64,000 nucleotides of DNA from a virus, in IMG/VR virus record IMGVR_UViG_3300045988_148972; one strand, given 5' to 3'. The position numbers and the translations under genes are program-made. The notes below the pieces were generated by a model. That model was not told where the DNA came from. It ran no database searches and saw only the letters and a program-made list of their open reading frames with translations. Shown here piece by piece: positions 1 through 64,000 of the stretch; the first letter of the stretch is position 1, and every line of letters begins with the position of its first letter.

Positions 1-1
1 G

Positions 2-3000
2 GTTATCAACGATAAGCAGATTTCAGATGTAGCAAGACAGGTAGATGAAGGGGAATTTTCTGCCAGTGATGAACTTATACCAACGACGGCTTTACTTGTA
101 GGGAAATATATAACAAAGATTAGAGAATATTTTTTAAGTAAAGATAGGGAAGATCAGACTAAATTCTTGCTAAGGCTTATTGGAGGAGCAGAATTTGGAA
201 CTTATGCTTCAGGAATATCAGGAGCACAAATTTCTTCCGATGGAGCAGCAGAATTACTCAATTTATTGCTTCGTGGTGCTTTAACTATTGGAGATTATCA
301 GGTTAAAAAATCTGGTGCTAAAATAGACGAGCAGGGCGTTGCAGACTTACTTTCTATACTTGTACGAAACGGTATGGAATCAGCCAACTTTTCTACTGGT
401 GCTTTAGGTACTGGATTCTGTCTGAAAAAAGATGAAAATGGCGACAGTTACCTGGAAGTAGACCGTATGCTTGTCCGAAAGGTAGCTACATTTATACAGT
501 TGCTTATCCAGCAGATCAAGCATGTTGGCGGTCAGATTATTCTAACTCCGGCATCTATGTCGTGTGTTAAGGTAGAGGATAAAGGAGATTTCTATCGTTG
601 CTACTTTGAAAACACGGACGGAGAAAAGACAATAGAGCAGGAATTTGTGGTCGGTGATTTGGCTAGAGCGCAGACTTTTAACGTAAAGGAGGGTGTTAAT
701 GAAAATGTAACTAATACCTACTATTGGCGTGCTGTCGTAGGAACAGGAGATAACTATATAGATTTATCCAAAACAGATTGCGATGCAGGTTCTACCGAGC
801 CAAAAGCTGGCGATGATATTGTACAGTTAGGAAATAAGTCTGACGCTACACGTCAGGCAGCTATTATCTTGTCTGCATACGGCAATGATGCACCTTATTT
901 CAAGTTATATCGTGGTATTAATTCCTATTCTTTGGACGGAAAAGAATTTGTTTCTTTTTCACGTTCAGAAGTAATGATTATTGCCGATGCAATAAAATTC
1001 AGTTCCGGAGAAAGCGTAAAGGACTATATCGACAACGCGGTAGGGGAAGTCAATACAAAAGTAGACGATGCTATATCTGATTTATCTGAAAACATTTCAT
1101 TTGTAAATCAGTTATCTAAGGATTTAGAAGCTGTTAAAAACCAAATAGACGGTGCTATTGAAACATGGTTTTATGAACCAGTTCCTACATTAAGTAACGA
1201 ACCTGCTGTAAATTGGACTACAAACGAAGATAAGAATGTACATTTAGGTGACTTGTATTATGACGGAAACGGAAAGGCTTACCGTTTCCAGATGTCAGGT
1301 ACTTCTTATGTATGGCAGGTAATAACCGATTCTGATATCACAAAAGCTTTGGCTGACGCTAAAAAAGCACAAGACACAGCAGATGGAAAGAGAAGGGTAT
1401 TTGTAACTACCCCATCTAATGCTTCAGTGTATGATATTGGAGATTTGTGGGTTAATGCAACATACGGAAGCTACAAGAATGATTTGCTTCGATGCAAAAC
1501 GTCTAAACAAGCAAATGCTCAGTTTTCTATTGAGCATTGGGAACTTGCAACAAGATACACAGACGATACTAAGGCTAATCAGGCAATAGAGGATGCGGCT
1601 AACGCAAAAGCAGCAGCAGACAACGCACAAACTGATGCAAATGAAGCAAAAGAAAGATTAGATAGCTGGGCTTCTGATGGTTCTATTTCTCCAACGGAAA
1701 AACAGTCACTAAAAGAAGAGATATCAAGGATTGATGCAGATAAAACACAGATTGCAAACGGATATGCTAAGTATAACTTAGATACTCCTACAAATTACAA
1801 CAATGCACACACGGCTTATCGTGCTGTGTTGGTAACTCTTACTGCATCTTCGCCTGAAACAATCACTATCCCGTCCGATTTTGCTACAAAGCAAACTGCA
1901 TATTATACACAGAGAACAAATGCTTTAACTGCTATTTCAAATGCTGCACGTGATTATGCGCAAGGTATCGCCAACGACTTAAATACCTATAAGCAAACTG
2001 TAAGTTCTCAATTTGAGCAGACCAACAACAGCATTACTGCTGCTGTAACTTCTTCAAAGGAATACACAAATAATGCTATTAATAATATTCAGATTGGAGG
2101 AAGAAACTATTTTGCTTTTTCTAGGACTAAAATAAAAAATACTAGTGGGACAGGAAAATTTGATAAAAGTATTAATGGAGCTGTTTTAACAACAGGAAGT
2201 AATTCTACAAGCAAAGGAATTGTAAGATTCAATAACTTCGGTTTAACTGATGCGGGTGATTATACACTTTCATGTGAAATAAAAGCAACGTCTGACGTAA
2301 CTATAAAAATAGATATATGCGATTATACAATTCTTAATAATATAGCTGTTACAAACCAATACAAAAAAATAAAATTAACAGGAAGAGTTGCTGCTTACAT
2401 AAACGGTGTTGGTGGATATTACGGATTTGTAGACTTTGATGAAGTTTCTGATATTCCTGATGGTGTAAAAATTTACATAAAGAATTTCAAATTAGAATCA
2501 GGCAATAAAGCTACCGACTGGTCGCCTGCCCCCGAAGATTCAGAAAACGCTTTGACAGAATACAAAAAAGAAGTCACTGCACAATTCAGTGTATTGGAAG
2601 GCGAAATTAGCAGCAAGGTTTCTTCCACAGAAATGACCACAATTAAACAAGAAATTCTTAATTCTGCTGCAACTGATGCAGCAAATAAGGTTAATAGTAT
2701 TCAAGTAGGAGGAAGAAACTATGCTTTAGGTACAGGCACTAAGAAGGAAACTACTCCAAACAATTCTAGCAACCAACTATATAATCTATATGTTTTAAAA
2801 AAGGAATTGGGAGGAAATCATATATTTGTATCTGCTAAAGTTAAATTCGAGAATTGTACATTTAGCAGTAACAGTAAAGCTAGCCTACAAGGTAATGGTG
2901 CTATGTTTGGTTGGTCACCTAATTATACCTTTATTGCAGGAGGAGGACAAAACAAAGAATATATTGTTAAATGGGAAACAGACTTACAGAAACCATCATC

Positions 3001-5152
3001 AGATAATACAGCCTATATACAATTAAGATTAGATTATATTAATGGTGGAAAAGTTACAGTTTCTGAATTTAAAGCAGAAATAGGCAATAAAGCAACAGAC
3101 TGGTCACCTGCTCCCGAAGATGCAGACTCTAAATATGCTACAATTACGACTGTCGAATCTATGCAAACTGAGATTACGCAGTTAAGTAGCGAAATTTCAC
3201 TCAGGGCTTATAAGTCAGAAGTTACTGCCGTTCAGAACAACCTTAATCAGACTAATAACAATTTGTCAGCGCTGACTACACGTGTAAGCAAAGCTGAGAT
3301 AGCATTGCAGCCCGATAATATTTGGATTGGCATTTCTTCAAAAGTAACAACAACAACAAAGGTAAACAATATTGTTCCTGATAGCTGCTTTGATGATGCT
3401 AATTACAGCTTACTTTACGGTGGTGGTTCACGAGTTAGTGCGGCAACTGCTAACAATAGCTGTCCTACAAGTTATTGTATGAAGTCTACTCAACGTGATG
3501 TGCAAGCTAGAAATTACGTATCTGTTTCAGAAGGAGAAAAATATTACATTTCTGCCTATGTAAATGCTCAATTAGCTAATTATACTGTAAGAGTTGGACT
3601 TATATTAAAAAAATCTGACGGGTCTACAACTTGGATGTATAATAACGACACTTCTGTTGCTTCAAAAACTAGTGGATGGCAAAAAATATCAGGTTATATT
3701 ACAATTCCTGCTGGATATATAAAGGCTGGTATTTGGTTTCAAATTGATGGAGGTTCAAACTTTGGTTCGGCTTACTTTACAAAGGTATATGCATATAAGG
3801 TGGATGAATCCGTTAATCAAAACTATGCTTTATTGACAAGCAATGAAAAAAGATTGACTACTTTTAATAATGTAGCAAATCAAAGAAATACATTATACAA
3901 AACATCCGGTTTAAGAAAAGGAGATATAGTGACTATTTCATTTGAGTATGAAGCAAGTAATCTTATTTGGGACACAACAGAAAATTCATATTTTAGGGTT
4001 CAGTTTGACGATAAATTTGGTTGGACTGCTTATAATATTCCTAATTTAAAATCTAATGGTACAGGTAAAATTATTACTCCTCCCTTAACTTTAGGTGGTA
4101 GTGATACAAATATCAAAGATTCTAATATTGAAATGTGTTTTTATTACATTTCTTCTGTGTTACAAGACAATAAACCAATAGGTTACTTCCGTGTTTGGAA
4201 TATGAAAGTAGAAAAAGGCGAAAGGTCAACACCATGGAGTGCTGCACCTAGCGATTATTCCACAACAGAAGAGATTAAGGCTGGTATGCAGATAACCGAC
4301 AAGGGATTCAACTTCTTCGGTCAGGAGTTTAACTTCTCAGGACGTATATCAGTCGGAGATTTAGACCCGACAATTATCGAAAATGGTTATTTGCGTGCAA
4401 GTCTTATTAATGCCGATACACTTGTAGTTAAAACACTTAATGCTTCAAATACAGATGGTGTAAGTACACTTGTAAACAAAGACGGTCTAAAAATGACGCA
4501 AGGAAGCAATGTGCTATTTAAGCTGACATCCAATAAATCTACAGTAGGAACAACACGATATTACGCACAAATGGACCTTACAACGGCTTATTCGGATGGT
4601 TCTACTTTGCAAGGTACATTAACGCCCGAATCTTTATTTCTTCGTGGTAAGACTAAAAGCACTGACAAGACATTGAAAACTACATTGATGTATAATGGCT
4701 TGATGATTTATGATGAAAATGGTACAGGTCTTACTGTTAACACAAAAGGAATACAGCTTACATATTGTGGAAAAACACAAGGAGGTAGTAATGTTTGTGC
4801 TGTTGTTCATTATGCTAAGTGTATATTCTCTGTCTACATTACGGCGCAGGGACGTGTATCATATAATATAGGAGGAAGCATTCCTAATTCATCCGGAACA
4901 CCAATTGAGTTTTCCGTAACAAGGACAGGCGCAGGAAGATATAAAGTAACTCATAATATCAATGATTTAAGATATATGGGACAAATCACTGCTTTGTCAA
5001 ATGGAAATTTGACTGTAGGTATTTTTGAAAATAGAAATAGCACATCATTCGAGTACTCTACTATTAGCTTTAACGGAAGTGGATGGTATGCTCAAGATTG
5101 TGGTGTATATTTATCTATATATTACGAATCGCCTAAACTGTTTACATTCTGA
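2..5152 (+). CDS. Tail fibre / receptor-binding protein, 5' end truncated by the window edge
   Basis: The frame of the 167..5152 track ORF stays open back to nt 2 with no stop (VINDKQISDVARQVDEGEF...), so the gene enters from upstream. Very large. Ala/Asn/Thr-rich coiled stalk. Three tandem modules, each ending in GNKATDWSPAPED (twice) or ERSTPWSAAPSD. Confidence 0.75.
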   Translation, partial: VINDKQISDVARQVDEGEFSASDELIPTTALLVGKYITKIREYFLSKDREDQTKFLLRLIGGAEFGTYASGISGAQISSDGAAELLNLLLRGALTIGDYQVKKSGAKIDEQGVADLLSILVRNGMESANFSTGALGTGFCLKKDENGDSYLEVDRMLVRKVATFIQLLIQQIKHVGGQIILTPASMSCVKVEDKGDFYRCYFENTDGEKTIEQEFVVGDLARAQTFNVKEGVNENVTNTYYWRAVVGTGDNYIDLSKTDCDAGSTEPKAGDDIVQLGNKSDATRQAAIILSAYGNDAPYFKLYRGINSYSLDGKEFVSFSRSEVMIIADAIKFSSGESVKDYIDNAVGEVNTKVDDAISDLSENISFVNQLSKDLEAVKNQIDGAIETWFYEPVPTLSNEPAVNWTTNEDKNVHLGDLYYDGNGKAYRFQMSGTSYVWQVITDSDITKALADAKKAQDTADGKRRVFVTTPSNASVYDIGDLWVNATYGSYKNDLLRCKTSKQANAQFSIEHWELATRYTDDTKANQAIEDAANAKAAADNAQTDANEAKERLDSWASDGSISPTEKQSLKEEISRIDADKTQIANGYAKYNLDTPTNYNNAHTAYRAVLVTLTASSPETITIPSDFATKQTAYYTQRTNALTAISNAARDYAQGIANDLNTYKQTVSSQFEQTNNSITAAVTSSKEYTNNAINNIQIGGRNYFAFSRTKIKNTSGTGKFDKSINGAVLTTGSNSTSKGIVRFNNFGLTDAGDYTLSCEIKATSDVTIKIDICDYTILNNIAVTNQYKKIKLTGRVAAYINGVGGYYGFVDFDEVSDIPDGVKIYIKNFKLESGNKATDWSPAPEDSENALTEYKKEVTAQFSVLEGEISSKVSSTEMTTIKQEILNSAATDAANKVNSIQVGGRNYALGTGTKKETTPNNSSNQLYNLYVLKKELGGNHIFVSAKVKFENCTFSSNSKASLQGNGAMFGWSPNYTFIAGGGQNKEYIVKWETDLQKPSSDNTAYIQLRLDYINGGKVTVSEFKAEIGNKATDWSPAPEDADSKYATITTVESMQTEITQLSSEISLRAYKSEVTAVQNNLNQTNNNLSALTTRVSKAEIALQPDNIWIGISSKVTTTTKVNNIVPDSCFDDANYSLLYGGGSRVSAATANNSCPTSYCMKSTQRDVQARNYVSVSEGEKYYISAYVNAQLANYTVRVGLILKKSDGSTTWMYNNDTSVASKTSGWQKISGYITIPAGYIKAGIWFQIDGGSNFGSAYFTKVYAYKVDESVNQNYALLTSNEKRLTTFNNVANQRNTLYKTSGLRKGDIVTISFEYEASNLIWDTTENSYFRVQFDDKFGWTAYNIPNLKSNGTGKIITPPLTLGGSDTNIKDSNIEMCFYYISSVLQDNKPIGYFRVWNMKVEKGERSTPWSAAPSDYSTTEEIKAGMQITDKGFNFFGQEFNFSGRISVGDLDPTIIENGYLRASLINADTLVVKTLNASNTDGVSTLVNKDGLKMTQGSNVLFKLTSNKSTVGTTRYYAQMDLTTAYSDGSTLQGTLTPESLFLRGKTKSTDKTLKTTLMYNGLMIYDENGTGLTVNTKGIQLTYCGKTQGGSNVCAVVHYAKCIFSVYITAQGRVSYNIGGSIPNSSGTPIEFSVTRTGAGRYKVTHNINDLRYMGQITALSNGNLTVGIFENRNSTSFEYSTISFNGSGWYAQDCGVYLSIYYESPKLFTF

Positions 5153-5163
5153 TTTAAATTTTG

Positions 5164-5171
5164 TATATTTG
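5164..5171 (+). promoter_or_regulatory. Bacteroidetes-type -7 promoter box (TATATTTG)
   Basis: Exact match to the TAnnTTTG consensus, 17 nt upstream of the ATG at 5188 and just after the fibre gene stop. Confidence 0.4.
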
Positions 5172-5187
5172 TAAAAACTATTTAATT

Positions 5188-5466
5188 ATGAAAAAACTGA
5201 ATTTTAAAGCCGTTCCGACAAGGGACATCGAAGGCAACCTAGAGCCTAGAGATATTTCAAAAGAACTAGGAAACTTTATCTATCGTGAAACCTCCGACTT
5301 GGGAGAATTGGATTTGGCACAAAGAATCTACAAGGACGGAGAAGTGGAAGTCAATGAGAGTGAAGTAGAAATCATCCGAAGATACATGAACCGCGGATAT
5401 AAGGCATTTGTAAAGAAAGCCTTCGAGGAAATGGTTTCGGATGTTCAAGAAGTTCAATCTTTATAA
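5188..5466 (+). CDS. Hypothetical protein (92 aa)
   Basis: The track ORF 5161..5466 starts at TTG. The first ATG (MKKLNFK) is at 5188, after the -7 box. Acidic small protein with no recognised motif. Confidence 0.55.
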   Translation: MKKLNFKAVPTRDIEGNLEPRDISKELGNFIYRETSDLGELDLAQRIYKDGEVEVNESEVEIIRRYMNRGYKAFVKKAFEEMVSDVQEVQSL

Positions 5467-5479
5467 ATCAGATAAATAT

Positions 5480-6124
5480 ATGGATGTAAAAAATCAGTCT
5501 TACGGAAAAGTTATCAGTGCTTCTTATCAGCACTACATTACACTGACAGAAGTAGAAGATAAGTACAAGCCTATCTTCACTACTATCACAGTACCGTCAT
5601 GGGAAGGGCTAGACCAATTTGTTGAGATAGACGAAGCAGAAGCGGAAAGAATACGTACAGTCAAGAACGCTGCCAAAGGGAATGTAGAATATCCAGAAGA
5701 GCTGGTTAATCAAATGATTGGGCTGTTTGCTACTTCTATCAACACTATGAGCCTGACAGACGAACAAGCATTGCAATTCAAGAATTTATACCCAGCATGG
5801 GAAACATTTATTAACCAGAAACTTGAAAAAGACTACAAGGTATTGTACGAAGATAAGCTGTACAAGGTTAAACAGACTATCGAAAAGGTATTGCAAAATC
5901 AGCCACCTTCAATAGACACAGCAGCTTTGTATGAAGAAATCAATGAAGCTAATGCAGGCACACTTGAAGACCCTATCCCTTACAACACCAACATGGAGTT
6001 GTTTGAAGGGAAATATTATTCTCAGAACAGCGTCACTTATAAATGTACTCGTAACACAGGACAGCCAGTCTATGAAGACCTATCAGCACTAGTAGATATA
6101 TATGTCGAACAAGTAGAACAATAG
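5480..6124 (+). CDS. Tail-associated protein, paralog of 11539..12246
   Basis: The ORF in the track starts at 5441 and overlaps the upstream gene by 26 nt; ATG 5480 (MDVKNQ) avoids the overlap. The C-terminal block GTLEDPIPYN..EGKYYSQNSVTYKCTRNTGQPV..LVDIYVEQV is shared with 11539..12246. Confidence 0.6.
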   Translation: MDVKNQSYGKVISASYQHYITLTEVEDKYKPIFTTITVPSWEGLDQFVEIDEAEAERIRTVKNAAKGNVEYPEELVNQMIGLFATSINTMSLTDEQALQFKNLYPAWETFINQKLEKDYKVLYEDKLYKVKQTIEKVLQNQPPSIDTAALYEEINEANAGTLEDPIPYNTNMELFEGKYYSQNSVTYKCTRNTGQPVYEDLSALVDIYVEQVEQ

Positions 6125-6165
6125 TGTTATGGAATCATATTAGAGATAGATAAACATCTTCTCCT

Positions 6166-6206
6166 ATTTTTGTCCTTTATATACTATACATGGATAATTA
6201 ACTTTA
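6166..6206 (+). promoter_or_regulatory. Degenerate copy of the recurrent TTTTGTCCTT element plus a -7-like box (TAACTTTA)
   Basis: TGTCCTTTA at 6171..6179, then TAACTTTA 28 nt downstream at 6199..6206. Sits 16 nt upstream of ATG 6222. Confidence 0.4.
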
Positions 6207-6221
6207 CATTAAAAACAGATT

Positions 6222-6506
6222 ATGGAACAAAGAGAATTATCTTTCAATGAACAGAATGGATATTATATATCTGAAGAAAAAGTAAATGCAGATTATAATC
6301 TGCATATAGAGATGGAAGAAGAAAAAGGTTCTGTCGAAATTTATCAAAGAGGCAGTGACTCGGGAGAATATCGGCGTGTATATACACAAACAGGGTGGGG
6401 AAAAGTGGTGGACGCAGATTTCCAGCATGCAGTATATCCTAAATATATAAAAATAAAGGTAAGGAGTAAAGTCGTTATGGCTACTATAAGGGAGGCAGAC
6501 GTATGA
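6222..6506 (+). CDS. Hypothetical protein (94 aa)
   Basis: ATG ORF whose stop overlaps the next start (ATGA). No recognised motif. Confidence 0.55.
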   Translation: MEQRELSFNEQNGYYISEEKVNADYNLHIEMEEEKGSVEIYQRGSDSGEYRRVYTQTGWGKVVDADFQHAVYPKYIKIKVRSKVVMATIREADV

Positions 6507-6706
6507 ACAAAACATTACCTGTAAAAATAAAAATGTCTATATATCGAATTGGTTTTGGCATCGACTCTGGGATTGAGAAGGAGAGTATAACTGAAAATAT
6601 TCCCAGATCAGTTCCTATACGGCTTGAAACCGGAGAAATAATGTGTAGCGAATCCGGTAGCTACATTGTACTTGAAAACCTTTTACATAAATATAAAAAG
6701 AAGTAA
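6503..6706 (+). CDS. Hypothetical protein (67 aa)
   Basis: ATG ORF with a 4-nt overlap upstream and a 2-nt gap downstream. Confidence 0.45.
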   Translation: MNKTLPVKIKMSIYRIGFGIDSGIEKESITENIPRSVPIRLETGEIMCSESGSYIVLENLLHKYKKK

Positions 6707-6708
6707 AA

Positions 6709-7326
6709 ATGGAACTGGCATGTGATATAATGGATATAGGAACATTAGATATATGCCCTAAAGAAACATATTCGGGAATAGGTCATGTAATATATGTGAC
6801 TTATCCCGAAGATCTTGTGGAAAAACCTTTTTACGAGAATGGTGAAGCTGCTTTTTCACTTTCATCTTTTGTATTTAAACCTGGTAGAGGGGCATATCGT
6901 ATTTATATCAAGAAAAAAAGCGGAAGAATACAGTCTGTCGGATATGATAGGGATAAAGGATACAAGGTTAATCTGATGTTTACGATTGATCGTGTTTTAG
7001 AAAAATCATCAAGGCTGCTTCGCATATTGAAAAATAGAGAAGATGCGATATTTTTTGTTGATCGGTTTGATGGAGGATACTATGTTGTGTATGATCCGGT
7101 GTTCGGTACGAAAGTAAGTAATTCCTATGATAGCGGGAAAGCTCCTGATTCTGATAGAGGATATTCTGTTACTGTCACCTGTGATCCATCTAAATACTCA
7201 TTGACTAAGTGGGATGGAACTCTTACTATATTAAAGAGGTCATTGTCTTTTCTTTCTACTGAAGATGGTCGTCCGATATTTACAGAGAAAAACGAATATA
7301 TTTTGTCAAACAAAATAAAACTTTAA
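6709..7326 (+). CDS. Virion structural protein, divergent third paralog of 49386..49928 and 49960..50526
   Basis: Collinear similarity along the whole length (ACD.MDIG...YV.YPEDL...KGY.V.LMFTID...LRILKNR.DAIFF...GGYYVVYDP.FGT.V.N.YDSG..PDSD.G..VTVT..P..YSLT.WDGTLTI). Confidence 0.7.
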   Translation: MELACDIMDIGTLDICPKETYSGIGHVIYVTYPEDLVEKPFYENGEAAFSLSSFVFKPGRGAYRIYIKKKSGRIQSVGYDRDKGYKVNLMFTIDRVLEKSSRLLRILKNREDAIFFVDRFDGGYYVVYDPVFGTKVSNSYDSGKAPDSDRGYSVTVTCDPSKYSLTKWDGTLTILKRSLSFLSTEDGRPIFTEKNEYILSNKIKL

Positions 7327-7330
7327 GTAT

Positions 7331-8176
7331 ATGGCTATAGAAGATCAAGATGGTGTAAAAATTAGTGATATGCCCGATTTAAGTTCAATAACGGGTAAAG
7401 AATATTTTCCTGTAGTTGATTCTGCTGGTACAAACAGAAAGGTTGCTACATCATTGCTTGCTACAAAAACCGAACTTGAAGGCAAGGCGGATAAATCCGA
7501 AATAGTTGATATGGCAACAAAGACTTGGATAGGTCAGCAAGGTTTTTTGACAGAGCATCAAGATATATCTCAGCTAGCTACGAAACAAGAAGTTACACAA
7601 GGATTGTCGGGAAAACAAGATACACTTCAAAGCGGTACTACTATTAAAACCATTAATGGGCAGTCAATACTCGGTTCGGGTGACTTGGAGATACAGACGG
7701 ACACGGGAGGTATTTCGGATGCTCCATCTGACGGAAAGAAGTATGTCCGCAGCAACGGGAACTGGGTAGAAGAAACAACGGTAGACACATCTAATTTCGC
7801 AACTAAGACTGAACTTGAAGGCAAAGTAGATGATTCTGAAATTGCAGATATGCTGACTAAAACAGAGGCAGCTTCTACTTATCAGCCTATAGGAGATTAC
7901 TTAACTGCTATCCCTGATGAATATGTAACAGAAACAGAGTTGAACGGTAAAGGATATGCAACTACTACGCAATTATCCGATGCAGTAGCAGATAAACTAA
8001 CTAAGACGCAAGCGGATGGGTATTATCAGGCTACAGGTGATTATGCGTTAAAATCGGAGATCCCCGATGTAAGCGGTTTTATCACCTCTACTCAGGCAGA
8101 CGAGAAGTATGCTACATTAGAGCAAATTGGAAACATTGATACTATATTGGATGAAATAAATGGGGAGGTGATATAA
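7331..8176 (+). CDS. Tail fibre-like protein with internal repeats
   Basis: Repeated ATKTELEGK.D.SEI.DM.TKT segments. Thr/Asp/Gly-rich. Stop overlaps the start of the next fibre gene (TAATG). Confidence 0.6.
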   Translation: MAIEDQDGVKISDMPDLSSITGKEYFPVVDSAGTNRKVATSLLATKTELEGKADKSEIVDMATKTWIGQQGFLTEHQDISQLATKQEVTQGLSGKQDTLQSGTTIKTINGQSILGSGDLEIQTDTGGISDAPSDGKKYVRSNGNWVEETTVDTSNFATKTELEGKVDDSEIADMLTKTEAASTYQPIGDYLTAIPDEYVTETELNGKGYATTTQLSDAVADKLTKTQADGYYQATGDYALKSEIPDVSGFITSTQADEKYATLEQIGNIDTILDEINGEVI

Positions 8177-9594
8177 TGGGAACGACAGCAGACAAACTTA
8201 ATAAGTTAAAAGAAAGCAAAGCCGCCATAAAGGCAGCCATTGAAGCAAAGGGTGTAGAAAATGTAGGAGAAATCCTTTCAGAATACCCGGCTAAAATAGC
8301 AGCCATTCCGACAGGGGATGAATACGCCCTTGAATCGCAAATGCTGATACTGCCGGTACGCTCAACCACCATTACCACCAGTGAAGGAAAGACAGCGGCA
8401 ATAGCTACAAACGACCACATCAAGATTGTAGATACCAACCTGGAGCATTACACAGTAAAAGAATGGAACGACCGAAGCGTGGCAAATGGCTTTGACAACG
8501 AACTTATTGCTCCTCCTGTAGGCTTTTCTCTGGAATGTAACGGAATCAGAACGATATTGTATTGGCCGTGGCAGGGAGAATATTACGCCACGTCCGGCAG
8601 TACAAGCAAAGTATCAAACGGAATACAGCATTCAGTCTATGAATACGACCAGATGACCGGAGCCAGGGAAGGGACTGATTATCACGGCACGGCAGATGAA
8701 AACCTTGGTACTCACGCCGTAGGAAGTCACTTTGCTGCAGACTGGAGCGTAACAGTAACGGAAGATGACAAGCTTGAACTTTATAGCGGTAACACCAAAC
8801 AACGCTGGATAATGGAAAAGAATTGCGGCAATGTAGATGTTATGATAGCGAATAATTACGCCGAACGTCTTGAAGCCATGTATGTACAAAATGAATGGCT
8901 TCGCCACAGGTTTGCCATCTGTAGCGGCATAACATCTTCTGAAGCAGAAGGCACAATAACCGATGTGGAAATCCTAAATTCATCAGGCGTACAGGCTCAG
9001 GTAGGTGAAGATATGTTTTTCTTCGTAAACAGCCAGAACACAGGTTTGAAAGCAATGTACAATACAAATAATAAGTATTCAGTAAACAACGGATATTATT
9101 TCAAACCTGAATACGCTGAATGGCTGTACGAACAGCAGAAAACAAACGGTGTAAACATGAACGACACCGGAGTAAACTCCGCCAAACGACCTCTTCTTTC
9201 TCCGGGCGCAAAAGGAGCGGAAGCAATTACCGTTGACGGGTATTGGTATATCATTACCCCATACATAAGCAGACCGGGAAATTCCAGTACAAATTACGAC
9301 TGGAATATGGCAGATTCTCATGCTGTATATTACATCAAAACACTTGAAGGGAAGTATATGGCAGGAGAGAAAGAATTATATCCATACTGGACGAACAAAA
9401 GCATAATTTCAGGATTGATAAACTATCTTAACAGTTATGAAAAATGGGGCATACCTGGCGTTCTGGGCGGCAACGTCTGGAGCTGTGTCCGCAACCTTGG
9501 CAACTACGCATGGTATGTGTACATGGGCAATGGTACCTTGAGCAACTTCAACACGATCAACACCTTTAGTGTGGTGCCGGCCTCCGCTTTTTGA
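8176..9594 (+). CDS. DGR target protein (tail fibre / receptor-binding protein with a C-terminal variable region)
   Basis: Fibre-like N-terminus (ADKLNKLKESKAAIKAAIEAKGV). The last ~45 codons are the VR, matching the TR downstream. The C-terminal motif ..VWSCVRN..AWYV.MGNG....SVVPA resembles DGR C-type-lectin-fold variable domains. Confidence 0.85.
   Translation: MGTTADKLNKLKESKAAIKAAIEAKGVENVGEILSEYPAKIAAIPTGDEYALESQMLILPVRSTTITTSEGKTAAIATNDHIKIVDTNLEHYTVKEWNDRSVANGFDNELIAPPVGFSLECNGIRTILYWPWQGEYYATSGSTSKVSNGIQHSVYEYDQMTGAREGTDYHGTADENLGTHAVGSHFAADWSVTVTEDDKLELYSGNTKQRWIMEKNCGNVDVMIANNYAERLEAMYVQNEWLRHRFAICSGITSSEAEGTITDVEILNSSGVQAQVGEDMFFFVNSQNTGLKAMYNTNNKYSVNNGYYFKPEYAEWLYEQQKTNGVNMNDTGVNSAKRPLLSPGAKGAEAITVDGYWYIITPYISRPGNSSTNYDWNMADSHAVYYIKTLEGKYMAGEKELYPYWTNKSIISGLINYLNSYEKWGIPGVLGGNVWSCVRNLGNYAWYVYMGNGTLSNFNTINTFSVVPASAF
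9460..9592 (+). repeat. DGR variable repeat (VR)
   Basis: Gap-free 133-nt alignment to 10104..10236. All 12 differences I found lie at TR adenines. Confidence 0.9.
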
Positions 9595-9602
9595 TTTATC
9601 TC

Positions 9603-9632
9603 AGCCGTGCGGAGCACGGCTTATCAATTTTT
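9603..9632 (+). terminator. Perfect 8-bp GC-rich hairpin just 3' of the VR, followed by a T-run (DGR target-recognition hairpin and/or terminator)
   Basis: AGCCGTGC-gga-GCACGGCT at 9603..9621, then TTTTT at 9628..9632. There is no counterpart downstream of the TR. Confidence 0.6.
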
Positions 9633-9671
9633 GAATTAAAATATATTAACATTTAATACGCGACAATAGAA

Positions 9672-10025
9672 ATGAACAGATCCGGGAGGAAACATTTGGA
9701 CGCACCGATTATTCAGGATGTGATACGCCTGAATAATTGTCTCATAGAAATCAACAGCAAAGCTTATAAGGTCATAAGCAGAACATATATAGACCCTATG
9801 CTGAAGCAAGGCGCACTGCTTTTCAGCTACGCTATGCGCCAGGTCCGTGGAATGGACTATTATAAAAGAGCTACAGAGCTGACATACGAATTGCAGTTCG
9901 GAATATATCTGATAGTGGCTCTTGGAGGATGCAGCAAAGAGAAAGCGTCTGTAATAGACGTTTTGTGCGATAATATTTTATCTTCGCTTGCGAGGATAAA
10001 GAATGTCAGATCCGAAAAGTCTTGA
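9672..10025 (+). CDS. avd: DGR accessory variability determinant (Avd)-like protein
   Basis: 117-aa basic ORF that looks helical, sitting exactly between VR and TR, which is the canonical Avd position. Assigned from size and position, not verified by search. Confidence 0.65.
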   Translation: MNRSGRKHLDAPIIQDVIRLNNCLIEINSKAYKVISRTYIDPMLKQGALLFSYAMRQVRGMDYYKRATELTYELQFGIYLIVALGGCSKEKASVIDVLCDNILSSLARIKNVRSEKS

Positions 10026-10028
10026 ACT

Positions 10029-11501
10029 ATGTCGGCAGAACTGTTTAATGATAAAGGTCCCTGTGCTTGCAGTGAGCAAGCTATTCCGATTAACAGGGCA
10101 GAAGTTCTGGGCGGCAACGTCTGGAGCTGTGTCCGCAACAATGGCAACAACGCATGGTATGTGAACATGGGCAATGGTAACTTGAACAACAACAACACGA
10201 ACAACACCTATAGTGTGGTGCCGGCCTCCGATTTATCAGAAAAAGTGTCCGCCTGGATAGCTGCCGAAAGTGATTGCTATAAAAACAAGCACGCATCGCT
10301 CGAAGCGGCATCGTTTCATTTCAACCTGTCGCGTATTTATGAATTGATAAACAGAATAAACAATGGCTACCAGCCACAGACAAGCATCTGTTTTGTCCTC
10401 GACTACCCCGTGTATAGAGAAGTTTTCGCCGCCAACTACACCGACCGTATCGTACACCACTACGTCGCCCCGATGCTTGGCGAGATATGTGAGAAAGTAC
10501 ACGAAGCCAATGGCGATGTAAGCCACGGCAACCGTATCAGACACTCCGCATCTACAGCCATCGAGCAGATACAGCGGAATATCCGTGATGTAACGGACGG
10601 CTACACAAAGGAAGCCTTCGTAGCCACAATGGATATATCAGGCTTCTTTATGTCGATAGACAAGGAAACCGCATACCGCATCTTGCGGAAATACGCCGAT
10701 ATGTACTACGACAAACCCGATAAAGAAGAAAAACTCTCTCTGCTTCACACCCTGATACAACACAATCCGGCCACAGACTGCGAGCGACATTCCGACATAA
10801 GAATGTGGGATAAAGTCCCGCCCAACAAAAGCCTTTTCGGACTTCCACCCGACAAAGGACTCCCGATAGGAAACTTCTATTCCCAACTCCTCGCAAACCT
10901 TGTGATAGCCGAAGCTGATGCGGAAATGATAAAAACCGGAGTGAAATACACACGGTTTGTAGATGATATATGCGTGGTGGCAGAAACATCAGCCGAAATA
11001 ATCCATGCCCGGAAAGTATTCATTAAAGCGATCGGACGGCTGAAACTAAAAGTCCATCCCGATAAATTCTACATACAGCCGGCCTCACACGGAGTAAAGT
11101 TCTGCGGAAAGGTAGTAAAGCTGAACCGTATCTACATATCCAACCGTACGGTACACGCCCTTCATACAGCAATAGAAGAATACAGCCGGATGCCGTCGTA
11201 CAGCAATGCCGTACACGTCATGCAAAGCATAAACAGCTATTTCGGGCTGATGAAAGGAACAGCGTCCTTCAATATTAAAAAGCGTATAGCCGGGAAAGTC
11301 CTGGAAACATTCTCCGAATGGCTGTATTTCCGCAACAAAAACGGCCGGTTCGTCTGTGTGTTGAAAAGCAAGTACAAACCTAACAAGACATCATATCTAA
11401 ACCTGAACGACTATGCTTCCATATTCAGACCGCCGACAAGGTGCTATCCGAAAAGGAGGCTGCCCTTACAACTCCGCGAACCTGCATATCTGCGAGCATA
11501 A
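10029..11501 (+). CDS. DGR reverse transcriptase
   Basis: Carries the DGR-specific LPIGNFYSQ motif and the YTRFVDDICVV catalytic box. The ORF as drawn begins upstream of the TR and reads through it in frame. The true start may lie after the TR, for example the GTG near 10246, because there is no in-frame ATG between the TR and the RT domain. Confidence 0.9.
   Translation: MSAELFNDKGPCACSEQAIPINRAEVLGGNVWSCVRNNGNNAWYVNMGNGNLNNNNTNNTYSVVPASDLSEKVSAWIAAESDCYKNKHASLEAASFHFNLSRIYELINRINNGYQPQTSICFVLDYPVYREVFAANYTDRIVHHYVAPMLGEICEKVHEANGDVSHGNRIRHSASTAIEQIQRNIRDVTDGYTKEAFVATMDISGFFMSIDKETAYRILRKYADMYYDKPDKEEKLSLLHTLIQHNPATDCERHSDIRMWDKVPPNKSLFGLPPDKGLPIGNFYSQLLANLVIAEADAEMIKTGVKYTRFVDDICVVAETSAEIIHARKVFIKAIGRLKLKVHPDKFYIQPASHGVKFCGKVVKLNRIYISNRTVHALHTAIEEYSRMPSYSNAVHVMQSINSYFGLMKGTASFNIKKRIAGKVLETFSEWLYFRNKNGRFVCVLKSKYKPNKTSYLNLNDYASIFRPPTRCYPKRRLPLQLREPAYLRA
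10104..10236 (+). repeat. DGR template repeat (TR)
   Basis: Cognate of the VR. Rich in AAC codons (encodes ..NNGNNAWYVNMGNGNLNNNNTNNTY..). By my count it has about 38 adenines, of which 12 differ in the VR. Confidence 0.9.
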
Positions 11502-11538
11502 CGGACAACTGATAGCAACATTTAAAACCATAAACAAC

Positions 11539-12246
11539 ATGAAGTACGCAAAAATCGAAAACGACGAATTCCTCATTAAGGAATTTGAAAAGGGTATCGA
11601 GGTAGGCGGCAAGCTTACCGAAGAAGAAATAATCGCACAAGGTTATAAACCTTTATGTGAAGTAGAAAAACCTGATGGAGCAGAAGGTTTTGTATATAAA
11701 GATTACGGAACCTGTTATGTGCAGATATGGAAGATGCCAGGCGAGGATATACGTCCGGATGAAATATGGACTTCCGATAGTGGGATCATGCCTGAATTTT
11801 CCGATTTGCAAAGGCTGCAAAAAGACATTGCTATGATAAACGAGAATATTAATTCACTTAACCTTACCAGTAATGAAGCTTTTGAAGTTAAAGAGTTTTA
11901 TCCTGAATGGTCTGCCGATTCTGTAGAAGTAAAGAAAGGTGAAAGATATCAGCTAAACGGAAAGCTTTATGAAGTAGTACAAGATCATACCACACAGGCT
12001 AACTGGTCACCTGAAAATCAATCTTCTTTATGGGTTGAAGTTACAGAAAGCCATGCAGGTACATTTGACGATCCAATACCGTATAACGAAGAGTTAGATC
12101 CGATGTGGCAGGGAATGGTACTTGAAGAAGGGAAATATTATACTCAGGGTGGAGTAGTATATAAGTGTATAAGAAATACCGGAAACAAGGTTACACAGAA
12201 TCTTGCCGATTTGGTTTCCGGAGGATTTGTAGAACAAGTTAAATAA
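11539..12246 (+). CDS. Tail-associated protein with a CBM5/12-like aromatic motif, paralog of 5480..6124
   Basis: The track ORF 11413.. overlaps the RT; ATG 11539 (MKYAKIEN) follows the RT stop. Contains YPEWSADSVEVKKGERYQLNGKLYEVVQDHTTQANWSPENQSSLW, reminiscent of chitin/carbohydrate-binding type-3 domains. The C-terminal block is shared with 5480..6124. Confidence 0.6.
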   Translation: MKYAKIENDEFLIKEFEKGIEVGGKLTEEEIIAQGYKPLCEVEKPDGAEGFVYKDYGTCYVQIWKMPGEDIRPDEIWTSDSGIMPEFSDLQRLQKDIAMINENINSLNLTSNEAFEVKEFYPEWSADSVEVKKGERYQLNGKLYEVVQDHTTQANWSPENQSSLWVEVTESHAGTFDDPIPYNEELDPMWQGMVLEEGKYYTQGGVVYKCIRNTGNKVTQNLADLVSGGFVEQVK

Positions 12247-12253
12247 TAGAATT

Positions 12254-12577
12254 ATGAAATTTTTTGATTGGTTAAAAGAAAGCAACCGGCTTTCTCACCT
12301 GAAAGTTGGTTTTGCCATTTGGATTGTTGTAATGCTTATCGGATGCTCCATGTTGAGCATGTTCGAAGAAGTTACTGATTTTGAACTTATGCAGGCGCAA
12401 GCCATTACGATTACATGCTCCTTGCTAGCAGATTTAACCGTATTTATTTCCATGTGTGCCGTGGAATATGTACAGAAATCATCCGGCATAGGTAAGTTTG
12501 ACTGGCTCGATATTCTGGCAGGGATGATTACTCCTCTAATTATTACTATTGTAATTGTAATTATATATCTATTATAA
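12254..12577 (+). CDS. Small membrane protein (about 3 TM helices), holin-class candidate
   Basis: 107 aa with three long hydrophobic stretches. Lies at the head of the lysis region. Confidence 0.5.
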   Translation: MKFFDWLKESNRLSHLKVGFAIWIVVMLIGCSMLSMFEEVTDFELMQAQAITITCSLLADLTVFISMCAVEYVQKSSGIGKFDWLDILAGMITPLIITIVIVIIYLL

Positions 12578-12711
12578 ATAATTTTAGATATTTGAATAGC
12601 CCAATTAAAAACATTAAAATATATTTTCCTATTAATATTTTTTGTAATTTAGCGGCGTAATAGGGAAAACAGGGAATCCCTTTTTATGAGAGTTTTATCA
12701 ACACACAGAAA

Positions 12712-12737
12712 GGAGACAAGCGATTGTTTCCTTTTTT
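12712..12737 (+). terminator. Rho-independent terminator
   Basis: GGAGACAA-gcga-TTGTTTCC (8 bp including one G-U), followed by TTTTTT. Confidence 0.55.
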
Positions 12738-12796
12738 GTCCTCCTTTGAACCGTATTTTTTTGTCCTTCACTCTTCTATATTCTCTTTATAACTTT
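12733..12796 (+). promoter_or_regulatory. Recurrent TTTTTGTCCTTCA element (plus an upstream half copy TGTCCTCC) with a -7 box TAACTTTG
   Basis: TGTCCTCC at 12737..12744, TGTCCTTCA at 12762..12770, TAACTTTG at 12789..12796. ATG at 12841. Confidence 0.6.
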
Positions 12797-12840
12797 GTAT
12801 TGCAACAAAAACCAAATGTTTAACTAAAAACGACGACAAA

Positions 12841-13239
12841 ATGAAAAAGATGATTTTAATGTTTGCAATGCTGATCTCTGCATTGACCGTTTTCGCGCAG
12901 GGCGCTGTAACCTCTGAACCTTCTACTGCCGGATTCGTAATCGACCTGGGAACGTTCACCGGAATCGTAGCACTTATCTCGGCTATCGTGACGCAGATCC
13001 TGAAAGTAATTCCTGCCATTTCAGGAAGCAAGCTCGCAAAAATCGGTGTGAGCGTGGCGGTAGGTATGGTGGTTTGCGTGCTGGCATGGGCGCTTCAGCT
13101 TACTCCTCTGCTCGAAGGATACCAATGGTGGGGAACGCTTATTTACGGACTGGCTGCCGGACTTAGTGGATGCGGTTTCTACGATGTGGTAAAAGCTATT
13201 GCCGCTCTTTTTAAGGATAATACGGAAGAGATGGAATAA
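12841..13239 (+). CDS. Membrane protein with an N-terminal signal-like helix and about 3 TM segments, holin candidate
   Basis: 132 aa with several Gly/Ala-rich hydrophobic helices and a charged C-terminal tail (KDNTEEME). Upstream of the endolysin. Confidence 0.5.
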   Translation: MKKMILMFAMLISALTVFAQGAVTSEPSTAGFVIDLGTFTGIVALISAIVTQILKVIPAISGSKLAKIGVSVAVGMVVCVLAWALQLTPLLEGYQWWGTLIYGLAAGLSGCGFYDVVKAIAALFKDNTEEME

Positions 13240-13263
13240 CGGGAAATCGGAAGGAGGCACGGA

Positions 13264-13896
13264 ATGGACGCAGAAATGGTGACGGCCATAAGCGCAGCTG
13301 TAGTTTCCGTGGGTACCTTGATTTTTACTCAGTACAACAAAATGACGCAGAAGTATCGTGACAAGATGAACGATATGAAGTTGGAACGGTACAAGCAGGA
13401 AACCGAACGTCTTAGCTTCAAGCGAAGCGAGAACACGGCAAAGGTATTTGGTGAGCTGTGGAAGGTGCTCTACGAGACAAAGGCCGACAGGGTGTACATC
13501 GTACAGCCGCACCCGCTGGGTAACGCAGCCTTCCTTTCCATCTATTTCGAAGTGAAACGCAAGGGGGTATCGGGCATGAAAGACAACGTGCAGCGGCTCC
13601 CTATGAGCGAAATGGCAGTATTCAGCAGAGGACTGGCCGAAAACCTGTTTCTCTGCTATACGGATATAGATTCTCAAGTGAAGGACAAGATGGCCAAATC
13701 CCTGTTTATAACCAATGGCTGTCGCGCCGTGGCCATAAAGAGGCTGAACAGCGCTTCCGACTGGGTAGGAAACATCTTCTGCGAGTTTACCGACGAAATG
13801 GAGGTAAGTGAGGAACAAGCCCATAAGGTGCTGCACGATGCAGCAGTGAACATACAGTTCATTCTTCCGGAATACCGGGAGAATCCCTATAAATAG
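13264..13896 (+). CDS. Hypothetical protein with a single N-terminal TM helix
   Basis: 210 aa. Hydrophobic residues 6-23, then a soluble domain. Lies in the lysis cassette, so a lysis regulator is possible but unproven. Confidence 0.55.
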   Translation: MDAEMVTAISAAVVSVGTLIFTQYNKMTQKYRDKMNDMKLERYKQETERLSFKRSENTAKVFGELWKVLYETKADRVYIVQPHPLGNAAFLSIYFEVKRKGVSGMKDNVQRLPMSEMAVFSRGLAENLFLCYTDIDSQVKDKMAKSLFITNGCRAVAIKRLNSASDWVGNIFCEFTDEMEVSEEQAHKVLHDAAVNIQFILPEYRENPYK

Positions 13897-13925
13897 AGTT
13901 ACAAACCAAAAACACAACACAAACA

Positions 13926-14501
13926 ATGGACGAAATCAGTTTTAAGAAGGGAGCTGAAGGCTATGTGGCCGAATATACTTCCGAAGGACGTACAATGGTG
14001 CAGATTCAGGGTGTGAAAAGCGGAAGGCTTTCAATCTACCAGTTTATTGACACCATGGAACCCGTCGCAATGGATACGGTGAATTTCACAAATTCAGTAA
14101 TTGAAATCAATGTACCTGCCGGCATGAAGGTACGGCTTCTGAGCGATGTGGAGGTGAAAAAAGTCAAGGCATTGGTCATCAAGGATACCGAAGCAGCCGG
14201 AGGTGGCGGCGGAGGTGAAAGCTATGTGCTCCCGAAAGCAACCGATTCTGCTTTGGGAGGAATCCAGACCGGCTATTCTGAAAACAGCAAGAATTATGCT
14301 GTGAAAGTAGATGGCAGCGGGAAAGCCTATGTAACAGTAAGCTGGACCGATACAACTTATACAAATGCCACATCAGGAACACCAGGTTTGGTAAAACAGG
14401 GTGCCCATGTAACAGATGCTACAGGTTCGGAAGATGCACATACCGTACTGAACAAGCTGATTGACGAGCTTGAAAAGGCCGGAGTTCTGGCTTCTGCATA
14501 A
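13926..14501 (+). CDS. Fibre-like structural protein
   Basis: Gly6 linker, then LPKATDSALGGIQTGY...GTPGLVKQ motifs typical of phage fibre proteins. Confidence 0.5.
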   Translation: MDEISFKKGAEGYVAEYTSEGRTMVQIQGVKSGRLSIYQFIDTMEPVAMDTVNFTNSVIEINVPAGMKVRLLSDVEVKKVKALVIKDTEAAGGGGGGESYVLPKATDSALGGIQTGYSENSKNYAVKVDGSGKAYVTVSWTDTTYTNATSGTPGLVKQGAHVTDATGSEDAHTVLNKLIDELEKAGVLASA

Positions 14502-14537
14502 CCACAGTCACAACACAAAAACTAAACTAGACACGAC

Positions 14538-15110
14538 ATGAAAATCTGGATTGATAACGGTCATGGTGCAGACACCAAAGGGAAGCAGTCGCCAGACGGA
14601 CGGTTGCGCGAATATGCCTATGCACGCGACATTGCACGCCGCGTGGTGGATGCGCTAAAAAAGAAAGGGCTCGACGCGCAGCTGCTCGTTCCGGAAGAGG
14701 AAGACATTTCGCTTCAGGAACGGTGCGCACGCGCCAACCGGGTGAAAGACAGCATCCTGGTATCCGTCCATTGCAACGCTGCCGGAAGCGGCACGCAGTG
14801 GATGACCGCACGCGGATGGGAAGCATGGACCAGCGTAGGTCAGACCAAGGCCGACAAACTGGCCGAATGTCTGTATCAGAGTGCGGAGCAGGTGCTGAAA
14901 GGCATGAAGCTTCGAAAGGACACCACCGACGGTGACAGCGACAAGGAAAGCGGTTTCTATATTCTGAAACACACTGCATGCCCGGCCGTGCTGACGGAAA
15001 ACCTTTTCCAGGACAATCGCGAAGATGTGGACTTCCTTCTGTCGGATGAAGGCCGCCAGAAGATTGTCACGCTGCATGTGCAGGGAATCTGTAAATACCT
15101 GGGCGTATGA
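14538..15110 (+). CDS. Endolysin, N-acetylmuramoyl-L-alanine amidase (Amidase_3 type)
   Basis: IWIDNGHGADTKGK...SVHCNAAGSG...GFYILKHTACPAVLTENLFQDN matches the Amidase_3 zinc-amidase signature. Confidence 0.8.
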   Translation: MKIWIDNGHGADTKGKQSPDGRLREYAYARDIARRVVDALKKKGLDAQLLVPEEEDISLQERCARANRVKDSILVSVHCNAAGSGTQWMTARGWEAWTSVGQTKADKLAECLYQSAEQVLKGMKLRKDTTDGDSDKESGFYILKHTACPAVLTENLFQDNREDVDFLLSDEGRQKIVTLHVQGICKYLGV

Positions 15111-15661
15111 AACAGCTCCCGTGGATACTGGTAAGCTTGCTGTCGGCCGCGCTCATCTTTGCGCTTTTCTTCCGTGGATGCGCGTCGCCGCAGTCTGGAC
15201 AGGGTGATACCGTATGGCTTCCCGTAAGGGTAGATACGATACGCGACACGGCAGTTGCTACTCCCGTGTCAGAACGTCCTGCAGGAACAGACACCGCACG
15301 CCTTCCGGTATATCGTCCGCAGAAACCGTCCGGACCAGCTTCCATCCCGGACAGCATAGCGGACACGGTTACGGTTGTTTCTGATTCGCTTTCTACAGGG
15401 ACCGACAGCGTGGACGTGATTATTCCTCTTACAGAGAAGGAATACCGCACGGACGACTACCGGATAGTCATTTCAGGGTACCACCCTAAACTGATCTCGG
15501 TAGAGCTTTACCGCCGAATACAGACAGGTGTAGTAAACGCGCCGGCGCCGAAAAAAAAGAGGTGGGGGATAGGACTGAGCGTAGGATACGGAATAGGGCT
15601 TTCAGGGAAGACAGAACCGTTTCTGGGCGTTACGCTTAATTACAACCTGCTGCAATGGTAG
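15107..15661 (+). CDS. Spanin-like lipoprotein / outer-membrane-targeted lysis accessory protein
   Basis: The start overlaps the endolysin stop (ATGA). Signal peptide ending FFRGC (lipobox-like Cys), Pro/Thr-rich linker, and a Gly-rich C-terminus ending in an aromatic residue (..LGVTLNYNLLQW). Confidence 0.5.
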   Translation: MKQLPWILVSLLSAALIFALFFRGCASPQSGQGDTVWLPVRVDTIRDTAVATPVSERPAGTDTARLPVYRPQKPSGPASIPDSIADTVTVVSDSLSTGTDSVDVIIPLTEKEYRTDDYRIVISGYHPKLISVELYRRIQTGVVNAPAPKKKRWGIGLSVGYGIGLSGKTEPFLGVTLNYNLLQW

Positions 15662-15728
15662 CGGCAGGTTGTTTCTTTAAACACAAGAGAAAAACACAGG
15701 GCAGACGTGCCCGATAAACAAAGAAACG

Positions 15729-16034
15729 ATGAGTAAGAGTGAGATTTTTAACACCATCCTCCGCATGGTATCGGAGGAAACGGAAATACCGTCTGCACAG
15801 ATCCTTTCTGGCAGGAAGGACACAGAGACGGTAGATGCACGCTATCTGCTCGTGCATTTCCTTTTTCAGAGCGGATTGAATCCGTCGTATATCGCTGCAC
15901 GAATCGGAAAGACGGAGCGTGCCGTCAACCAGATTCATACCAATTTTGACCAGCGTCTCAGCACACAGAAAATATTCAGAATAAGTTGCGAAAGAATCAG
16001 GAAGAGGTTAGGAAATAACTCATTCCCAGAGTAA
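15729..16034 (+). CDS. Small HTH protein resembling DnaA domain IV
   Basis: ..TETVDARYLLVHFLFQSGLNPSYIAARIGKTERAVNQI.. resembles the DnaA C-terminal DNA-binding helix pattern. Weak, by eye only. Confidence 0.4.
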   Translation: MSKSEIFNTILRMVSEETEIPSAQILSGRKDTETVDARYLLVHFLFQSGLNPSYIAARIGKTERAVNQIHTNFDQRLSTQKIFRISCERIRKRLGNNSFPE

Positions 16035-16098
16035 TGTTTCGTCCGTGCCTTTGTCATGTCGGGCAATAGTGCCAGGCACAACACAAACACAAAACAGT

Positions 16099-16611
16099 AT
16101 GACTATCAAAGGTATGGACGGGCAGAGTTACAACGTAACTGGCCAGGGACAAGGTAATTTCAACACTGTGGGTGCAGCAGCTGGTATCGCATCATTTTTG
16201 GGAATCAACGGTGGTAACATTCTGGGCCGTAACGGCTGGGGATGGAACGGAGAAGGATGTTGCTCAGACAACATGCCGGTAACTCGTTATGAGCTCGGTA
16301 TGGTAGAGCAACTGAATGCAAAGGATTCAGAAATCGCTTTGCTGAAGGCTGACAAGTACACAGACCAGAAGATCGTGGAAGCCTACAAGGACTTGCAGGG
16401 TCAGATCAAGGAACTTGCAGTGGAAGTTCGTTCCAACAAGGACGCTCAGACAGCTGTCAACATGCAGCAGGCCGTTTACAACGGTACCAACACCGCTACT
16501 CTGCAGTGTATGCAGAACAGCATCGCCGCTTTGCAGGCTATCACTAAGACATACATTCCTTCAAGCAACGTATGTCAGTCTGACTGCTGCGGATGTGTAT
16601 CTGCTCAGTAA
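16099..16611 (+). CDS. Gly/Cys-rich coiled-coil protein of unknown function
   Basis: The track ORF starts at GTG 16045; the first ATG (MTIKGMDG) is at 16099, after a CA-rich leader. Gly-rich N-terminus, CC and CC.C cysteine clusters, central heptad-like region. Confidence 0.6.
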   Translation: MTIKGMDGQSYNVTGQGQGNFNTVGAAAGIASFLGINGGNILGRNGWGWNGEGCCSDNMPVTRYELGMVEQLNAKDSEIALLKADKYTDQKIVEAYKDLQGQIKELAVEVRSNKDAQTAVNMQQAVYNGTNTATLQCMQNSIAALQAITKTYIPSSNVCQSDCCGCVSAQ

Positions 16612-16628
16612 TCAACTGCTGAAATCCA

Positions 16629-16653
16629 GGGGAGGGCATAGGCCTTCCCCTTT
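16629..16653 (+). terminator. Stem-loop followed by a short T-run
   Basis: GGGGAGGGC-atag-GCCTTCCCC (9 bp, one G-U), followed by TTT. Confidence 0.45.
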
Positions 16654-16701
16654 CCCTTATGATTTTCATACTCCACACAAACAACTCAAACACGCAGCAC
16701 A

Positions 16702-17193
16702 ATGACAAACGCACAGATTCTGACCGCTGTCATCCTGAAATGGGGTGAGCCGGTCATTCCGGTTATGATGGGCAATATGCTCAATGGTATTTCTGCCGGC
16801 ATGCTTCCGGTAGAAAAGTTATTCAAGTCAATCGGACTTGCAGGTCCAGGATGGCAGATTTCCAATGAAATCAATTCTCTGGCATCTTTAGGAGGGACAA
16901 AATTGCTCCGTCCGTTTCTTGAACAATTTGTATCCCGCATTCCGGACGATATGATTCCGGAACTGGCTCACGGGTATGTAGATTCTGCAATCCAGCAGGG
17001 AAAGCTTTCTGTAATCGACGGATTTTTCACTTTCGACCGAGATGACCTGGTAGAACTGAAAAAATACCTTGATTGCAACCTCCCGTATCAGAAGTCGGAA
17101 GAATATGTGGTAAAAATTCCGCAGGCACAGCCGTCGCAGCCACAACCGCAGCCGGCACCAAAGAATGAAACACGAGAAAAGGAAGAGAAATAA
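16702..17193 (+). CDS. Hypothetical protein (163 aa)
   Basis: ATG ORF after a CA-rich leader. C-terminal PQ-repeat tail. No recognised motif. Confidence 0.6.
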   Translation: MTNAQILTAVILKWGEPVIPVMMGNMLNGISAGMLPVEKLFKSIGLAGPGWQISNEINSLASLGGTKLLRPFLEQFVSRIPDDMIPELAHGYVDSAIQQGKLSVIDGFFTFDRDDLVELKKYLDCNLPYQKSEEYVVKIPQAQPSQPQPQPAPKNETREKEEK

Positions 17194-17252
17194 GGCCGAG
17201 GGCAGGCGGCACGTAGTCCTGTCATAACACAACACAAACACAACCAAAAGCT

Positions 17253-17657
17253 ATGATTCAATTAAATCCAATTGCAATCGCGGCTACCAGCCAGCAATAC
17301 TTGGCTAATGTAGTCGAAAACTTGTGCCAGCCATTCTGCTCCACAGGTTCTATACAGCCTACGGGTGGTGTAAACTACATGGTCGTTGAACAGAGTACCA
17401 ACGATACGGTAACAACTGTCACCATCAACGCAGCTGTTACAGTGGTTTATCAGCCCAAGAACTCCTGCCGCTCCGTGGTAAAGCAGTTCACCGAGCAGTT
17501 CAAAGTGGCATTTGTCGGTGCGGCAAACGCTGTTCCTACCATCTCCATTACCACGCTGAACACGCAGATCAGTCCTGAGAACGTGAAATGCTGCAACCGT
17601 GCGTATGCAGTGAGTCTTGCTACTCCGATCACGATTACTGCTACCTTTCCCGCTTAA
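17253..17657 (+). CDS. Hypothetical Cys-containing, beta-rich protein (134 aa)
   Basis: ATG ORF after a CA-rich leader. Thr/Val-rich, with several cysteines including a CC pair. Confidence 0.6.
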   Translation: MIQLNPIAIAATSQQYLANVVENLCQPFCSTGSIQPTGGVNYMVVEQSTNDTVTTVTINAAVTVVYQPKNSCRSVVKQFTEQFKVAFVGAANAVPTISITTLNTQISPENVKCCNRAYAVSLATPITITATFPA

Positions 17658-17749
17658 CGAAGTTCAGGCAGCCGCATTTAGCGCTTTCAGTCTGGCTTCG
17701 GCAGATGAACCCGTAAAAAAGCGAAGGAAAAGGAAAAATGTTTGAGTGG

Positions 17750-17777
17750 CTTCCCGTCCGTGAGGGCGGGAAGTTTT
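17750..17777 (+). terminator. Rho-independent terminator
   Basis: CTTCCCGTCC-gtga-GGGCGGGAAG (10 bp, one G-U), then TTTT. Confidence 0.6.
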
Positions 17778-17805
17778 GAAGGAACTAATTTTAAACTATT
17801 GAGAT

Positions 17806-18354
17806 ATGGATAGAGAACAAATGATCTCCCGTTATGAGGAGCTGTATGATAAGATGAAGGACAGCAAGGACGTAAAGAATATGAAAATATTCGGCGAAGC
17901 TGCTACTTATTATTTCAAGGAAATGGCCAAAATGCACCCGGAAATGGCAATGAGCTGGCTATCACATCTTGAAGCAATGTGCTGGGACAACTTTTTGTCT
18001 GAAACAGAGGCTGTGAATATTGGAAAAACTATGATTAATGAAGACGGTGTGAAAGGATTTCACTGGGGACATGACACCTTTGTAGCTGCTGTTAAACAGC
18101 TTGGAGGAGTTCCTGAAGAAAAGCCTTCGTACAATTCGTATGCACTTTGTGTCACAGCCAATATGATTTACAGCGACATGGCTTACAGCATCGCTGAAGA
18201 TATGGGATACAAGACACCTGCCGAAGTCCCTAACGAAAAGATGGCACTTTCCTGCTACAAGAAAGCTGTAGCGTATCTGAAAGACAAGGATAAGAACTTT
18301 CAGGTGCGTCGTTACTTCAAGAAACGCATGTACGGAGATCCTACCATCATGTAA
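17806..18354 (+). CDS. Hypothetical protein; a tail assembly chaperone is possible from position only
   Basis: 182-aa ORF. It is the last + strand gene before the tape measure gene, ignoring the inserted - strand gene. Confidence 0.55.
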   Translation: MDREQMISRYEELYDKMKDSKDVKNMKIFGEAATYYFKEMAKMHPEMAMSWLSHLEAMCWDNFLSETEAVNIGKTMINEDGVKGFHWGHDTFVAAVKQLGGVPEEKPSYNSYALCVTANMIYSDMAYSIAEDMGYKTPAEVPNEKMALSCYKKAVAYLKDKDKNFQVRRYFKKRMYGDPTIM

Positions 18355-18511
18355 CAGCCGCATAGAAGAAAAGCTGGATCTGCTTATCCGGATGGTAGCT
18401 CAACTTGACGGGTTAAGAGGATTTGGTTCTAATGTGCTGGCAAATGTGGTAGGTGATCTGATAATGAGAAAAAGATGATATAGTTTGTCTTTCCACTATA
18501 TATGAATAAAA

Positions 18512-18558
18512 ATGCAGACGGGGTTTTGTCGTTTCTTCCCCGGCTGCATTATTTTTTT
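18512..18558. terminator. Bidirectional terminator between convergent genes
   Basis: TGCAGACGGGG...CCCCGGCTGCA stem with one mismatch, an A-run upstream and TTTTTTT downstream. Confidence 0.6.
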
Positions 18559-18567
18559 ATATGTTTA

Positions 18568-19086
18568 TCAATATCCGTCGGTTAAGTTTACATTTATCCA
18601 TTCTTTTATACATGGAAAGTATTTTTTATAGTTCTTTTCTGTAATCTCTATTATCTTTTCTTCTCCATTCATAAATATAATTTCTATACGGAAAGGGAAT
18701 GCAGTGACTTTCATGGGATAAATAAAAGTTCCGCTGGCCCATCTTGAATATTTTTTATTTGGGAAGTATGGTCCTGTAAGATTCAGTATTTTTATTTTGG
18801 TGTGCTTTACATTTGCATTTACGGCACCTACTATATCGCTTGAAACGGCATCTCCCACCTGATTTATCCCATAATAGTATACACGAATGTATTTAATGCT
18901 TCTACTACTTGTAATCTTAAATTTTGTATCTGTCATTTTCCTCCCAGGACAGCATCCGAATGGAGAATCTTTTTTAAATGTAAATTTAGAAAATGACACC
19001 TGTGCATTCATAATGGAATAGGTAGATAATAGAAATACAAGTAAAATGTATTTTATAATTATACTTTTAAACAATTGCTTTTTCAT
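18568..19086 (-). CDS. Secreted protein of unknown function (moron)
   Basis: Opposite strand, AT-rich. N-terminal signal peptide (MKKQLFKSIIIKYILLVFLLSTYSIMNAQ). Has its own terminator and sits between structural genes. Confidence 0.7.
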   Translation of the reverse strand: MKKQLFKSIIIKYILLVFLLSTYSIMNAQVSFSKFTFKKDSPFGCCPGRKMTDTKFKITSSRSIKYIRVYYYGINQVGDAVSSDIVGAVNANVKHTKIKILNLTGPYFPNKKYSRWASGTFIYPMKVTAFPFRIEIIFMNGEEKIIEITEKNYKKYFPCIKEWINVNLTDGY

Positions 19087-19255
19087 AATCTTATTAGTTT
19101 ATTTTTTGCAAAAATATTGATTTAGCAGAGTTTGCTTTTCATATTTTCTGATTAAATGAAAAATGTGCTTAAAAACGGAGTAAAATGTAAAATATGTAAC
19201 GATTTTAATAGTATATACTTTTAAAAAATCATTATATACTTTACATTTTTAGTTG

Positions 19256-19297
19256 TTTTTTTGTCCTTCATTTCCAGATTCCTGCTGCCTAACTTTG
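19256..19297 (+). promoter_or_regulatory. Recurrent TTTTTTTGTCCTTCA element with a -7 box TAACTTTG
   Basis: TGTCCTTCA at 19262..19270, then TAACTTTG at 19290..19297 (28 nt offset). ATG at 19318. Confidence 0.6.
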
Positions 19298-19317
19298 AGG
19301 AAAACAAACACAAAGAC

Positions 19318-22300
19318 ATGGCAAATAGTTTAGGTACCAGACTGGCTAGAATCGACGTGCTTATCGGAGGAGCTGATCAGGCTCGTAAACAAGTAGAAGA
19401 AATGCGCAAAGAATGGGCAAAACTTGGGAAACAAGTCCAGGAAGCGCAACGTAATATGGAGAAATCCGTTGATACTGTTGATTACGATAAGAATAAGAAA
19501 GCATACGCAGAAGCTCAGAAACAGCAGAAACAGCTTCAGAAATCCATCCAGGAGTCAGAACGTAATATAAATACAGTTCAGAAATATCTTTCGGATATTT
19601 CCGGACAGACTCTTCGTAACCTTAATAATGCGCAAAAAGGATTGAAGCAGATGCTTCTTGGCGTTAATCCTAAAAATATAGAATCACTGAATACCGTCCG
19701 CGAATATATCAAGCAGATATCCGATGAAGTACAACGCCGTAAGGGTAATCTTGTTGAGTTTTCAGATATTATAGGTAATATAGGAAATGTGAGCGATAAG
19801 TCACTAGGAATGGCTAAACAGCGGCTTCAGGAACTTATTTCAACCACTCAAAAAAATACGCAGGAAATTCAGACTTATCGTGAGCAGCTTAAAAAGGTGG
19901 AAGACGAGGAGCAGCGCCGAATAAGCTCTAAGGCTGGACGAGTAATGGGAGATTTGGATGGAAGTAGCATAGCAGAAATCCAAGAAGCTATTAAGTTAAC
20001 AACTCAGCTTCGCGATGCTCAGAAATTGGGAGGCCAGGAATGGGATATCTATAATGGAGAAATACAGAAGGCACAAAAATACCTGGAAGACTTTAATAGT
20101 AAGATAAAGCAACTAACCATGTTCCGTCAGATGGGAGATTTGACCAAGGTTAGTTCTTCTTCTCTTTCAGAATTAAAAAGATACTGGCAAGAACAAGTTA
20201 ATGGTGCTGAAACTACATCCGCTAAGTTGAAACATTATCAGATTCAGCTGCAGGCTGTAATGAAAGAAGAAGAAAGACGTATTAGCGTACAGGCTGGTAA
20301 GGTTATGGGAAATCTTACCGGGTCTTCTGTGTCTGAAATTCAGGAAGCCATTAAGGTTACAACTCAGCTTCGCGATGCTCAAAAACTTGGAAGTCAGGAG
20401 TGGGATGTTTACAATGATGAAATACAAAAGGCACAAAAATATCTGTCTGATTTTAACAACTTGACGAAACAGCTTTCCATGTCTGAGCGGATGCGTGATA
20501 TTGGGAAAGCCAGTGAAGCATCGCTAATAGAGTTGAAAAAATACTGGCAGGAGCAGGTAAATGGTGCACAGCGTGGAACTCAAGAGCTAGCTGAATATGA
20601 AGCAAAACTTAAACAGGTTTTGGATGAAGAGAAGAAACGCTCGGCTAAAAGTGCCGTCAGTGTATTCAGTAATTTAAGTGGAAGTAGCCTTACTGAGATT
20701 CAGGATGCGATTAGGGCAACAACCCAACTTCGTGATGCGACAGAACTTGGCTCAAAGCAATGGGATATATATAATCAGTACATTGAACGAGCTAAGAAGT
20801 ATCTTTCTGATTTTGAGAATGCAAGTAAAAATGCGGCTATTGCAGAACGCATGAAGAATATTGGAAATGTCAGCACATCCTCACTGGCTGAACTGAAAAA
20901 GTTTTGGCAAGAGCAGATAGATGGGGCAGAACTTTCTTCTCAAAAATTACAGAATTATAAGCAGAACTTAGATGCTGTTATCAAAGAAGAACAAAATCGT
21001 GTTTCTCAGCGTGCGCAGTCTACTATCGGCCAAGTACAGACCGGTACATTTGACGGGACCATTGCACAGACAAAAGAAGCAATTAAGCTATTAGAACAGT
21101 ATAAGCAACAGCTTAAGACCAGTGATGCGCAGGGTATTAAGGATGTGGAATCTACTATTAATTCATTGAATGAAAAGCTGAAGCAATCATCCGCTCAATT
21201 TTCTTCTTTGGATGAAGCACTCGATAAAGCTGGAACAGTTGGTAATGGCACATTCGATGGCACACAAGAGGATCTTGATAAACTGAAAAAATCGCTCGAA
21301 GAATATAAGAAACAGCTGAAAGTGAGTGATACTAAAGGTTTGAAAAAGATTGAAGATGCGATTAGTACAATTGAGAAAAAGCAGAAAAATGCAGTATTAA
21401 GTGCACAAGAATTAGAAAAAGTAATTCTGACAATTAAAACCGCTCCTTTGGAAGACCTGCAAAAGGCAGCAGCCCAACTTCAGGAGAAACTTGCAACAGC
21501 TGAACGTGACACACGAGAATATGTAGATACGTCACTAAATCTTCGTCGTGTAAATGAGCAGATCAATGAAGTGAAACGAAGCTGGCAGGATCATGACAAC
21601 CAGATTGTAGCTACGATAAAACGTTTGACAAGCTATGTATTAGTATATGCCGGCTTTAATGAAGTCGTAGGGCGTATCAAACAGTTGTATCAGGCTAACC
21701 TGGAACTTAGCGATAGTCTGGCGGACATTCAGAAAACTACCGGCCTTTCTGCTGAGTCTGTTGCAGAGCTAAGCCGAGAAATTGATGAAATTGATACCCG
21801 TACTGCACAGCAAGAGCTCCACGATCTAGCTTATGAGGCAGGTAAACTGGGTATCTCTGCTAAGGAAGATGTGCTTGGATTTGTAAAGGCTGGTAATCAG
21901 TTACTCGTAGCGTTAGGTGAAGATTTGGGAGGTGCCGAAGCTGTACGTCAGCTGATGAAGGTAAATGCTATTCTTGGTGAAACTCAAAAGCTTGGTGTGG
22001 AAAAGGCTTTGCTGGCAACTGGTTCTGCTATCAATGAAATTTCACAGACAAGTCGTGCTTCTGCCGGTCCGATAGTTGATGTAGTAAATCGTATCGGTGC
22101 TATTGGGGAAGCTGCTGGTCTTTCTATGTCCGACCTGATAGCACTGGCTGGTACACTTGATGCACTTGGACAGCATGCAGAAATGGGAGGTACTGCATTG
22201 AATACCTTTATTTCTACTCTTACAAGTAACACAACCGAAGTAGCACAGGCTGTAGGACTGAGCGACGAATATCTTAAAAATCTGATTGATCAAGGGAAGA

Positions 22301-25300
22301 CTATTCAGGCAGTTATAGCTGTTTTAGAGAAGATGAAAGCAATGGGTGGTTTGGATGTACTGGCTCCTATAATGAAAGATTTGGGAAGCGACGGAGAACG
22401 TATCAAGCAGGTACTTGTTACTTTGTCCTCTGGAGTTGACGAATTGAAAGCTCAGGTATTTACATCATCTCGTGCGTTTAAAGAAGCCACCAGCGTAACA
22501 GATGAATATAATATAAAGAATGAAGATGCTATGGCCATCATGATGCGTATGGGTAATGCTATCAAGGAGTCATTTATAAACAGTGGTCTGGTAGAATGGC
22601 TTACCGATGTTCTAAGATTCATGGCTAGTATTCCGAACCGATTTGAGCGTGGAGAAACCTCTATACGTCTTACGGCAGTAGCATTGCAAGTATTGGTTGG
22701 AGTTTTGATTGCCACCTCTAAGGCTGTTCAAAATGCCAGTATGAATATTCTGTTTTTTTACCAAAGGGTTAATGCCGGAACTGCATCTGTGAACATATTT
22801 GTAAAAGCTTGGAACGCTTTAAAATTTGCCATGTCTTCAAATCCTTTGGGTTGGATTACGCTGGCTGTTACGGCTCTCACGTCAGCATGGACTTTATTAA
22901 AAAAATCAGTAAATGAAGCGGCAAAGGCGCAGGCAGAATATGAAGGGACTTTGCAAAAAGAACGGTTTGAATTGGATAATCTTCGTTTTGCTATCGAAAA
23001 AGCTAATGTAGCCAATGGAGAACGTGCGGCGTTGATAAAACAGCTCAATGATAAGTACGGTGCATATCTTGGGTTCATGGTTACAGAAAATAATTATGCA
23101 GAAAAGCAGGAATATATTTATAGTCTGATTAATGCCCGTCTACGTGAAACTCTTGCTTTAAAGATGCGAGATAAAATGATGGAAAACATAGCGGACAAAT
23201 ATTCCGACCAAATACAGGAGCTTCAATCAAAGATTATTGCTTCACTGAATAATATGAAGAATGTTGGTGAAACGAATGCTGGTGATGCAATGGCTCTTAT
23301 TATGGACGGGATGAACAAGGTAGTGGAAGAAGGCGGAAATCTATATGATGCGCTGGAAGGCTTTATGGAAAAATATAATAAAAATATAAAGCAACTTCCA
23401 TTCAGTTCCGATGCCTTGAAGCTGATGAATATCCTTAAAAATATACGTAAGGAGGCAGGACAAACACAGACTTTCCTGGATAGTACACAACGCGCTGCTG
23501 AAAGCAGGACAGAGGAGCTTATGCTACAAGATCTTCGCAAGTCCAATCAGGGTATTCTTTCAACATCTGATCTATCTGCACTTAACACCTACTTGCAACA
23601 GGCCACCACTTACGTACAGCGTCTCCGTGAAGATGTAGATGAATTGAATGCAAAACGTGAGAAAGGAGAAAAACTTACTAAATCTGAAACAGCTGAACTT
23701 GCAGAAAAAAATCGGCAGTTAGGCGTATATCAGAACAATATTTCTCAGGTAGAGAAGCGTATAAAAGCAATAGGAATGGAGTCTGTATGGGGGAAGGGAG
23801 TATCTCTTGAAACTGCTGGTGTTGACAAGCTTGTAGCTACCTATAAGAAGCTCGAAGCCATGATGAAGAGTATTAATGAAGACAAGGACTATGCAGATAC
23901 ATTTGCTGCCCGTGGATTCAAGTCGGCCAAGGAAGAATACGAGGCGTTGAAAAAGATGGAGCAGGATGTGGCCAAGGTGCTTGCTGAGAAATGGGGACGC
24001 GACACCAGCGGTAACTGGCTCAAAGTACGTAAGTCAGGCACACGCGGCGAGCAGAAGGAAATGAATGATGAAATCAGTGCGGCCATGTCTGCGCTCGAAG
24101 CTTATTTTCTCCGCCGTCAGCAGGCTATTCGTCAGGCATATCTCGATGAACAGATAACTACTGAGGAGATGAACCGCCAGATTGACGCGACCGAGGAAGA
24201 ACATCTGCTGGCACGTGTGGAGCTTCGTAAAAAGCTGTTGGGCGAAGAGAATACCTTCAATCAGAATTTATACGGAATGGAAGGTAAGAACCTGGAATCT
24301 ACTGCTGCATTGATTAAAAAGCTGGGTGAACGTCAGACCGACGGGTTACGTAAGAACCTTGAAAAGGATCTGCTCGAAGTACAGAATATGGCGGTAAAAT
24401 ATAGTCAGAATATAGAAAAGGAACTTCTCAAGTATAATCCGTTTGAAAGCCTTATTAATCAATTTGAGGAATCTCTTGATAAGCTTCGTCTTCTGAATAC
24501 CGATTCGGAAAAGAAAATGAGAATGAGCTTAGGATTTAGCGGAGTGATTGATGAAAGTATGATTAAGGAAAGAATTAATGCCCTTATATCTCTGTCAGAA
24601 GATGCTTACAGCTTGAACGAAGATCAGTTACGGACTTATCTTAGCAATATTGATGCGCTATGGGCAGAAAGCATGAGCCCTGAACAGATGTCTCTTATGC
24701 TGAAAAAGCTTCGTGATTTTTATAGGGATTCCAAAGCAGCTGCCGAGAAGTATGCAAAGGACATTAAGGAAATGATAGACGTTCAGTGGGAAACTAGCGG
24801 AAGACAGAAACAATGGGAAGATCGTATAAATTTATCTAATGATCAAAGCGAAATGATGCGTGCAGCCGCCAATTTAGGGCTTGCTTCTTCTCAAAGCTCG
24901 TTTCTCGGTACTTCTGATACGGATAATGCCGAGCTGGAAGCCTTGCGAATCCGCCTGGAAGCTGCACAACAGTATTATGAAGAGTTCTATGCCCGTAAAC
25001 AAGAACTTATACAGCAGGCTATTGCTTCAGGCGCAACAGAGCAGCAAGCTCAAGAATACTATCACATGGCCGAGAAAGAGGCACTGGATGAACTTAACGC
25101 ATTGAGAGAAGAACAAGCTGCAAAGGAGCTTGAAATTACCCAAAGCAAACTGAGTACATTGAAAAATTACACAGATGCAATAGTAGATTTCAGTGAACAG
25201 ATGGGAGAAGCTGCATTTGCTGAAGTTGAAGACCGCAAAGAGGCTGCAAAGATGTTATTGCAAACAACCATTAAACTTACTAAGGACTTGATTATGCAAA

Positions 25301-26142
25301 AGATTCAGGAACTTATAATGAAAAAAGCTCTCGGTGCACAGGAAGTAGCTCAAGAATCAAGTACGCAAACTGCCATTACGGCTTTGCATGGCTCTCAGGC
25401 TATTACAGATCTTACAGTGCAGGGCGCAAAAACTACAGCTGACATTTCTGCGGGTATTGCTTCTGGATCAGCTAAAACAATCGGTCAGTTAGGATGGTGG
25501 GGAATACCTCTTATTGCTGCAATTACAGCCGCACTTTCTACATTAATGGGCTTGGCTATGGGCAAGCTGAACAAATCAAAGGAGGAGATAGCTTCAGCTA
25601 CTGGTGCAAGCAGTAATAAAGGCCGTGTCGCTGCTGGTATGCTTACATATAAAAATGGTGACTATCCTATATTGGGAAACGATGGGCATATTTACAATGC
25701 AAGTTATCAAAAGGAACTGAAAACGGGAGTATATAGTGGAGGTGCTCACTTCGGCCTTTTTTCTGAAAAGAAACCAGAAATGATTGTAGACGGAGATACA
25801 ACTCAGAAGCTTATTCTGAACTATCCGCACATTTACGAAAGCATTCTTACTATTGCCCGTCATGGACAGCTTAAGTCGGCATCTATGCCTACGTTTGCAA
25901 ACGGGAACTACCCTTCTATGGCTGTGCAATCTTCTCAGGCAAGACAGCAAGATAACTATTCCGGGATGTCTGGGGATCAGATAGCACAAATACTTGCAGA
26001 AATGACTGGCGCAGTAAATGCACTTACTGAACGGCTTAATAAGCCTATTAGCGCAACGGTTGATCCTTACGGAAGTAAAGGAGCCGTAAATCAGTTAAAT
26101 AAAGCAAGTAAGTTTATGACAAAGCGAGGATTGACTAAATAA
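19318..26142 (+). CDS. Tape measure protein
   Basis: About 2270 aa. Mostly coiled-coil Lys/Glu/Gln-rich sequence, a central hydrophobic/Gly-rich segment, and further hydrophobic stretches near the C-terminus. Followed by baseplate-like genes. The track ORF start at 19261 is a TTG inside the promoter element; the first ATG (MANSLGTRL) is at 19318. Confidence 0.85.
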   Translation: MANSLGTRLARIDVLIGGADQARKQVEEMRKEWAKLGKQVQEAQRNMEKSVDTVDYDKNKKAYAEAQKQQKQLQKSIQESERNINTVQKYLSDISGQTLRNLNNAQKGLKQMLLGVNPKNIESLNTVREYIKQISDEVQRRKGNLVEFSDIIGNIGNVSDKSLGMAKQRLQELISTTQKNTQEIQTYREQLKKVEDEEQRRISSKAGRVMGDLDGSSIAEIQEAIKLTTQLRDAQKLGGQEWDIYNGEIQKAQKYLEDFNSKIKQLTMFRQMGDLTKVSSSSLSELKRYWQEQVNGAETTSAKLKHYQIQLQAVMKEEERRISVQAGKVMGNLTGSSVSEIQEAIKVTTQLRDAQKLGSQEWDVYNDEIQKAQKYLSDFNNLTKQLSMSERMRDIGKASEASLIELKKYWQEQVNGAQRGTQELAEYEAKLKQVLDEEKKRSAKSAVSVFSNLSGSSLTEIQDAIRATTQLRDATELGSKQWDIYNQYIERAKKYLSDFENASKNAAIAERMKNIGNVSTSSLAELKKFWQEQIDGAELSSQKLQNYKQNLDAVIKEEQNRVSQRAQSTIGQVQTGTFDGTIAQTKEAIKLLEQYKQQLKTSDAQGIKDVESTINSLNEKLKQSSAQFSSLDEALDKAGTVGNGTFDGTQEDLDKLKKSLEEYKKQLKVSDTKGLKKIEDAISTIEKKQKNAVLSAQELEKVILTIKTAPLEDLQKAAAQLQEKLATAERDTREYVDTSLNLRRVNEQINEVKRSWQDHDNQIVATIKRLTSYVLVYAGFNEVVGRIKQLYQANLELSDSLADIQKTTGLSAESVAELSREIDEIDTRTAQQELHDLAYEAGKLGISAKEDVLGFVKAGNQLLVALGEDLGGAEAVRQLMKVNAILGETQKLGVEKALLATGSAINEISQTSRASAGPIVDVVNRIGAIGEAAGLSMSDLIALAGTLDALGQHAEMGGTALNTFISTLTSNTTEVAQAVGLSDEYLKNLIDQGKTIQAVIAVLEKMKAMGGLDVLAPIMKDLGSDGERIKQVLVTLSSGVDELKAQVFTSSRAFKEATSVTDEYNIKNEDAMAIMMRMGNAIKESFINSGLVEWLTDVLRFMASIPNRFERGETSIRLTAVALQVLVGVLIATSKAVQNASMNILFFYQRVNAGTASVNIFVKAWNALKFAMSSNPLGWITLAVTALTSAWTLLKKSVNEAAKAQAEYEGTLQKERFELDNLRFAIEKANVANGERAALIKQLNDKYGAYLGFMVTENNYAEKQEYIYSLINARLRETLALKMRDKMMENIADKYSDQIQELQSKIIASLNNMKNVGETNAGDAMALIMDGMNKVVEEGGNLYDALEGFMEKYNKNIKQLPFSSDALKLMNILKNIRKEAGQTQTFLDSTQRAAESRTEELMLQDLRKSNQGILSTSDLSALNTYLQQATTYVQRLREDVDELNAKREKGEKLTKSETAELAEKNRQLGVYQNNISQVEKRIKAIGMESVWGKGVSLETAGVDKLVATYKKLEAMMKSINEDKDYADTFAARGFKSAKEEYEALKKMEQDVAKVLAEKWGRDTSGNWLKVRKSGTRGEQKEMNDEISAAMSALEAYFLRRQQAIRQAYLDEQITTEEMNRQIDATEEEHLLARVELRKKLLGEENTFNQNLYGMEGKNLESTAALIKKLGERQTDGLRKNLEKDLLEVQNMAVKYSQNIEKELLKYNPFESLINQFEESLDKLRLLNTDSEKKMRMSLGFSGVIDESMIKERINALISLSEDAYSLNEDQLRTYLSNIDALWAESMSPEQMSLMLKKLRDFYRDSKAAAEKYAKDIKEMIDVQWETSGRQKQWEDRINLSNDQSEMMRAAANLGLASSQSSFLGTSDTDNAELEALRIRLEAAQQYYEEFYARKQELIQQAIASGATEQQAQEYYHMAEKEALDELNALREEQAAKELEITQSKLSTLKNYTDAIVDFSEQMGEAAFAEVEDRKEAAKMLLQTTIKLTKDLIMQKIQELIMKKALGAQEVAQESSTQTAITALHGSQAITDLTVQGAKTTADISAGIASGSAKTIGQLGWWGIPLIAAITAALSTLMGLAMGKLNKSKEEIASATGASSNKGRVAAGMLTYKNGDYPILGNDGHIYNASYQKELKTGVYSGGAHFGLFSEKKPEMIVDGDTTQKLILNYPHIYESILTIARHGQLKSASMPTFANGNYPSMAVQSSQARQQDNYSGMSGDQIAQILAEMTGAVNALTERLNKPISATVDPYGSKGAVNQLNKASKFMTKRGLTK
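19888..20967 (+). repeat. Three tandem 360-nt (120-aa) coding repeats inside the tape measure gene
   Basis: Units start at 19888, 20248 and 20608. Conserved ..GSS..EIQEAIK.TTQLRDAQKLG.QEWD.YN.EIQKAQKYL.DFN...L.ELKKYWQEQVNGA... More degenerate copies follow. Confidence 0.85.
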
Positions 26143-26151
26143 TAGTAAAAC

Positions 26152-28272
26152 ATGACAGGTATACAAATCAAAATAGGTGGGAAATGGGCTTATCTTCCTG
26201 ATGATTTTTCTTTAAGCCTGGAACAGACCAGTCCTGTATTCAACGATCAGGGGACTTTTTCGTTTCCCTTTGAAATTCCTCTTGAACCAAACAGGGAGAT
26301 TTTCCAGAATATTGCAGATCCGTATGGAGATATCAGTTTGAAAGACATAGATAAACTTCCGGCTGAGATCTGGTTTATGGGTGTTATGCTTTATCGAGGA
26401 AAGATAGAGACAGACAGTGAGATAGAATTTGAAGATACTATTCCACTGACATTTATTTCAGGTAACAGCGATTTTATGGATCGTACAGAGGAAATCAATG
26501 CGAGGGATGTTCCACTTGACAGACAGATAAAACTAGGATATCTAGTAACAGAAGCACATTACAACTTTGAAGGTGAAGACAAGGTTTTTCAGCTTCCAGA
26601 GCATGTTATGATGAATTATACGGAATATAATGTTTCAGATCCATATCCGGTAAAGCCTTATTGTAATGTAAGGGTATGCGCTTCCGATGAAAATATTACA
26701 GACGGATCAAGCATGTATGTTATACTGGAAGCCCGTCGTCCGTTTAGTGGGGTATGTTTTTATGTGAGATATTTCTTGCAATGCCTGTTTACCTATATGA
26801 ATGTAGGGGTAAGGGAAGATACACTTGGAAGTATGGAAGATATAGAAAGACTAGCTTTTTTTACAACAAAGTGTGATGTGGATTATGGGAAAGAACTTTA
26901 TCCTATACCATACAGCGATATTTCTTCCGAGAATTTTTTGGGTTCTGATTTTGCCATGGAAGGGGCTGCAAGTAGTCTTTATAAAACTTACTATTTTGCT
27001 GCATGGGATTTTACTTACAAAGGAAAGGACATTTATGCTACAAATAAAAATTTCCCAGATTGTACAGCCAAGGAAATTATAGAATATCTCCAGACTGCCT
27101 TTGGAGTAGTTTTTGTATATGATGCTCGTGAGAATGCCATGCGCATGTATTATATAAAAGACATACTAAAAAGCGAAGAGATACTTTCTCTTGATGTGGA
27201 AATTTTGGATTGTACCGTAAAAAAATCCAAATTTGAAGGACTTAAAATTACGTATGGTAATACTGATGATACGGCATTTAATTATACCGATTATCAAAAC
27301 GCTGTAGAATATGAAGATTACAAGGCAATACTTGCTAAAGGCATATCCGCAAATGACACTACCTGTTTTATAGACAAAAAAACTGGTAACGCATACCGTA
27401 TAAAAGTAAATAAAGATACAGGTGGAGATCCTTCTCTTTTTGAAGTTGCAGGATATCGTGACTATCAGACTCCAGAAGCTTCCGACGAGTCCGAAGAGCA
27501 AACTCTGACATTTCAGCCTGTTATTGTAAATGATGTACAAAAAGCCGTATTGGAAAAATTAGGAAATTCGACTGATAATTCGGAGAATGAAAAACAATGC
27601 TATGCCATATTTGCGGATGTACAATTGAATAAGAGCCAGGATTTTAGACAGGATTTATATAAGGGTACATGGCTAGGAGAAATATATCAGGGGATTAAAA
27701 CTCCTTATTCTGTACTTCTAACATTAAAAGCCCGCTGTCAGGAAAACTACGATATGACATCTTCGAATGAAGCTCCGTTGCGCACCTACGATGCAGGACA
27801 ATGTGTGGGTATAATGAGAGGCCCTGGGAATGAAGCTGGAACTACATATATTAATAATTATGATGGTGAAGGGAATGATTCCTGGGTCCAGACTGTAGCA
27901 AATTATGCGTTTACGTCTGACAGTTGTGATAATTATGGAAGATTTTTTGATTATAACGGTACAGAATCCGGTGGGGTAGATCAGGAAGGGCGTTTTTCAC
28001 TTAAACTGATAGCAAATAAAGATGACTATCCCATAGGCGCTCAATATTCTGGTCGTGGACTAGTTTCAAAATTCCTTTCCGAATACTTGTATTTTATGGG
28101 GAATAAAAAGGCTGTTATTCTCACCGTAAGGATGACAATATCACAGATATTAGGTATTGACATGCTCAAACGTTATCAAATAGGAGATTATGTGGGATTT
28201 ATAAACAAGCTTTCCTATACTATAGACCGCAGTGGTATTACGGATGTGAAAATAGAATTATACACCATTTAA
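26152..28272 (+). CDS. Distal tail / baseplate protein
   Basis: 706-aa ORF 9 nt after the tape measure stop. Assigned by position; no motif recognised. Confidence 0.55.
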   Translation: MTGIQIKIGGKWAYLPDDFSLSLEQTSPVFNDQGTFSFPFEIPLEPNREIFQNIADPYGDISLKDIDKLPAEIWFMGVMLYRGKIETDSEIEFEDTIPLTFISGNSDFMDRTEEINARDVPLDRQIKLGYLVTEAHYNFEGEDKVFQLPEHVMMNYTEYNVSDPYPVKPYCNVRVCASDENITDGSSMYVILEARRPFSGVCFYVRYFLQCLFTYMNVGVREDTLGSMEDIERLAFFTTKCDVDYGKELYPIPYSDISSENFLGSDFAMEGAASSLYKTYYFAAWDFTYKGKDIYATNKNFPDCTAKEIIEYLQTAFGVVFVYDARENAMRMYYIKDILKSEEILSLDVEILDCTVKKSKFEGLKITYGNTDDTAFNYTDYQNAVEYEDYKAILAKGISANDTTCFIDKKTGNAYRIKVNKDTGGDPSLFEVAGYRDYQTPEASDESEEQTLTFQPVIVNDVQKAVLEKLGNSTDNSENEKQCYAIFADVQLNKSQDFRQDLYKGTWLGEIYQGIKTPYSVLLTLKARCQENYDMTSSNEAPLRTYDAGQCVGIMRGPGNEAGTTYINNYDGEGNDSWVQTVANYAFTSDSCDNYGRFFDYNGTESGGVDQEGRFSLKLIANKDDYPIGAQYSGRGLVSKFLSEYLYFMGNKKAVILTVRMTISQILGIDMLKRYQIGDYVGFINKLSYTIDRSGITDVKIELYTI

Positions 28273-28287
28273 TCAAGAAGTAAAGAC

Positions 28288-29409
28288 ATGGCAATACAAG
28301 TATTACAGCAGCCGCCTCAGATAGCATTTGCAGGCGACCCTATTATCGTAAAAGTAAAGACTACGTTGTCTGGAAAAACATTTCTGCGCATTAAGATTAC
28401 GGTAAATGCAACAGCTTTTGCTGCATCGGAAGAGTTTAACTATTCAGAAAACTATTCCTTTGAAGTAGGGACAGACGGGACAGCCGTATTTAATATTGGA
28501 GAAACCATAAAAACCGCTTTGGCACGTAAAATGACTTTTGATGTGACAAGTACAAATACTATTTCTCAAATGTCCTATGCCGCTAGATATACTATTACAT
28601 ATAAGGAATCTTATTTGGACGGCATGATAGAAATAGAAGAGGGAGAAACTACTTCCGAACAGTATAATGCTATTCCTGGCAGGCTTACGGAATTTGAAAG
28701 GCTTACTGCATCCAGTGAAGATAGTACAGAAATTCTAGGTAATGGACGTATTTTGAGTCGTAAGCCAGAGGGTGATATTGTGCCGATTGGAATGCCTCTG
28801 TGTATTCCTGCAGTAAATACTCGCTCTGATTCTATAACATACACGGTAACACAAGGAGATGAATCGAAGGAATATTCCGAATATACTCGTGGTGCTCTGG
28901 TGCCTGATTCATTGAATATAAGTACCTCCACGTTCAAAGAAGGTGAACTTTTGGTAAGTACCGGATTTGAAACCGGGAAAAAACGCTATGCGGTAAAAAT
29001 AAATCCATTTATGCGCCACTTTATTTTCTTGAACGGATTTGGACTTATGGAAAGTGTGGTAGCCTGTACACGTGATTCGCTTGAATACGACATACAAAGC
29101 GAAATTTATACGCTTCCTTTAGATATTTCATATCGAGCAACCACACGAACGGCCAATTACGCACAAGCACCTTCAGGAACTCTATCTATGAGTAGCGGTT
29201 ATGTGAATAGGGAGTGGGCCGAATGGTGGCTCACTGAATTTGTTGTAACGACGAAAGCTTGGATGTACGACAACGGAAGATACATACCGGTCACAATTAT
29301 ACCCGAAGAAACAAACGAGTTATATGATAAAAGTAAGCCCGGTCTTCTTTCTGTAAACTTTAGTGTAAGGTATGCGTTCTCCGGAAGTACGCTTAACTCA
29401 TTCGTCTGA
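28288..29409 (+). CDS. Tail / baseplate-associated protein
   Basis: 373-aa ORF following the previous gene. Assigned by position only. Confidence 0.5.
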   Translation: MAIQVLQQPPQIAFAGDPIIVKVKTTLSGKTFLRIKITVNATAFAASEEFNYSENYSFEVGTDGTAVFNIGETIKTALARKMTFDVTSTNTISQMSYAARYTITYKESYLDGMIEIEEGETTSEQYNAIPGRLTEFERLTASSEDSTEILGNGRILSRKPEGDIVPIGMPLCIPAVNTRSDSITYTVTQGDESKEYSEYTRGALVPDSLNISTSTFKEGELLVSTGFETGKKRYAVKINPFMRHFIFLNGFGLMESVVACTRDSLEYDIQSEIYTLPLDISYRATTRTANYAQAPSGTLSMSSGYVNREWAEWWLTEFVVTTKAWMYDNGRYIPVTIIPEETNELYDKSKPGLLSVNFSVRYAFSGSTLNSFV

Positions 29410-30684
29410 CGGAAGGTTGACTTTCCCATTTTTGTTTTGAAGTTTTTCTTTCAATCGGATTACCTGCTGGCGGAGCATACGGTTCTCTTCCAGCAGGATC
29501 TCTATTACGGTCATTCCTGAAGGTAAATCCATTCTGTTTTTGTCGGCAATAAGATAAAAAGGTGTTATCTCAATCCTGTTGCATATATCTAGCATATCTT
29601 TTATGCGCATTGTGCTTTCTGTTTTTCTCCATGATCTGAGTTTCCATTCACTTATTCCTGTCCGTTCCAGCAGTTCCGAACGGTTTATTCCTGTAAGGCT
29701 GTCTTTCCCAAAAAAGTCATTAATGTATTCGGGATGAAAACACACGTTCTTCCAGTCGTCTGTCCTATAATAGTCATACACGTTTAACTCTGGGATAATT
29801 CCGTTATCTCTGAAAAAGAAATGCCTTGTGCTGATGTGGTATTTATTGGAGAGCTTTACTAAAGAACTAACCAGCATATTGCCGTCTATAAACATTTCAC
29901 TGTAATATTTCATGCCTACATCCTGAATAATTCTTGATCTTGACACTCCTACAACGGTGTGAAAGTTTTCAAGAAGTTTCCAGTTGGCAGTCCATTCCCT
30001 TATATTTGCTTTGTATGAAGATCCAGCATTTTCTTCTGACAACATTTCTGAATCTCTTAGCTGTATTCTCAGTCTACGGTTCTCTTCCTGAAGCTCACGA
30101 TTTTCTTTCCTGTATTCTGAAAGAGCCTCTTTCAAACCGGAAATCTCCTCCCACACAAGTGTCGGGAGTGTCGATTCCGAGTCAATGTACTTTTCAAGCT
30201 TTTCGTTTTTATCTTCCAGGAATACTTCAATGTCTATTCTGAGCCTATTGCATACGTCTACAAGCCAGTTGACCGTACATCCTCCTATTTCTGGGTTCTG
30301 CCATCTGACAATGGTAGAAATGGAAATTCCGCTAAATCTGGAAAATTCTGCCAGTGAAGGTATTTTGCTAATTCCATTCGGCCCGTACAAGAAACGTATG
30401 TTTTCTGGATGAAATTTAATTTGATAAAAATCATTGTCAGGAATTACATATTTGAATCGGTTTCCTAGAGTGCAATCAGATGGATGTATGGAAATGAATT
30501 TGGTCATGCTAATACGGAAAGCATTGCATGCTAATACTAAATCTTGAACCAATATATTGTTTTGATTTTCAACCTTTCGTCTATACATATAAACATTTCC
30601 GTATATCTTTTTAGATACGTCTTTTGCAGTCATACCAAACAGAGCCGGGAGATTTTCAAACAGGAAGGAATTGAAATAATACAT
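29398..30684 (-). CDS. Transcriptional regulator with four HTH-like modules and two leucine-zipper-like segments (repressor candidate)
   Basis: Internal duplication of [HTH-HTH-coiled coil]. Examples: FSRFSGISISTIVRWQN and LERTGISEWKLRSWRK, with ENRELQEENRRLRIQL and LEENRMLRQQVIRLKEKL. Divergent from the early operon. Confidence 0.6.
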   Translation of the reverse strand: MYYFNSFLFENLPALFGMTAKDVSKKIYGNVYMYRRKVENQNNILVQDLVLACNAFRISMTKFISIHPSDCTLGNRFKYVIPDNDFYQIKFHPENIRFLYGPNGISKIPSLAEFSRFSGISISTIVRWQNPEIGGCTVNWLVDVCNRLRIDIEVFLEDKNEKLEKYIDSESTLPTLVWEEISGLKEALSEYRKENRELQEENRRLRIQLRDSEMLSEENAGSSYKANIREWTANWKLLENFHTVVGVSRSRIIQDVGMKYYSEMFIDGNMLVSSLVKLSNKYHISTRHFFFRDNGIIPELNVYDYYRTDDWKNVCFHPEYINDFFGKDSLTGINRSELLERTGISEWKLRSWRKTESTMRIKDMLDICNRIEITPFYLIADKNRMDLPSGMTVIEILLEENRMLRQQVIRLKEKLQNKNGKVNLPSDE

Positions 30685-30695
30685 AAAATATGTGT

Positions 30696-30748
30696 TTAAA
30701 ATTGTTTTTTAAGTACGATTATGATGTGATTGTCAAATTAAAATTGTT
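30696..30748. promoter_or_regulatory. Two direct copies of TTAAAATTGTT in the divergent intergenic region (operator candidates)
   Basis: Copies at 30696..30706 and 30738..30748, 42 nt apart, between the - strand regulator start (30684) and the + strand ATG 30821. Confidence 0.4.
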
Positions 30749-30820
30749 ACTTTGTAGGGTAAAAATAACAAAAAACGACCGAAACCGCAAAGACGGGAAA
30801 TAACAATATATATCAAAAGT

Positions 30821-31201
30821 ATGAAAATGAGCATCATTCAAGCATTATCCGAAAAGAAATTAAGTCCCATGCGATTGGGGTTCAGTCGCTATCTTGTGGA
30901 CCGTTACGGAATGAGCATGAGCACGGCTTACCAGAAGATACGTTTGAACCGTGTTCGCCGTTGGGAGGCGGAAGGAGTAGAAAAATGTCTTAGAGATTTT
31001 GATCCGGATTACGAAGGAAAGCTGGAAGACTTTTTTGCGCACGTGCGTGTGAAGGGTGAATTTATTGGGTTTATGAAAAAACGAGGCATGGGTGAACATG
31101 CGTTGCGTGCGCATTTCCGCAATTTTGACTTTACAGAAGTAGAGCTTCGTGGTCTGGAGGATATTTATAAGGAATACAAGAAACAGTTGGAGGAAATGTG
31201 A
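30821..31201 (+). CDS. Hypothetical early protein (126 aa)
   Basis: First gene of the rightward early operon. The segment SMSTAYQKIRLNRVRRWE could be an HTH, which is weak evidence. Confidence 0.55.
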   Translation: MKMSIIQALSEKKLSPMRLGFSRYLVDRYGMSMSTAYQKIRLNRVRRWEAEGVEKCLRDFDPDYEGKLEDFFAHVRVKGEFIGFMKKRGMGEHALRAHFRNFDFTEVELRGLEDIYKEYKKQLEEM

Positions 31202-31830
31202 TGGATATATTGGAAAGGCAATGGGAAGCGCACACACGTCTTCAGGATGGATTTTCAAGGATTGAGTTTGAAGACGGCGAAGAAATTACTATTAAAAACG
31301 ACGGGAAGACAGGAATAGATTTTGTAGAGGAATATCTCAAGGAAATGAAGAAGAACTATCCGTCGCATCTTGTTGCGGCAGACCTTCTATTGCAGATGCG
31401 CTTGGGACGTTCATATAAAACAATTCGGAGTCTGCGGAGCCGATATCTGTCAGAACTTGCACTGGTAAGTCTGAACTGCTGTTTCGGACGGGAGGATGAC
31501 ATTCCTGATCACGAAGGCCCGGAAGACTTTAATACGGAACATACACACTGTCCTATGCGATATAATTGTCCGTTTAATGGTTTTAATCCTGCTTTCAAGA
31601 ACAAAAAGGAGGTATGCTGCAATCCTGTATATGAATGCGGGCTGACTTCTACTCAGGCAGAAATAGCGAACATGCTGGTCAATACTTCATTTACTTACGA
31701 GGAAATTGCCGACGAATTGGGATGTAGCTATTCCAATATAGACAATATGAGGAAACGTATTTTCGCTAAACTGGGAGTGAATACACGTCCGGAACTTATG
31801 TTATTGCTTAAAGGGAAACGCTTGTTATGA
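31201..31830 (+). CDS. LuxR/GerE-type HTH transcription regulator with a Cys-rich central region
   Basis: The C-terminus LTSTQAEIANMLVNTSFTYEEIADELGCSYSNIDNMRKRIFAKLGV fits the LuxR-type HTH. The segment HTHCPMRYNCP...CCNPVYEC is Cys-rich. ATG 31201 overlaps the upstream stop (TGATG). Confidence 0.6.
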   Translation: MDILERQWEAHTRLQDGFSRIEFEDGEEITIKNDGKTGIDFVEEYLKEMKKNYPSHLVAADLLLQMRLGRSYKTIRSLRSRYLSELALVSLNCCFGREDDIPDHEGPEDFNTEHTHCPMRYNCPFNGFNPAFKNKKEVCCNPVYECGLTSTQAEIANMLVNTSFTYEEIADELGCSYSNIDNMRKRIFAKLGVNTRPELMLLLKGKRLL

Positions 31831-32120
31831 AACGAAGTAGAGAAGTATATGAACAGCGTTTCCATGTGCGTTACACGGAAATAGCGATAGGCTATCCGGA
31901 AGGTTGTGTGAGCATAGCGTGCAGCAACCTGTCGAAGTCGTCCATGCAGAAGCTCATGAACGAGTTGGTGTACGACGGATATTCTTCCACAGGAAGCGTG
32001 CAGGAAGATACAATTTACCTGCATGAACCAGACCCCATGATGTGCCTGCCGGAAAGCCTGAAAGAAATGATACAAGCCAAAACGGAAAGCATGAACTACG
32101 AGGTGAAATTCCTCTATTAA
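31827..32120 (+). CDS. Hypothetical protein (97 aa)
   Basis: ATGA overlap with the upstream gene. No motif. Confidence 0.5.
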   Translation: MKRSREVYEQRFHVRYTEIAIGYPEGCVSIACSNLSKSSMQKLMNELVYDGYSSTGSVQEDTIYLHEPDPMMCLPESLKEMIQAKTESMNYEVKFLY

Positions 32121-32131
32121 AATTCCCTGAA

Positions 32132-35100
32132 ATGATTTCTGACAAAACAGTTGATAAACTCAATGCGCTTCCTCTTCCTGACGTGATGCGCAACAACGGA
32201 TACCTTCCCGCGTCGCAGACAGCACGCAGCGTATTCTATCGCTGCCCGTTTCACGACGAGAAGAACGGAAGTTTCTGCGTGAGCAAATTCCCACCGAAAG
32301 GAGAACGCTATGCGGCCTTCAATTGCTTTGTATGTGGCGAACAGAATCGAAGCAAGGGAGTAGGAGCCATTATGCTGCAGCAGCGGCTCTTAGAACGTGC
32401 AGGAGAGAAGCACGACTTCCTTGATGCGGTGAACCGGCTGGCCAAGGACTTCAACCTGATTATTGAGGGAGATTACAAGAACGGATTTTTTCACAGGGCA
32501 CGCAAGACTGATCCACAGCCGGAAGTAGATTTCCGCATCCGTGAGGAAGAGTTTACACCCGCTGAGCTTCGTGCGTTGGGCTGCCAGGTACTACCTGTGT
32601 TCCGGGCCGGGAAAAATACAATCGAAGGCCCCGAGCAGACGGCCGTGACCGATGCAGACGGAAACAATCTGTTGCGCTGTTCTTTCAATCCCGATTTCTA
32701 CCGTGGAGATAAACCAGCACTCTTTGACAGCAGCCAGCTCCGCACTATGTTCAACCTCTATCCGCTGGAAAGCTATGTCACACCCGAGAAGGCCGATACT
32801 GACGGCGTACTGACCAGCTACGAAGTGAAGTCTACGCCTTCTTACCCGATTTTTCTTTTTCGTTACGAAGACGAAAACGGATGGTGGGCACGAAAATATG
32901 AGCCTTATTTCCGTGAAACGACGGACGCGGACGGACGCCGCCAGCCCAACTACAAGTTTACCTGGTGGTACCAGGGAGGAATCCGTCCGGAAGGATTCCA
33001 CAAGGAAATCTACGGCGACACTGACGTGATGCGTGCCCTACAGAGCGGACGTGTGGAAACCTCCGACAAGAAAGGACACCCCATTATAAATATAGAGAAA
33101 ACACGTATAGACGAGAAAGGGCGGCGCACCCGTGCTTTTGCTGACGTCTTCCGCCGTATCGTCATTTGTTCCGGACCGCGCGATGCCATCAATGTATACT
33201 TCCATAGCGACGCTCATGTGGTGTTTCCCCACTCCGAGAGTGTGGAGATTTCATCGGAAACTATCCGTCGCCTGCTGGACATCTCCATGGAAGTGTTTGT
33301 GCTTTATGATATCGACCGCACCGGCATACGTGCCATGAACCGGCTGGCTTTGAAACACGTGGAACTAAAAGTGCTCTATCTGCCTGAAGATCTCTCCACT
33401 CAGTACAATCCCCGCAGCGGAAAAGCCTGTAAGGATGCCGAAGAGTTCTTCAATTTCTATCCGGCAGTGATGCGCCGGAATGAAAAGCTTATGCACACTA
33501 ACGTAAACCGCTATTTTGACGACCTGCTCAAGACCGCCCGCCGGATGCGTTTCTGGGACGTGCAGTACCAGACCAAAAAGCAGGAGGACGAAAGCAAGGT
33601 AGTGGTGCGCAAATATACCCTAAACTTCGATAACATGGCCCAGTTCCTTTCTGCCAACGGATTCTACAAGTACACCGACGAAGCCGACACCACCAAGTTT
33701 GTGCACATCAGCAACAACATTGTCGATGTGGTGGAAGAGAGCCAGGCACTTAGTGAAGCCAAGGAAATCATGAAAGACTTCCTGATATATAATTCACAGT
33801 ATTATTCCGAGGAACTAAGCAATGCCATCAGTACCCAGAAGAAAATCGGACGCGACACCATGTCCGGCATCAAGAAAGTAGACCTGAACTTCATGTCGTG
33901 GGGAAAAGATTTCGATTATTTCTTCTTCCGCAACTGCGCCGTGAAGGTGACGGCCGACAGCATCGAGCCGGTGGACTACGTGGACCTGCCTTTCCATGTA
34001 AACCGAAAGGCCATTATTGACGCTGATTACCATCCGATGAAGTCTCCGCTTTTCACTATCGAGGAGAATCCGGAATATGCCGCACGTAAGGAACTGAACA
34101 GGCAGCGCATGGCCGACAAGCGGATGAACGAAAACGAGCGCCGCCGTGAGGATGCGGAGTTCATCGCCTACCAGCGTTTGTACCGCTTTTTGCTAAAAAT
34201 GCCAAAAGACATTGACCAGATGCCTATCTGTGTGCAGTGGCTATACGACACCAGCCGCATACACTGGCGAAAGGAATCTGAAGGCTATCCGCTTACCGAT
34301 TTGGAGAAGCAGCGCCAGGATATGCACTTCATTTGCAAGGTTGCCCTGATGGGTTACATGCTTTCGCGCTACCGTACTGGAACCATGCAGAAGATGGGAG
34401 TCGTGACGGAGTACACCGTAGCCGACGAAGGAAAGAACAGCGGCGGTACCGGAAAAAGTTTCTTCCGTTCCTTCTTCGAGCTTGTGCGGAAGGTGTGCTA
34501 CATTCCCGGTCAGACCCTGAAGAAGAAGGAAAACATGGCCAAGAACTTCGACAAGTTCCACTATACCGTGGACAGCATGTGTCTGATAGACGACCTTCGT
34601 CCCGACATGATGGGCAGCGAGTTCTACAACATTACGGACAACATTACGGTAAAGACCCTGTATCACGATGAAATGACACTGCCGCGAGAAGCTACCCCGA
34701 AGATATTCATTACCATGAACAAGATGCCGTTCGACATGACCGAAGGAAGCACCTCACGCCGTATCTTCCTGGCCATGCAGAGCGATTACTATCACGACGA
34801 GGACTACGCCGGCCAGTTCAAGAAACGCACGCCGCAGACCAAGTTCGGGAAAGACATCTTCCTGGAAGCTACCGAAGAGGAACGCGACGAAGCGGTGTAC
34901 ATGATGCTGCAAAGCTGTCAGTTCTACCTCGGCCTGCAGGAAAGCCTTATACCGCCCATGTCGCAGGACGGACAGATGCGAATCCTTTACTCCGCCATCA
35001 AGGACCAGGTATTCATTGACTGGGCCAATCATTTCTTTGCGAACCAGTGGCACTGGAAAAGGCCGGTATCCATCAGTGAAATGGCCATCAGTTACCTGGA

Positions 35101-35431
35101 ACACCGGGGTGATGCGGTGACGATGCAGAGCGTGAAATCCGTGAAGAACGAAATGATAGAGAAGATGCAGGCTTACTGCTTCAATATGCAGTACACCATG
35201 AACCCTTCCATCGTCTACCGCTCGGACAAAGGCTCCAAATATCCCCGTCACTACGCATGGGAGCAGGAGTTTATGAACGACACGATCCGCCGTGAGGAAC
35301 GCACCCGAAAATTTACCCGTGTGTGCTTCTTCTACAAGCTGGGTGAGGAACCCAAAGACTCCAAGGAGATACTTTCCTGCCCGGAAACCGACGAAGAGTG
35401 GGAGGAAAAGAAGCGCTTTGAAGATGATTAA
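32132..35431 (+). CDS. Primase-helicase (CHC2 zinc finger, Toprim, P-loop helicase)
   Basis: CPFHDEKNGSFCV...FNCFVCGE zinc finger, VLYDIDRTG Toprim acidic motif, GGTGKSFF Walker A and MCLIDDL Walker B. ATG 32132 follows the upstream stop; the track start at 32042 overlaps it. Confidence 0.8.
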   Translation: MISDKTVDKLNALPLPDVMRNNGYLPASQTARSVFYRCPFHDEKNGSFCVSKFPPKGERYAAFNCFVCGEQNRSKGVGAIMLQQRLLERAGEKHDFLDAVNRLAKDFNLIIEGDYKNGFFHRARKTDPQPEVDFRIREEEFTPAELRALGCQVLPVFRAGKNTIEGPEQTAVTDADGNNLLRCSFNPDFYRGDKPALFDSSQLRTMFNLYPLESYVTPEKADTDGVLTSYEVKSTPSYPIFLFRYEDENGWWARKYEPYFRETTDADGRRQPNYKFTWWYQGGIRPEGFHKEIYGDTDVMRALQSGRVETSDKKGHPIINIEKTRIDEKGRRTRAFADVFRRIVICSGPRDAINVYFHSDAHVVFPHSESVEISSETIRRLLDISMEVFVLYDIDRTGIRAMNRLALKHVELKVLYLPEDLSTQYNPRSGKACKDAEEFFNFYPAVMRRNEKLMHTNVNRYFDDLLKTARRMRFWDVQYQTKKQEDESKVVVRKYTLNFDNMAQFLSANGFYKYTDEADTTKFVHISNNIVDVVEESQALSEAKEIMKDFLIYNSQYYSEELSNAISTQKKIGRDTMSGIKKVDLNFMSWGKDFDYFFFRNCAVKVTADSIEPVDYVDLPFHVNRKAIIDADYHPMKSPLFTIEENPEYAARKELNRQRMADKRMNENERRREDAEFIAYQRLYRFLLKMPKDIDQMPICVQWLYDTSRIHWRKESEGYPLTDLEKQRQDMHFICKVALMGYMLSRYRTGTMQKMGVVTEYTVADEGKNSGGTGKSFFRSFFELVRKVCYIPGQTLKKKENMAKNFDKFHYTVDSMCLIDDLRPDMMGSEFYNITDNITVKTLYHDEMTLPREATPKIFITMNKMPFDMTEGSTSRRIFLAMQSDYYHDEDYAGQFKKRTPQTKFGKDIFLEATEEERDEAVYMMLQSCQFYLGLQESLIPPMSQDGQMRILYSAIKDQVFIDWANHFFANQWHWKRPVSISEMAISYLEHRGDAVTMQSVKSVKNEMIEKMQAYCFNMQYTMNPSIVYRSDKGSKYPRHYAWEQEFMNDTIRREERTRKFTRVCFFYKLGEEPKDSKEILSCPETDEEWEEKKRFEDD

Positions 35432-35452
35432 TAACCTTAAAAAGAAAAGAAT

Positions 35453-35749
35453 ATGGCAAGAATTTTAAAACATGAAATCCCGGCAGCGTCAGAGTTCAAG
35501 CTTCCGCTTCACGAGTATAGCAAGCTGCTGAAACTTGATGTTGTAAACGAGAAAACATATATATGGGCATTGGAAGATGAATCAAAGCCACAGCGGGGAG
35601 TAAAGTTCCGTATGGTAATGACCGGTGAAGAGATAAATCTTGATCCTTACATGGTGTATATAGGTACGTTTATACTTTACAACGGTTCGTTTGTAGGGCA
35701 TTTGTTTATGGATACTTCTGTTCCGATGATAATTGGTGTAGGGCTTTAA
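35453..35749 (+). CDS. Hypothetical protein (98 aa)
   Basis: ATG ORF in operon packing. Confidence 0.5.
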   Translation: MARILKHEIPAASEFKLPLHEYSKLLKLDVVNEKTYIWALEDESKPQRGVKFRMVMTGEEINLDPYMVYIGTFILYNGSFVGHLFMDTSVPMIIGVGL

Positions 35750-35762
35750 AATAGTGGGAGAT

Positions 35763-36044
35763 ATGGAAGTAATAATAACTATATTATTAGTATTCCTCAT
35801 TATATCAGGGATTGGATTTATAATTTGTCAATATCTTATATACAGAAACAGAAAAGTGTTAGAGTTTCAATTTATGGTATTAGATATTTGTGCTGAGTAC
35901 TTATATAGACATGCTGATAGCAATATTAATGATGTGAATTGGTTTGTAGGTAAACACACAGACAAGCGATTGCTATTCAGCATAAAACCACTGAAACTCG
36001 AATATTGGTACACAAAAGAAGAATTGGATAAGATTTATAATTAA
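35763..36044 (+). CDS. Small membrane protein (N-terminal TM)
   Basis: MEVIITILLVFLIISGIGFIICQYLIY hydrophobic helix. The track start at 35754 is a GTG. Confidence 0.5.
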   Translation: MEVIITILLVFLIISGIGFIICQYLIYRNRKVLEFQFMVLDICAEYLYRHADSNINDVNWFVGKHTDKRLLFSIKPLKLEYWYTKEELDKIYN

Positions 36045-36054
36045 TAAAATTTAG

Positions 36055-36405
36055 ATGAACGTCATGAACACACCGATTATCATGGAAGAATCCTATTGGG
36101 CAAACAGCCAGCTTTCTATTGCCCGATATTATGGTGGAATTGTATTCAGGAGGAAAGAATACTTCATCGTAAACAAGGATGGAATTACGCTACTTGAGTT
36201 AAGCGACCCTGACAGCCCACACTACGTAAAAGGAGGTATGGCCATTCCACCCGGAGAACTGGCCGACCTGGTACAGAATGAGTGGATTCCAGTCTACAAG
36301 GCATTAGGAAGGAAGAAAACCTTTGAGCTGGTACAATCTGGAAAGACTCTGGGTGAAGCATTGCTGATGGTTAAGGAAGTGAAGAAATTGAAGAAAGTGA
36401 AATGA
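36055..36405 (+). CDS. Hypothetical protein (116 aa)
   Basis: ATG ORF. Stop overlaps the next start. Confidence 0.5.
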   Translation: MNVMNTPIIMEESYWANSQLSIARYYGGIVFRRKEYFIVNKDGITLLELSDPDSPHYVKGGMAIPPGELADLVQNEWIPVYKALGRKKTFELVQSGKTLGEALLMVKEVKKLKKVK

Positions 36406-36875
36406 GACGAATACTTTATAACGCAAGCGATACAGAAACATTCCAGCGTATTGTAAAAACAGCTAAGAATGGAATTTTTGGAGGCACTTCGGACACAATA
36501 GATTACCTTGATAAGTGCCGATGGTTTTTGGAACGATACGATTGTATAATCATATTTACACGTGATGAAGGAGCCCATACCTGCGGATGGTGGAAAAATC
36601 CGGATTATGAAAGATGCTACCACCTGTCAATCTCATTTCCTGGGGGTTGGAACAGGAAGAAAGCGGAATATATTCTTGATCGGATATTCGGATATAACAA
36701 GCGTATGCTGTGGTGCGAGCCTCCATATTCAGAAGATGGGAAGCGAGCTGGAGTATTCCACTACCGGCTATTCTGCGATGTGAACTGGAATCCGATAATG
36801 CCTCGTGGAGAAGTATATTCCACAAAATTTACGGAGCTTGGATGGAAAAGCTTTTCGGAACTGCATGGAAAATAA
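36402..36875 (+). CDS. Hypothetical protein (157 aa)
   Basis: ATG ORF with an ATGA overlap. Trp/Cys-rich, with no recognised motif. Confidence 0.55.
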   Translation: MRRILYNASDTETFQRIVKTAKNGIFGGTSDTIDYLDKCRWFLERYDCIIIFTRDEGAHTCGWWKNPDYERCYHLSISFPGGWNRKKAEYILDRIFGYNKRMLWCEPPYSEDGKRAGVFHYRLFCDVNWNPIMPRGEVYSTKFTELGWKSFSELHGK

Positions 36876-36891
36876 AATAGGAGAATGACAA

Positions 36892-37116
36892 ATGCTAATA
36901 AAAAAGAACTTTTCCGTGGTTTTTGAAGCCGGTACACCCCCGGTTAGATTCCGTGAAGAATACCTTCTTCCGGTCCGTACAGAAGAAGAGCAGACGGATC
37001 ATTCAACCCTTCATCAGGCTGCAAAAGGAGCCATAGCAAAAGATTTAGGGATTATGAGATGCGAAGTTCGGATTCTGAAAATTATGGAAATTCATAATCA
37101 CTTGATAGTTGAATAA
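36892..37116 (+). CDS. Hypothetical protein (74 aa)
   Basis: ATG ORF in operon packing. Confidence 0.45.
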   Translation: MLIKKNFSVVFEAGTPPVRFREEYLLPVRTEEEQTDHSTLHQAAKGAIAKDLGIMRCEVRILKIMEIHNHLIVE

Positions 37117-37141
37117 AACCATAAATCGAATTACATAGCCT

Positions 37142-37438
37142 ATGTTTGAACTAATTAGAGTCTTTCCCAACCATGATTCTCCCTATGTTGGAGGATATGT
37201 GGATTTTGACAGACAATATACTGTCGGAGAGTTTATCGAAGAAACCATGAAAAAGTACCCGGCTATTAGCGGTTCCTTCGTCGTAGATGCAACTTCACAC
37301 GTTGCACACTACCGGAAAGGGAAGCTGTTAAATGAAGATTTCCCGGAAAAGGTTTTAAAAGCCAGGATTGCAGCTGTTTCCTTTTATACAGGATGTAATG
37401 AAGCCAATTATGTTATCACTAAATTAGATGGACAATGA
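37142..37438 (+). CDS. Hypothetical protein (98 aa)
   Basis: ATG ORF. Stop overlaps the next start. Confidence 0.5.
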   Translation: MFELIRVFPNHDSPYVGGYVDFDRQYTVGEFIEETMKKYPAISGSFVVDATSHVAHYRKGKLLNEDFPEKVLKARIAAVSFYTGCNEANYVITKLDGQ

Positions 37439-38022
37439 TTTCAGAAGAAGAAAAGAAAAAACTGCGTGAATTGTCGGATAGAATAAGAAAATCCGAATCA
37501 GAATGGGGACCAATTCAAGCTTGTGTTACTTGTAGGCACTTTGCTTGGAACCTCAATTTAGACAAGAAAGGAATAGTATGTACTACCTTTTATTGTAGGC
37601 TTTCCGGCGAATCGGTAAGAAGACTAAATATATGTAATAAGTTCCAGAATAAAGATTACTTATCGAATCTTAGAAGTGAAAGAGAAAACGAATTTTTGGA
37701 ACAGTACATACGTCCATTAGAATACGTCGGCCTTGTCAATAGAGTGCTTGAAAGTACGATTTCTAATCAGATGGTACTTTATGCAGCACAGAAAATACAT
37801 GGTAAGACAGTAGAGATCCAAATAAATATGGATAACTACGAAACGCATACAATTACATTTTTCATGGATGATCCTAAACCACAAAAAACAGGCGACCGGA
37901 TCTGGATGCAAACGACCATGCCTTCTTCTGCAAAATGTGGAGACTCGTATTCGAGATTATTAGCTGATTCCATTAAAAATGCTTTATCTGAATTTAAAGA
38001 GTTTTGTAAAAATAGAGAATAA
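37435..38022 (+). CDS. Hypothetical protein with an N-terminal Cys cluster (195 aa)
   Basis: The segment CVTCRHF...CTTFYC...ICNKF suggests a metal-binding motif. Confidence 0.55.
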   Translation: MISEEEKKKLRELSDRIRKSESEWGPIQACVTCRHFAWNLNLDKKGIVCTTFYCRLSGESVRRLNICNKFQNKDYLSNLRSERENEFLEQYIRPLEYVGLVNRVLESTISNQMVLYAAQKIHGKTVEIQINMDNYETHTITFFMDDPKPQKTGDRIWMQTTMPSSAKCGDSYSRLLADSIKNALSEFKEFCKNRE

Positions 38023-38026
38023 TATC

Positions 38027-38632
38027 ATGAAAGAAGAAGAAAAGCTACTGTTACTGGAAGATATTTCAGCCAGATTACCGTTCGGATTGGCGTTTATCAC
38101 TAAACAAGGAATGATTGAAATGGACGTTATAAACTTAGCCGACAGATATAAGGTATGGGCTTATAAGAAAAGAGACAAGAATGGTAACGAAATTGGCCTG
38201 AATGCCGAAACATTAAAAGGAGAAAGATGTCTAGGGAAAGGGTTCAGATTGGGAGATATAAAACCGATACTCTATCCGCTGTCTTCAATCACAGAAGAAA
38301 TCTTTGTTAACGGCTCGGGAATCTGCCCGATGAAGTATCTGGCAGAAGCATTCGATTTCGACGGGTATATGGGCCTTTATACCACCTGGAATTTCGACGA
38401 AGAAAGAGGATGCGTGGAGTTCTTTGCCTGGGGATGTAAGGTGTGCGAAATGAGCTTGCAGAGCTTCTTTATTACACCGGAAGAAGGGAAGCATAACAGC
38501 ACTCAATTGGGCCTTCGTAATTTCCAGCAAGTCTTTCACGTGCTGCATCAGTGTCACATCGACTACCGCAACCTGATCGCACAAGGGCTGGCCGTTTCAG
38601 CTTTAGTTTTGGATAATAACCCTTATAAATAA
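38027..38632 (+). CDS. Hypothetical protein (201 aa)
   Basis: The ATG at 38027 (MKEEEKLLLL) follows the upstream stop at 38022. The track start at 37979 overlaps the upstream gene. Confidence 0.55.
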   Translation: MKEEEKLLLLEDISARLPFGLAFITKQGMIEMDVINLADRYKVWAYKKRDKNGNEIGLNAETLKGERCLGKGFRLGDIKPILYPLSSITEEIFVNGSGICPMKYLAEAFDFDGYMGLYTTWNFDEERGCVEFFAWGCKVCEMSLQSFFITPEEGKHNSTQLGLRNFQQVFHVLHQCHIDYRNLIAQGLAVSALVLDNNPYK

Positions 38633-38639
38633 AATAGCC

Positions 38640-39029
38640 ATGTTTAGACCGGAAGAATATGTGACACACGATGTTGCAAAGCTTTTAAAAGGAATAGGGT
38701 TTAATGAACCTGTGCATTCCCAATATACTAAGACAGGGACAGCATGGGTGTGCCAGGAACCCGAAAACTTCAACGAATCGCTTGATTGTTGTTGTTCCAG
38801 ACCAACTTTATACGAAGCTCAGAGATGGTTACGTGAAAATTATAATATTCATTTAGACATAAAGATTATTTGTTTTCACGCTCCTACAAGAAAATCTGAT
38901 TTTATCTGTGATATTCACTCTTTAAATTCAAAGGAATACAGAGAAACTAAGGTATATCAAAGTTATGAAAAAGTGCTGAATGAAGGAATCCGTGAATCAT
39001 GTAAACTGATTAAAGAAAGAAGATTATGA
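38640..39029 (+). CDS. Hypothetical protein, paralog of 42123..42527
   Basis: Shared V.K.L...G.....H..Y...PTLY.AQ.W.R......I......., ending ..EK.LN.GI.ES. Confidence 0.55.
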   Translation: MFRPEEYVTHDVAKLLKGIGFNEPVHSQYTKTGTAWVCQEPENFNESLDCCCSRPTLYEAQRWLRENYNIHLDIKIICFHAPTRKSDFICDIHSLNSKEYRETKVYQSYEKVLNEGIRESCKLIKERRL

Positions 39030-39355
39030 AAAAAATACCATTTATAGCAATTGTATCTGTTGTATTAATGTTATTGGCCGGCATTGTTACATTTTCCAAC
39101 CAGCGTGAAGTAATGTCCACTGTGAACCGGATTGAGAAAATAGAAAATGTAACCTCAAGTGAAGGTAATACGACTACCGAGGTTTATTATCTCCTTTTCA
39201 CATCCGGAGGGACCATGAGAATAAGCATAAACGGTTTCTTATCCCATCCTGAACTACTCGGTAGGATTAAGGTAGACAGCACTTATACGTTCCGAACCAT
39301 GGGATTGGAATTGCCTTTTGCGGGATTTTATCCGAATGTGGTATCCGTAAAATAA
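39026..39355 (+). CDS. Small membrane-anchored protein
   Basis: N-terminal TM helix (IPFIAIVSVVLMLLAGIVTF). Confidence 0.5.
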   Translation: MKKIPFIAIVSVVLMLLAGIVTFSNQREVMSTVNRIEKIENVTSSEGNTTTEVYYLLFTSGGTMRISINGFLSHPELLGRIKVDSTYTFRTMGLELPFAGFYPNVVSVK

Positions 39356-39356
39356 T

Positions 39357-39599
39357 ATGGCTATGACAGCAGAAGAGTTTTTGAAAAAGCAAGCAATGTA
39401 TGAATTTATAAACGGGGTTAGTCATCCACCTGTAGAAATAGTCACATACGATATAGCTTTAGCTGCATTGCAATTAAAAGAATATGAAGTTATCACCGAT
39501 AAGGAACGAAAAGGATGGGTATGCCCGGTATGTAGTAGGGCCTATGCTCCGAGTGTATCTGAATGTACTGAATGTAATAAAAATAGAGAATCAACATGA
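39357..39599 (+). CDS. Small zinc-ribbon protein
   Basis: CPVCSRAY....CTECN pair of CxxC motifs. Confidence 0.5.
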   Translation: MAMTAEEFLKKQAMYEFINGVSHPPVEIVTYDIALAALQLKEYEVITDKERKGWVCPVCSRAYAPSVSECTECNKNREST

Positions 39600-39823
39600 T
39601 TAAGCTATACAGAGCAGACCAGATGCACCCGTCCTCGTCGGTAGTGTCGCTATCAAGCCTGCAAAAGACTGTCAGGAAGAGCAGAGAAGTAACAGATAGA
39701 CTAATTCAGCAGCTGATTGATACTGGCTACATCCCGGAAGAAAAGAAGCCCGAACTTCTGTCTGTCTTCGACAAAGAAATGACCGAGTACACAAAACTCA
39801 AAACAAAGAAGAAAAAAGCATGA
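39596..39823 (+). CDS. Hypothetical protein (75 aa)
   Basis: ATGA overlaps at both ends. Confidence 0.45.
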   Translation: MIKLYRADQMHPSSSVVSLSSLQKTVRKSREVTDRLIQQLIDTGYIPEEKKPELLSVFDKEMTEYTKLKTKKKKA

Positions 39824-40101
39824 ACGAAATGGAGAAAGAAGAAAAACAAAGAGAGCATGTTGATATGCAGGATGCCTTTGACGCATTGATGGTCGGCCTT
39901 CTGACAAACGTAAAAGAACGGCAACCTGACCCGAACGAGGAGGTTATCTGCCGTATGGTGTCAAACGGAGCATTCGTAAGCGGATACATCTACCAGGAAG
40001 ACGGGAAATACAAAGTGGCCACTTCTCCCGATTTTCATTTTGAGGACTACGGAGATTATGAATGTGACTACTGGTTCCCGAAGCCTAAACTAAATGAATA
40101 A
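39820..40101 (+). CDS. Hypothetical protein (93 aa), DUF551-like by eye
   Basis: Pattern P.PNEEV......G.......Y.....W..PKP. Weak. Confidence 0.45.
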   Translation: MNEMEKEEKQREHVDMQDAFDALMVGLLTNVKERQPDPNEEVICRMVSNGAFVSGYIYQEDGKYKVATSPDFHFEDYGDYECDYWFPKPKLNE

Positions 40102-40104
40102 GTT

Positions 40105-40734
40105 ATGGATAAGGAAGAATATATACACCAATACGTCACGAACCTGTTTAACGAACGGATTAAGGATTCAGGAAGCGATGAAAATATACACTTCTCCATT
40201 GACGACATAATAAAAGCAATGTGGACTTCATGGGATGCGTCGTCTTTCTACCAATGGAAAAGCGTACAAGCGTCACTTCCTCCGAAAGGACAATGCGTGA
40301 ACGTCATGCTGGAAGACGGGAGATACACCAATTCCTTCATCATGTCAGACGGAACATGGGCCTACAATGTAAGGCCAATCGCATGGAGCGAAATAAAACG
40401 GCCGATATTATACCATAAACCAATGATTGAACTTAAATACCCAGGTATGAAAACGAAAAACATTATCTACACCGGTCCGATAGCCGATTATTACGGAAGA
40501 GAGTTGCCATCTATTCTTTGCGTAAACCACATACATAGATTAAACAATAGGGTACAAGGGAAAGATGATTCCTGCGACAGACCGATGATTATTATCAACC
40601 TGGAGACAAAAACTGCATGGATAGAGTACGTTGACGAAGAATGTTCCCAGTACGATAGCTTGGAGAACAAGTTTACCTGCGACCTTCAGGAAGTGGAACG
40701 TATGATTGAAGAAAGTCAGGAAAGTAAAGAATAA
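40105..40734 (+). CDS. Hypothetical protein (209 aa) with a DUF551-like segment
   Basis: WKSVQASLPPKGQCVNVMLEDGRY...GTWAYN..PIAWSEI resembles the phage DUF551 pattern. By eye only. Confidence 0.5.
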   Translation: MDKEEYIHQYVTNLFNERIKDSGSDENIHFSIDDIIKAMWTSWDASSFYQWKSVQASLPPKGQCVNVMLEDGRYTNSFIMSDGTWAYNVRPIAWSEIKRPILYHKPMIELKYPGMKTKNIIYTGPIADYYGRELPSILCVNHIHRLNNRVQGKDDSCDRPMIIINLETKTAWIEYVDEECSQYDSLENKFTCDLQEVERMIEESQESKE

Positions 40735-40751
40735 TCTAAAGCTAAGGACTC

Positions 40752-41072
40752 ATGAAAACAGAATATCTTGATGAATTATACCCTCATCAGTTAAAAAAAC
40801 AATTATCACAGCTTGGAGTTGAATTGACGGAAGACCAGTATAGAATACTTGTTAATCGCGGGAGAACATTTCTGTATGCTCCAAGGGATAGGAAGAAGAG
40901 CAAATCAAACATATTATGCAGAATGACAATATTATTCTACATAATATGGGCTGTTTTTGTCAGACTTGTTATCCAACCTATCAAATGGTTGTTTACTGGA
41001 ACCGAGTATTTTAGCATGGACAACCCTATTTATAAATTCACGGTTGGATGGGGACGTAAAATTGGATTCTAA
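40752..41072 (+). CDS. Small membrane protein
   Basis: Central hydrophobic helix (ILCRMTILFYIIWAVFVRLVI). Confidence 0.45.
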   Translation: MKTEYLDELYPHQLKKQLSQLGVELTEDQYRILVNRGRTFLYAPRDRKKSKSNILCRMTILFYIIWAVFVRLVIQPIKWLFTGTEYFSMDNPIYKFTVGWGRKIGF

Positions 41073-41084
41073 AAACATACGACT

Positions 41085-41309
41085 ATGAAGAAAGCATTAC
41101 CTGATGTAAAAGAGAATACTCCTTCGCCAGAGGAAAAAGAGAAAACTGTTCATCTTCACTTTGAAGGAGATTTCACTCTAAGGGATGGTAAGGTATTTGT
41201 CAGCAAGCTACAGACTAGCGAGTTGCCAATTACATTGTGGACAGACCTATTCCGAGCTATAAACGATGTATTAAAAAAAAGATTTATAAACCATGTATAT
41301 CGACGATAA
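41085..41309 (+). CDS. Hypothetical protein (74 aa)
   Basis: ATG ORF in operon packing. Confidence 0.45.
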   Translation: MKKALPDVKENTPSPEEKEKTVHLHFEGDFTLRDGKVFVSKLQTSELPITLWTDLFRAINDVLKKRFINHVYRR

Positions 41310-41348
41310 AAAAGCAGTTGTATTCGTACCTAAGACGAGTACGAAAAG

Positions 41349-41771
41349 ATGAAAGAGCTGGCCAACGCCAACGCAGAAGAGATAGAGAAACGCGCCCTCG
41401 AAATGTGGGAGACTAAAGCAATTCCATGTCTTAAAGTTTCCATGGAGATACGAAGCAGCGGAGGACGTGATATTCTGGATTCAGAAGAGTTTGAGTTCAG
41501 GACAGATTCATACCTGCTAAACCCTTCAGGTAAGTTCACTATCAAAGAAGAAGCCAGACAAAGATTTGATAAGATTCTTACTGACTGGGCACGTCACATG
41601 ATGGAGCTTCAGTTTGGCGAGCACATGACGAAAATCAATTATATCAACGAACGATGCCACAAGGCAGATATATTGTGGAAGAGAATGCTAATACCGGCCA
41701 TTTGTGCAGGGATTGTCGCCTTCGTTATGTTTGTCTGCTTAATATGGGTTTTACTGTCTAAATTCAATTAA
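41349..41771 (+). CDS. C-terminally membrane-anchored protein (140 aa)
   Basis: C-terminal TM helix (IPAICAGIVAFVMFVCLIWVLL). Confidence 0.5.
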   Translation: MKELANANAEEIEKRALEMWETKAIPCLKVSMEIRSSGGRDILDSEEFEFRTDSYLLNPSGKFTIKEEARQRFDKILTDWARHMMELQFGEHMTKINYINERCHKADILWKRMLIPAICAGIVAFVMFVCLIWVLLSKFN

Positions 41772-41785
41772 ATCAAGTTATAGCA

Positions 41786-42118
41786 ATGGCTGAGATACGA
41801 ATCCACGAAAGCCGGAAGTCAAAACTAAAATGGAAGGATATTCCTAAATTTAAGGACAGTTACTGTTGGCCGGTAGTTCAGGTACAGGAGCATGAAGGTA
41901 GCCTTCACTTTAAGTTTTCCGGTGGCTCCAAATACTCTCCAAATACTTACTTTACCATTGAAGATTACCGGAAATATACGGCTTTGGAGATATTCAATAT
42001 CCTCGTCAATATAGGTTTCTATACACGGCACAGCCACGATGCAGTATTGAAATTCTACCACGATAGAGGACTGGATTTAGGTTTTACAAGAAACTTTTTA
42101 AAATCATTAAAAGCATAG
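41786..42118 (+). CDS. Hypothetical protein (110 aa)
   Basis: ATG ORF in operon packing. Confidence 0.5.
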   Translation: MAEIRIHESRKSKLKWKDIPKFKDSYCWPVVQVQEHEGSLHFKFSGGSKYSPNTYFTIEDYRKYTALEIFNILVNIGFYTRHSHDAVLKFYHDRGLDLGFTRNFLKSLKA

Positions 42119-42122
42119 CACC

Positions 42123-42527
42123 ATGTCAACAGAACGAAATATGAAAAATGAAAACTTTGTCACTTTTGAGGTAGCTAAGCTTCTTCAGGACAAAGGATAT
42201 AGAGAAGACTGTCATGCCAGTTACAGGACAGACGAAACAGGCCGGTCGGAACTGACCGTAGTGTTTGGGGTGAGGGAGTTCCGTTATCTTTCAAGACATG
42301 TAAACGGATTTCAGTACGAATACCTGGCTCCCACGCTGTATGCTGCGCAGAAATGGGTACGTATAAAGGGGAAAATCCACATCGTTGTCGAGCTAAACAA
42401 ACACGGATGGTACTATCGCCTGTACGACACAGAGGATTTGTCTCTCATATCGCAGATGGACGGATATGCCGACACATTCGAGAAAGCTTTGAACGACGGG
42501 ATAAAAGAGTCATTAACTTACTTATAA
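42123..42527 (+). CDS. Hypothetical protein, paralog of 38640..39029
   Basis: See 38640..39029. Confidence 0.55.
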   Translation: MSTERNMKNENFVTFEVAKLLQDKGYREDCHASYRTDETGRSELTVVFGVREFRYLSRHVNGFQYEYLAPTLYAAQKWVRIKGKIHIVVELNKHGWYYRLYDTEDLSLISQMDGYADTFEKALNDGIKESLTYL

Positions 42528-42654
42528 GAATCAGACTATGTTTACACAACCTTGTTTTATCCGGAAGAACACACCGGAACTGCGGAAAAAGCTTCAGGAA
42601 CTGGGGCAATCAAAAGACTGAACGATTCTAAAAACGAATAGCCTATGCCAACCA

Positions 42655-42831
42655 CAATCAAACGAATAGTGAGCGTACTTTACCGGGCACGCACCAATAA
42701 ATACGAGGTGCAGGCTGTGGCCGAAAAGAATGGCCGACCATGTGTTATCACGCTGTATTATAGAAATGAAAAAGAAGCAAGAAAACTAAAGAAAGGAGAC
42801 GTAATAGATGGAAACAACTGAAACAATAGAA
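42655..42831 (+). CDS. Possible small ORF (58 aa), below the track cutoff
   Basis: An ATG-initiated frame (MPTTIKRIVSVLYRARTNKYEV...) fills an otherwise empty 280-nt gap in a tightly packed operon. Overlaps the next start by 24 nt. Confidence 0.3.
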
Positions 42832-43416
42832 CTAAACAAACTGCGAGATGAAGCCTACCAAAACGCAGTAGAACACGGTTGGCACGATAAGGATTTGAGT
42901 GACGAGCATTTCCTTTGTCTGGTCATTAGCGAGCTGATGGAAGCTGTGCAGGCCGAAAGAAAAGGGAAACGGTCCGATGTGGCAAAGTTTAATGAATGGC
43001 AAGGAAATAATATCCCATTTAGCGAAGAAACCCGAGTAAGAAGATTTCAGGAAGATTTTGAAGCGTATATAAAAGATAGTGTGGAAGATGAACTTTCCGA
43101 TGTCTGCATCCGTATGCTTGACCTGGCAGGTTTGCTGGGAGTTAGTTTCTTAGGGGTAAAATTCCCGCTTGAGATAAAGGAAGAGATATACAAAGATAAA
43201 AGCCAGAATACTTTTACAGAGTGGTGCTACAATCTGACAAGATTTATCGCATCGTATAATGAGTGTCATATTACCACTCTTCAATTCTTTGTAAACATAT
43301 TACAAGAAGTGTTTATTATGTCCAAAATCAAAGGATTCGACCTCCTCTGGCACATCGAACAAAAAATGAAGTATAACCGCACCCGTCCACGCATGCACGG
43401 GAACAACAAATTTTAA
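42808..43416 (+). CDS. MazG-like nucleotide pyrophosphohydrolase
   Basis: ..EHGWHDK...LCLVISELMEAVQAERKG... and ..VEDELSDVCIRMLDLAGLLGV fit the two EExxE/D-type helices of MazG-family NTP-PPases. By eye only. Confidence 0.5.
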   Translation: METTETIELNKLRDEAYQNAVEHGWHDKDLSDEHFLCLVISELMEAVQAERKGKRSDVAKFNEWQGNNIPFSEETRVRRFQEDFEAYIKDSVEDELSDVCIRMLDLAGLLGVSFLGVKFPLEIKEEIYKDKSQNTFTEWCYNLTRFIASYNECHITTLQFFVNILQEVFIMSKIKGFDLLWHIEQKMKYNRTRPRMHGNNKF

Positions 43417-43418
43417 TT

Positions 43419-43814
43419 ATGAATACCGCAGACTTAATAATCAGCATCGTTTTTGTTTGCATAAACTCCACCGCGCTATTCCTGATTTACCGGTCCATAT
43501 CGCGATGGATGACCCGAAACGAGAAGAAAATAGACAACCTGGAGCACGCCGTTCTCAAAATTGACGACTACATAAAATACAGCTCTCACACCATTGATAC
43601 CGTTTACATCTACGCATTGAACAGGCTAATCGAACAGTATATAAAAGATGAAAAATACGAAGTGGCCGATCTCGTCAAGAAGGACCTCCAATTGGTGCAA
43701 GCTAACGTATTAAAGGAGATGAAACGTCGCATGGAGGAGGCAGAAAAAAAACTCTATGAAGACATTATTAACAAAGAATATAATCAGAAGAAAGGAGAAA
43801 CGAAAGAAGAGTGA
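43419..43814 (+). CDS. Membrane-anchored coiled-coil protein (131 aa)
   Basis: N-terminal TM helix (LIISIVFVCINSTALFLIY), then a charged helical region. Confidence 0.5.
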   Translation: MNTADLIISIVFVCINSTALFLIYRSISRWMTRNEKKIDNLEHAVLKIDDYIKYSSHTIDTVYIYALNRLIEQYIKDEKYEVADLVKKDLQLVQANVLKEMKRRMEEAEKKLYEDIINKEYNQKKGETKEE

Positions 43815-44863
43815 TTTTTAGTGCTTTATAAACGAGGATTGTAAAATAAGTTTTATATACAGGTTGAATTAAAACGCTAATTAATCACAATCTGATTCAT
43901 TTTTAAGAAGACGTAGGAGTGTATGTAATCGCACTTTTATGCCTTTTTTCTGTCAACAAAAGTCGTATTTCGTCACATAAATTCCAAACTGGCGTAGTAT
44001 CGCCACTGTGGCTGCGCTTAATAGGCACTTTTTTCGCGTAGTTACGCTATTTGAGTGGCGTAGGCACGAAACTTTCAGAAAAATCATTCCGACACAAAGA
44101 GAAAATCGCTTAGAAAATCAATTTAGTATCAAATATTACAAGTTTTACACACCCTTTGCAAAACATTTTGCAATTTGATAATCAGTTAGTTAAGTATCAT
44201 TTGTAAGCAATTTTGCAAAGCTTGCGAAGTGTTGGCGAAATTTTTGCAATGAATAACTATCTGATAATCAATTAAAAGTATTGTACTTTTTGATATTTTG
44301 CCGATTTTTCACGAAAAACGAGTTTACAAAATCTTTAAAATAAAAATTTTCGTAGGGTGGAGAAGGGTGTACATCAGTCGAATCATTTCTTCTTGTGAGC
44401 GCCCGAATGGGGAAGGAATCCGAAGGGAAACCTGAAAGAACGAAAGGAGGGAAAGGTCGGCCTGCGGAACGCGGGACGACAAAGCACGTCTTTCCCCTTT
44501 CGTTCTACTTCCTTTATATCCAATTTCATCGTGTAACAGAGAGAGCTACGCAATAGACATAAAAGAAAAAGCTGGACAGCCTGAAATCTGTTCTTTACCG
44601 AAAAAAATACGTTTTCTTCACTTCAAAATTAATGAACAATCGGCAATAACTCTTTATTTATTATTTATTTTCACTATAAATAATTGATAATTAAATAAAT
44701 AAGTATTGAGAATTGTTTTGCAAGAAAATTGCACAGCTTTGCAAAATCGTGAAAAACACGCAAAATAAGGTCCCAGGCGCTTAACCTTTTTTTGTTGAAT
44801 GAAATTCCGATTGGTGTTTAATCGTCCGTAACTTGCTGTTGATTAATTGATTTACATATATTT
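43815..44863. other. 1.05-kb non-coding region (candidate origin or regulatory hub)
   Basis: No ORF of 60 codons or more on either strand, in a genome that is otherwise about 95 percent coding. Contains six TTTGCAA(A) sites, AT-rich GATAATCA-like repeats and a GC/purine-rich nested hairpin. Confidence 0.7.
44437..44506 (+). ncRNA. Candidate structured RNA/DNA element: long imperfect hairpin with a nested GC-rich hairpin
   Basis: AGAACGAAAGGAGGGAAAG (44437..44455) pairs with CTTTCCCCTTTCGTTCT (44490..44506), leaving two bulged bases. The inner element GTCG-G-CCTGCG-gaa-CGCGGG-A-CGAC is at 44456..44480. Confidence 0.3.
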
Positions 44864-45511
44864 ATGAAAAGCCACAGCACAAAAAAGAATGTATCTGCAC
44901 CTCCGGTAATGTATGTCAAGCTTAGTATATATCTCCGCAAATACATGGAAAGCAGATATGGTAAAGATGTATTGATTATTCCGTTCATGAGCCCTATTTA
45001 TACATGTATGGAGCAGTATTTGGTCAACAATTACAGTATGGTCAAGATAAGTCCCAGAGCATGCTCACAGCGTATGTTCAACTATAACGGCACATCGGAT
45101 TTATTTGAAAGAAGTGGTATTTGTGTAATGGACACCGCTGAAAAACAGGAATATATTGCCGTACAGATACCCGAAAGAGTGTTTAAGGGTGGATTGATTG
45201 TGAAGACTTCAGATAACTGGCAGCTAAGCAATACCGGGTTTGTAGAGTTCAACAAACTGGTGAAGCGTGAGTTCTGGATGGAATGTATGACGTTTGTAGA
45301 CGAATGTTTCACTTCTGCACGAATCCAGGGATTGCGTACCACACGAGAAAATGCTATATCCGATTTTATGGTGGCCATGGATATACCGATGCAGTACTAT
45401 GAGAACATGATCAGGTATTACAATCGGATGATAAACCGTATTCATTCCGACATTGAAAAAAAGAGAGAATGGCTTGAAAGCTTAAATGATACCGCACTCA
45501 CCTATACATAA
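44864..45511 (+). CDS. Hypothetical protein (215 aa), first gene after the long non-coding region
   Basis: ATG ORF with no recognised motif. Confidence 0.6.
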   Translation: MKSHSTKKNVSAPPVMYVKLSIYLRKYMESRYGKDVLIIPFMSPIYTCMEQYLVNNYSMVKISPRACSQRMFNYNGTSDLFERSGICVMDTAEKQEYIAVQIPERVFKGGLIVKTSDNWQLSNTGFVEFNKLVKREFWMECMTFVDECFTSARIQGLRTTRENAISDFMVAMDIPMQYYENMIRYYNRMINRIHSDIEKKREWLESLNDTALTYT

Positions 45512-45561
45512 ACAGAAATTAATACATGAATAACCCGAAATAATAGTTAAAAAACAAGAGA

Positions 45562-45594
45562 TTTTGTCCTCCTGTTTGTCCTTCGCTATTTTTA
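45562..45594 (+). promoter_or_regulatory. Recurrent element, variant arrangement (TGTCCTCC + TGTCCTTCG) with TATTTTTA
   Basis: TGTCCTCC at 45565..45572, TGTCCTTCG at 45577..45585, -7-like TATTTTTA at 45587..45594. ATG at 45617. Confidence 0.4.
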
Positions 45595-45616
45595 AACAAA
45601 AAACAACACATAAATC

Positions 45617-46057
45617 ATGAATTGCAGCGAGAATTATTACGAGTTGATAGGCAGCATTGAAGCTTATCCGGACGACGCGGTTACGTTTTCCCGCCCGTTC
45701 AATATTGAGAAGAAAAGTGACAAACCTGATTTTTCTGTGTCGGGCGACCGTAAGATTTCCATTCAGATGAAACCGAAATCGGGGAGCCTGAAGGAGAGCG
45801 CGGAAACCAGCGTGGCCGGCGATTCTTACGAAGTGACGGTGAGTTGGGAGGTAGAGATGGTGACGCAGGAAACCTATTTACAGCTTGAAACGCTGAAAAA
45901 CAGCACTAACCATTTGATTGTAAGAACATTTTGCGACGGTGAAATGTTTGTGCGTGCCGTGAGCGACGGTTATGAATTTCAGTATGAGGAAGGCGACGGC
46001 GTGATTTCGTGCACACTCACCATCCGCAACGTGACCGGAGCACAGCGTGTGGTCTGA
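45617..46057 (+). CDS. Hypothetical structural-module protein (146 aa)
   Basis: ATG ORF after the promoter element and a CA/A-rich leader. Confidence 0.6.
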   Translation: MNCSENYYELIGSIEAYPDDAVTFSRPFNIEKKSDKPDFSVSGDRKISIQMKPKSGSLKESAETSVAGDSYEVTVSWEVEMVTQETYLQLETLKNSTNHLIVRTFCDGEMFVRAVSDGYEFQYEEGDGVISCTLTIRNVTGAQRVV

Positions 46058-46100
46058 CATCTACACCTTATTATATATATTGCTTTTTTCTTTCCGTTGG

Positions 46101-46139
46101 AATGCCGTTCCTGCATACGTGTGTGGAGCGGCATTTTTT
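46101..46139 (+). terminator. Weak stem-loop with a T-run
   Basis: AATGCCG (46101..46107) pairs with CGGCATT (46129..46135) across a 21-nt loop, followed by TTTTTT. Confidence 0.35.
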
Positions 46140-46360
46140 CTTTGGGCCTTTCTTTTTGTGCGCGTTTTTCTTTCATCCTGCAGGTAAATCTTCATTATCG
46201 TCTTTGTGGCATTCTTCAATTTCTTTGCGTCCGCCGCAAATTTCTTTTTTTCGCACAAACTTCGTGTGTTTTACAACATGCTCATTCTTAGCAGGTTTTT
46301 ATTTGCAGAGAAAATCCGCTTGAGCATCCGCATATTTCTGTAATTCACGCATTTAGTCAT

Positions 46361-46402
46361 TTTTTGTGTCCTTCATTACCGCATTTCGCGTGCGTAATTT
46401 CG
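46361..46402 (+). promoter_or_regulatory. Recurrent TTTTTGTGTCCTTCA element with a -7-like box TAATTTCG
   Basis: TGTCCTTCA at 46367..46375, then TAATTTCG at 46395..46402 (28 nt offset). ATG at 46432. Confidence 0.55.
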
Positions 46403-46431
46403 TGATGTAATCAATTAATTATCAAACGAAA

Positions 46432-48006
46432 ATGGCAACAAGAGCATTTCACGAAATCATGTCTACGCGATTCTGGGACTTTTACCCGGAGTCTCTGCAT
46501 GCTTACCGGAGAACGATTCTTGACAACATTGCCTCACACCGTCCTTACGAGAAACCGGACGAGCGGACCGACAGACCTTACTTCCTTTCTTCGCGCGACG
46601 GGTTTACGGAGAAAACCTACGTGGGTAATTACGACCGCATAACCTACTGGTACGATTTGGAAGAAGACGACCGCATCATTTCGGTTATCGACGTACAGGG
46701 CCCCATTCTTCGTAATGGCGACCTGTGTTCCTACGGAAGCAAGGAACACAAGGACATCATCATGCGTGCTTCTGACGATGCGCATACCATCGGATTTATT
46801 ATCGAGATGGACAGCCCGGGCGGTAGCAGCATGGCGAAGTACGATTACGAGATGGCCCTGAACTACGCCCGCTCAAAAGGAAAGAAGATTGTGGGTCACA
46901 TCGACGGGATGGCCTGCAGTGCCGGTTATGCGCTGATGGCCCTGTGCGACGAAGTGTATTTCACCAATCCGCACGACACGGTGGGATGTATCGGTACCAT
47001 GTGCGCGATGCTCACTAACAAGGACGGCGATGTGAACACCGTGACGCAGGAACGGTACGCCGAGATTTACGCCGACGGATCTCCTTATAAGAACAAGGAA
47101 CACCGCGACGCGGCCGAGGGAAACTACGACGGCATCAAGGAAGAGCTGAACCGGCTTTGCGCCGATTTTCAGCAGATGGTACGCGAGCGCCGTCCCAGAG
47201 TGACGGACGACCAGCTGACCGGAAAAACTTTCGATGCGGGCGATGTGGTGGGTACCATGGTCGACGGTCAGGGTGACTTCAAGTTCTGCGTGAACCGCGT
47301 GCAGCAGCTGGCCGGAGTGAGTCAGAGTCAGAAAGGAAATTCGTCCGGAGCCTCACGTGAAGACAGAAAATCGGCAGGAATCAAGGAAGAAAAGCAGCCG
47401 GGAACACAGGAACAGGCTTCTGTGGAGCAGCCGGCATCAGATAAAACAGAATCACAAACTCAAAAACAAGCAACTATGGCAAAAAGCTATCCATTTATTC
47501 AGTCGGCTGCAAAGGTAAACTCCCTGGTAGTCGAAGAAAACGGCGGTTTCTACATGGTGGAAACCATGGCGGACAATGTAGAAGAGTTCGTCATGAAAGC
47601 CAAACAGACGGAATCTACGCTGGCTGCAAAACTCACGGAAGTAGAACAGCTTAACGCAACCATCGAACAGATGAAGAAAGACCATGCGGAAGCACTGGCC
47701 AACCTGAAAGCGGAACACGAAAAAGAGGTTTCTTCATTGAAGGACGCTCATAAGAAGGAATCGGAAGAACTGACAGCGAAGCTGAATGAAGCTCAGAAGA
47801 ACATCGAACAGAAGGATGCGGAAATCAAGGAGCTGAGCGAAACGGCACAGCTGGAACCTACTCCGCAGGACCCGCCGAAAGACAACAACGGAGGTCAGGA
47901 AAGCGGACAGTTCCATGTGCAGAGCGTATCCGGTGAAAACATGAGCTGGGCCGAAAAAGCTGAAGCCCGCCGCAAGCGTGATGCTGAAATCAGCAAAGCA
48001 CGATAA
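46432..48006 (+). CDS. Prohead protease (S49/ClpP-fold) fused to a coiled-coil scaffold domain
   Basis: MDSPGGS and GMACSAGYALM serine-protease motifs of the SppA/S49 family. The C-terminal 170 aa are Glu/Lys/Ala-rich and coiled-coil. Immediately upstream of the capsid gene. Confidence 0.8.
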   Translation: MATRAFHEIMSTRFWDFYPESLHAYRRTILDNIASHRPYEKPDERTDRPYFLSSRDGFTEKTYVGNYDRITYWYDLEEDDRIISVIDVQGPILRNGDLCSYGSKEHKDIIMRASDDAHTIGFIIEMDSPGGSSMAKYDYEMALNYARSKGKKIVGHIDGMACSAGYALMALCDEVYFTNPHDTVGCIGTMCAMLTNKDGDVNTVTQERYAEIYADGSPYKNKEHRDAAEGNYDGIKEELNRLCADFQQMVRERRPRVTDDQLTGKTFDAGDVVGTMVDGQGDFKFCVNRVQQLAGVSQSQKGNSSGASREDRKSAGIKEEKQPGTQEQASVEQPASDKTESQTQKQATMAKSYPFIQSAAKVNSLVVEENGGFYMVETMADNVEEFVMKAKQTESTLAAKLTEVEQLNATIEQMKKDHAEALANLKAEHEKEVSSLKDAHKKESEELTAKLNEAQKNIEQKDAEIKELSETAQLEPTPQDPPKDNNGGQESGQFHVQSVSGENMSWAEKAEARRKRDAEISKAR

Positions 48007-48049
48007 GAGATAAGAACACGACACAAAAACTAAACCAGACACAAACAAT

Positions 48050-49306
48050 ATGGCTACAAAGTTATACGCACTCAGTGAAGAGAATGTATCGCATGTAAAA
48101 GACATTCTTGCTCCGGACATCATCGAAAGCCCGGTTCTCGATAACATGGCAGTGTTCAACAAACTTCGCATCAAGGTTATCGAAGATATTGAATACGCAC
48201 AGACTCAAATCATTTTCCGTCGTAAGGGTGGTGAAGCCCGCCGTTACAAGGAAGGTTCTACGCTGAAGTCAACCCTTGGTTTCATGGACGAAAGCAAACT
48301 GGTGATGAACCAGATTTGGTCACGTTACTACGAAAATCTTCAGAACTTCCGCGAAAAACAGCCGTTCAGCATCCTGGGTTCAAACGGAACCTACAATGCA
48401 CCGGTTACAGAATTTATCCTTCGTCAGATTGGTAAGCAGTTTGCCGGCGATAACCTGAGCAACCTGTTCTTCGGTAACATTGAATTGGGAGAAGACAACC
48501 CGCTCAGTCTGTACAACGGTTACTGGACTATCATTGACAACCTTATTAATCAGGGTAAGATTTCTTCCAAGGAAGGAAACCTTGTGGCTTGCGACCCGAT
48601 TAACGAAGGTCCTGAAACTCAGGATGGAGAAAACTTCGACGCATTTGTAGAATGGGTGGAAGGATGGCATCCGCTGTTGCGTAACGCTCAGGAAGTAATC
48701 GTTTACATGTCGCCGAAGCAGAAGCGACTCATTACTCACAGCTACATGCGTAAGTTTACCGGATTGCAGACTACAAGTGCAGGCGGTGAAGGATTCTCAT
48801 TCGTGGGAATGGAAAACATCAAGATTGTAACCGACGGTATTATTGGTAAGGGTAATCGTATGATTGCAACTCTCCCTGAAAACCTGCAGTTCGGTCTTGA
48901 CCGTGCAAGCGACTGGAACTCGGTGATGATGAGTCACGACCCGAACGACTTGAACGTGCTGATTTTCCAGGTACAGTCTACCGTAGGCGCACGTATTCTG
49001 GATATCGCACCATCCAAGTTCTGTGTGAGCAACGGTACTATCGAACAGATTGAACAGCTGAACGGCGACTATCAGAAGAATACCCTGACCGTTACTTCCA
49101 ACAACGAAGAATGGGGTAAGGTAACTCTGGCTCCTCAGAAAGATGTCTACACGAAGGGTGAAACCGTGAAACTGACTCCAGCTCCTGAAAGCGGATACCA
49201 CTTTGTGAAGTGGAGTGACGGGGGTACCATCTCTCCGCGTGACATCGTTTACAGCGGATTCCCGACATATCTTCAGGCAATTTTTGAAGCCGATGCGGAA
49301 GAGTAA
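48050..49306 (+). CDS. Major capsid protein with a C-terminal Listeria-Bacteroides-repeat-like domain
   Basis: 418 aa, directly after the protease-scaffold gene, with a strong CA-rich leader. The C-terminus ..WGKVTLAPQKDVYTKGETVKLTPAPESGYHFVKWSDGG.. resembles Flg_new / InlB B-repeat domains. Confidence 0.65.
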   Translation: MATKLYALSEENVSHVKDILAPDIIESPVLDNMAVFNKLRIKVIEDIEYAQTQIIFRRKGGEARRYKEGSTLKSTLGFMDESKLVMNQIWSRYYENLQNFREKQPFSILGSNGTYNAPVTEFILRQIGKQFAGDNLSNLFFGNIELGEDNPLSLYNGYWTIIDNLINQGKISSKEGNLVACDPINEGPETQDGENFDAFVEWVEGWHPLLRNAQEVIVYMSPKQKRLITHSYMRKFTGLQTTSAGGEGFSFVGMENIKIVTDGIIGKGNRMIATLPENLQFGLDRASDWNSVMMSHDPNDLNVLIFQVQSTVGARILDIAPSKFCVSNGTIEQIEQLNGDYQKNTLTVTSNNEEWGKVTLAPQKDVYTKGETVKLTPAPESGYHFVKWSDGGTISPRDIVYSGFPTYLQAIFEADAEE

Positions 49307-49326
49307 CCTGCTCGCTGAGATAAAAC

Positions 49327-49348
49327 AGGCTGCCAAGTTTGGCAGCCT
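49327..49348 (+). other. Perfect 9-bp stem-loop without a U-tract, between the capsid gene and the next gene
   Basis: AGGCTGCCA-agtt-TGGCAGCCT. Confidence 0.5.
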
Positions 49349-49385
49349 TCACAACACAAACACAAACCTTTAAAACGAGACAATT

Positions 49386-49928
49386 ATGGCAGATATGGCA
49401 TGTGATTTAATGGATATTGGTCAGGCTGCAGCTGGTTGCGAAGAACAGTTTGCCGGTATTGGTAATCAGATCTATGTAGCCTACCCGGAAGATCTGTCAT
49501 CGCCGCCTACTTATGATCAGAAAAAAGCTGCTTTTGTTACGGGTGCGTTTACATTCAAGGCCCAAAAAGGAGCCTGGAAGTTTCGTATCAAGAAACAGAG
49601 CGGACAGATTTCTTCAACCGGTAACGAAGGCGCAAAGGGATATAACGTACAGCTGATGTTTACCATCGACAAGGACGTTCAAAATGCAGCCCATGTGCTC
49701 CGCATCCTGAAAAACCGTGGTGACGCTATTTTCTTTGCGGAAAACCCCGCTGGAGGTTACTATGTAGTGTACGATCCTACTTTCGGTACGGAAGTGAACA
49801 ACAACTACGACAGTGGTACCACTCCGGATTCAGACAGCGGTCATGCAGTAACAGTGACCAGCAACCCGAACAGATACTCCCTGACTACTTGGGACGGTAC
49901 GCTGACTATCAAATCGGAGTTGGGATAA
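49386..49928 (+). CDS. Abundant virion protein, paralog A (tail-tube- or decoration-like)
   Basis: 180 aa, CA-rich leader. Tandem duplicate of 49960..50526 and relative of 6709..7326. Confidence 0.7.
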   Translation: MADMACDLMDIGQAAAGCEEQFAGIGNQIYVAYPEDLSSPPTYDQKKAAFVTGAFTFKAQKGAWKFRIKKQSGQISSTGNEGAKGYNVQLMFTIDKDVQNAAHVLRILKNRGDAIFFAENPAGGYYVVYDPTFGTEVNNNYDSGTTPDSDSGHAVTVTSNPNRYSLTTWDGTLTIKSELG

Positions 49929-49959
49929 TTATTACACAAACGATAAAATATGAGAGACT

Positions 49960-50526
49960 ATGGCACAAATGGCATGTGACTTAATGGATATTGGTCAGGC
50001 TGCAGCCGGTTGCGAAGAACAGTTTGCCGGTATCGGTAATCAGATTTATGTCGCTTATCCGGAAGACCTTACGGCAAAGCCTGTATATGAAGCATCTAAA
50101 GCTGCATTTACTGAAGCTTCTTTTGCTTTTTCTCCAGGTAAAGGAGCCTGGAAGTTCCGTATCAAGAAACAGAGCGGTCAGATTTCTTCAACTGGCAACG
50201 AAGGAGCAAAGGGATATAACGTACAGCTGATGTTTACCATCGACAAGGACGTTCAAAACGCAGCCCATGTGCTCCGCATCCTGAAAAACCGTGGTGACGC
50301 TATTTTCTTTGCGGAAAACCCCGCTGGAGGTTACTATGTAGTGTACGATCCTACTTTCGGTACGGAAGTGAACAACAACTACGACAGTGGTACCACTCCG
50401 GATTCAGACAGCGGTCATGCAGTAACAGTGACCAGCAATCCGAACCGCTACTCTTTGACTACCTGGGCTGGAGTTCTTACTCTGAGATCAGAAGCAGAAG
50501 AAGATGAAGAAGAAGTAGGAGGTTGA
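49960..50526 (+). CDS. Abundant virion protein, paralog B, with an acidic C-terminal tail
   Basis: 188 aa. Nearly identical to paralog A apart from residues ~35-60 and the C-terminus (..RSEAEEDEEEVGG). Confidence 0.7.
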   Translation: MAQMACDLMDIGQAAAGCEEQFAGIGNQIYVAYPEDLTAKPVYEASKAAFTEASFAFSPGKGAWKFRIKKQSGQISSTGNEGAKGYNVQLMFTIDKDVQNAAHVLRILKNRGDAIFFAENPAGGYYVVYDPTFGTEVNNNYDSGTTPDSDSGHAVTVTSNPNRYSLTTWAGVLTLRSEAEEDEEEVGG

Positions 50527-50571
50527 TCAACCGTTCGATTTGCATATTCTAACAAACGAAAAAGTGGATTC

Positions 50572-50607
50572 AAAGTCCGGCACTTGCTAATCGGTGCCGG
50601 ACTTTTT
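50572..50607 (+). terminator. Rho-independent terminator
   Basis: Perfect 12-bp stem AAAGTCCGGCAC / GTGCCGGACTTT with a 10-nt loop, running into a T-run. Confidence 0.75.
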
Positions 50608-50644
50608 ATGTCCTTCAACGGCATATTGGTTTTCCCTACTTTTG
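50603..50644 (+). promoter_or_regulatory. Recurrent TTTTTATGTCCTTCA element with a -7 box TACTTTTG
   Basis: TGTCCTTCA at 50609..50617, then TACTTTTG at 50637..50644 (28 nt offset). ATG at 50672. Confidence 0.6.
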
Positions 50645-50671
50645 GTGTAAAGTAATTGAAAAACAAAGGAT

Positions 50672-51874
50672 ATGATAACAGAGAAAGAATATTTAAAAGA
50701 CTACAGAACGATGAATGAAGAAGAAAAGAAAGACTATCTGGACCGTGTGAAACGATGGACGGACGAAACTTTTCCGGAACTGCTGGCGCTGGCCGAATGC
50801 TGGATGAAGGTGCCTGTGAAGGATTTCGACGAAGGATGCCGTCTGGTGTCGGCCATTGTGCGGGCAAAGGATTTCCTTCGCGACGTACAGCGCTATGAAG
50901 CCCGCCGTGCACTCAACAAGATGAACCTGTTCCTGCAGGAAGTACGGAAAAAATCCGGTCTGGCCAAGAAAGCCACTCGCGGTCCGGTAGGAACCGTTCG
51001 TTACAAAGCGATTGTTCCTGATGACGGTGCGCCCGATGAAGAAGGAAACATGACCGCACGCCAGTACGAAGAGCAGGAAGTGGACGGACGCAGACCGAAA
51101 GAATTTGCACTCTATAAGGATAAGCTGCCAAAATCTCTCCGTGACAAGGGAGAAAAAGAACTTTCAGCCATGTACCTGGAACTGGCAGAGTATCGCGGCA
51201 CGCTGGAGGTAATGGCCGAAAACCCAAACGTAAGCGACGAAGCACGTGCAGATATGGCACAGAAAGCCATTGCGTCCGAGCAGAAAATCCGCGCGTTCTG
51301 GACCAATGTGGATGCAGCACTGAACGGTACCTACACAGAGCCGGAAACTTCCACATCCGACAGCATGAAACGCCCTGGCGACTTTACCCGTGCCGAGATA
51401 GAGGACATGAAGGATGTACGCCAGCAGGTAGTATGCCGAAAGGCCCGCGTGGAGGGAAACAAGAAATACATCAACCGCAGCGACGTGAAGATTACGGAGG
51501 AGTACAAGGAACAGCTTCGCCTTCGTATAGAGGAGCTGATGGAGTGGGGCGAAAACCTGCCTAAGAAAACGGCAGAAGTAGCCACTGCAGCCGGTATCTC
51601 CATTCCCGGTGTAAACGCTCCGGTTGCATCCGTACAGACAGAAGCAAAGCCAGCTTCCACCGATAAAGCGGAACCGAAAGAAACGGAAGTAAAGCCAGAA
51701 AAGAAAGCTGAAAAGACCGAAAATAGTACCGTAAACGAGGAAAAGCGTGCCGAACCCACGGAAAACCGCCAAAAATCGGCAGAAGAACCGAAAAAAGCTA
51801 TAGAAACTCCGCGCAAGAAAGTAGACCCTACTGAAAGCGTAACCGAAGGCCAGATGAAAGGAGGTGCGTTATGA
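50672..51874 (+). CDS. Hypothetical protein (400 aa) with a Lys/Glu-rich C-terminus
   Basis: ATG ORF behind the promoter element. No recognised motif. Confidence 0.65.
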   Translation: MITEKEYLKDYRTMNEEEKKDYLDRVKRWTDETFPELLALAECWMKVPVKDFDEGCRLVSAIVRAKDFLRDVQRYEARRALNKMNLFLQEVRKKSGLAKKATRGPVGTVRYKAIVPDDGAPDEEGNMTARQYEEQEVDGRRPKEFALYKDKLPKSLRDKGEKELSAMYLELAEYRGTLEVMAENPNVSDEARADMAQKAIASEQKIRAFWTNVDAALNGTYTEPETSTSDSMKRPGDFTRAEIEDMKDVRQQVVCRKARVEGNKKYINRSDVKITEEYKEQLRLRIEELMEWGENLPKKTAEVATAAGISIPGVNAPVASVQTEAKPASTDKAEPKETEVKPEKKAEKTENSTVNEEKRAEPTENRQKSAEEPKKAIETPRKKVDPTESVTEGQMKGGAL

Positions 51875-52437
51875 GAATAATTGAGCCCTGCTGCTACCAC
51901 AAGCAGCTGGAAGGCATGATTGACGAGTGCAGCAAAAAGCACACGGCTGCCAGCTTCTTCAGCTACTCAGACTGGGACATGTGCGACCTCCTGGGCACGC
52001 TGTCCGGTTACTGTTCAGGAGGTGAAATGGGTATTGTCATGGTGCGGCTCGATGTGAAGCTCATTCAAACCATCCGTCGTATTCTTTCGCGTGTGAAGCC
52101 CGATCCTGCAAATCCGTCGAACCATTTTGCTGACGTCAGCAAAATGATACTGGTAGCGCAGCCTGCATCCACAGGAGCCACCTTCAACCAGCGTCAGGAG
52201 ATTCGCACGCAGTTGGGCGATTTTATCAAGTCGGGCCGGCTGGTGGTGTGTGAGGACAATGTGGGTTTCCGCTGCGTCACGGTGAAAAGCAAATCGCACA
52301 GCCTGGTTATCCAGGGAAGCCTGAACACCCAGCGTAGCAACGCCATGCAGATGTTCACGCTTACCACTTCTCCGGAAGAGTATGAGAATGTGGCGGAGAT
52401 GTTGCGGATGAAAGAGCATACGAAAAAGGTTTTATGA
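51871..52437 (+). CDS. Hypothetical protein (188 aa)
   Basis: ATGA overlap with the upstream gene. Confidence 0.6.
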   Translation: MRIIEPCCYHKQLEGMIDECSKKHTAASFFSYSDWDMCDLLGTLSGYCSGGEMGIVMVRLDVKLIQTIRRILSRVKPDPANPSNHFADVSKMILVAQPASTGATFNQRQEIRTQLGDFIKSGRLVVCEDNVGFRCVTVKSKSHSLVIQGSLNTQRSNAMQMFTLTTSPEEYENVAEMLRMKEHTKKVL

Positions 52438-52481
52438 TTCTTCAGGCAGAAGTACATAATAACATATTCATTGAATGATGT

Positions 52482-52513
52482 AAAAATAAGCATGTTTCGA
52501 TGTGCTTATTTTT
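52482..52513. terminator. A/T-flanked hairpin terminator
   Basis: AAAAATAAGCAT (52482..52493) pairs with GTGCTTATTTTT (52502..52513), including one G-U. Confidence 0.55.
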
Positions 52514-52570
52514 ACATTAAAAGTTAAATAGTTGTTTTTCAGATTTATACAATAATAAATTAAGAAGATT

Positions 52571-52774
52571 ATGAAGAAATATATCAGAACAGAAGAAGTT
52601 CAGGCTACGGAAGCAATTCTGAAAGGTGGTAATATTTACCTTCCTACGGATGCAATACCCAAAACGATGGAACCGAGAGTGGAAGGATACAAGGTCGTAG
52701 ATTCCAATGGATGCGTCAGTTTTATTCCAAAAGCGGAATTTAAGAAAAGATACAAATGTGTTGAAACAGTCTAA
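52571..52774 (+). CDS. Small hypothetical protein (67 aa)
   Basis: ATG ORF. Its pattern ..V.A......G....SFIPKAEFKKRY resembles the N-terminal domain of the next gene. Confidence 0.5.
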   Translation: MKKYIRTEEVQATEAILKGGNIYLPTDAIPKTMEPRVEGYKVVDSNGCVSFIPKAEFKKRYKCVETV

Positions 52775-52790
52775 AAACCCCAATACAACT

Positions 52791-53351
52791 ATGAAATATA
52801 AGAAAAGACCTGTGGTTATTGAAGCTGTAAGATGGGATGGTTCAAACGCCTTGGATATTTTGACATTTGCTGGATTTGATAAAAAGAATATCGGTGATAT
52901 TTATGAAAACTCTAGCATTTTGATTTATACGTTAGAAGGAAATATGACTGCTAATGTAGGAGATTACATCATAAAAGGAGTAAATGGAGAGTTCTACCCA
53001 TGTAAACCTGACATCTTTGAAAAGACCTATTTACCAGTGAATGAGAATGGTGATTCGATGTGTTTCGGTGATGCGATTGAAGTCCTCAAACAAGGTGGAG
53101 CAGTCCGAAGAAAAGGCTGGAATGGGAAAGGTATGTTTGTCGTCAGGCAAGTCCCGGCACACATTGAAAACGATATAATTCCGAAAATGCAATCACTCCC
53201 ACAATCCGCCAAAGACATTATCCTAAAAGGAAAAGGATTTATTGATTACACGTGCCAGTGCCTTATTTACAATGAGAATACCGGGCGTGCTGACTCATGG
53301 AATCCTTCCATAGCGGATGTATTCGCAGAAGACTGGGAGATTTTACAATAA
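52791..53351 (+). CDS. Two-domain protein with a C-terminal DUF2829 (Tad2-family) domain
   Basis: ATG 52791 (MKYKKRPVVIEAVRWDG) follows the upstream stop. The C-terminal half FGDAIEVLKQGGAVRRKGWNGKGMFVV...W.PSIADVFAEDWEIL matches the DUF2829 pattern. Confidence 0.7.
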   Translation: MKYKKRPVVIEAVRWDGSNALDILTFAGFDKKNIGDIYENSSILIYTLEGNMTANVGDYIIKGVNGEFYPCKPDIFEKTYLPVNENGDSMCFGDAIEVLKQGGAVRRKGWNGKGMFVVRQVPAHIENDIIPKMQSLPQSAKDIILKGKGFIDYTCQCLIYNENTGRADSWNPSIADVFAEDWEILQ

Positions 53352-53405
53352 TTATAACAAAAACGATGGAATAGAAACATGTTTTGAAAAATAATATATG
53401 TTACA

Positions 53406-54191
53406 ATGGATTTAGGAAGTGGTATAAAGCTGATACATGGAGATTGTCTGGAAGAAATGAAACATATTCCTGATGGTAGCGTGGATTGTGTGGTTTGTGA
53501 TTTGCCATATCAAATAACATCATGCAAGTGGGATAAAATAATACCACTTGAGGATTTATGGAATTTATATAACTATAAAGTAAAAACAAATGGAGCGGTC
53601 ATATTATTTGGGAGAGAACCATTTACATCAAATCTTATATTAAGTAATTTAAAAAATTACAGACAGAAGCTTACATGGCTAAAAACAAGACCTACCAATG
53701 TAATGAATGCAAAAAAGCAATTTATGAATTGGACTGAGGATATAATTATTTTTTATAAAAAACAACCTACATATAATCCTCAGATGAGAACAGACGGACT
53801 TTTTACAGGTAGAAAAATTCAAAGATGTAATACGGATAGAAGTAAAGGTGTTCTTGGGAAAACAGGAGAGAAAAAAGATTATGTTCACGAAGGGAATAAC
53901 GGACTATTTTATCCGAAATCAGTGCTTGAATTTTCTAATGTAAATAATAAAAATATTCATCCCACCCAGAAACCTGTTCCATTAATTGAATATCTGATAA
54001 AGACCTATTCTAATGAAGGAGATTTGATATTAGATAATACAGCCGGAAGCATGACCACAGCCATTGCAGCCATCAATACTGGCAGAAGTTGTATCTGTAT
54101 AGAAAAAGACGACAATTACTTTAAAATAGGATATGAGAGAGTGATCAATCACTTGAAAGAAACACAATCACAATTATGGCAAGCGAAATAG
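53406..54191 (+). CDS. DNA methyltransferase (N6-adenine/N4-cytosine family, beta class), orphan
   Basis: Motif IV DLPY near the N-terminus (VVCDLPYQ). HPTQKP and the AdoMet motif LILDNTAGSMTT near the C-terminus. No adjacent restriction endonuclease gene. Confidence 0.85.
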   Translation: MDLGSGIKLIHGDCLEEMKHIPDGSVDCVVCDLPYQITSCKWDKIIPLEDLWNLYNYKVKTNGAVILFGREPFTSNLILSNLKNYRQKLTWLKTRPTNVMNAKKQFMNWTEDIIIFYKKQPTYNPQMRTDGLFTGRKIQRCNTDRSKGVLGKTGEKKDYVHEGNNGLFYPKSVLEFSNVNNKNIHPTQKPVPLIEYLIKTYSNEGDLILDNTAGSMTTAIAAINTGRSCICIEKDDNYFKIGYERVINHLKETQSQLWQAK

Positions 54192-54835
54192 CACAACGAT
54201 TCTACGACCTGCTGCGGAAGCACTTTGAAACGGGTGTGCCGTGGCAGAACATGGCCTTTACCGACGAGCAGAAAAAACGGGTGGAAGTCTGCCTGGATGC
54301 GTACAAGCGCTTTGAGGAGGACCCGTTCATGAATCTGCGTCAGTACATCATCAACCGGTGGAAACGAACGTACAGCCAGTTAGGAGGCGACCTGAAGGTG
54401 ATAGACTTTATTTCGTCGTTCTACGCCAAGGGGCAACGAAACATTTCCTCAATGAAGGTGCGCCACGCCGCCGACCTGATGATGCGCAACGGAGCCGATA
54501 CGGGCGACATGAAAGCGGTGTACAACGGTGCCAGCCTGCTCACAAAGATTGACCGTCTGGACCAGCCGGAAACACCGGAGGAACTGGGCGACGAACTGAT
54601 ACGTATGCCGGTAGTCATTACATCGGATGTAAAGAAGAAATTCCCGAACAAAACCGGGCACGACAGCGAGGAAATGCGCCGCCTGAGAAAGAAATACGGC
54701 GTGAAGCTCGACCAGTGGCAGGAGATGGTGGAAGACGACGAAGGCGTATATGTAAGCGAGGTACAAAACGGCCCGGACGAGGAATACGATGAAGTAAACC
54801 GGGACGATTTTACACAACCGAGAGAGGAGGAATAG
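54176..54835 (+). CDS. Possible small terminase subunit
   Basis: 219-aa ORF immediately upstream of the large terminase. Assigned by position only. Confidence 0.4.
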   Translation: MASEIAQRFYDLLRKHFETGVPWQNMAFTDEQKKRVEVCLDAYKRFEEDPFMNLRQYIINRWKRTYSQLGGDLKVIDFISSFYAKGQRNISSMKVRHAADLMMRNGADTGDMKAVYNGASLLTKIDRLDQPETPEELGDELIRMPVVITSDVKKKFPNKTGHDSEEMRRLRKKYGVKLDQWQEMVEDDEGVYVSEVQNGPDEEYDEVNRDDFTQPREEE

Positions 54836-54838
54836 ACC

Positions 54839-56665
54839 ATGGCACGACGGAACGACTATGAATCCGCCCGTGAGGAATCACTCCGACGGGCACAGCGTCA
54901 CGCCTCGGCATTGTCGGGCGTGCAGGAAGCGGAGGAGCATGAAACTGCGGCCAACTATATCTACATGAATCCAGCCCAACGTGCGGTGTACAACTACCGA
55001 TGCCGGAATACCACCGTAGAAGCAGGTCGTGGTACAGGTAAAACCGACGGACTGATTACGCCCGAAATGGCCGGTTGCATCCAGTCCATGCCGCGCGGAA
55101 CCGGACTTTTCTTAGGTAACAGTATCAAGCAGCTTTTCACGAAGACCGTACCTAAAACGCTTTACTCGCTGGAGCGAATGACCGGACTGAAGGAGGGAGT
55201 CCATTTCTTCCGTGGACACGCTCCGGCCAAATGCAATTTCAAGGAACCTATCGTAAAGCCGAAGGTGTGGGAAAACTGCATCCATTTCTGGAACGGATTC
55301 GTGTACTACATGATTTCTACCGGAGTGAAGGCTGCTGCCAACGGTATGGACTCGTGCTCCATTATCGGCGACGAGTGCCGTTTTATGCCGGAGGGACTGA
55401 TTAAGGCCGAAATTCTTCCTACGCTTCGCGGTATCAACACCAATCATCCCGGATTCGATGAAAACCTGAATCCGTACTACAAGAGTATATTCTTTGTAAG
55501 CGATGCACCGCTCACCAAGCGGCAGGCATGGCTCCGGAAGCGACGCGACGAGCAGACACCGGAAATAAACCGCAAAATTGCGGAGATGATACGCGAGGCA
55601 CAAGTCTGCCCGGACATCATGCAGTCCCCCAAATACCAGCGTGAGCTGAACAAGCTGCGCTGCCAGGCCAGCATCTACTTCTCTTTTTCCAGCATAGAAA
55701 ACATCGACATTCTGGGCGAACAGTTCATCCGCACCATGCAGAAGGAACTTACCCCCACCATGTTCGACATCTCCATCCGCAACGTCGAGAAGGAAGAAAT
55801 CAACGACGGCTATTATGCCAACTTCGACCCCGACGTGCACTGCTATCTCAGTAACGACGAAGAGCAGCTGGAAGCCGCACAAAAATATAAGAAGCGCACC
55901 ATTACGCAGATATACAACGGCGGGCGTACCCTGCGTGTGGAGTCGGAAAGCATCGACCTGAATGAGCTTTCCAAGGCACAGGACTGCTGCCTGGACACCG
56001 ACATAAAGCCCGGCGAACCGCTGCGCATCGCTTTCGACTACAACGCACACATCAACTGTCTGGTGATAGGGCAGACCGACAGCCGGAGCAACACCGGCGT
56101 GCTGCGCATACTGAACAGCATGACCAACGTAAAGAACACCCGTATCGAGGGACTTTGCAAGATGTTCTGCAAGTATTACGAGCCGCACCGCCTGACCTGC
56201 CGCGACGTGATTTTCTATTACGACGACACCGCCAAGCAGGGAGCCGCATACGCAAGTGAGCGCCACGAAGAAACCCGTTTCTACAACATCGTAAAGAAAG
56301 TGCTTCGCAGTCACGGATGGAACGTCATCGAAATACCAATGGGACGGCCCATGAGCCACAACAAGAAGTACGAGTTCCTTAATGGCTGTTTTGCCGGCAC
56401 GCAGCGCCCGTTCCTTCGCATCAACAAGGAGAACAATGAGTATCTGATTGCTTCCATGGAGAACGCGCGTGTGAAGGAAGGACGCAACGGTTTTGAGAAA
56501 GACAAGAGTCAGGAAAAGAACCGCGTATCGAAGGAGGTGGACGACATCGAGGCAGAATTGAGTACACGTACCGACCTGAGCGACGCATTCGACACGCTGG
56601 TAATCGGAGTGCGTTATTACGGATCGGGCCGCATGATAGGTGTGGGAATGCCGATGTCGGCTTAA
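54839..56665 (+). CDS. terL: Terminase large subunit
   Basis: Walker A-like GRGTGKT and Walker B-like IIGDE. 608 aa, with acidic C-terminal nuclease-region motifs. Confidence 0.8.
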   Translation: MARRNDYESAREESLRRAQRHASALSGVQEAEEHETAANYIYMNPAQRAVYNYRCRNTTVEAGRGTGKTDGLITPEMAGCIQSMPRGTGLFLGNSIKQLFTKTVPKTLYSLERMTGLKEGVHFFRGHAPAKCNFKEPIVKPKVWENCIHFWNGFVYYMISTGVKAAANGMDSCSIIGDECRFMPEGLIKAEILPTLRGINTNHPGFDENLNPYYKSIFFVSDAPLTKRQAWLRKRRDEQTPEINRKIAEMIREAQVCPDIMQSPKYQRELNKLRCQASIYFSFSSIENIDILGEQFIRTMQKELTPTMFDISIRNVEKEEINDGYYANFDPDVHCYLSNDEEQLEAAQKYKKRTITQIYNGGRTLRVESESIDLNELSKAQDCCLDTDIKPGEPLRIAFDYNAHINCLVIGQTDSRSNTGVLRILNSMTNVKNTRIEGLCKMFCKYYEPHRLTCRDVIFYYDDTAKQGAAYASERHEETRFYNIVKKVLRSHGWNVIEIPMGRPMSHNKKYEFLNGCFAGTQRPFLRINKENNEYLIASMENARVKEGRNGFEKDKSQEKNRVSKEVDDIEAELSTRTDLSDAFDTLVIGVRYYGSGRMIGVGMPMSA

Positions 56666-56667
56666 TT

Positions 56668-56702
56668 AAGAATGAAGAATGAAGAATTAAGAATGAGTAA
56701 TG
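56668..56702 (+). repeat. Tandem heptamer tract (AAGAATG-like x5) spanning the next start codon
   Basis: AAGAATG AAGAATG AAGAATT AAGAATG AGTAATG. The last ATG is the start of 56700..57146. Confidence 0.7.
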
Positions 56703-57146
56703 AGTAAGAAGAAGCTGAAATATCAGGACCCGGCCTTGCAGCCACCCAAAGCGCTGATGCAACTGGTGGATGCCTTTACCGACACCTACAAACCGGTGGA
56801 GCGGGAGGAGTATGCCGACGAAGTGTTTACCGTTCGCCGCATCCGTGAATACTTCCAGGCATGGCCCATCCCGAAGATGCCCGACCCTCTTCCTCCGTAT
56901 CTGGTGGAACTGGAGCGCCGGGGCTTCGCCATGCAGACGGCCTACGACGGACATCCCGCCCTGTTCTGCGTGCGCTGGCATGTTGACGAGGAAATCTGCA
57001 CTGCCGAAGAAACGCACGACAAGGAAGCCGAGGTACGCACCGGACTGGTGAGCATGAAAGCCCTCATTGCCCGCCGCATGATGAATCGGCCGGCAGACGA
57101 GGATGAAGAGGAAGAGGACGAATGGGGCGAAGAAGAATATCCCTGA
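56700..57146 (+). CDS. Hypothetical protein with an acidic C-terminus (148 aa)
   Basis: ATG ORF after terL. Confidence 0.6.
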   Translation: MSKKKLKYQDPALQPPKALMQLVDAFTDTYKPVEREEYADEVFTVRRIREYFQAWPIPKMPDPLPPYLVELERRGFAMQTAYDGHPALFCVRWHVDEEICTAEETHDKEAEVRTGLVSMKALIARRMMNRPADEDEEEEDEWGEEEYP

Positions 57147-57278
57147 TAGAAACGATGACCCCCGCCCGCTTCAGGGAAAGACGGACAGGGGTGAAGTGAG
57201 AGTTTTAAAACACAATGCAAATATAAGAAAAATAATTTATAATTGTCAATGATTTTATATTTTCCACCGAAATTTAGC

Positions 57279-57286
57279 TAATTTTG
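57279..57286 (+). promoter_or_regulatory. Bacteroidetes-type -7 box (TAATTTTG)
   Basis: Exact TAnnTTTG, 34 nt upstream of ATG 57320, in an AT-rich spacer. Confidence 0.4.
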
Positions 57287-57319
57287 CGTGTAATGCAACA
57301 ATTTTAATATATTACAGCC

Positions 57320-57751
57320 ATGAAAATGCGCAGACTTATCAAGGCACTTTTCAGCAGGAAGAAGAAAAATGCCGCAGCCATATACCTGTCACGGTTTGAC
57401 ACCATAGATAAAATGATACGTGAAAAACTGATTGGGATAGACGTGAAAGAGTGTTACGTGGCCATCGACCTCTCCGTGCATCTGCTCTACAAGGACGACG
57501 ACCGGAAGTATGCCGCATTCTTCGACACCCTCCGCGCTTTCATCAACTATCATCGCGGGTATATGGACCTTCCCATGCTTCAGCCGGAAGAGTGCATCAA
57601 CTTCTGCGTGAACTTCCGCCGTGAGATACGCTTCGACCTGGAGAAAGAAGAGTTTTACGACGAGCCCCGGGTGGAATACATACCGTGGCTGGTAGGATTC
57701 TGCCAGTCGGGCACCGTGGTTTACGATGTTTTCGAGAAAGGTAAGAAGTGA
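57320..57751 (+). CDS. Hypothetical protein (143 aa)
   Basis: ATG ORF with its own promoter-like box and terminator. Confidence 0.6.
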   Translation: MKMRRLIKALFSRKKKNAAAIYLSRFDTIDKMIREKLIGIDVKECYVAIDLSVHLLYKDDDRKYAAFFDTLRAFINYHRGYMDLPMLQPEECINFCVNFRREIRFDLEKEEFYDEPRVEYIPWLVGFCQSGTVVYDVFEKGKK

Positions 57752-57785
57752 GTTTTCAGGAATGTATGCTTTTAAGCATTGACAG

Positions 57786-57813
57786 ATGTGCCCGGCTGCG
57801 AAGTCGGGCACAT
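57786..57813 (+). terminator. Stem-loop terminator
   Basis: ATGTGCCCGGC-tgcgaa-GTCGGGCACAT (11 bp, one G-U), followed by a T-rich tract. Confidence 0.55.
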
Positions 57814-57827
57814 TTGTTTAAATTTGA

Positions 57828-57835
57828 TAAATTTG
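57828..57835 (+). promoter_or_regulatory. Bacteroidetes-type -7 box (TAAATTTG)
   Basis: Exact TAnnTTTG upstream of ATG 57918. Confidence 0.35.
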
Positions 57836-57917
57836 CAAATGCAGCCGCTCTGCCTTTATACGCGCGAAGGAAGAACACGAATAAACCAACTATTTAAAAC
57901 AAAAAAGGAGGATAAAA

Positions 57918-58211
57918 ATGAAACCTCAATCTAAAACGTACAAGCATGTGATAGACTTGTATTTTGAAAGCGTGCCACACAGCATCCGCACATTCAGCGT
58001 TCATGGAAATACATTAATTTACATTGAATACGAAGATTATCTAAACGAACACCATGTAACGGAAGCCATTCGACGATTATTGGGCACCAGCGTTCTTCTC
58101 AGTATCAAGCGAAACTGTTCCGAGCGGCTTTTCCAGGAAATACAGCAGCGTTACGGCCCATCCATGAGCCAGCTTGAGCTCTGCACTGTGATTTCTGAAT
58201 ACGAAGCCTGA
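57918..58211 (+). CDS. Hypothetical protein, paralog of 61417..61731
   Basis: Shared ..YIEYED...EH.V....LLG...L.S.KR.CS..LF.EI. Confidence 0.6.
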   Translation: MKPQSKTYKHVIDLYFESVPHSIRTFSVHGNTLIYIEYEDYLNEHHVTEAIRRLLGTSVLLSIKRNCSERLFQEIQQRYGPSMSQLELCTVISEYEA

Positions 58212-58218
58212 CGTTTAC

Positions 58219-58252
58219 TCCCCTCCGCATGGTTTTGCGAAGGGGATTTTTT
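58219..58252 (+). terminator. Rho-independent terminator
   Basis: TCCCCTCCGCA / TGCGAAGGGGA stem with one mismatch, then TTTTTT. Confidence 0.65.
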
Positions 58253-58315
58253 GTATTTATTTGTCGAAAATGGGAAATAAAGTTATTTTCGCTGTGAACT
58301 TTAAACTTAACAGTT

Positions 58316-59149
58316 ATGGATAAATTTGTTACTATTGATTTTGAGCACCTGACTCCAAATCATGAAACTGCGTGCGCGGTTGGAATGGTAAAGGTAATCA
58401 ATCAGGTTATCGTGCAGGAATTTTATTCACTTATAAAGCCTGCACCGGATGAAAGAAAAACGCTAAACACCCATGTGCATGGGATAACTGAGGAAATGTG
58501 TGCCAATGCTCCTACATTTGCAGAACTTCTCCCTTTTATGGAATGGTTTACAGAAGGATGTGAAATTGTAGCGCACAATCACGTAACAGAAAAGAGCGTA
58601 CTCGAAAAGGCTTGCCGTTATTACGGGAAAACAGACAGCACATTGTATAAACCTTCATTTATCGACACGTACAATTCCACAGGGAAAAGCCTGGAAGAAT
58701 CTTGCAAAACGGCTGGGATAGAACTTAAAAAGCACCACAACGCGCTGGAGGATGCACGTGCGTGCGCAGAACTTTATATGAAAGTACAGGGTGGAGAAAT
58801 AGTAAAGCCAAACCCTGATGCTGTAAGTGCTATGGGTTATCAGAAAAAAGATTCAAGCCTTTACGAACTTCTTCCGGACGAAAAGCTGCAAAGAACAGAC
58901 ACTCCATTCTATCACAAGCACATCATTACGACAGGAGAATTTCGGTCATACCCCAATAACAGAAATGCGCTTTTAAAGAAACTGCAACTGTTTGGCGCAA
59001 TCAATCTGAAAAGTATAACCAAATCTACAGAATGGGCAATAGTAGGAGAAGGAGCAGGCCCAAGCAAAATGGAAAAGCTAGCACAAATGCCAGAAGTAAG
59101 AATTATCCATGAAGAGGAACTGATGGAAATGCTCCGGAGTTTAGAATGA
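58316..59149 (+). CDS. DnaQ-like 3'-5' exonuclease fused to a C-terminal BRCT domain
   Basis: Exo I TIDFE, Exo II VAHNH, Exo III HHNALEDARA. The C-terminus ..KHIITTGEF....R..L.KKLQLFGA......TKSTEWAIVGEGAGPSKMEKA.. is BRCT-like. Confidence 0.75.
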   Translation: MDKFVTIDFEHLTPNHETACAVGMVKVINQVIVQEFYSLIKPAPDERKTLNTHVHGITEEMCANAPTFAELLPFMEWFTEGCEIVAHNHVTEKSVLEKACRYYGKTDSTLYKPSFIDTYNSTGKSLEESCKTAGIELKKHHNALEDARACAELYMKVQGGEIVKPNPDAVSAMGYQKKDSSLYELLPDEKLQRTDTPFYHKHIITTGEFRSYPNNRNALLKKLQLFGAINLKSITKSTEWAIVGEGAGPSKMEKLAQMPEVRIIHEEELMEMLRSLE

Positions 59150-59200
59150 GTAAGCAGCATGAAAACACTGATATACAATAAATTTAGATTCTAAAGCAAA

Positions 59201-60082
59201 ATGAAAAAGTATGTATTGCTGTTTATTGGAATTTTTATTCTGATACCATCATGCAAGGATAAGAATATGGAAAGCCGTTTGAAGCAACTCACAGAAACAA
59301 ACAAAACTCTTCAGGATTCCATTCGCTATTTAAAAGGAAATTTAAAATCAGCAAATATAGAACTGGAAGGATATAAACTTTCTCCTGAAAAGTTATGTGC
59401 AGGTATTGAGGAACTTCAATCAAAAAATGATACGATAAAATTATCTGATATTCTAAAAAAACTGAAGAAGTATCATCCGGAATCAGACCAAATTAAAACC
59501 GTCGAAAAAGTCATTTCTGAAATAAGAATTGCAGTTCAAAAAAAGGCCGAAGAAGAAAAGAAGAAGCGGATGGCTGCCGTTTCCAAATTAAAGAAAAGGG
59601 TAGATGACGTACAGGGAATAACGTGGTATTATAACCCCTATTTCACGCATTATGATAATGTAAGTGGAACTTCAATTTATATGGGAAAATCTTCTTCTGC
59701 CGTATGGCTTAGACTGAAAATGTCATACGCAGGAGAAAATTGGATATTCTTTAAATCTGCTTATTTATCTTATGACGGTAACACTAAATTCATAGATTTT
59801 GACGAATACAAAGAGAAACATTCCGATAATGATGGCTATGGAGTTTGGGAATGGATTGATATTCCTATGAATAAAGAACTTCTTTCATTTTTGAGGAAAA
59901 TGGCAGATGGGAAAAAAGTAAAAATGCAACTGTTAGGTGAATATGGAGATTTAAGAAACTTATCGTATTCCGAAAAACAAGGTATTAAAGCTGTACTTTT
60001 AGCATACGATGTTTTACGTTCAGATCCAGGCATGACTACTTTTGAAGATATTTTTTCTGATGAAGATTTAGCTACTGAATAA
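59201..60082 (+). CDS. Lipoprotein of unknown function
   Basis: Signal peptide with a lipobox-like Cys (MKKYVLLFIGIFILIPSCKD), a coiled-coil segment, then a globular domain. Confidence 0.7.
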   Translation: MKKYVLLFIGIFILIPSCKDKNMESRLKQLTETNKTLQDSIRYLKGNLKSANIELEGYKLSPEKLCAGIEELQSKNDTIKLSDILKKLKKYHPESDQIKTVEKVISEIRIAVQKKAEEEKKKRMAAVSKLKKRVDDVQGITWYYNPYFTHYDNVSGTSIYMGKSSSAVWLRLKMSYAGENWIFFKSAYLSYDGNTKFIDFDEYKEKHSDNDGYGVWEWIDIPMNKELLSFLRKMADGKKVKMQLLGEYGDLRNLSYSEKQGIKAVLLAYDVLRSDPGMTTFEDIFSDEDLATE

Positions 60083-60217
60083 GGATGTTAATATAATAGA
60101 TTATGAAAAAGTACGATTTTAATGCGATAATCAAATTAATATTGTTACATTTGCCAAGAAATTAAAAGGGAGGAATGATTATTTCTCCCTTTCCGCTTGC
60201 TTTTGTGATATTTGTTG

Positions 60218-60225
60218 TATATTTG
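60218..60225 (+). promoter_or_regulatory. Bacteroidetes-type -7 box (TATATTTG)
   Basis: Exact TAnnTTTG, about 190 nt upstream of ATG 60419. Confidence 0.45.
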
Positions 60226-60228
60226 CAA

Positions 60229-60439
60229 TGCTCAACATATAACATACACAAATTCAGGTCGTGAACTTGCATAAATCGTGCAGGTTATTTTTGTGACCTC
60301 ACTTTTAACATATTAGGTGTTATCGTACCCCCGTGTAAACCTGTAATGGGAATACAGCATTTGTGTAATGTGTTGAGCAACGGGAAAGGCGATAACACTT
60401 TTTTATACATATATTGTTATGCTCAAAAATTACACAAAT
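60229..60439 (+). promoter_or_regulatory. Structured 5' leader with a candidate start-codon sequestering switch
   Basis: The segment 60359..60379 is complementary both to 60229..60253 and to the start-codon region 60420..60439. Confidence 0.45.
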
Positions 60440-61420
60440 CAAATCTTCCAGTACAACGGAAGTCCTATTTCCTTTCAGAAAGGAAGTAGTGTAATGGTTA
60501 ATGCAACTGAAATGGCAAAGCCTTTTGGTAAACGTCCGGCTAAATGGTTAGAACTTCCTTCAACAAAAGAGTTTTTAGCTACATTAGTCACTATCCGAAA
60601 ATCGGACAGTGAATTTGTAAAAACAATTAATGGAGGTACTACCGAAAAAGGGAAAGGCACCTGGATGCACGAAGATGTAGCCCTTGAATTTGCACGCTGG
60701 CTAAGTCCTGCATTTGCCATCTGGTGCAACGACCGTATTAAAGAACTGCTGATGAAAGGAACCGTCAGCACGGGAACCACGCAAACCGACTACGCATGCA
60801 CTGAAAACACTCATGGCAGTGTAGACAATCTTTCCGGACTCCTCACAGAAATAGAAGAAGAGCTTTCCGAATCCATTTCCATGCTTCAGCACAAGAAAGA
60901 CCGTATTTCCTACCTTAAATATCGTCTTGAACGTGAAGAAACCTTGTCGGCAGGAACTACACAAAGCCAGTTTGAGCAGCGCATATCAAGGCTTGAACAG
61001 ATGATACAGAATTATCTTTCAGGCGACAACGGTTCCGTCACGCCTGTAAACAAGAATCCCGAAACTACCACACATCCGTTCTACGCAAAAAAAGAAATTC
61101 CATGCTACACCATCAGTGAAATACGCACCCGCTTCCGCGATGCCATGCTTGTGCGTCAGATGGCCCGCACCATGAGCCGTGAAAACGGGATAGTGGTACG
61201 CACGGCACGCCTTTTCGACTTCCTTCGCCGTGAAGGATGGCTGCTTTCCACACCCGAATGTTACAACGCTCCTTCCGAAGAAAGCACAAAGCGCGGACTG
61301 ATACTGGCCGCACACTCCAGCGCCACCGGTTCCGGAGTGAAATACTACACACCTTACATCACACGCGAGGGATACGAGTTCTTTTCACGCATCATCATGC
61401 AGAAAGGAGGCTACCTATGA
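60419..61420 (+). CDS. KilA-N domain antirepressor-like protein
   Basis: The N-terminus ..VNATEMAKPFGKRPAKWLELPSTKEFL...GTWMHEDVALEFARWLSPAFAIWCNDRI matches the KilA-N pattern. The C-terminal region is KilAC/ANT-like. Confidence 0.7.
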   Translation: MLKNYTNQIFQYNGSPISFQKGSSVMVNATEMAKPFGKRPAKWLELPSTKEFLATLVTIRKSDSEFVKTINGGTTEKGKGTWMHEDVALEFARWLSPAFAIWCNDRIKELLMKGTVSTGTTQTDYACTENTHGSVDNLSGLLTEIEEELSESISMLQHKKDRISYLKYRLEREETLSAGTTQSQFEQRISRLEQMIQNYLSGDNGSVTPVNKNPETTTHPFYAKKEIPCYTISEIRTRFRDAMLVRQMARTMSRENGIVVRTARLFDFLRREGWLLSTPECYNAPSEESTKRGLILAAHSSATGSGVKYYTPYITREGYEFFSRIIMQKGGYL

Positions 61421-61731
61421 AAAAGCGCGAAGCAAGAAAAGCCATAAACGGCTATTTTGGAGAAATAAGACACAGCATTATGTTTGCCAGCACCAGGAAA
61501 GGCGTGCTGGCCTATGTGGAATACGAGGATTTTATGCCCGAACACACTGTGCGCCGTGAGCTGGAAAGCCTGCTCGGCAGCGGTTATCTGGTCAGTGTGA
61601 AACGCGAGTGCTCGCGCTCACTTTTCAAGGAGATTGTGGACTTCCTTTCGTCCGACACGAGCGGGCAGAAAACCCTTCTTATGATGATGGGAAACTACGT
61701 TTCTGCGCACCCCATCCACAATAGCCTGTAG
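61417..61731 (+). CDS. Hypothetical protein, paralog of 57918..58211
   Basis: ATG 61417 overlaps the upstream stop (ATGA). The track ORF start at 61237 lies inside the previous gene. Confidence 0.55.
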   Translation: MKKREARKAINGYFGEIRHSIMFASTRKGVLAYVEYEDFMPEHTVRRELESLLGSGYLVSVKRECSRSLFKEIVDFLSSDTSGQKTLLMMMGNYVSAHPIHNSL

Positions 61732-61805
61732 GGCCTGTCAAAACAAATGCAGCAAACCACTTTAGAGGTTGCTGGCGCACGATTCAAAAGCCAGTTTCAG
61801 AAGTG

Positions 61806-61847
61806 TTTTTTGTCCTTCAAAAACGGTCGGTCTGGGAGGTAATTTAG
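61806..61847 (+). promoter_or_regulatory. Recurrent TTTTTTGTCCTTCA element with a -7-like box TAATTTAG
   Basis: TGTCCTTCA at 61811..61819, then TAATTTAG at 61840..61847 (29 nt offset). ATG at 61895. Confidence 0.5.
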
Positions 61848-61894
61848 AGTTGTCGAAAGACAAGTAATACAAACCTTAAAAACACGATTAAACT

Positions 61895-62377
61895 ATGGCA
61901 ATCGTTTACGAAAAACAGAAAATCACCCTCGGCCTCAAGAAAGACAAGCCGGAGGTTTACCGCATCAAGCCGGTACGTCAGCAACCCGTCACTTTCGACG
62001 ACCTTCTTAATGAAGTGAGTAACTCATGCGGTGTGAACCGTTCGCAGACAAAAGCGGTGCTCGAAGCGCTTATCGACCGTATGATTGTGTTCATGAACTA
62101 CGGCATGCCCGTAAAGCTGGGCGACTTCGGTTCTTTCAAGCCTACCTTCAACTCAAAGACGGGAGCCACTGCCGACGATGTGACAGCCGAAAACGTCACC
62201 CGAAAGAAAATCCTTTTCTATCCCGGCAAGCGTTTCAAGCAGATGCTTGAAGGAATGTCTGTCACTACGATGGAAGATTACGATGAAGAGGAGACAGCCG
62301 GACAGGAACCTGAACCGGGTGGAGGAACCGAGCAGGAAGGAACAGACCCTGACGAGGGAGGTGGCGGATTTACATAA
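61895..62377 (+). CDS. HU/IHF-family histone-like DNA-binding protein with an acidic/Gly-rich tail
   Basis: ..SQTKAVLEALIDRMIVFMNYGMPVKLGDFGSFKPTF.. fits the HU-fold dimerisation and arm region of Bacteroidetes HU-like proteins. Confidence 0.55.
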   Translation: MAIVYEKQKITLGLKKDKPEVYRIKPVRQQPVTFDDLLNEVSNSCGVNRSQTKAVLEALIDRMIVFMNYGMPVKLGDFGSFKPTFNSKTGATADDVTAENVTRKKILFYPGKRFKQMLEGMSVTTMEDYDEEETAGQEPEPGGGTEQEGTDPDEGGGGFT

Positions 62378-62487
62378 AATCTTTCAGTCTTCTTTTTTTT
62401 GTTGAGAGAGGGGTGCCCGTGAGGGTGCCTCTTTTTTTATGTGAAAATGTTTTCTGAAAACTATTTCCATAATAAAGAAAAAAGTCC

Positions 62488-62495
62488 TATATTTG
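62488..62495 (+). promoter_or_regulatory. Bacteroidetes-type -7 box (TATATTTG)
   Basis: Exact TAnnTTTG, 25 nt upstream of ATG 62520. Confidence 0.45.
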
Positions 62496-62519
62496 CATTG
62501 GGAAAAGAAAGATAGCAAA

Positions 62520-62996
62520 ATGGAAACAGAAAAAATTAAGGTATCGGTTAATCAAGGTCTACCGATGATAGCGGAAATGATTAAGTTTAAGTATGTGACA
62601 GACTATATTGGGAAATCAAGTAGTTGGATTTATCATAAAATGAATCATGAAACAACAACAACTACATCCAAGGGATTTTCACAGTCAGATATAGATTTGT
62701 TAAATACAGTTTTTAAGGAAATAGGTGAGAAGCTGTTGTCTACTAGAATCTATAGTGTAGAATCGGATGACATTATAGAGTCTCGTCAGAAAATTGTAGC
62801 TCAAATAAAAGAGTTATCCAAGGTGATATGTATGCCTTACATTTACATCAATAAACTTGGGAAAAATATTACATGGTACAAAAAGAGAATGTCATGTCCT
62901 GAGAAGTATCGTTTTAAGGATGAAGAAATAACTCTTTTCAATATGTCAATAGTAGAAATAGGTAACAAACTTCTATCTATTGAATTAACTCTGTGA
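62520..62996 (+). CDS. Hypothetical protein with two internal HTH-like repeats
   Basis: ATG 62520 (METEKIK) lies after the -7 box; the track start at 62493 is a TTG inside it. The two halves share ..Y....G.....WY.K........F...E...LN....EIG.KLLS. Confidence 0.55.
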   Translation: METEKIKVSVNQGLPMIAEMIKFKYVTDYIGKSSSWIYHKMNHETTTTTSKGFSQSDIDLLNTVFKEIGEKLLSTRIYSVESDDIIESRQKIVAQIKELSKVICMPYIYINKLGKNITWYKKRMSCPEKYRFKDEEITLFNMSIVEIGNKLLSIELTL

Positions 62997-63041
62997 AAAA
63001 TTAAATTTCACACAAAACAGATTATCATAAAAAAGAAATTG

Positions 63042-63049
63042 TATATTTG
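63042..63049 (+). promoter_or_regulatory. Bacteroidetes-type -7 box (TATATTTG)
   Basis: Exact TAnnTTTG, 23 nt upstream of the long hairpin. Confidence 0.45.
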
Positions 63050-63072
63050 TAATGCCCATAAAGAACTATAAG

Positions 63073-63156
63073 TCACATCTTCATGCCGTGTAATCCGTAA
63101 AATCGGATTCAGAGTGGTTCTCTGTGGGCGCACGGCATGAAGATGTGATTTTTTTT
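63073..63156 (+). terminator. Very strong intrinsic terminator/attenuator (perfect 18-bp stem plus U8), possibly the 3' end of a ~100-nt small RNA
   Basis: TCACATCTTCATGCCGTG (63073..63090) pairs perfectly with CACGGCATGAAGATGTGA (63131..63148). A nested AATCCG/CGGATT hairpin sits in the loop. TTTTTTTT at 63149..63156, ending 5 nt before ATG 63162. Confidence 0.7.
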
Positions 63157-63161
63157 AAGAT

Positions 63162-63623
63162 ATGAATGAGAAGCAAAACATCATAGCAGAAAAAATACTT
63201 TTAGTATTAAAAGAATCAAATGGACATATAAGGGAAAGTGACCTTCTTGATAAACTTGAGAGTGTAGATAATTCTTTCAATCAATTAGAAAGTACTTTTG
63301 TGATAAGCCGAATGATAGAAGACTATAAGCTTGTTTATCGCTCAAAATCATGGATATGCTTGTCTTCCAATGGTGAGGTAGCTATAAATTTAGGAATAAG
63401 TAAATATATCAGAAAGATACACTCTAACCAACGGTTAGACATTAAGATGAAAAGACTTGAAGTCATATCAAAAATCCTTTCAATAATAAAAGACAGTCAT
63501 ACCATACTGACTATTGCAGTAACAGCAGTATGTACTTCCTTAATATATACCCTATCACCAAACCTAAAGGAGCTCCTAAAATTATTCCTACAATGGTGCA
63601 AATCAATTTTCTTTTCTTCATAG
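63162..63623 (+). CDS. Hypothetical protein with a C-terminal hydrophobic segment (153 aa)
   Basis: ATG ORF, followed by a + strand terminator at 63691..63725. Confidence 0.55.
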   Translation: MNEKQNIIAEKILLVLKESNGHIRESDLLDKLESVDNSFNQLESTFVISRMIEDYKLVYRSKSWICLSSNGEVAINLGISKYIRKIHSNQRLDIKMKRLEVISKILSIIKDSHTILTIAVTAVCTSLIYTLSPNLKELLKLFLQWCKSIFFSS

Positions 63624-63690
63624 ATTTTTTATTTTTAGCAAAGATACTAAAAGGAAACGTATGTAGAAAGGACAATACATAAAGTATATA

Positions 63691-63725
63691 AAGGCAATCG
63701 GACGGAATCCGGTTGCCTTTTTTTG
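63691..63725 (+). terminator. Rho-independent terminator
   Basis: AAGGCAATCGG / CCGGTTGCCTT stem with one G-U, followed by TTTTTTT. Confidence 0.65.
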
Positions 63726-63910
63726 TATTCCCTCCAAAACTGAATAACAATCTGATAATTTGAATTTGAAACAAAAGATTTTTGCCCGAATCGCGAAGAA
63801 AACTCCGCGCCTCGCTACGTGGGACGTGTCCCTCTGGGACCCCGTCCGGCGGTGGTATATGCCCGGACCGTGGCCGCGTCCGGCGGCGCTTCGCGTTCCG
63901 GCGTGCCTGG

Positions 63911-64000
63911 TGTCCGCTGGTGTCCGCTGGTGTCCGCTGGTGGCTGCTGGTGGCTGCTGGTGGCTGCTGGTGGCTGCTGGTGGCTGCTGGTGGCTGCTGG
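63911..64000. repeat. 10-bp tandem repeat array (TGTCCGCTGG x3, then TGGCTGCTGG x6), cut by the window end
   Basis: Directly visible perfect tandem copies, embedded in a GC-rich tract that starts abruptly near 63790. Confidence 0.9.

What the first reader, a model, noticed from the sequence alone, without database searches (positions are those of the whole stretch)
19256..19297. Conserved TTTTTGTCCTTCA element at a fixed distance from a -7 box, repeated in front of seven structural or late operons
The core TGTCCTTCA, preceded by a T-run, occurs at 12762, 19262, 46367, 50609 and 61811. Variants are TGTCCTTTA at 6171 and TGTCCTTCG at 45577. In six of the seven cases a TAnnTTTG-like box starts 27-29 nt downstream of the core T: TAACTTTG 12789, TAACTTTG 19290, TACTTTTG 50637, TAATTTCG 46395, TAATTTAG 61840, TAACTTTA 6199. 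Each site lies 30-80 nt upstream of a gene start (lysis, tape measure, protease-scaffold, post-capsid genes, HU-like protein). Two sites carry an extra upstream half copy, TGTCCTCC (12737 and 45565). The accessory genes instead have only a plain TAnnTTTG box. The element is longer and further upstream than the generic Bacteroides -33 TTTG. It therefore looks like a phage-specific promoter class or activator site that defines a late regulon.
Basis: seen in the sequence. Interest (0 to 1): 0.65.

Follow-up and report, generated by a model that had tools for sequence, protein, structure and literature searches.

The report
Shared late-gene promoter box of Bacteroidales phages
A 13-base box (TTTTTGTCCTTCA) sits exactly 19 bases upstream of a normal Bacteroides-type -7 promoter element in front of six late operons (lysis, tail, head, HU-like) of this temperate phage. 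The same box is kept in very distant relatives, so it most likely marks a late-gene promoter class switched on by a still unidentified phage factor.

Summary
On the + strand TGTCCTT[CT][AG] occurs 7 times, always in the ~10% of the window that is intergenic. The 3 minus-strand copies are all inside genes.

Six sites share one rigid layout: T-run, GTCC(TTCA), 19 nt (20 at one site), then TAHHTTTG. They lie 50-83 nt before the starts of late operons: a tail-region operon, holin/endolysin, tape measure, protease/capsid, post-capsid genes and the HU-HIG gene.

The seventh site (45577) is different. It is a tandem TTTGTCx repeat with no -7 box at the right distance.

The box, its spacing and the -7 element are kept at orthologous positions in 9 relatives whose capsid protein is only 31-71% identical, while the spacer sequence drifts. 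The same architecture appears in other Bacteroidales prophage lineages, for example in B. intestinalis and B. timonensis.

With the -7 box at -12..-5, GTCC lies at -39..-36, and TTCA lies where the -33 TTTG normally sits.

My best reading is an activator-dependent late promoter that uses the host sigma factor.

- The only protein that co-occurs with the box in every lineage examined is an orphan ~215-aa family (44864-45511), which has no known fold.
- The LuxR/GerE-type early protein (31198-31830) is a weaker candidate.

Nothing here was tested by transcription data. I rate it a new member of a known kind, of moderate interest.

The parts
6165..6206 (+). Late-type promoter 1: TATTTTT-GTCCTTTA-N19-TAACTTTA, 50 nt from the G to ATG 6222 (94-aa gene, then genes to 9594 with weak tail-type matches only)
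   Evidence: PHROG hits
12756..12797 (+). Late-type promoter 2: T7-GTCCTTCA-N19-TAACTTTG, in front of holin 12841, 13264-13896 and endolysin 14538
12731..12745 (+). Extra upstream half copy CTTTTTTGTCCTCCT, 25 nt upstream of promoter 2; no -7 box of its own
19256..19297 (+). Late-type promoter 3 (the finding's coordinates): T7-GTCCTTCA-N19-TAACTTTG, 55 nt from the G to ATG 19318 of the tape measure gene (19318-26142), then tail genes to 29409
46361..46402 (+). Late-type promoter 4: TTTTTGT-GTCCTTCA-N19-TAATTTCG, in front of protease/scaffold 46432, major capsid 48050 and two paralogous genes
50577..50600 (+). Terminator-like hairpin CCGGCAC-N10-GTGCCGG; its T-tail is the T-run of promoter 5. 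A hairpin sits at this junction in most of the ten phages compared
50603..50644 (+). Late-type promoter 5: TTTTTAT-GTCCTTCA-N19-TACTTTTG, in front of 50672-51874 and 51871-52437. In relatives this operon runs straight on into the ~220-aa gene and the large terminase
61805..61847 (+). Late-type promoter 6: GTTTTTT-GTCCTTCA-N20-TAATTTAG (the only site with a 20-nt spacer), in front of HU-HIG gene 61895-62377
   Evidence: an orthologous box precedes HU-HIG in L053
63639..63680 (-). Possible further site on the minus strand: ATGTATT-GTCCTTTC-N19-TATCTTTG, in front of a 36-aa hydrophobic ORF (63621..63511). The T-run is weak, so this is doubtful
45559..45594 (+). Not a member of the class: tandem TTTTGTCCTCC / TTTGTCCTTCG repeat (12-nt period) between the 215-aa gene and the 146-aa gene. 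There is no -7 box at +27. The first TTTG is 20 nt from TATTTTTA, so the layout is canonical -33/-7. The repeat unit differs between phages but is duplicated within each
43815..43856 (+). Decayed copy of a box: TTTTTA-GTGCTTTA-N18-TAAGTTTT. Most close relatives have TTTTTA-GTCCTTCA here, at the start of the ~1 kb non-coding block
44864..45511 (+). Orphan 215-aa protein, the best candidate reader of the box. It is always the first gene after the non-coding block and before the head genes. Homologues occur in every box-bearing lineage examined
31198..31830 (+). Early 210-aa protein with a C-terminal LuxR/GerE-type HTH and a novel Cys-rich N-terminal part; second candidate regulator

Best explanation
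These sites are the promoters of the phage's late (lysis and virion) operons.

**Layout.** Each promoter keeps the host primary-sigma -7 element TAHHTTTG. In place of the usual -33 TTTG it carries a fixed box, T-run + GTCC + TTCA, 19 nt upstream of the TA. If TA is at -12, the T-run is at about -44..-40, GTCC at -39..-36 and TTCA at -35..-32.

**Inferred mechanism.** The host RNA polymerase with its primary sigma factor reads the -7 element but binds these promoters poorly on its own, because the -33 position holds TTCA and the box's own TTTG is 26 nt away. A phage-encoded DNA-binding protein recognises TTTTGTCC next to the -33 position, as a class II activator would, and recruits the polymerase. 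All late operons are thereby switched on together.

**Operon insulation.** Several late operons end in a hairpin terminator whose T-tail is also the T-run of the next box. Each operon is thus terminated and then restarted under the same control.

**Candidate reader.** The best candidate is the orphan ~215-aa protein family encoded at 44864-45511.

**Shown:** the sites, their strand and position, the fixed spacing, their conservation, the late functions of the downstream genes, and the co-occurrence of the box with the 215-aa family.

**Inferred:** promoter activity, late timing, the need for an activator, and the identity of that activator.
For: - **Non-random placement.** 7 of 7 + strand hits are intergenic and the minus-strand hits are all coding. 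The composite pattern occurs 8 times against 0.15 expected.
- **Rigid geometry.** The distance from G to TA is 27 nt in 27 of 29 sites collected from the window and 8 distant relatives, although 26-28 was allowed.
- **Host-type -7 element.** None of the accepted sites has G at the two middle positions of the -7 box. This fits the revised consensus TAHHTTTG with T-12 A-11 T-8 T-7 T-6 G-5 (PMC6847099).
- **Late genes downstream.** Holin, endolysin, tape measure, protease/scaffold, capsid and HU-HIG.
- **Phylogenetic footprint.** Across 10 phages with capsid identity down to 31%, GTCC is kept 100%, the T-run 79-87% and the -7 box 90-93%. The spacer is at 53% and the flanks at 49-60%.
- **Other lineages.** The same architecture precedes holin-like, tail-fibre and terminase-proximal genes in other Bacteroidales prophage lineages whose large terminase is only ~22% identical.
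- **Not a general host promoter.** Among the GTDB Bacteroidales hits shown, those with a T-run or hairpin and a gene start close by were the ones in phage-like contexts. The others lacked those features and look like chance matches.
- **A protein half-site rather than a sigma element.** TTTTGTCC also occurs just downstream of the 215-family gene, as a 12-nt tandem repeat in the window and as a perfect inverted repeat TTTTGTCC-N9-GGACAAAA in L183.
- **Co-occurrence with the 215-aa family.** The family is present in the syntenic position in all 9 relatives. Its HMM also hits loci that were fetched only because they carry the DNA box: L183/L275 (E about 1e-12, the prophage type of B. intestinalis and B. 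timonensis), L110 (2.5e-7) and, weakly, L059. The family is rare: 93 clusters among 1.84 billion representatives.
Against: - There are no transcription data, so start sites, timing and activator dependence are all inferred.
- The 215-aa family has no recognisable DNA-binding domain, its structure model is mediocre (pLDDT 72), and it matches no fold in PDB or BFVD.
- Members of the family are only 16-39% identical across phages that share an invariant box. That is unusual for a site-specific regulator and could point to a conserved host reader instead.
- The 215-aa gene also sits next to an iteron-rich, origin-like region just after the primase. It could therefore be a replication protein that merely travels with the same phage backbone.
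- The box shows no dyad symmetry.
- The canonical -33/-7 spacing of 19-21 nt is taken from my own knowledge of the Bacteroides and Flavobacterium promoter literature. It was not retrieved here.
Confidence: 0.55

Rival explanations
1. The sites are constitutive strong promoters read by the host polymerase alone. The T-run acts as an UP-like element for the alpha subunit, and GTCCTTCA is a tolerated or favourable -35-region sequence for the host primary sigma factor. No phage factor is needed, and late timing comes from elsewhere (gene dosage after replication, or read-through control).
For: - The box is invariant across lineages whose proteins have diverged to 16-39% identity. That is easiest to explain if a conserved host component reads it.
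- The -7 element is fully host-type.
- A phage-derived promoter, P_BfP1E6, is known to be strongly constitutive in phage-free Bacteroides (bioRxiv 10.1101/2025.03.18.644028).
Against: - Among the representative Bacteroidales genome loci shown, the hits with the full architecture were the ones in phage-like contexts; the others lacked a T-run or hairpin and had no gene start nearby.
- Unregulated expression of holin and endolysin from a prophage would be lethal to the lysogen.
- TTCA sits where TTTG is expected, and the spacers are not AT-rich, unlike strong Bacteroidota promoters.
- I could not retrieve the sequence of P_BfP1E6 for comparison.
Confidence: 0.15
2. This is an alternative-sigma or sigma-appropriation promoter. 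Either a phage-encoded sigma-like factor, or a pair that remodels host sigma region 4 (as T4 AsiA/MotA do), reads GTCCTTCA as the -35-type element while TAnnTTTG serves as the -10-type element.
For: - The box occupies exactly the -35-type position, at a fixed 19-nt spacing from the -7 element. This is sigma-like geometry.
- It parallels T4 middle promoters, where a MotA box at -30 replaces the -35 element (own knowledge).
Against: - No sigma-like protein was found among the window proteins scanned.
- The only protein with sigma-region-4 similarity (31198-31830) is a LuxR/GerE-type regulator with a novel N-terminal part and no sigma region 2.
- The 215-aa model is not sigma-like.
- TTTTGTCC also occurs as tandem and inverted repeats, which fits a transcription factor better than a sigma factor.
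- Only 64 kb of a roughly 100-110 kb genome was visible, so a sigma gene outside the window cannot be excluded.
Confidence: 0.12
3. The mechanism is the same as in the best explanation, but the reader of the box is the early LuxR/GerE-type protein 31198-31830. It would act like LuxR or GerE at a site overlapping the -35 region.
For: - It is the only protein in the window with a confidently recognised HTH of an activator family (model pLDDT 91; C-terminal 57 residues superpose on DosR, LiaR, NarL and GerE at about 0.8-1 A).
- It is the second gene of the early operon, next to the CI-like repressor.
- It is conserved in L052, L176 and L178.
- LuxR/GerE-family activators commonly bind at class II positions (own knowledge).
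Against: - Its predicted recognition helix is YSNIDNMRKRIFAKL in the window but KRTTEKLGSEVFATI in the homologue P0231 of L178. Yet L178 uses GTCCTTCG boxes at the same two orthologous promoters.
- The box has no dyad symmetry, which this family usually needs.
- No homologue was detected in the box-bearing loci L183, L275, L110 or L059, although their early regions were mostly outside the fetched DNA.
Confidence: 0.12
4. The motif is not a promoter element at all. It could be a remnant of terminator T-tails, an insulator, or a site for packaging, recombination or a nucleoid protein such as the phage HU-HIG.
For: - In the post-capsid set most boxes follow a hairpin, so the T-run doubles as a terminator tail.
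- The phage encodes an HU-family protein.
Against: - Many boxes have no hairpin (19256, 12756, 6165).
- GTCC and the exact 19-nt distance to a -7 box are conserved, which a terminator does not need.
- The sites are strand-specific and always point at the next gene.
Confidence: 0.04

Closest known systems
Bacteriophage Mu late promoters (Plys, PI, PP, Pmom) activated by protein C
   Same: - Several dispersed late operons (lysis, head, tail, an accessory gene) are transcribed by host RNA polymerase.
- The -35 elements are non-consensus, and a shared activator site overlaps the promoter (PMC4461284).
   Different: - C binds as a dimer; the box here shows no dyad symmetry.
- No C/Mor homologue was detected among the window proteins scanned.
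- The host promoter grammar is -33/-7 of Bacteroidota, not -35/-10.
T4 middle promoters (MotA box at -30 plus sigma-70 -10 element; MotA/AsiA sigma appropriation)
   Same: - A host-type downstream element is retained.
- The upstream sigma-region-4 element is replaced by a phage-specific box at a fixed distance, repeated in front of many phage genes (own knowledge).
   Different: - No MotA or AsiA homologue was seen in the proteins scanned.
- The box is centred roughly 8 nt further upstream relative to the downstream element.
- This is a temperate phage of Bacteroidota.
RinA / ArpU / LtrC late activators of Gram-positive temperate phages
   Same: The activator gene lies immediately upstream of the packaging and morphogenesis genes and turns on the late operon (PMC3152322, abstract seen). 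The 215-aa gene has the same position, directly before the head genes.
   Different: - Those phages usually have one late promoter before terS. Here at least six dispersed promoters share the box.
- The 215-aa family gave no Pfam, PHROG or NCBIfam match.
Canonical Bacteroides sigma-ABfr promoter (-33 TTTG / -7 TAnnTTTG)
   Same: The -7 element is identical, including the avoidance of G at the two middle positions, and the distance to the start codon is similar.
   Different: - TTCA sits at the usual -33 place.
- The box's own TTTG is 26 nt from TA, against about 19-21 (own knowledge).
- GTCC and a T-run are additional invariant bases.

Membership tests
Bacteroidota primary-sigma (sigma-ABfr) promoter | -7 element TAnnTTTG (revised TAHHTTTG) a short distance upstream of the transcription start | tested here: met
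   In the window: TAACTTTG twice, TACTTTTG, TAATTTCG, TAATTTAG and TAACTTTA. None of the accepted sites in the window or 8 relatives has G at positions 3-4.
Bacteroidota primary-sigma (sigma-ABfr) promoter | -33 element TTTG about 19-21 nt upstream of the -7 element | tested here: not met
   The 4 nt that end 19 nt upstream of TA are TTCA. The TTTG inside the box is 26 nt from TA. The canonical spacing is from own knowledge; the motifs themselves are cited.
Bacteroidota primary-sigma (sigma-ABfr) promoter | Mapped transcription start downstream of the -7 element | not testable with these tools
   No transcriptome or 5'-end data exist for this uncultured phage.
Activator-dependent phage late promoters (Mu C, P2 Ogr, RinA type) | One shared upstream element in front of several late (lysis or virion) operons, absent from early and accessory promoters | tested here: met
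   Six sites stand before lysis, tail, head and HU genes. The plain TAHHTTTG promoters at 57279, 57819/57828, 60146, 60218, 60286 and 63042 lack the box.
Activator-dependent phage late promoters (Mu C, P2 Ogr, RinA type) | Host-type downstream element combined with a defective upstream (-35-type) element | tested here: met
   A good -7 box is combined with TTCA in the -33 place.
Activator-dependent phage late promoters (Mu C, P2 Ogr, RinA type) | A phage-encoded protein that binds the element and is required for late transcription | not testable with these tools
   There are only candidates. The 215-aa family co-occurs with the box. The LuxR/GerE-type protein is weakened by its variable recognition helix.
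T4-type sigma appropriation (MotA/AsiA) | Homologues of MotA (box binder) and AsiA (sigma region 4 remodeller) | tested here: inconclusive
   No such family appeared among the window proteins scanned with Pfam, PHROGs or NCBIfam. Not all genes were scanned, and about 40% of the genome lies outside the window.
LuxR/GerE-family class II activator site | Dyad-symmetric site of about 18-20 bp centred near -42 | tested here: not met
   Only T-run + GTCC(TTCA) is conserved. Columns further upstream are at background (0.49-0.54 top-base frequency), and there is no inverted partner.
Intrinsic terminator | G+C-rich hairpin directly followed by a T-run | tested here: inconclusive
   A hairpin is present before the post-capsid box in the window (50577-50600) and in most relatives. 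There is none before 6165, 12756 or 19256. The T-run can double as a terminator tail but is not explained by that role.

The most novel reading that the evidence does not exclude
An orphan, fold-unknown ~160-230-aa protein family (44864-45511 and its relatives) is the master late activator of a broad set of gut Bacteroidales temperate phages. Its gene is always the first after the origin-like region and before the virion genes. It would read the half-site TTTTGTCC placed at -44..-36 and stand in for the sigma region 4 / -33 contact of the unusual Bacteroidota primary sigma factor. This would be a new activator family with a new way of reading a promoter in a phylum whose transcription activation is barely studied.
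Probability: 0.3. Interest if true: 0.7.

Novelty: new member of a known kind. Interest (0 to 1): 0.5.

Why it matters
I found no published late-promoter consensus or late activator for Bacteroidales temperate phages. A 2026 preprint on prophage induction still only hypothesises which genes activate the middle and late genes.

A 13-nt box with fixed spacing that marks late operons in several prophage lineages would have four uses:
- It would improve annotation of operons and late genes in the many uncultured gut phages whose proteins have no matches.
- It would give a sequence handle for telling which prophage genes are lytic-cycle genes in metatranscriptomes.
- It would supply tightly off/on promoter parts for Bacteroides synthetic biology.
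- It would point to a concrete, testable candidate for the regulator.

It also offers a natural example of how activation works with the atypical -33/-7 promoter grammar of Bacteroidota.

Tried and rejected
- **Nucleotide and capsid-protein searches of GenBank phages and PLSDB plasmids.** No match, so there is no annotated relative to lean on.
- **Rfam and tRNA scans of the window.** Nothing found.
- **Sigma-70-type promoter scan.** At shuffle level, as expected for a Bacteroidota phage, and uninformative.
- **Full-text search for the motif string.** It returned only primer sequences in unrelated papers.
- **B. thetaiotaomicron 'PM2' alternative promoter motif.** It is near-palindromic with -10/-30 elements and linked to oxidative stress, so it is not this box.
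- **Fold searches.** The 215-aa model gave nothing significant in PDB or BFVD; the best was an uncharacterised Polaribacter phage protein at E = 0.07. For the LuxR-type protein only the HTH matched.
- **GTDB scan for the DNA pattern.** Results were truncated at 120 rows and consisted mostly of single chance hits in many phyla. It became useful only after filtering for Bacteroidales hits with the full architecture.
- **IMG/VR search with the distant family member P0090.** Nothing found.
- **The 146-aa gene (45617-46057) as regulator.** Rejected: it is absent from L177, L183, L110 and L059, which still carry boxes.
- **15729-16034 as regulator.** It has only sub-threshold Pfam hits and lies inside the lysis operon.
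- **Profile-profile checks of the distant family members.** The built-in tool failed, and my own hhalign run also failed. I relied instead on two collinear HMMER domain hits.

Full report
**1. What the window is**

Almost all genes are on the + strand. Family searches identified the following genes:
- a tail protein or fibre (167-5152);
- a reverse transcriptase (10029-11501), probably part of a diversity-generating retroelement;
- a holin (12841-13239) and an endolysin (14538-15110);
- a tape measure protein (19318-26142);
- a Cro/CI-type HTH protein on the minus strand (29398-30684);
- an early LuxR/GerE-type protein (31198-31830);
- a primase with a CHC2 zinc finger (32042-35431);
- a head protease/scaffold (46432-48006) and a major capsid protein (48050-49306);
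- DNA methyltransferases, a large terminase (54839-56665), an anti-repressor-like protein (60419-61420) and an HU-HIG protein (61895-62377).

The window is therefore 64 kb of a temperate siphovirus-type phage. IMG/VR holds about 49 near-identical contigs (protease 87-98% identical, most 94-98%), many of them about 100-110 kb long. GenBank phages and PLSDB plasmids hold no relative, either at the DNA level or by capsid protein. The use of TAnnTTTG boxes, and a capsid relative that one source names as from Bacteroides sp. (P0038), place the host in Bacteroidales.

**2. The observation**

- TGTCCTTCA occurs 7 times in the window against 0.55 expected.
- On the + strand TGTCCTT[CT][AG] occurs 7 times, always in intergenic DNA, which makes up about 10% of the window. 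The 3 minus-strand copies are all inside genes.
- An unbiased k-mer test of intergenic against total sequence puts TGTCCTT (7 of 7) and TGTCCTTC (6 of 6) among the most enriched words.
- Six sites share one layout: T-run, GTCCTT(C/T)A, 19 nt (20 at 61812), TA(A/C)(C/T)TT(T/C/A)(G/A). The G of GTCC lies 50-83 nt before the next ATG.
- The composite pattern GTCCTT-N21-TANNTT occurs 8 times against 0.15 expected.

**3. One of the seven sites is a different element**

At 45559-45594 there are two copies of TTTGTCC 12 nt apart, and no -7 box 27 nt downstream. Every relative has a 12-nt tandem repeat at this spot, between the ~215-aa and ~146-aa genes. The unit differs between phages but is duplicated within each:
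- GTCAGTC twice in L050;
- GTCGC twice in L051;
- GTCCGC twice in L052;
- GTCCCCT twice in L054.

The late boxes of those same phages stay GTCCTT. In the window the first TTTG is 20 nt from TATTTTTA, which is the canonical -33/-7 layout. I therefore treat this site as a separate element, either a promoter or an operator.

**4. Conservation**

Using capsid homologues of graded identity, I fetched contigs with 71, 64, 53, 47, 42, 41, 38 and 31% capsid identity (L050-L055, L176, L177). One more, L178, came through a LuxR-type homologue. Gene order around the head module is conserved.

At the two orthologous positions, upstream of the protease and upstream of the post-capsid gene, all ten phages carry the box. 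GTCC is invariant, the T-run is 79-87% conserved and the six defined -7 positions 90-93%. The 19-nt spacer (53%) and the flanks (49-60%) are at background.

Over all sites collected with a loose filter that allowed a G-to-TA distance of 26-28 nt, 27 of 29 have exactly 27. The only two sites inside coding sequence (41055 and 63225) look like false positives, and 41055 has G's in the middle of its -7 box. The most distant relative, L177, uses the variant GTCCCCA(T/A). L052 and L053 use AGTCCTTCA and GTCCTG.

Close relatives show further boxes in the part of the genome outside this window, before 87-, 341- and 333-aa genes. They also have one at the start of the 1-kb non-coding block, where the window has a decayed copy, GTGCTTTA.

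**5. The box is not confined to this phage family**

An exact-pattern scan of GTDB representative genomes mostly returned scattered single hits in many phyla. Among the Bacteroidales hits, about ten show the full architecture: often a hairpin, then T-run, box, -7 element and a gene start within 10-45 nt. They precede holin-like membrane proteins, long tail-fibre-like proteins or terminase-proximal genes.

Two of them, in B. intestinalis (L133) and B. timonensis (L155), lie about 1 kb upstream of a large terminase only ~22% identical to the window's. The same prophage type is present in IMG/VR (L183, L275). The Bacteroidales hits without a T-run or hairpin had no gene start nearby and look like chance matches. 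The box therefore behaves as a phage late-gene signal and not as a general host promoter type.

**6. Position relative to the promoter**

In Bacteroidota the -7 element spans T-12 A-11 .. T-8 T-7 T-6 G-5, and G is avoided at -10 and -9 (PMC6847099). All accepted sites obey that rule. With TA at -12:
- GTCC lies at -39..-36;
- TTCA lies at -35..-32;
- the T-run lies at about -44..-40.

The canonical upstream element is TTTG at about -33. From my own knowledge of the B. fragilis and F. johnsoniae promoter studies, it lies about 19-21 nt from the -7 box. Here that place holds TTCA, and the box's own TTTG is 26 nt away.

A good downstream element, a poor upstream element and an invariant extra motif centred near -41 is the classic layout of a class II activator-dependent promoter.

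**7. Who reads the box?**

*(a) The LuxR-type early protein (31198-31830).* It folds confidently (pLDDT 91). Only its last ~57 residues match anything, namely LuxR/GerE/NarL HTH domains. The Cys-rich N-terminal part is novel, and the protein is not a sigma factor. It is conserved next to the repressor in L052, L176 and L178. Its predicted recognition helix is quite different in the L178 homologue, which nevertheless uses GTCCTTCG boxes at the same promoters. That argues against it.

*(b) The 215-aa protein (44864-45511).*
- It has no Pfam, PHROG or NCBIfam match, and a mediocre model with no fold match.
- Its family is small: 93 clusters at 50% identity among 1.84 billion representatives.
- It is always the first gene after a ~1 kb iteron-rich non-coding block and directly before the head genes. 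This holds even where the early operon is inverted (L176, L178).
- An HMM of the family also hits loci that I had fetched only because they contain the DNA box: L183/L275 (E about 1e-12), L110 (2.5e-7) and, weakly, L059 (0.01). In L183 and L110 there are two collinear domain matches, to the N-terminal PYxAxYL motif and to the C-terminal helices that end in a very basic tail.
- Just downstream of the family gene, TTTTGTCC occurs as a tandem repeat (window) or as a perfect inverted repeat TTTTGTCC-N9-GGACAAAA (L183). That is what one expects of an operator for a DNA-binding protein.
- The 146-aa neighbour is absent from L177, L183, L110 and L059 and can be set aside.

*(c) Against the 215-aa candidate.* Its members are only 16-39% identical while the box is invariant. 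Its position next to lineage-specific iterons and the primase would also suit a replication initiator.

**8. Verdict**

The sites are very probably promoters of the late regulon (about 0.85). That they depend on a phage-encoded activator acting with the host sigma factor is the best-supported mechanism (about 0.55-0.6). That the activator is the 215-aa family is a lead (about 0.3). The rivals are a constitutive host-read promoter, an alternative sigma or sigma appropriation, the LuxR-type protein as reader, and a non-promoter element.

The closest known systems are Mu C-dependent late promoters, T4 MotA-dependent middle promoters, and the RinA/ArpU class of late activators whose genes sit just upstream of the packaging genes. 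I found no description of this box or of a late activator for Bacteroidales phages.

I rate it a new member of a known kind, useful for annotating and engineering Bacteroides phages, and of moderate interest.

Noticed in passing
window 43815-44863: About 1 kb of non-coding DNA before the 215-aa gene, with TTTGCAA/TTGCAAA repeats (44155, 44167, 44212, 44243, 44717, 44738). Every relative has such a block in the same place, each lineage with its own iteron (L183 GTCCAAC/GTTGGAC, L110 GTAACAAA, L059 TGCACGATT). In L052, L183 and L110 it follows the primase directly. It looks like a replication origin.
   Followed up: partly
window 30700-30790 and 60095-60160: Two copies of a ~45-nt promoter/operator-like sequence (AAGTACGATT..ATG.GAT..TCAAATTAA.ATTGTTAC.TTTG). 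One is between the CI-like repressor and the early operon, the other upstream of the anti-repressor-like gene 60419-61420. Both are probably controlled by the same repressor.
   Followed up: no
window 14502-14537, 16612-16701, 17194-17252, 48007-48049, 49307-49385: C/A-rich leaders (ACACAACACAAACACAAAC and similar) directly before the start codons of late genes. ACACAAA is among the most intergenic-enriched 7-mers. This may be a translation signal in a host that lacks Shine-Dalgarno sequences.
   Followed up: no
window 63900-64000: A 10-nt tandem repeat (CTGGTGTCCG x3, then CTGGTGGCTG x6) in a G+C-rich stretch that runs off the end of the window.
   Followed up: no
window 49386-49928 and 49960-50526: Two adjacent genes downstream of the capsid gene are paralogues. 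They share an identical 33-mer, seen as a double hit in the pattern search.
   Followed up: no
window 9672-12577: A reverse transcriptase (10029-11501, PHROG 1423) lies next to tail-fibre-type genes and is followed by 750 nt that I left unannotated. This is probably a diversity-generating retroelement.
   Followed up: no
window 46376-46394 and orthologous spacers in L050-L054, L176, L178: The 19-nt spacer of the protease promoter holds a small dyad. Its sequence differs between phages but its symmetry is kept: L176 AACCGCgtaGCGGTT, L178 AACCGCgaaGCGGTT, L054 CCGCCCtacGGGCGG, L051 AGGCTTtcaAGCCT, window CGCAtttcgcgTGCG. Unexplained.
   Followed up: no
window 63511-63621 (minus strand): A 36-aa hydrophobic ORF (MKKRKLICTIVGIILGAPLGLVIGYILRKYILLLLQ) lies behind a box-like site. 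It converges on and overlaps the end of ORF 63162-63623. It may be a small membrane peptide or toxin.
   Followed up: partly
L069 6157 (-) and 6188 (+): In a Bacteroidaceae MAG prophage, two complete boxes stand back to back and drive divergent operons.
   Followed up: no
L054 1179-4805: A relative with 41% capsid identity carries ParA-type and DnaA_N/Rep-type genes upstream of the head module. Some members of this family may be maintained as plasmid-prophages.
   Followed up: no
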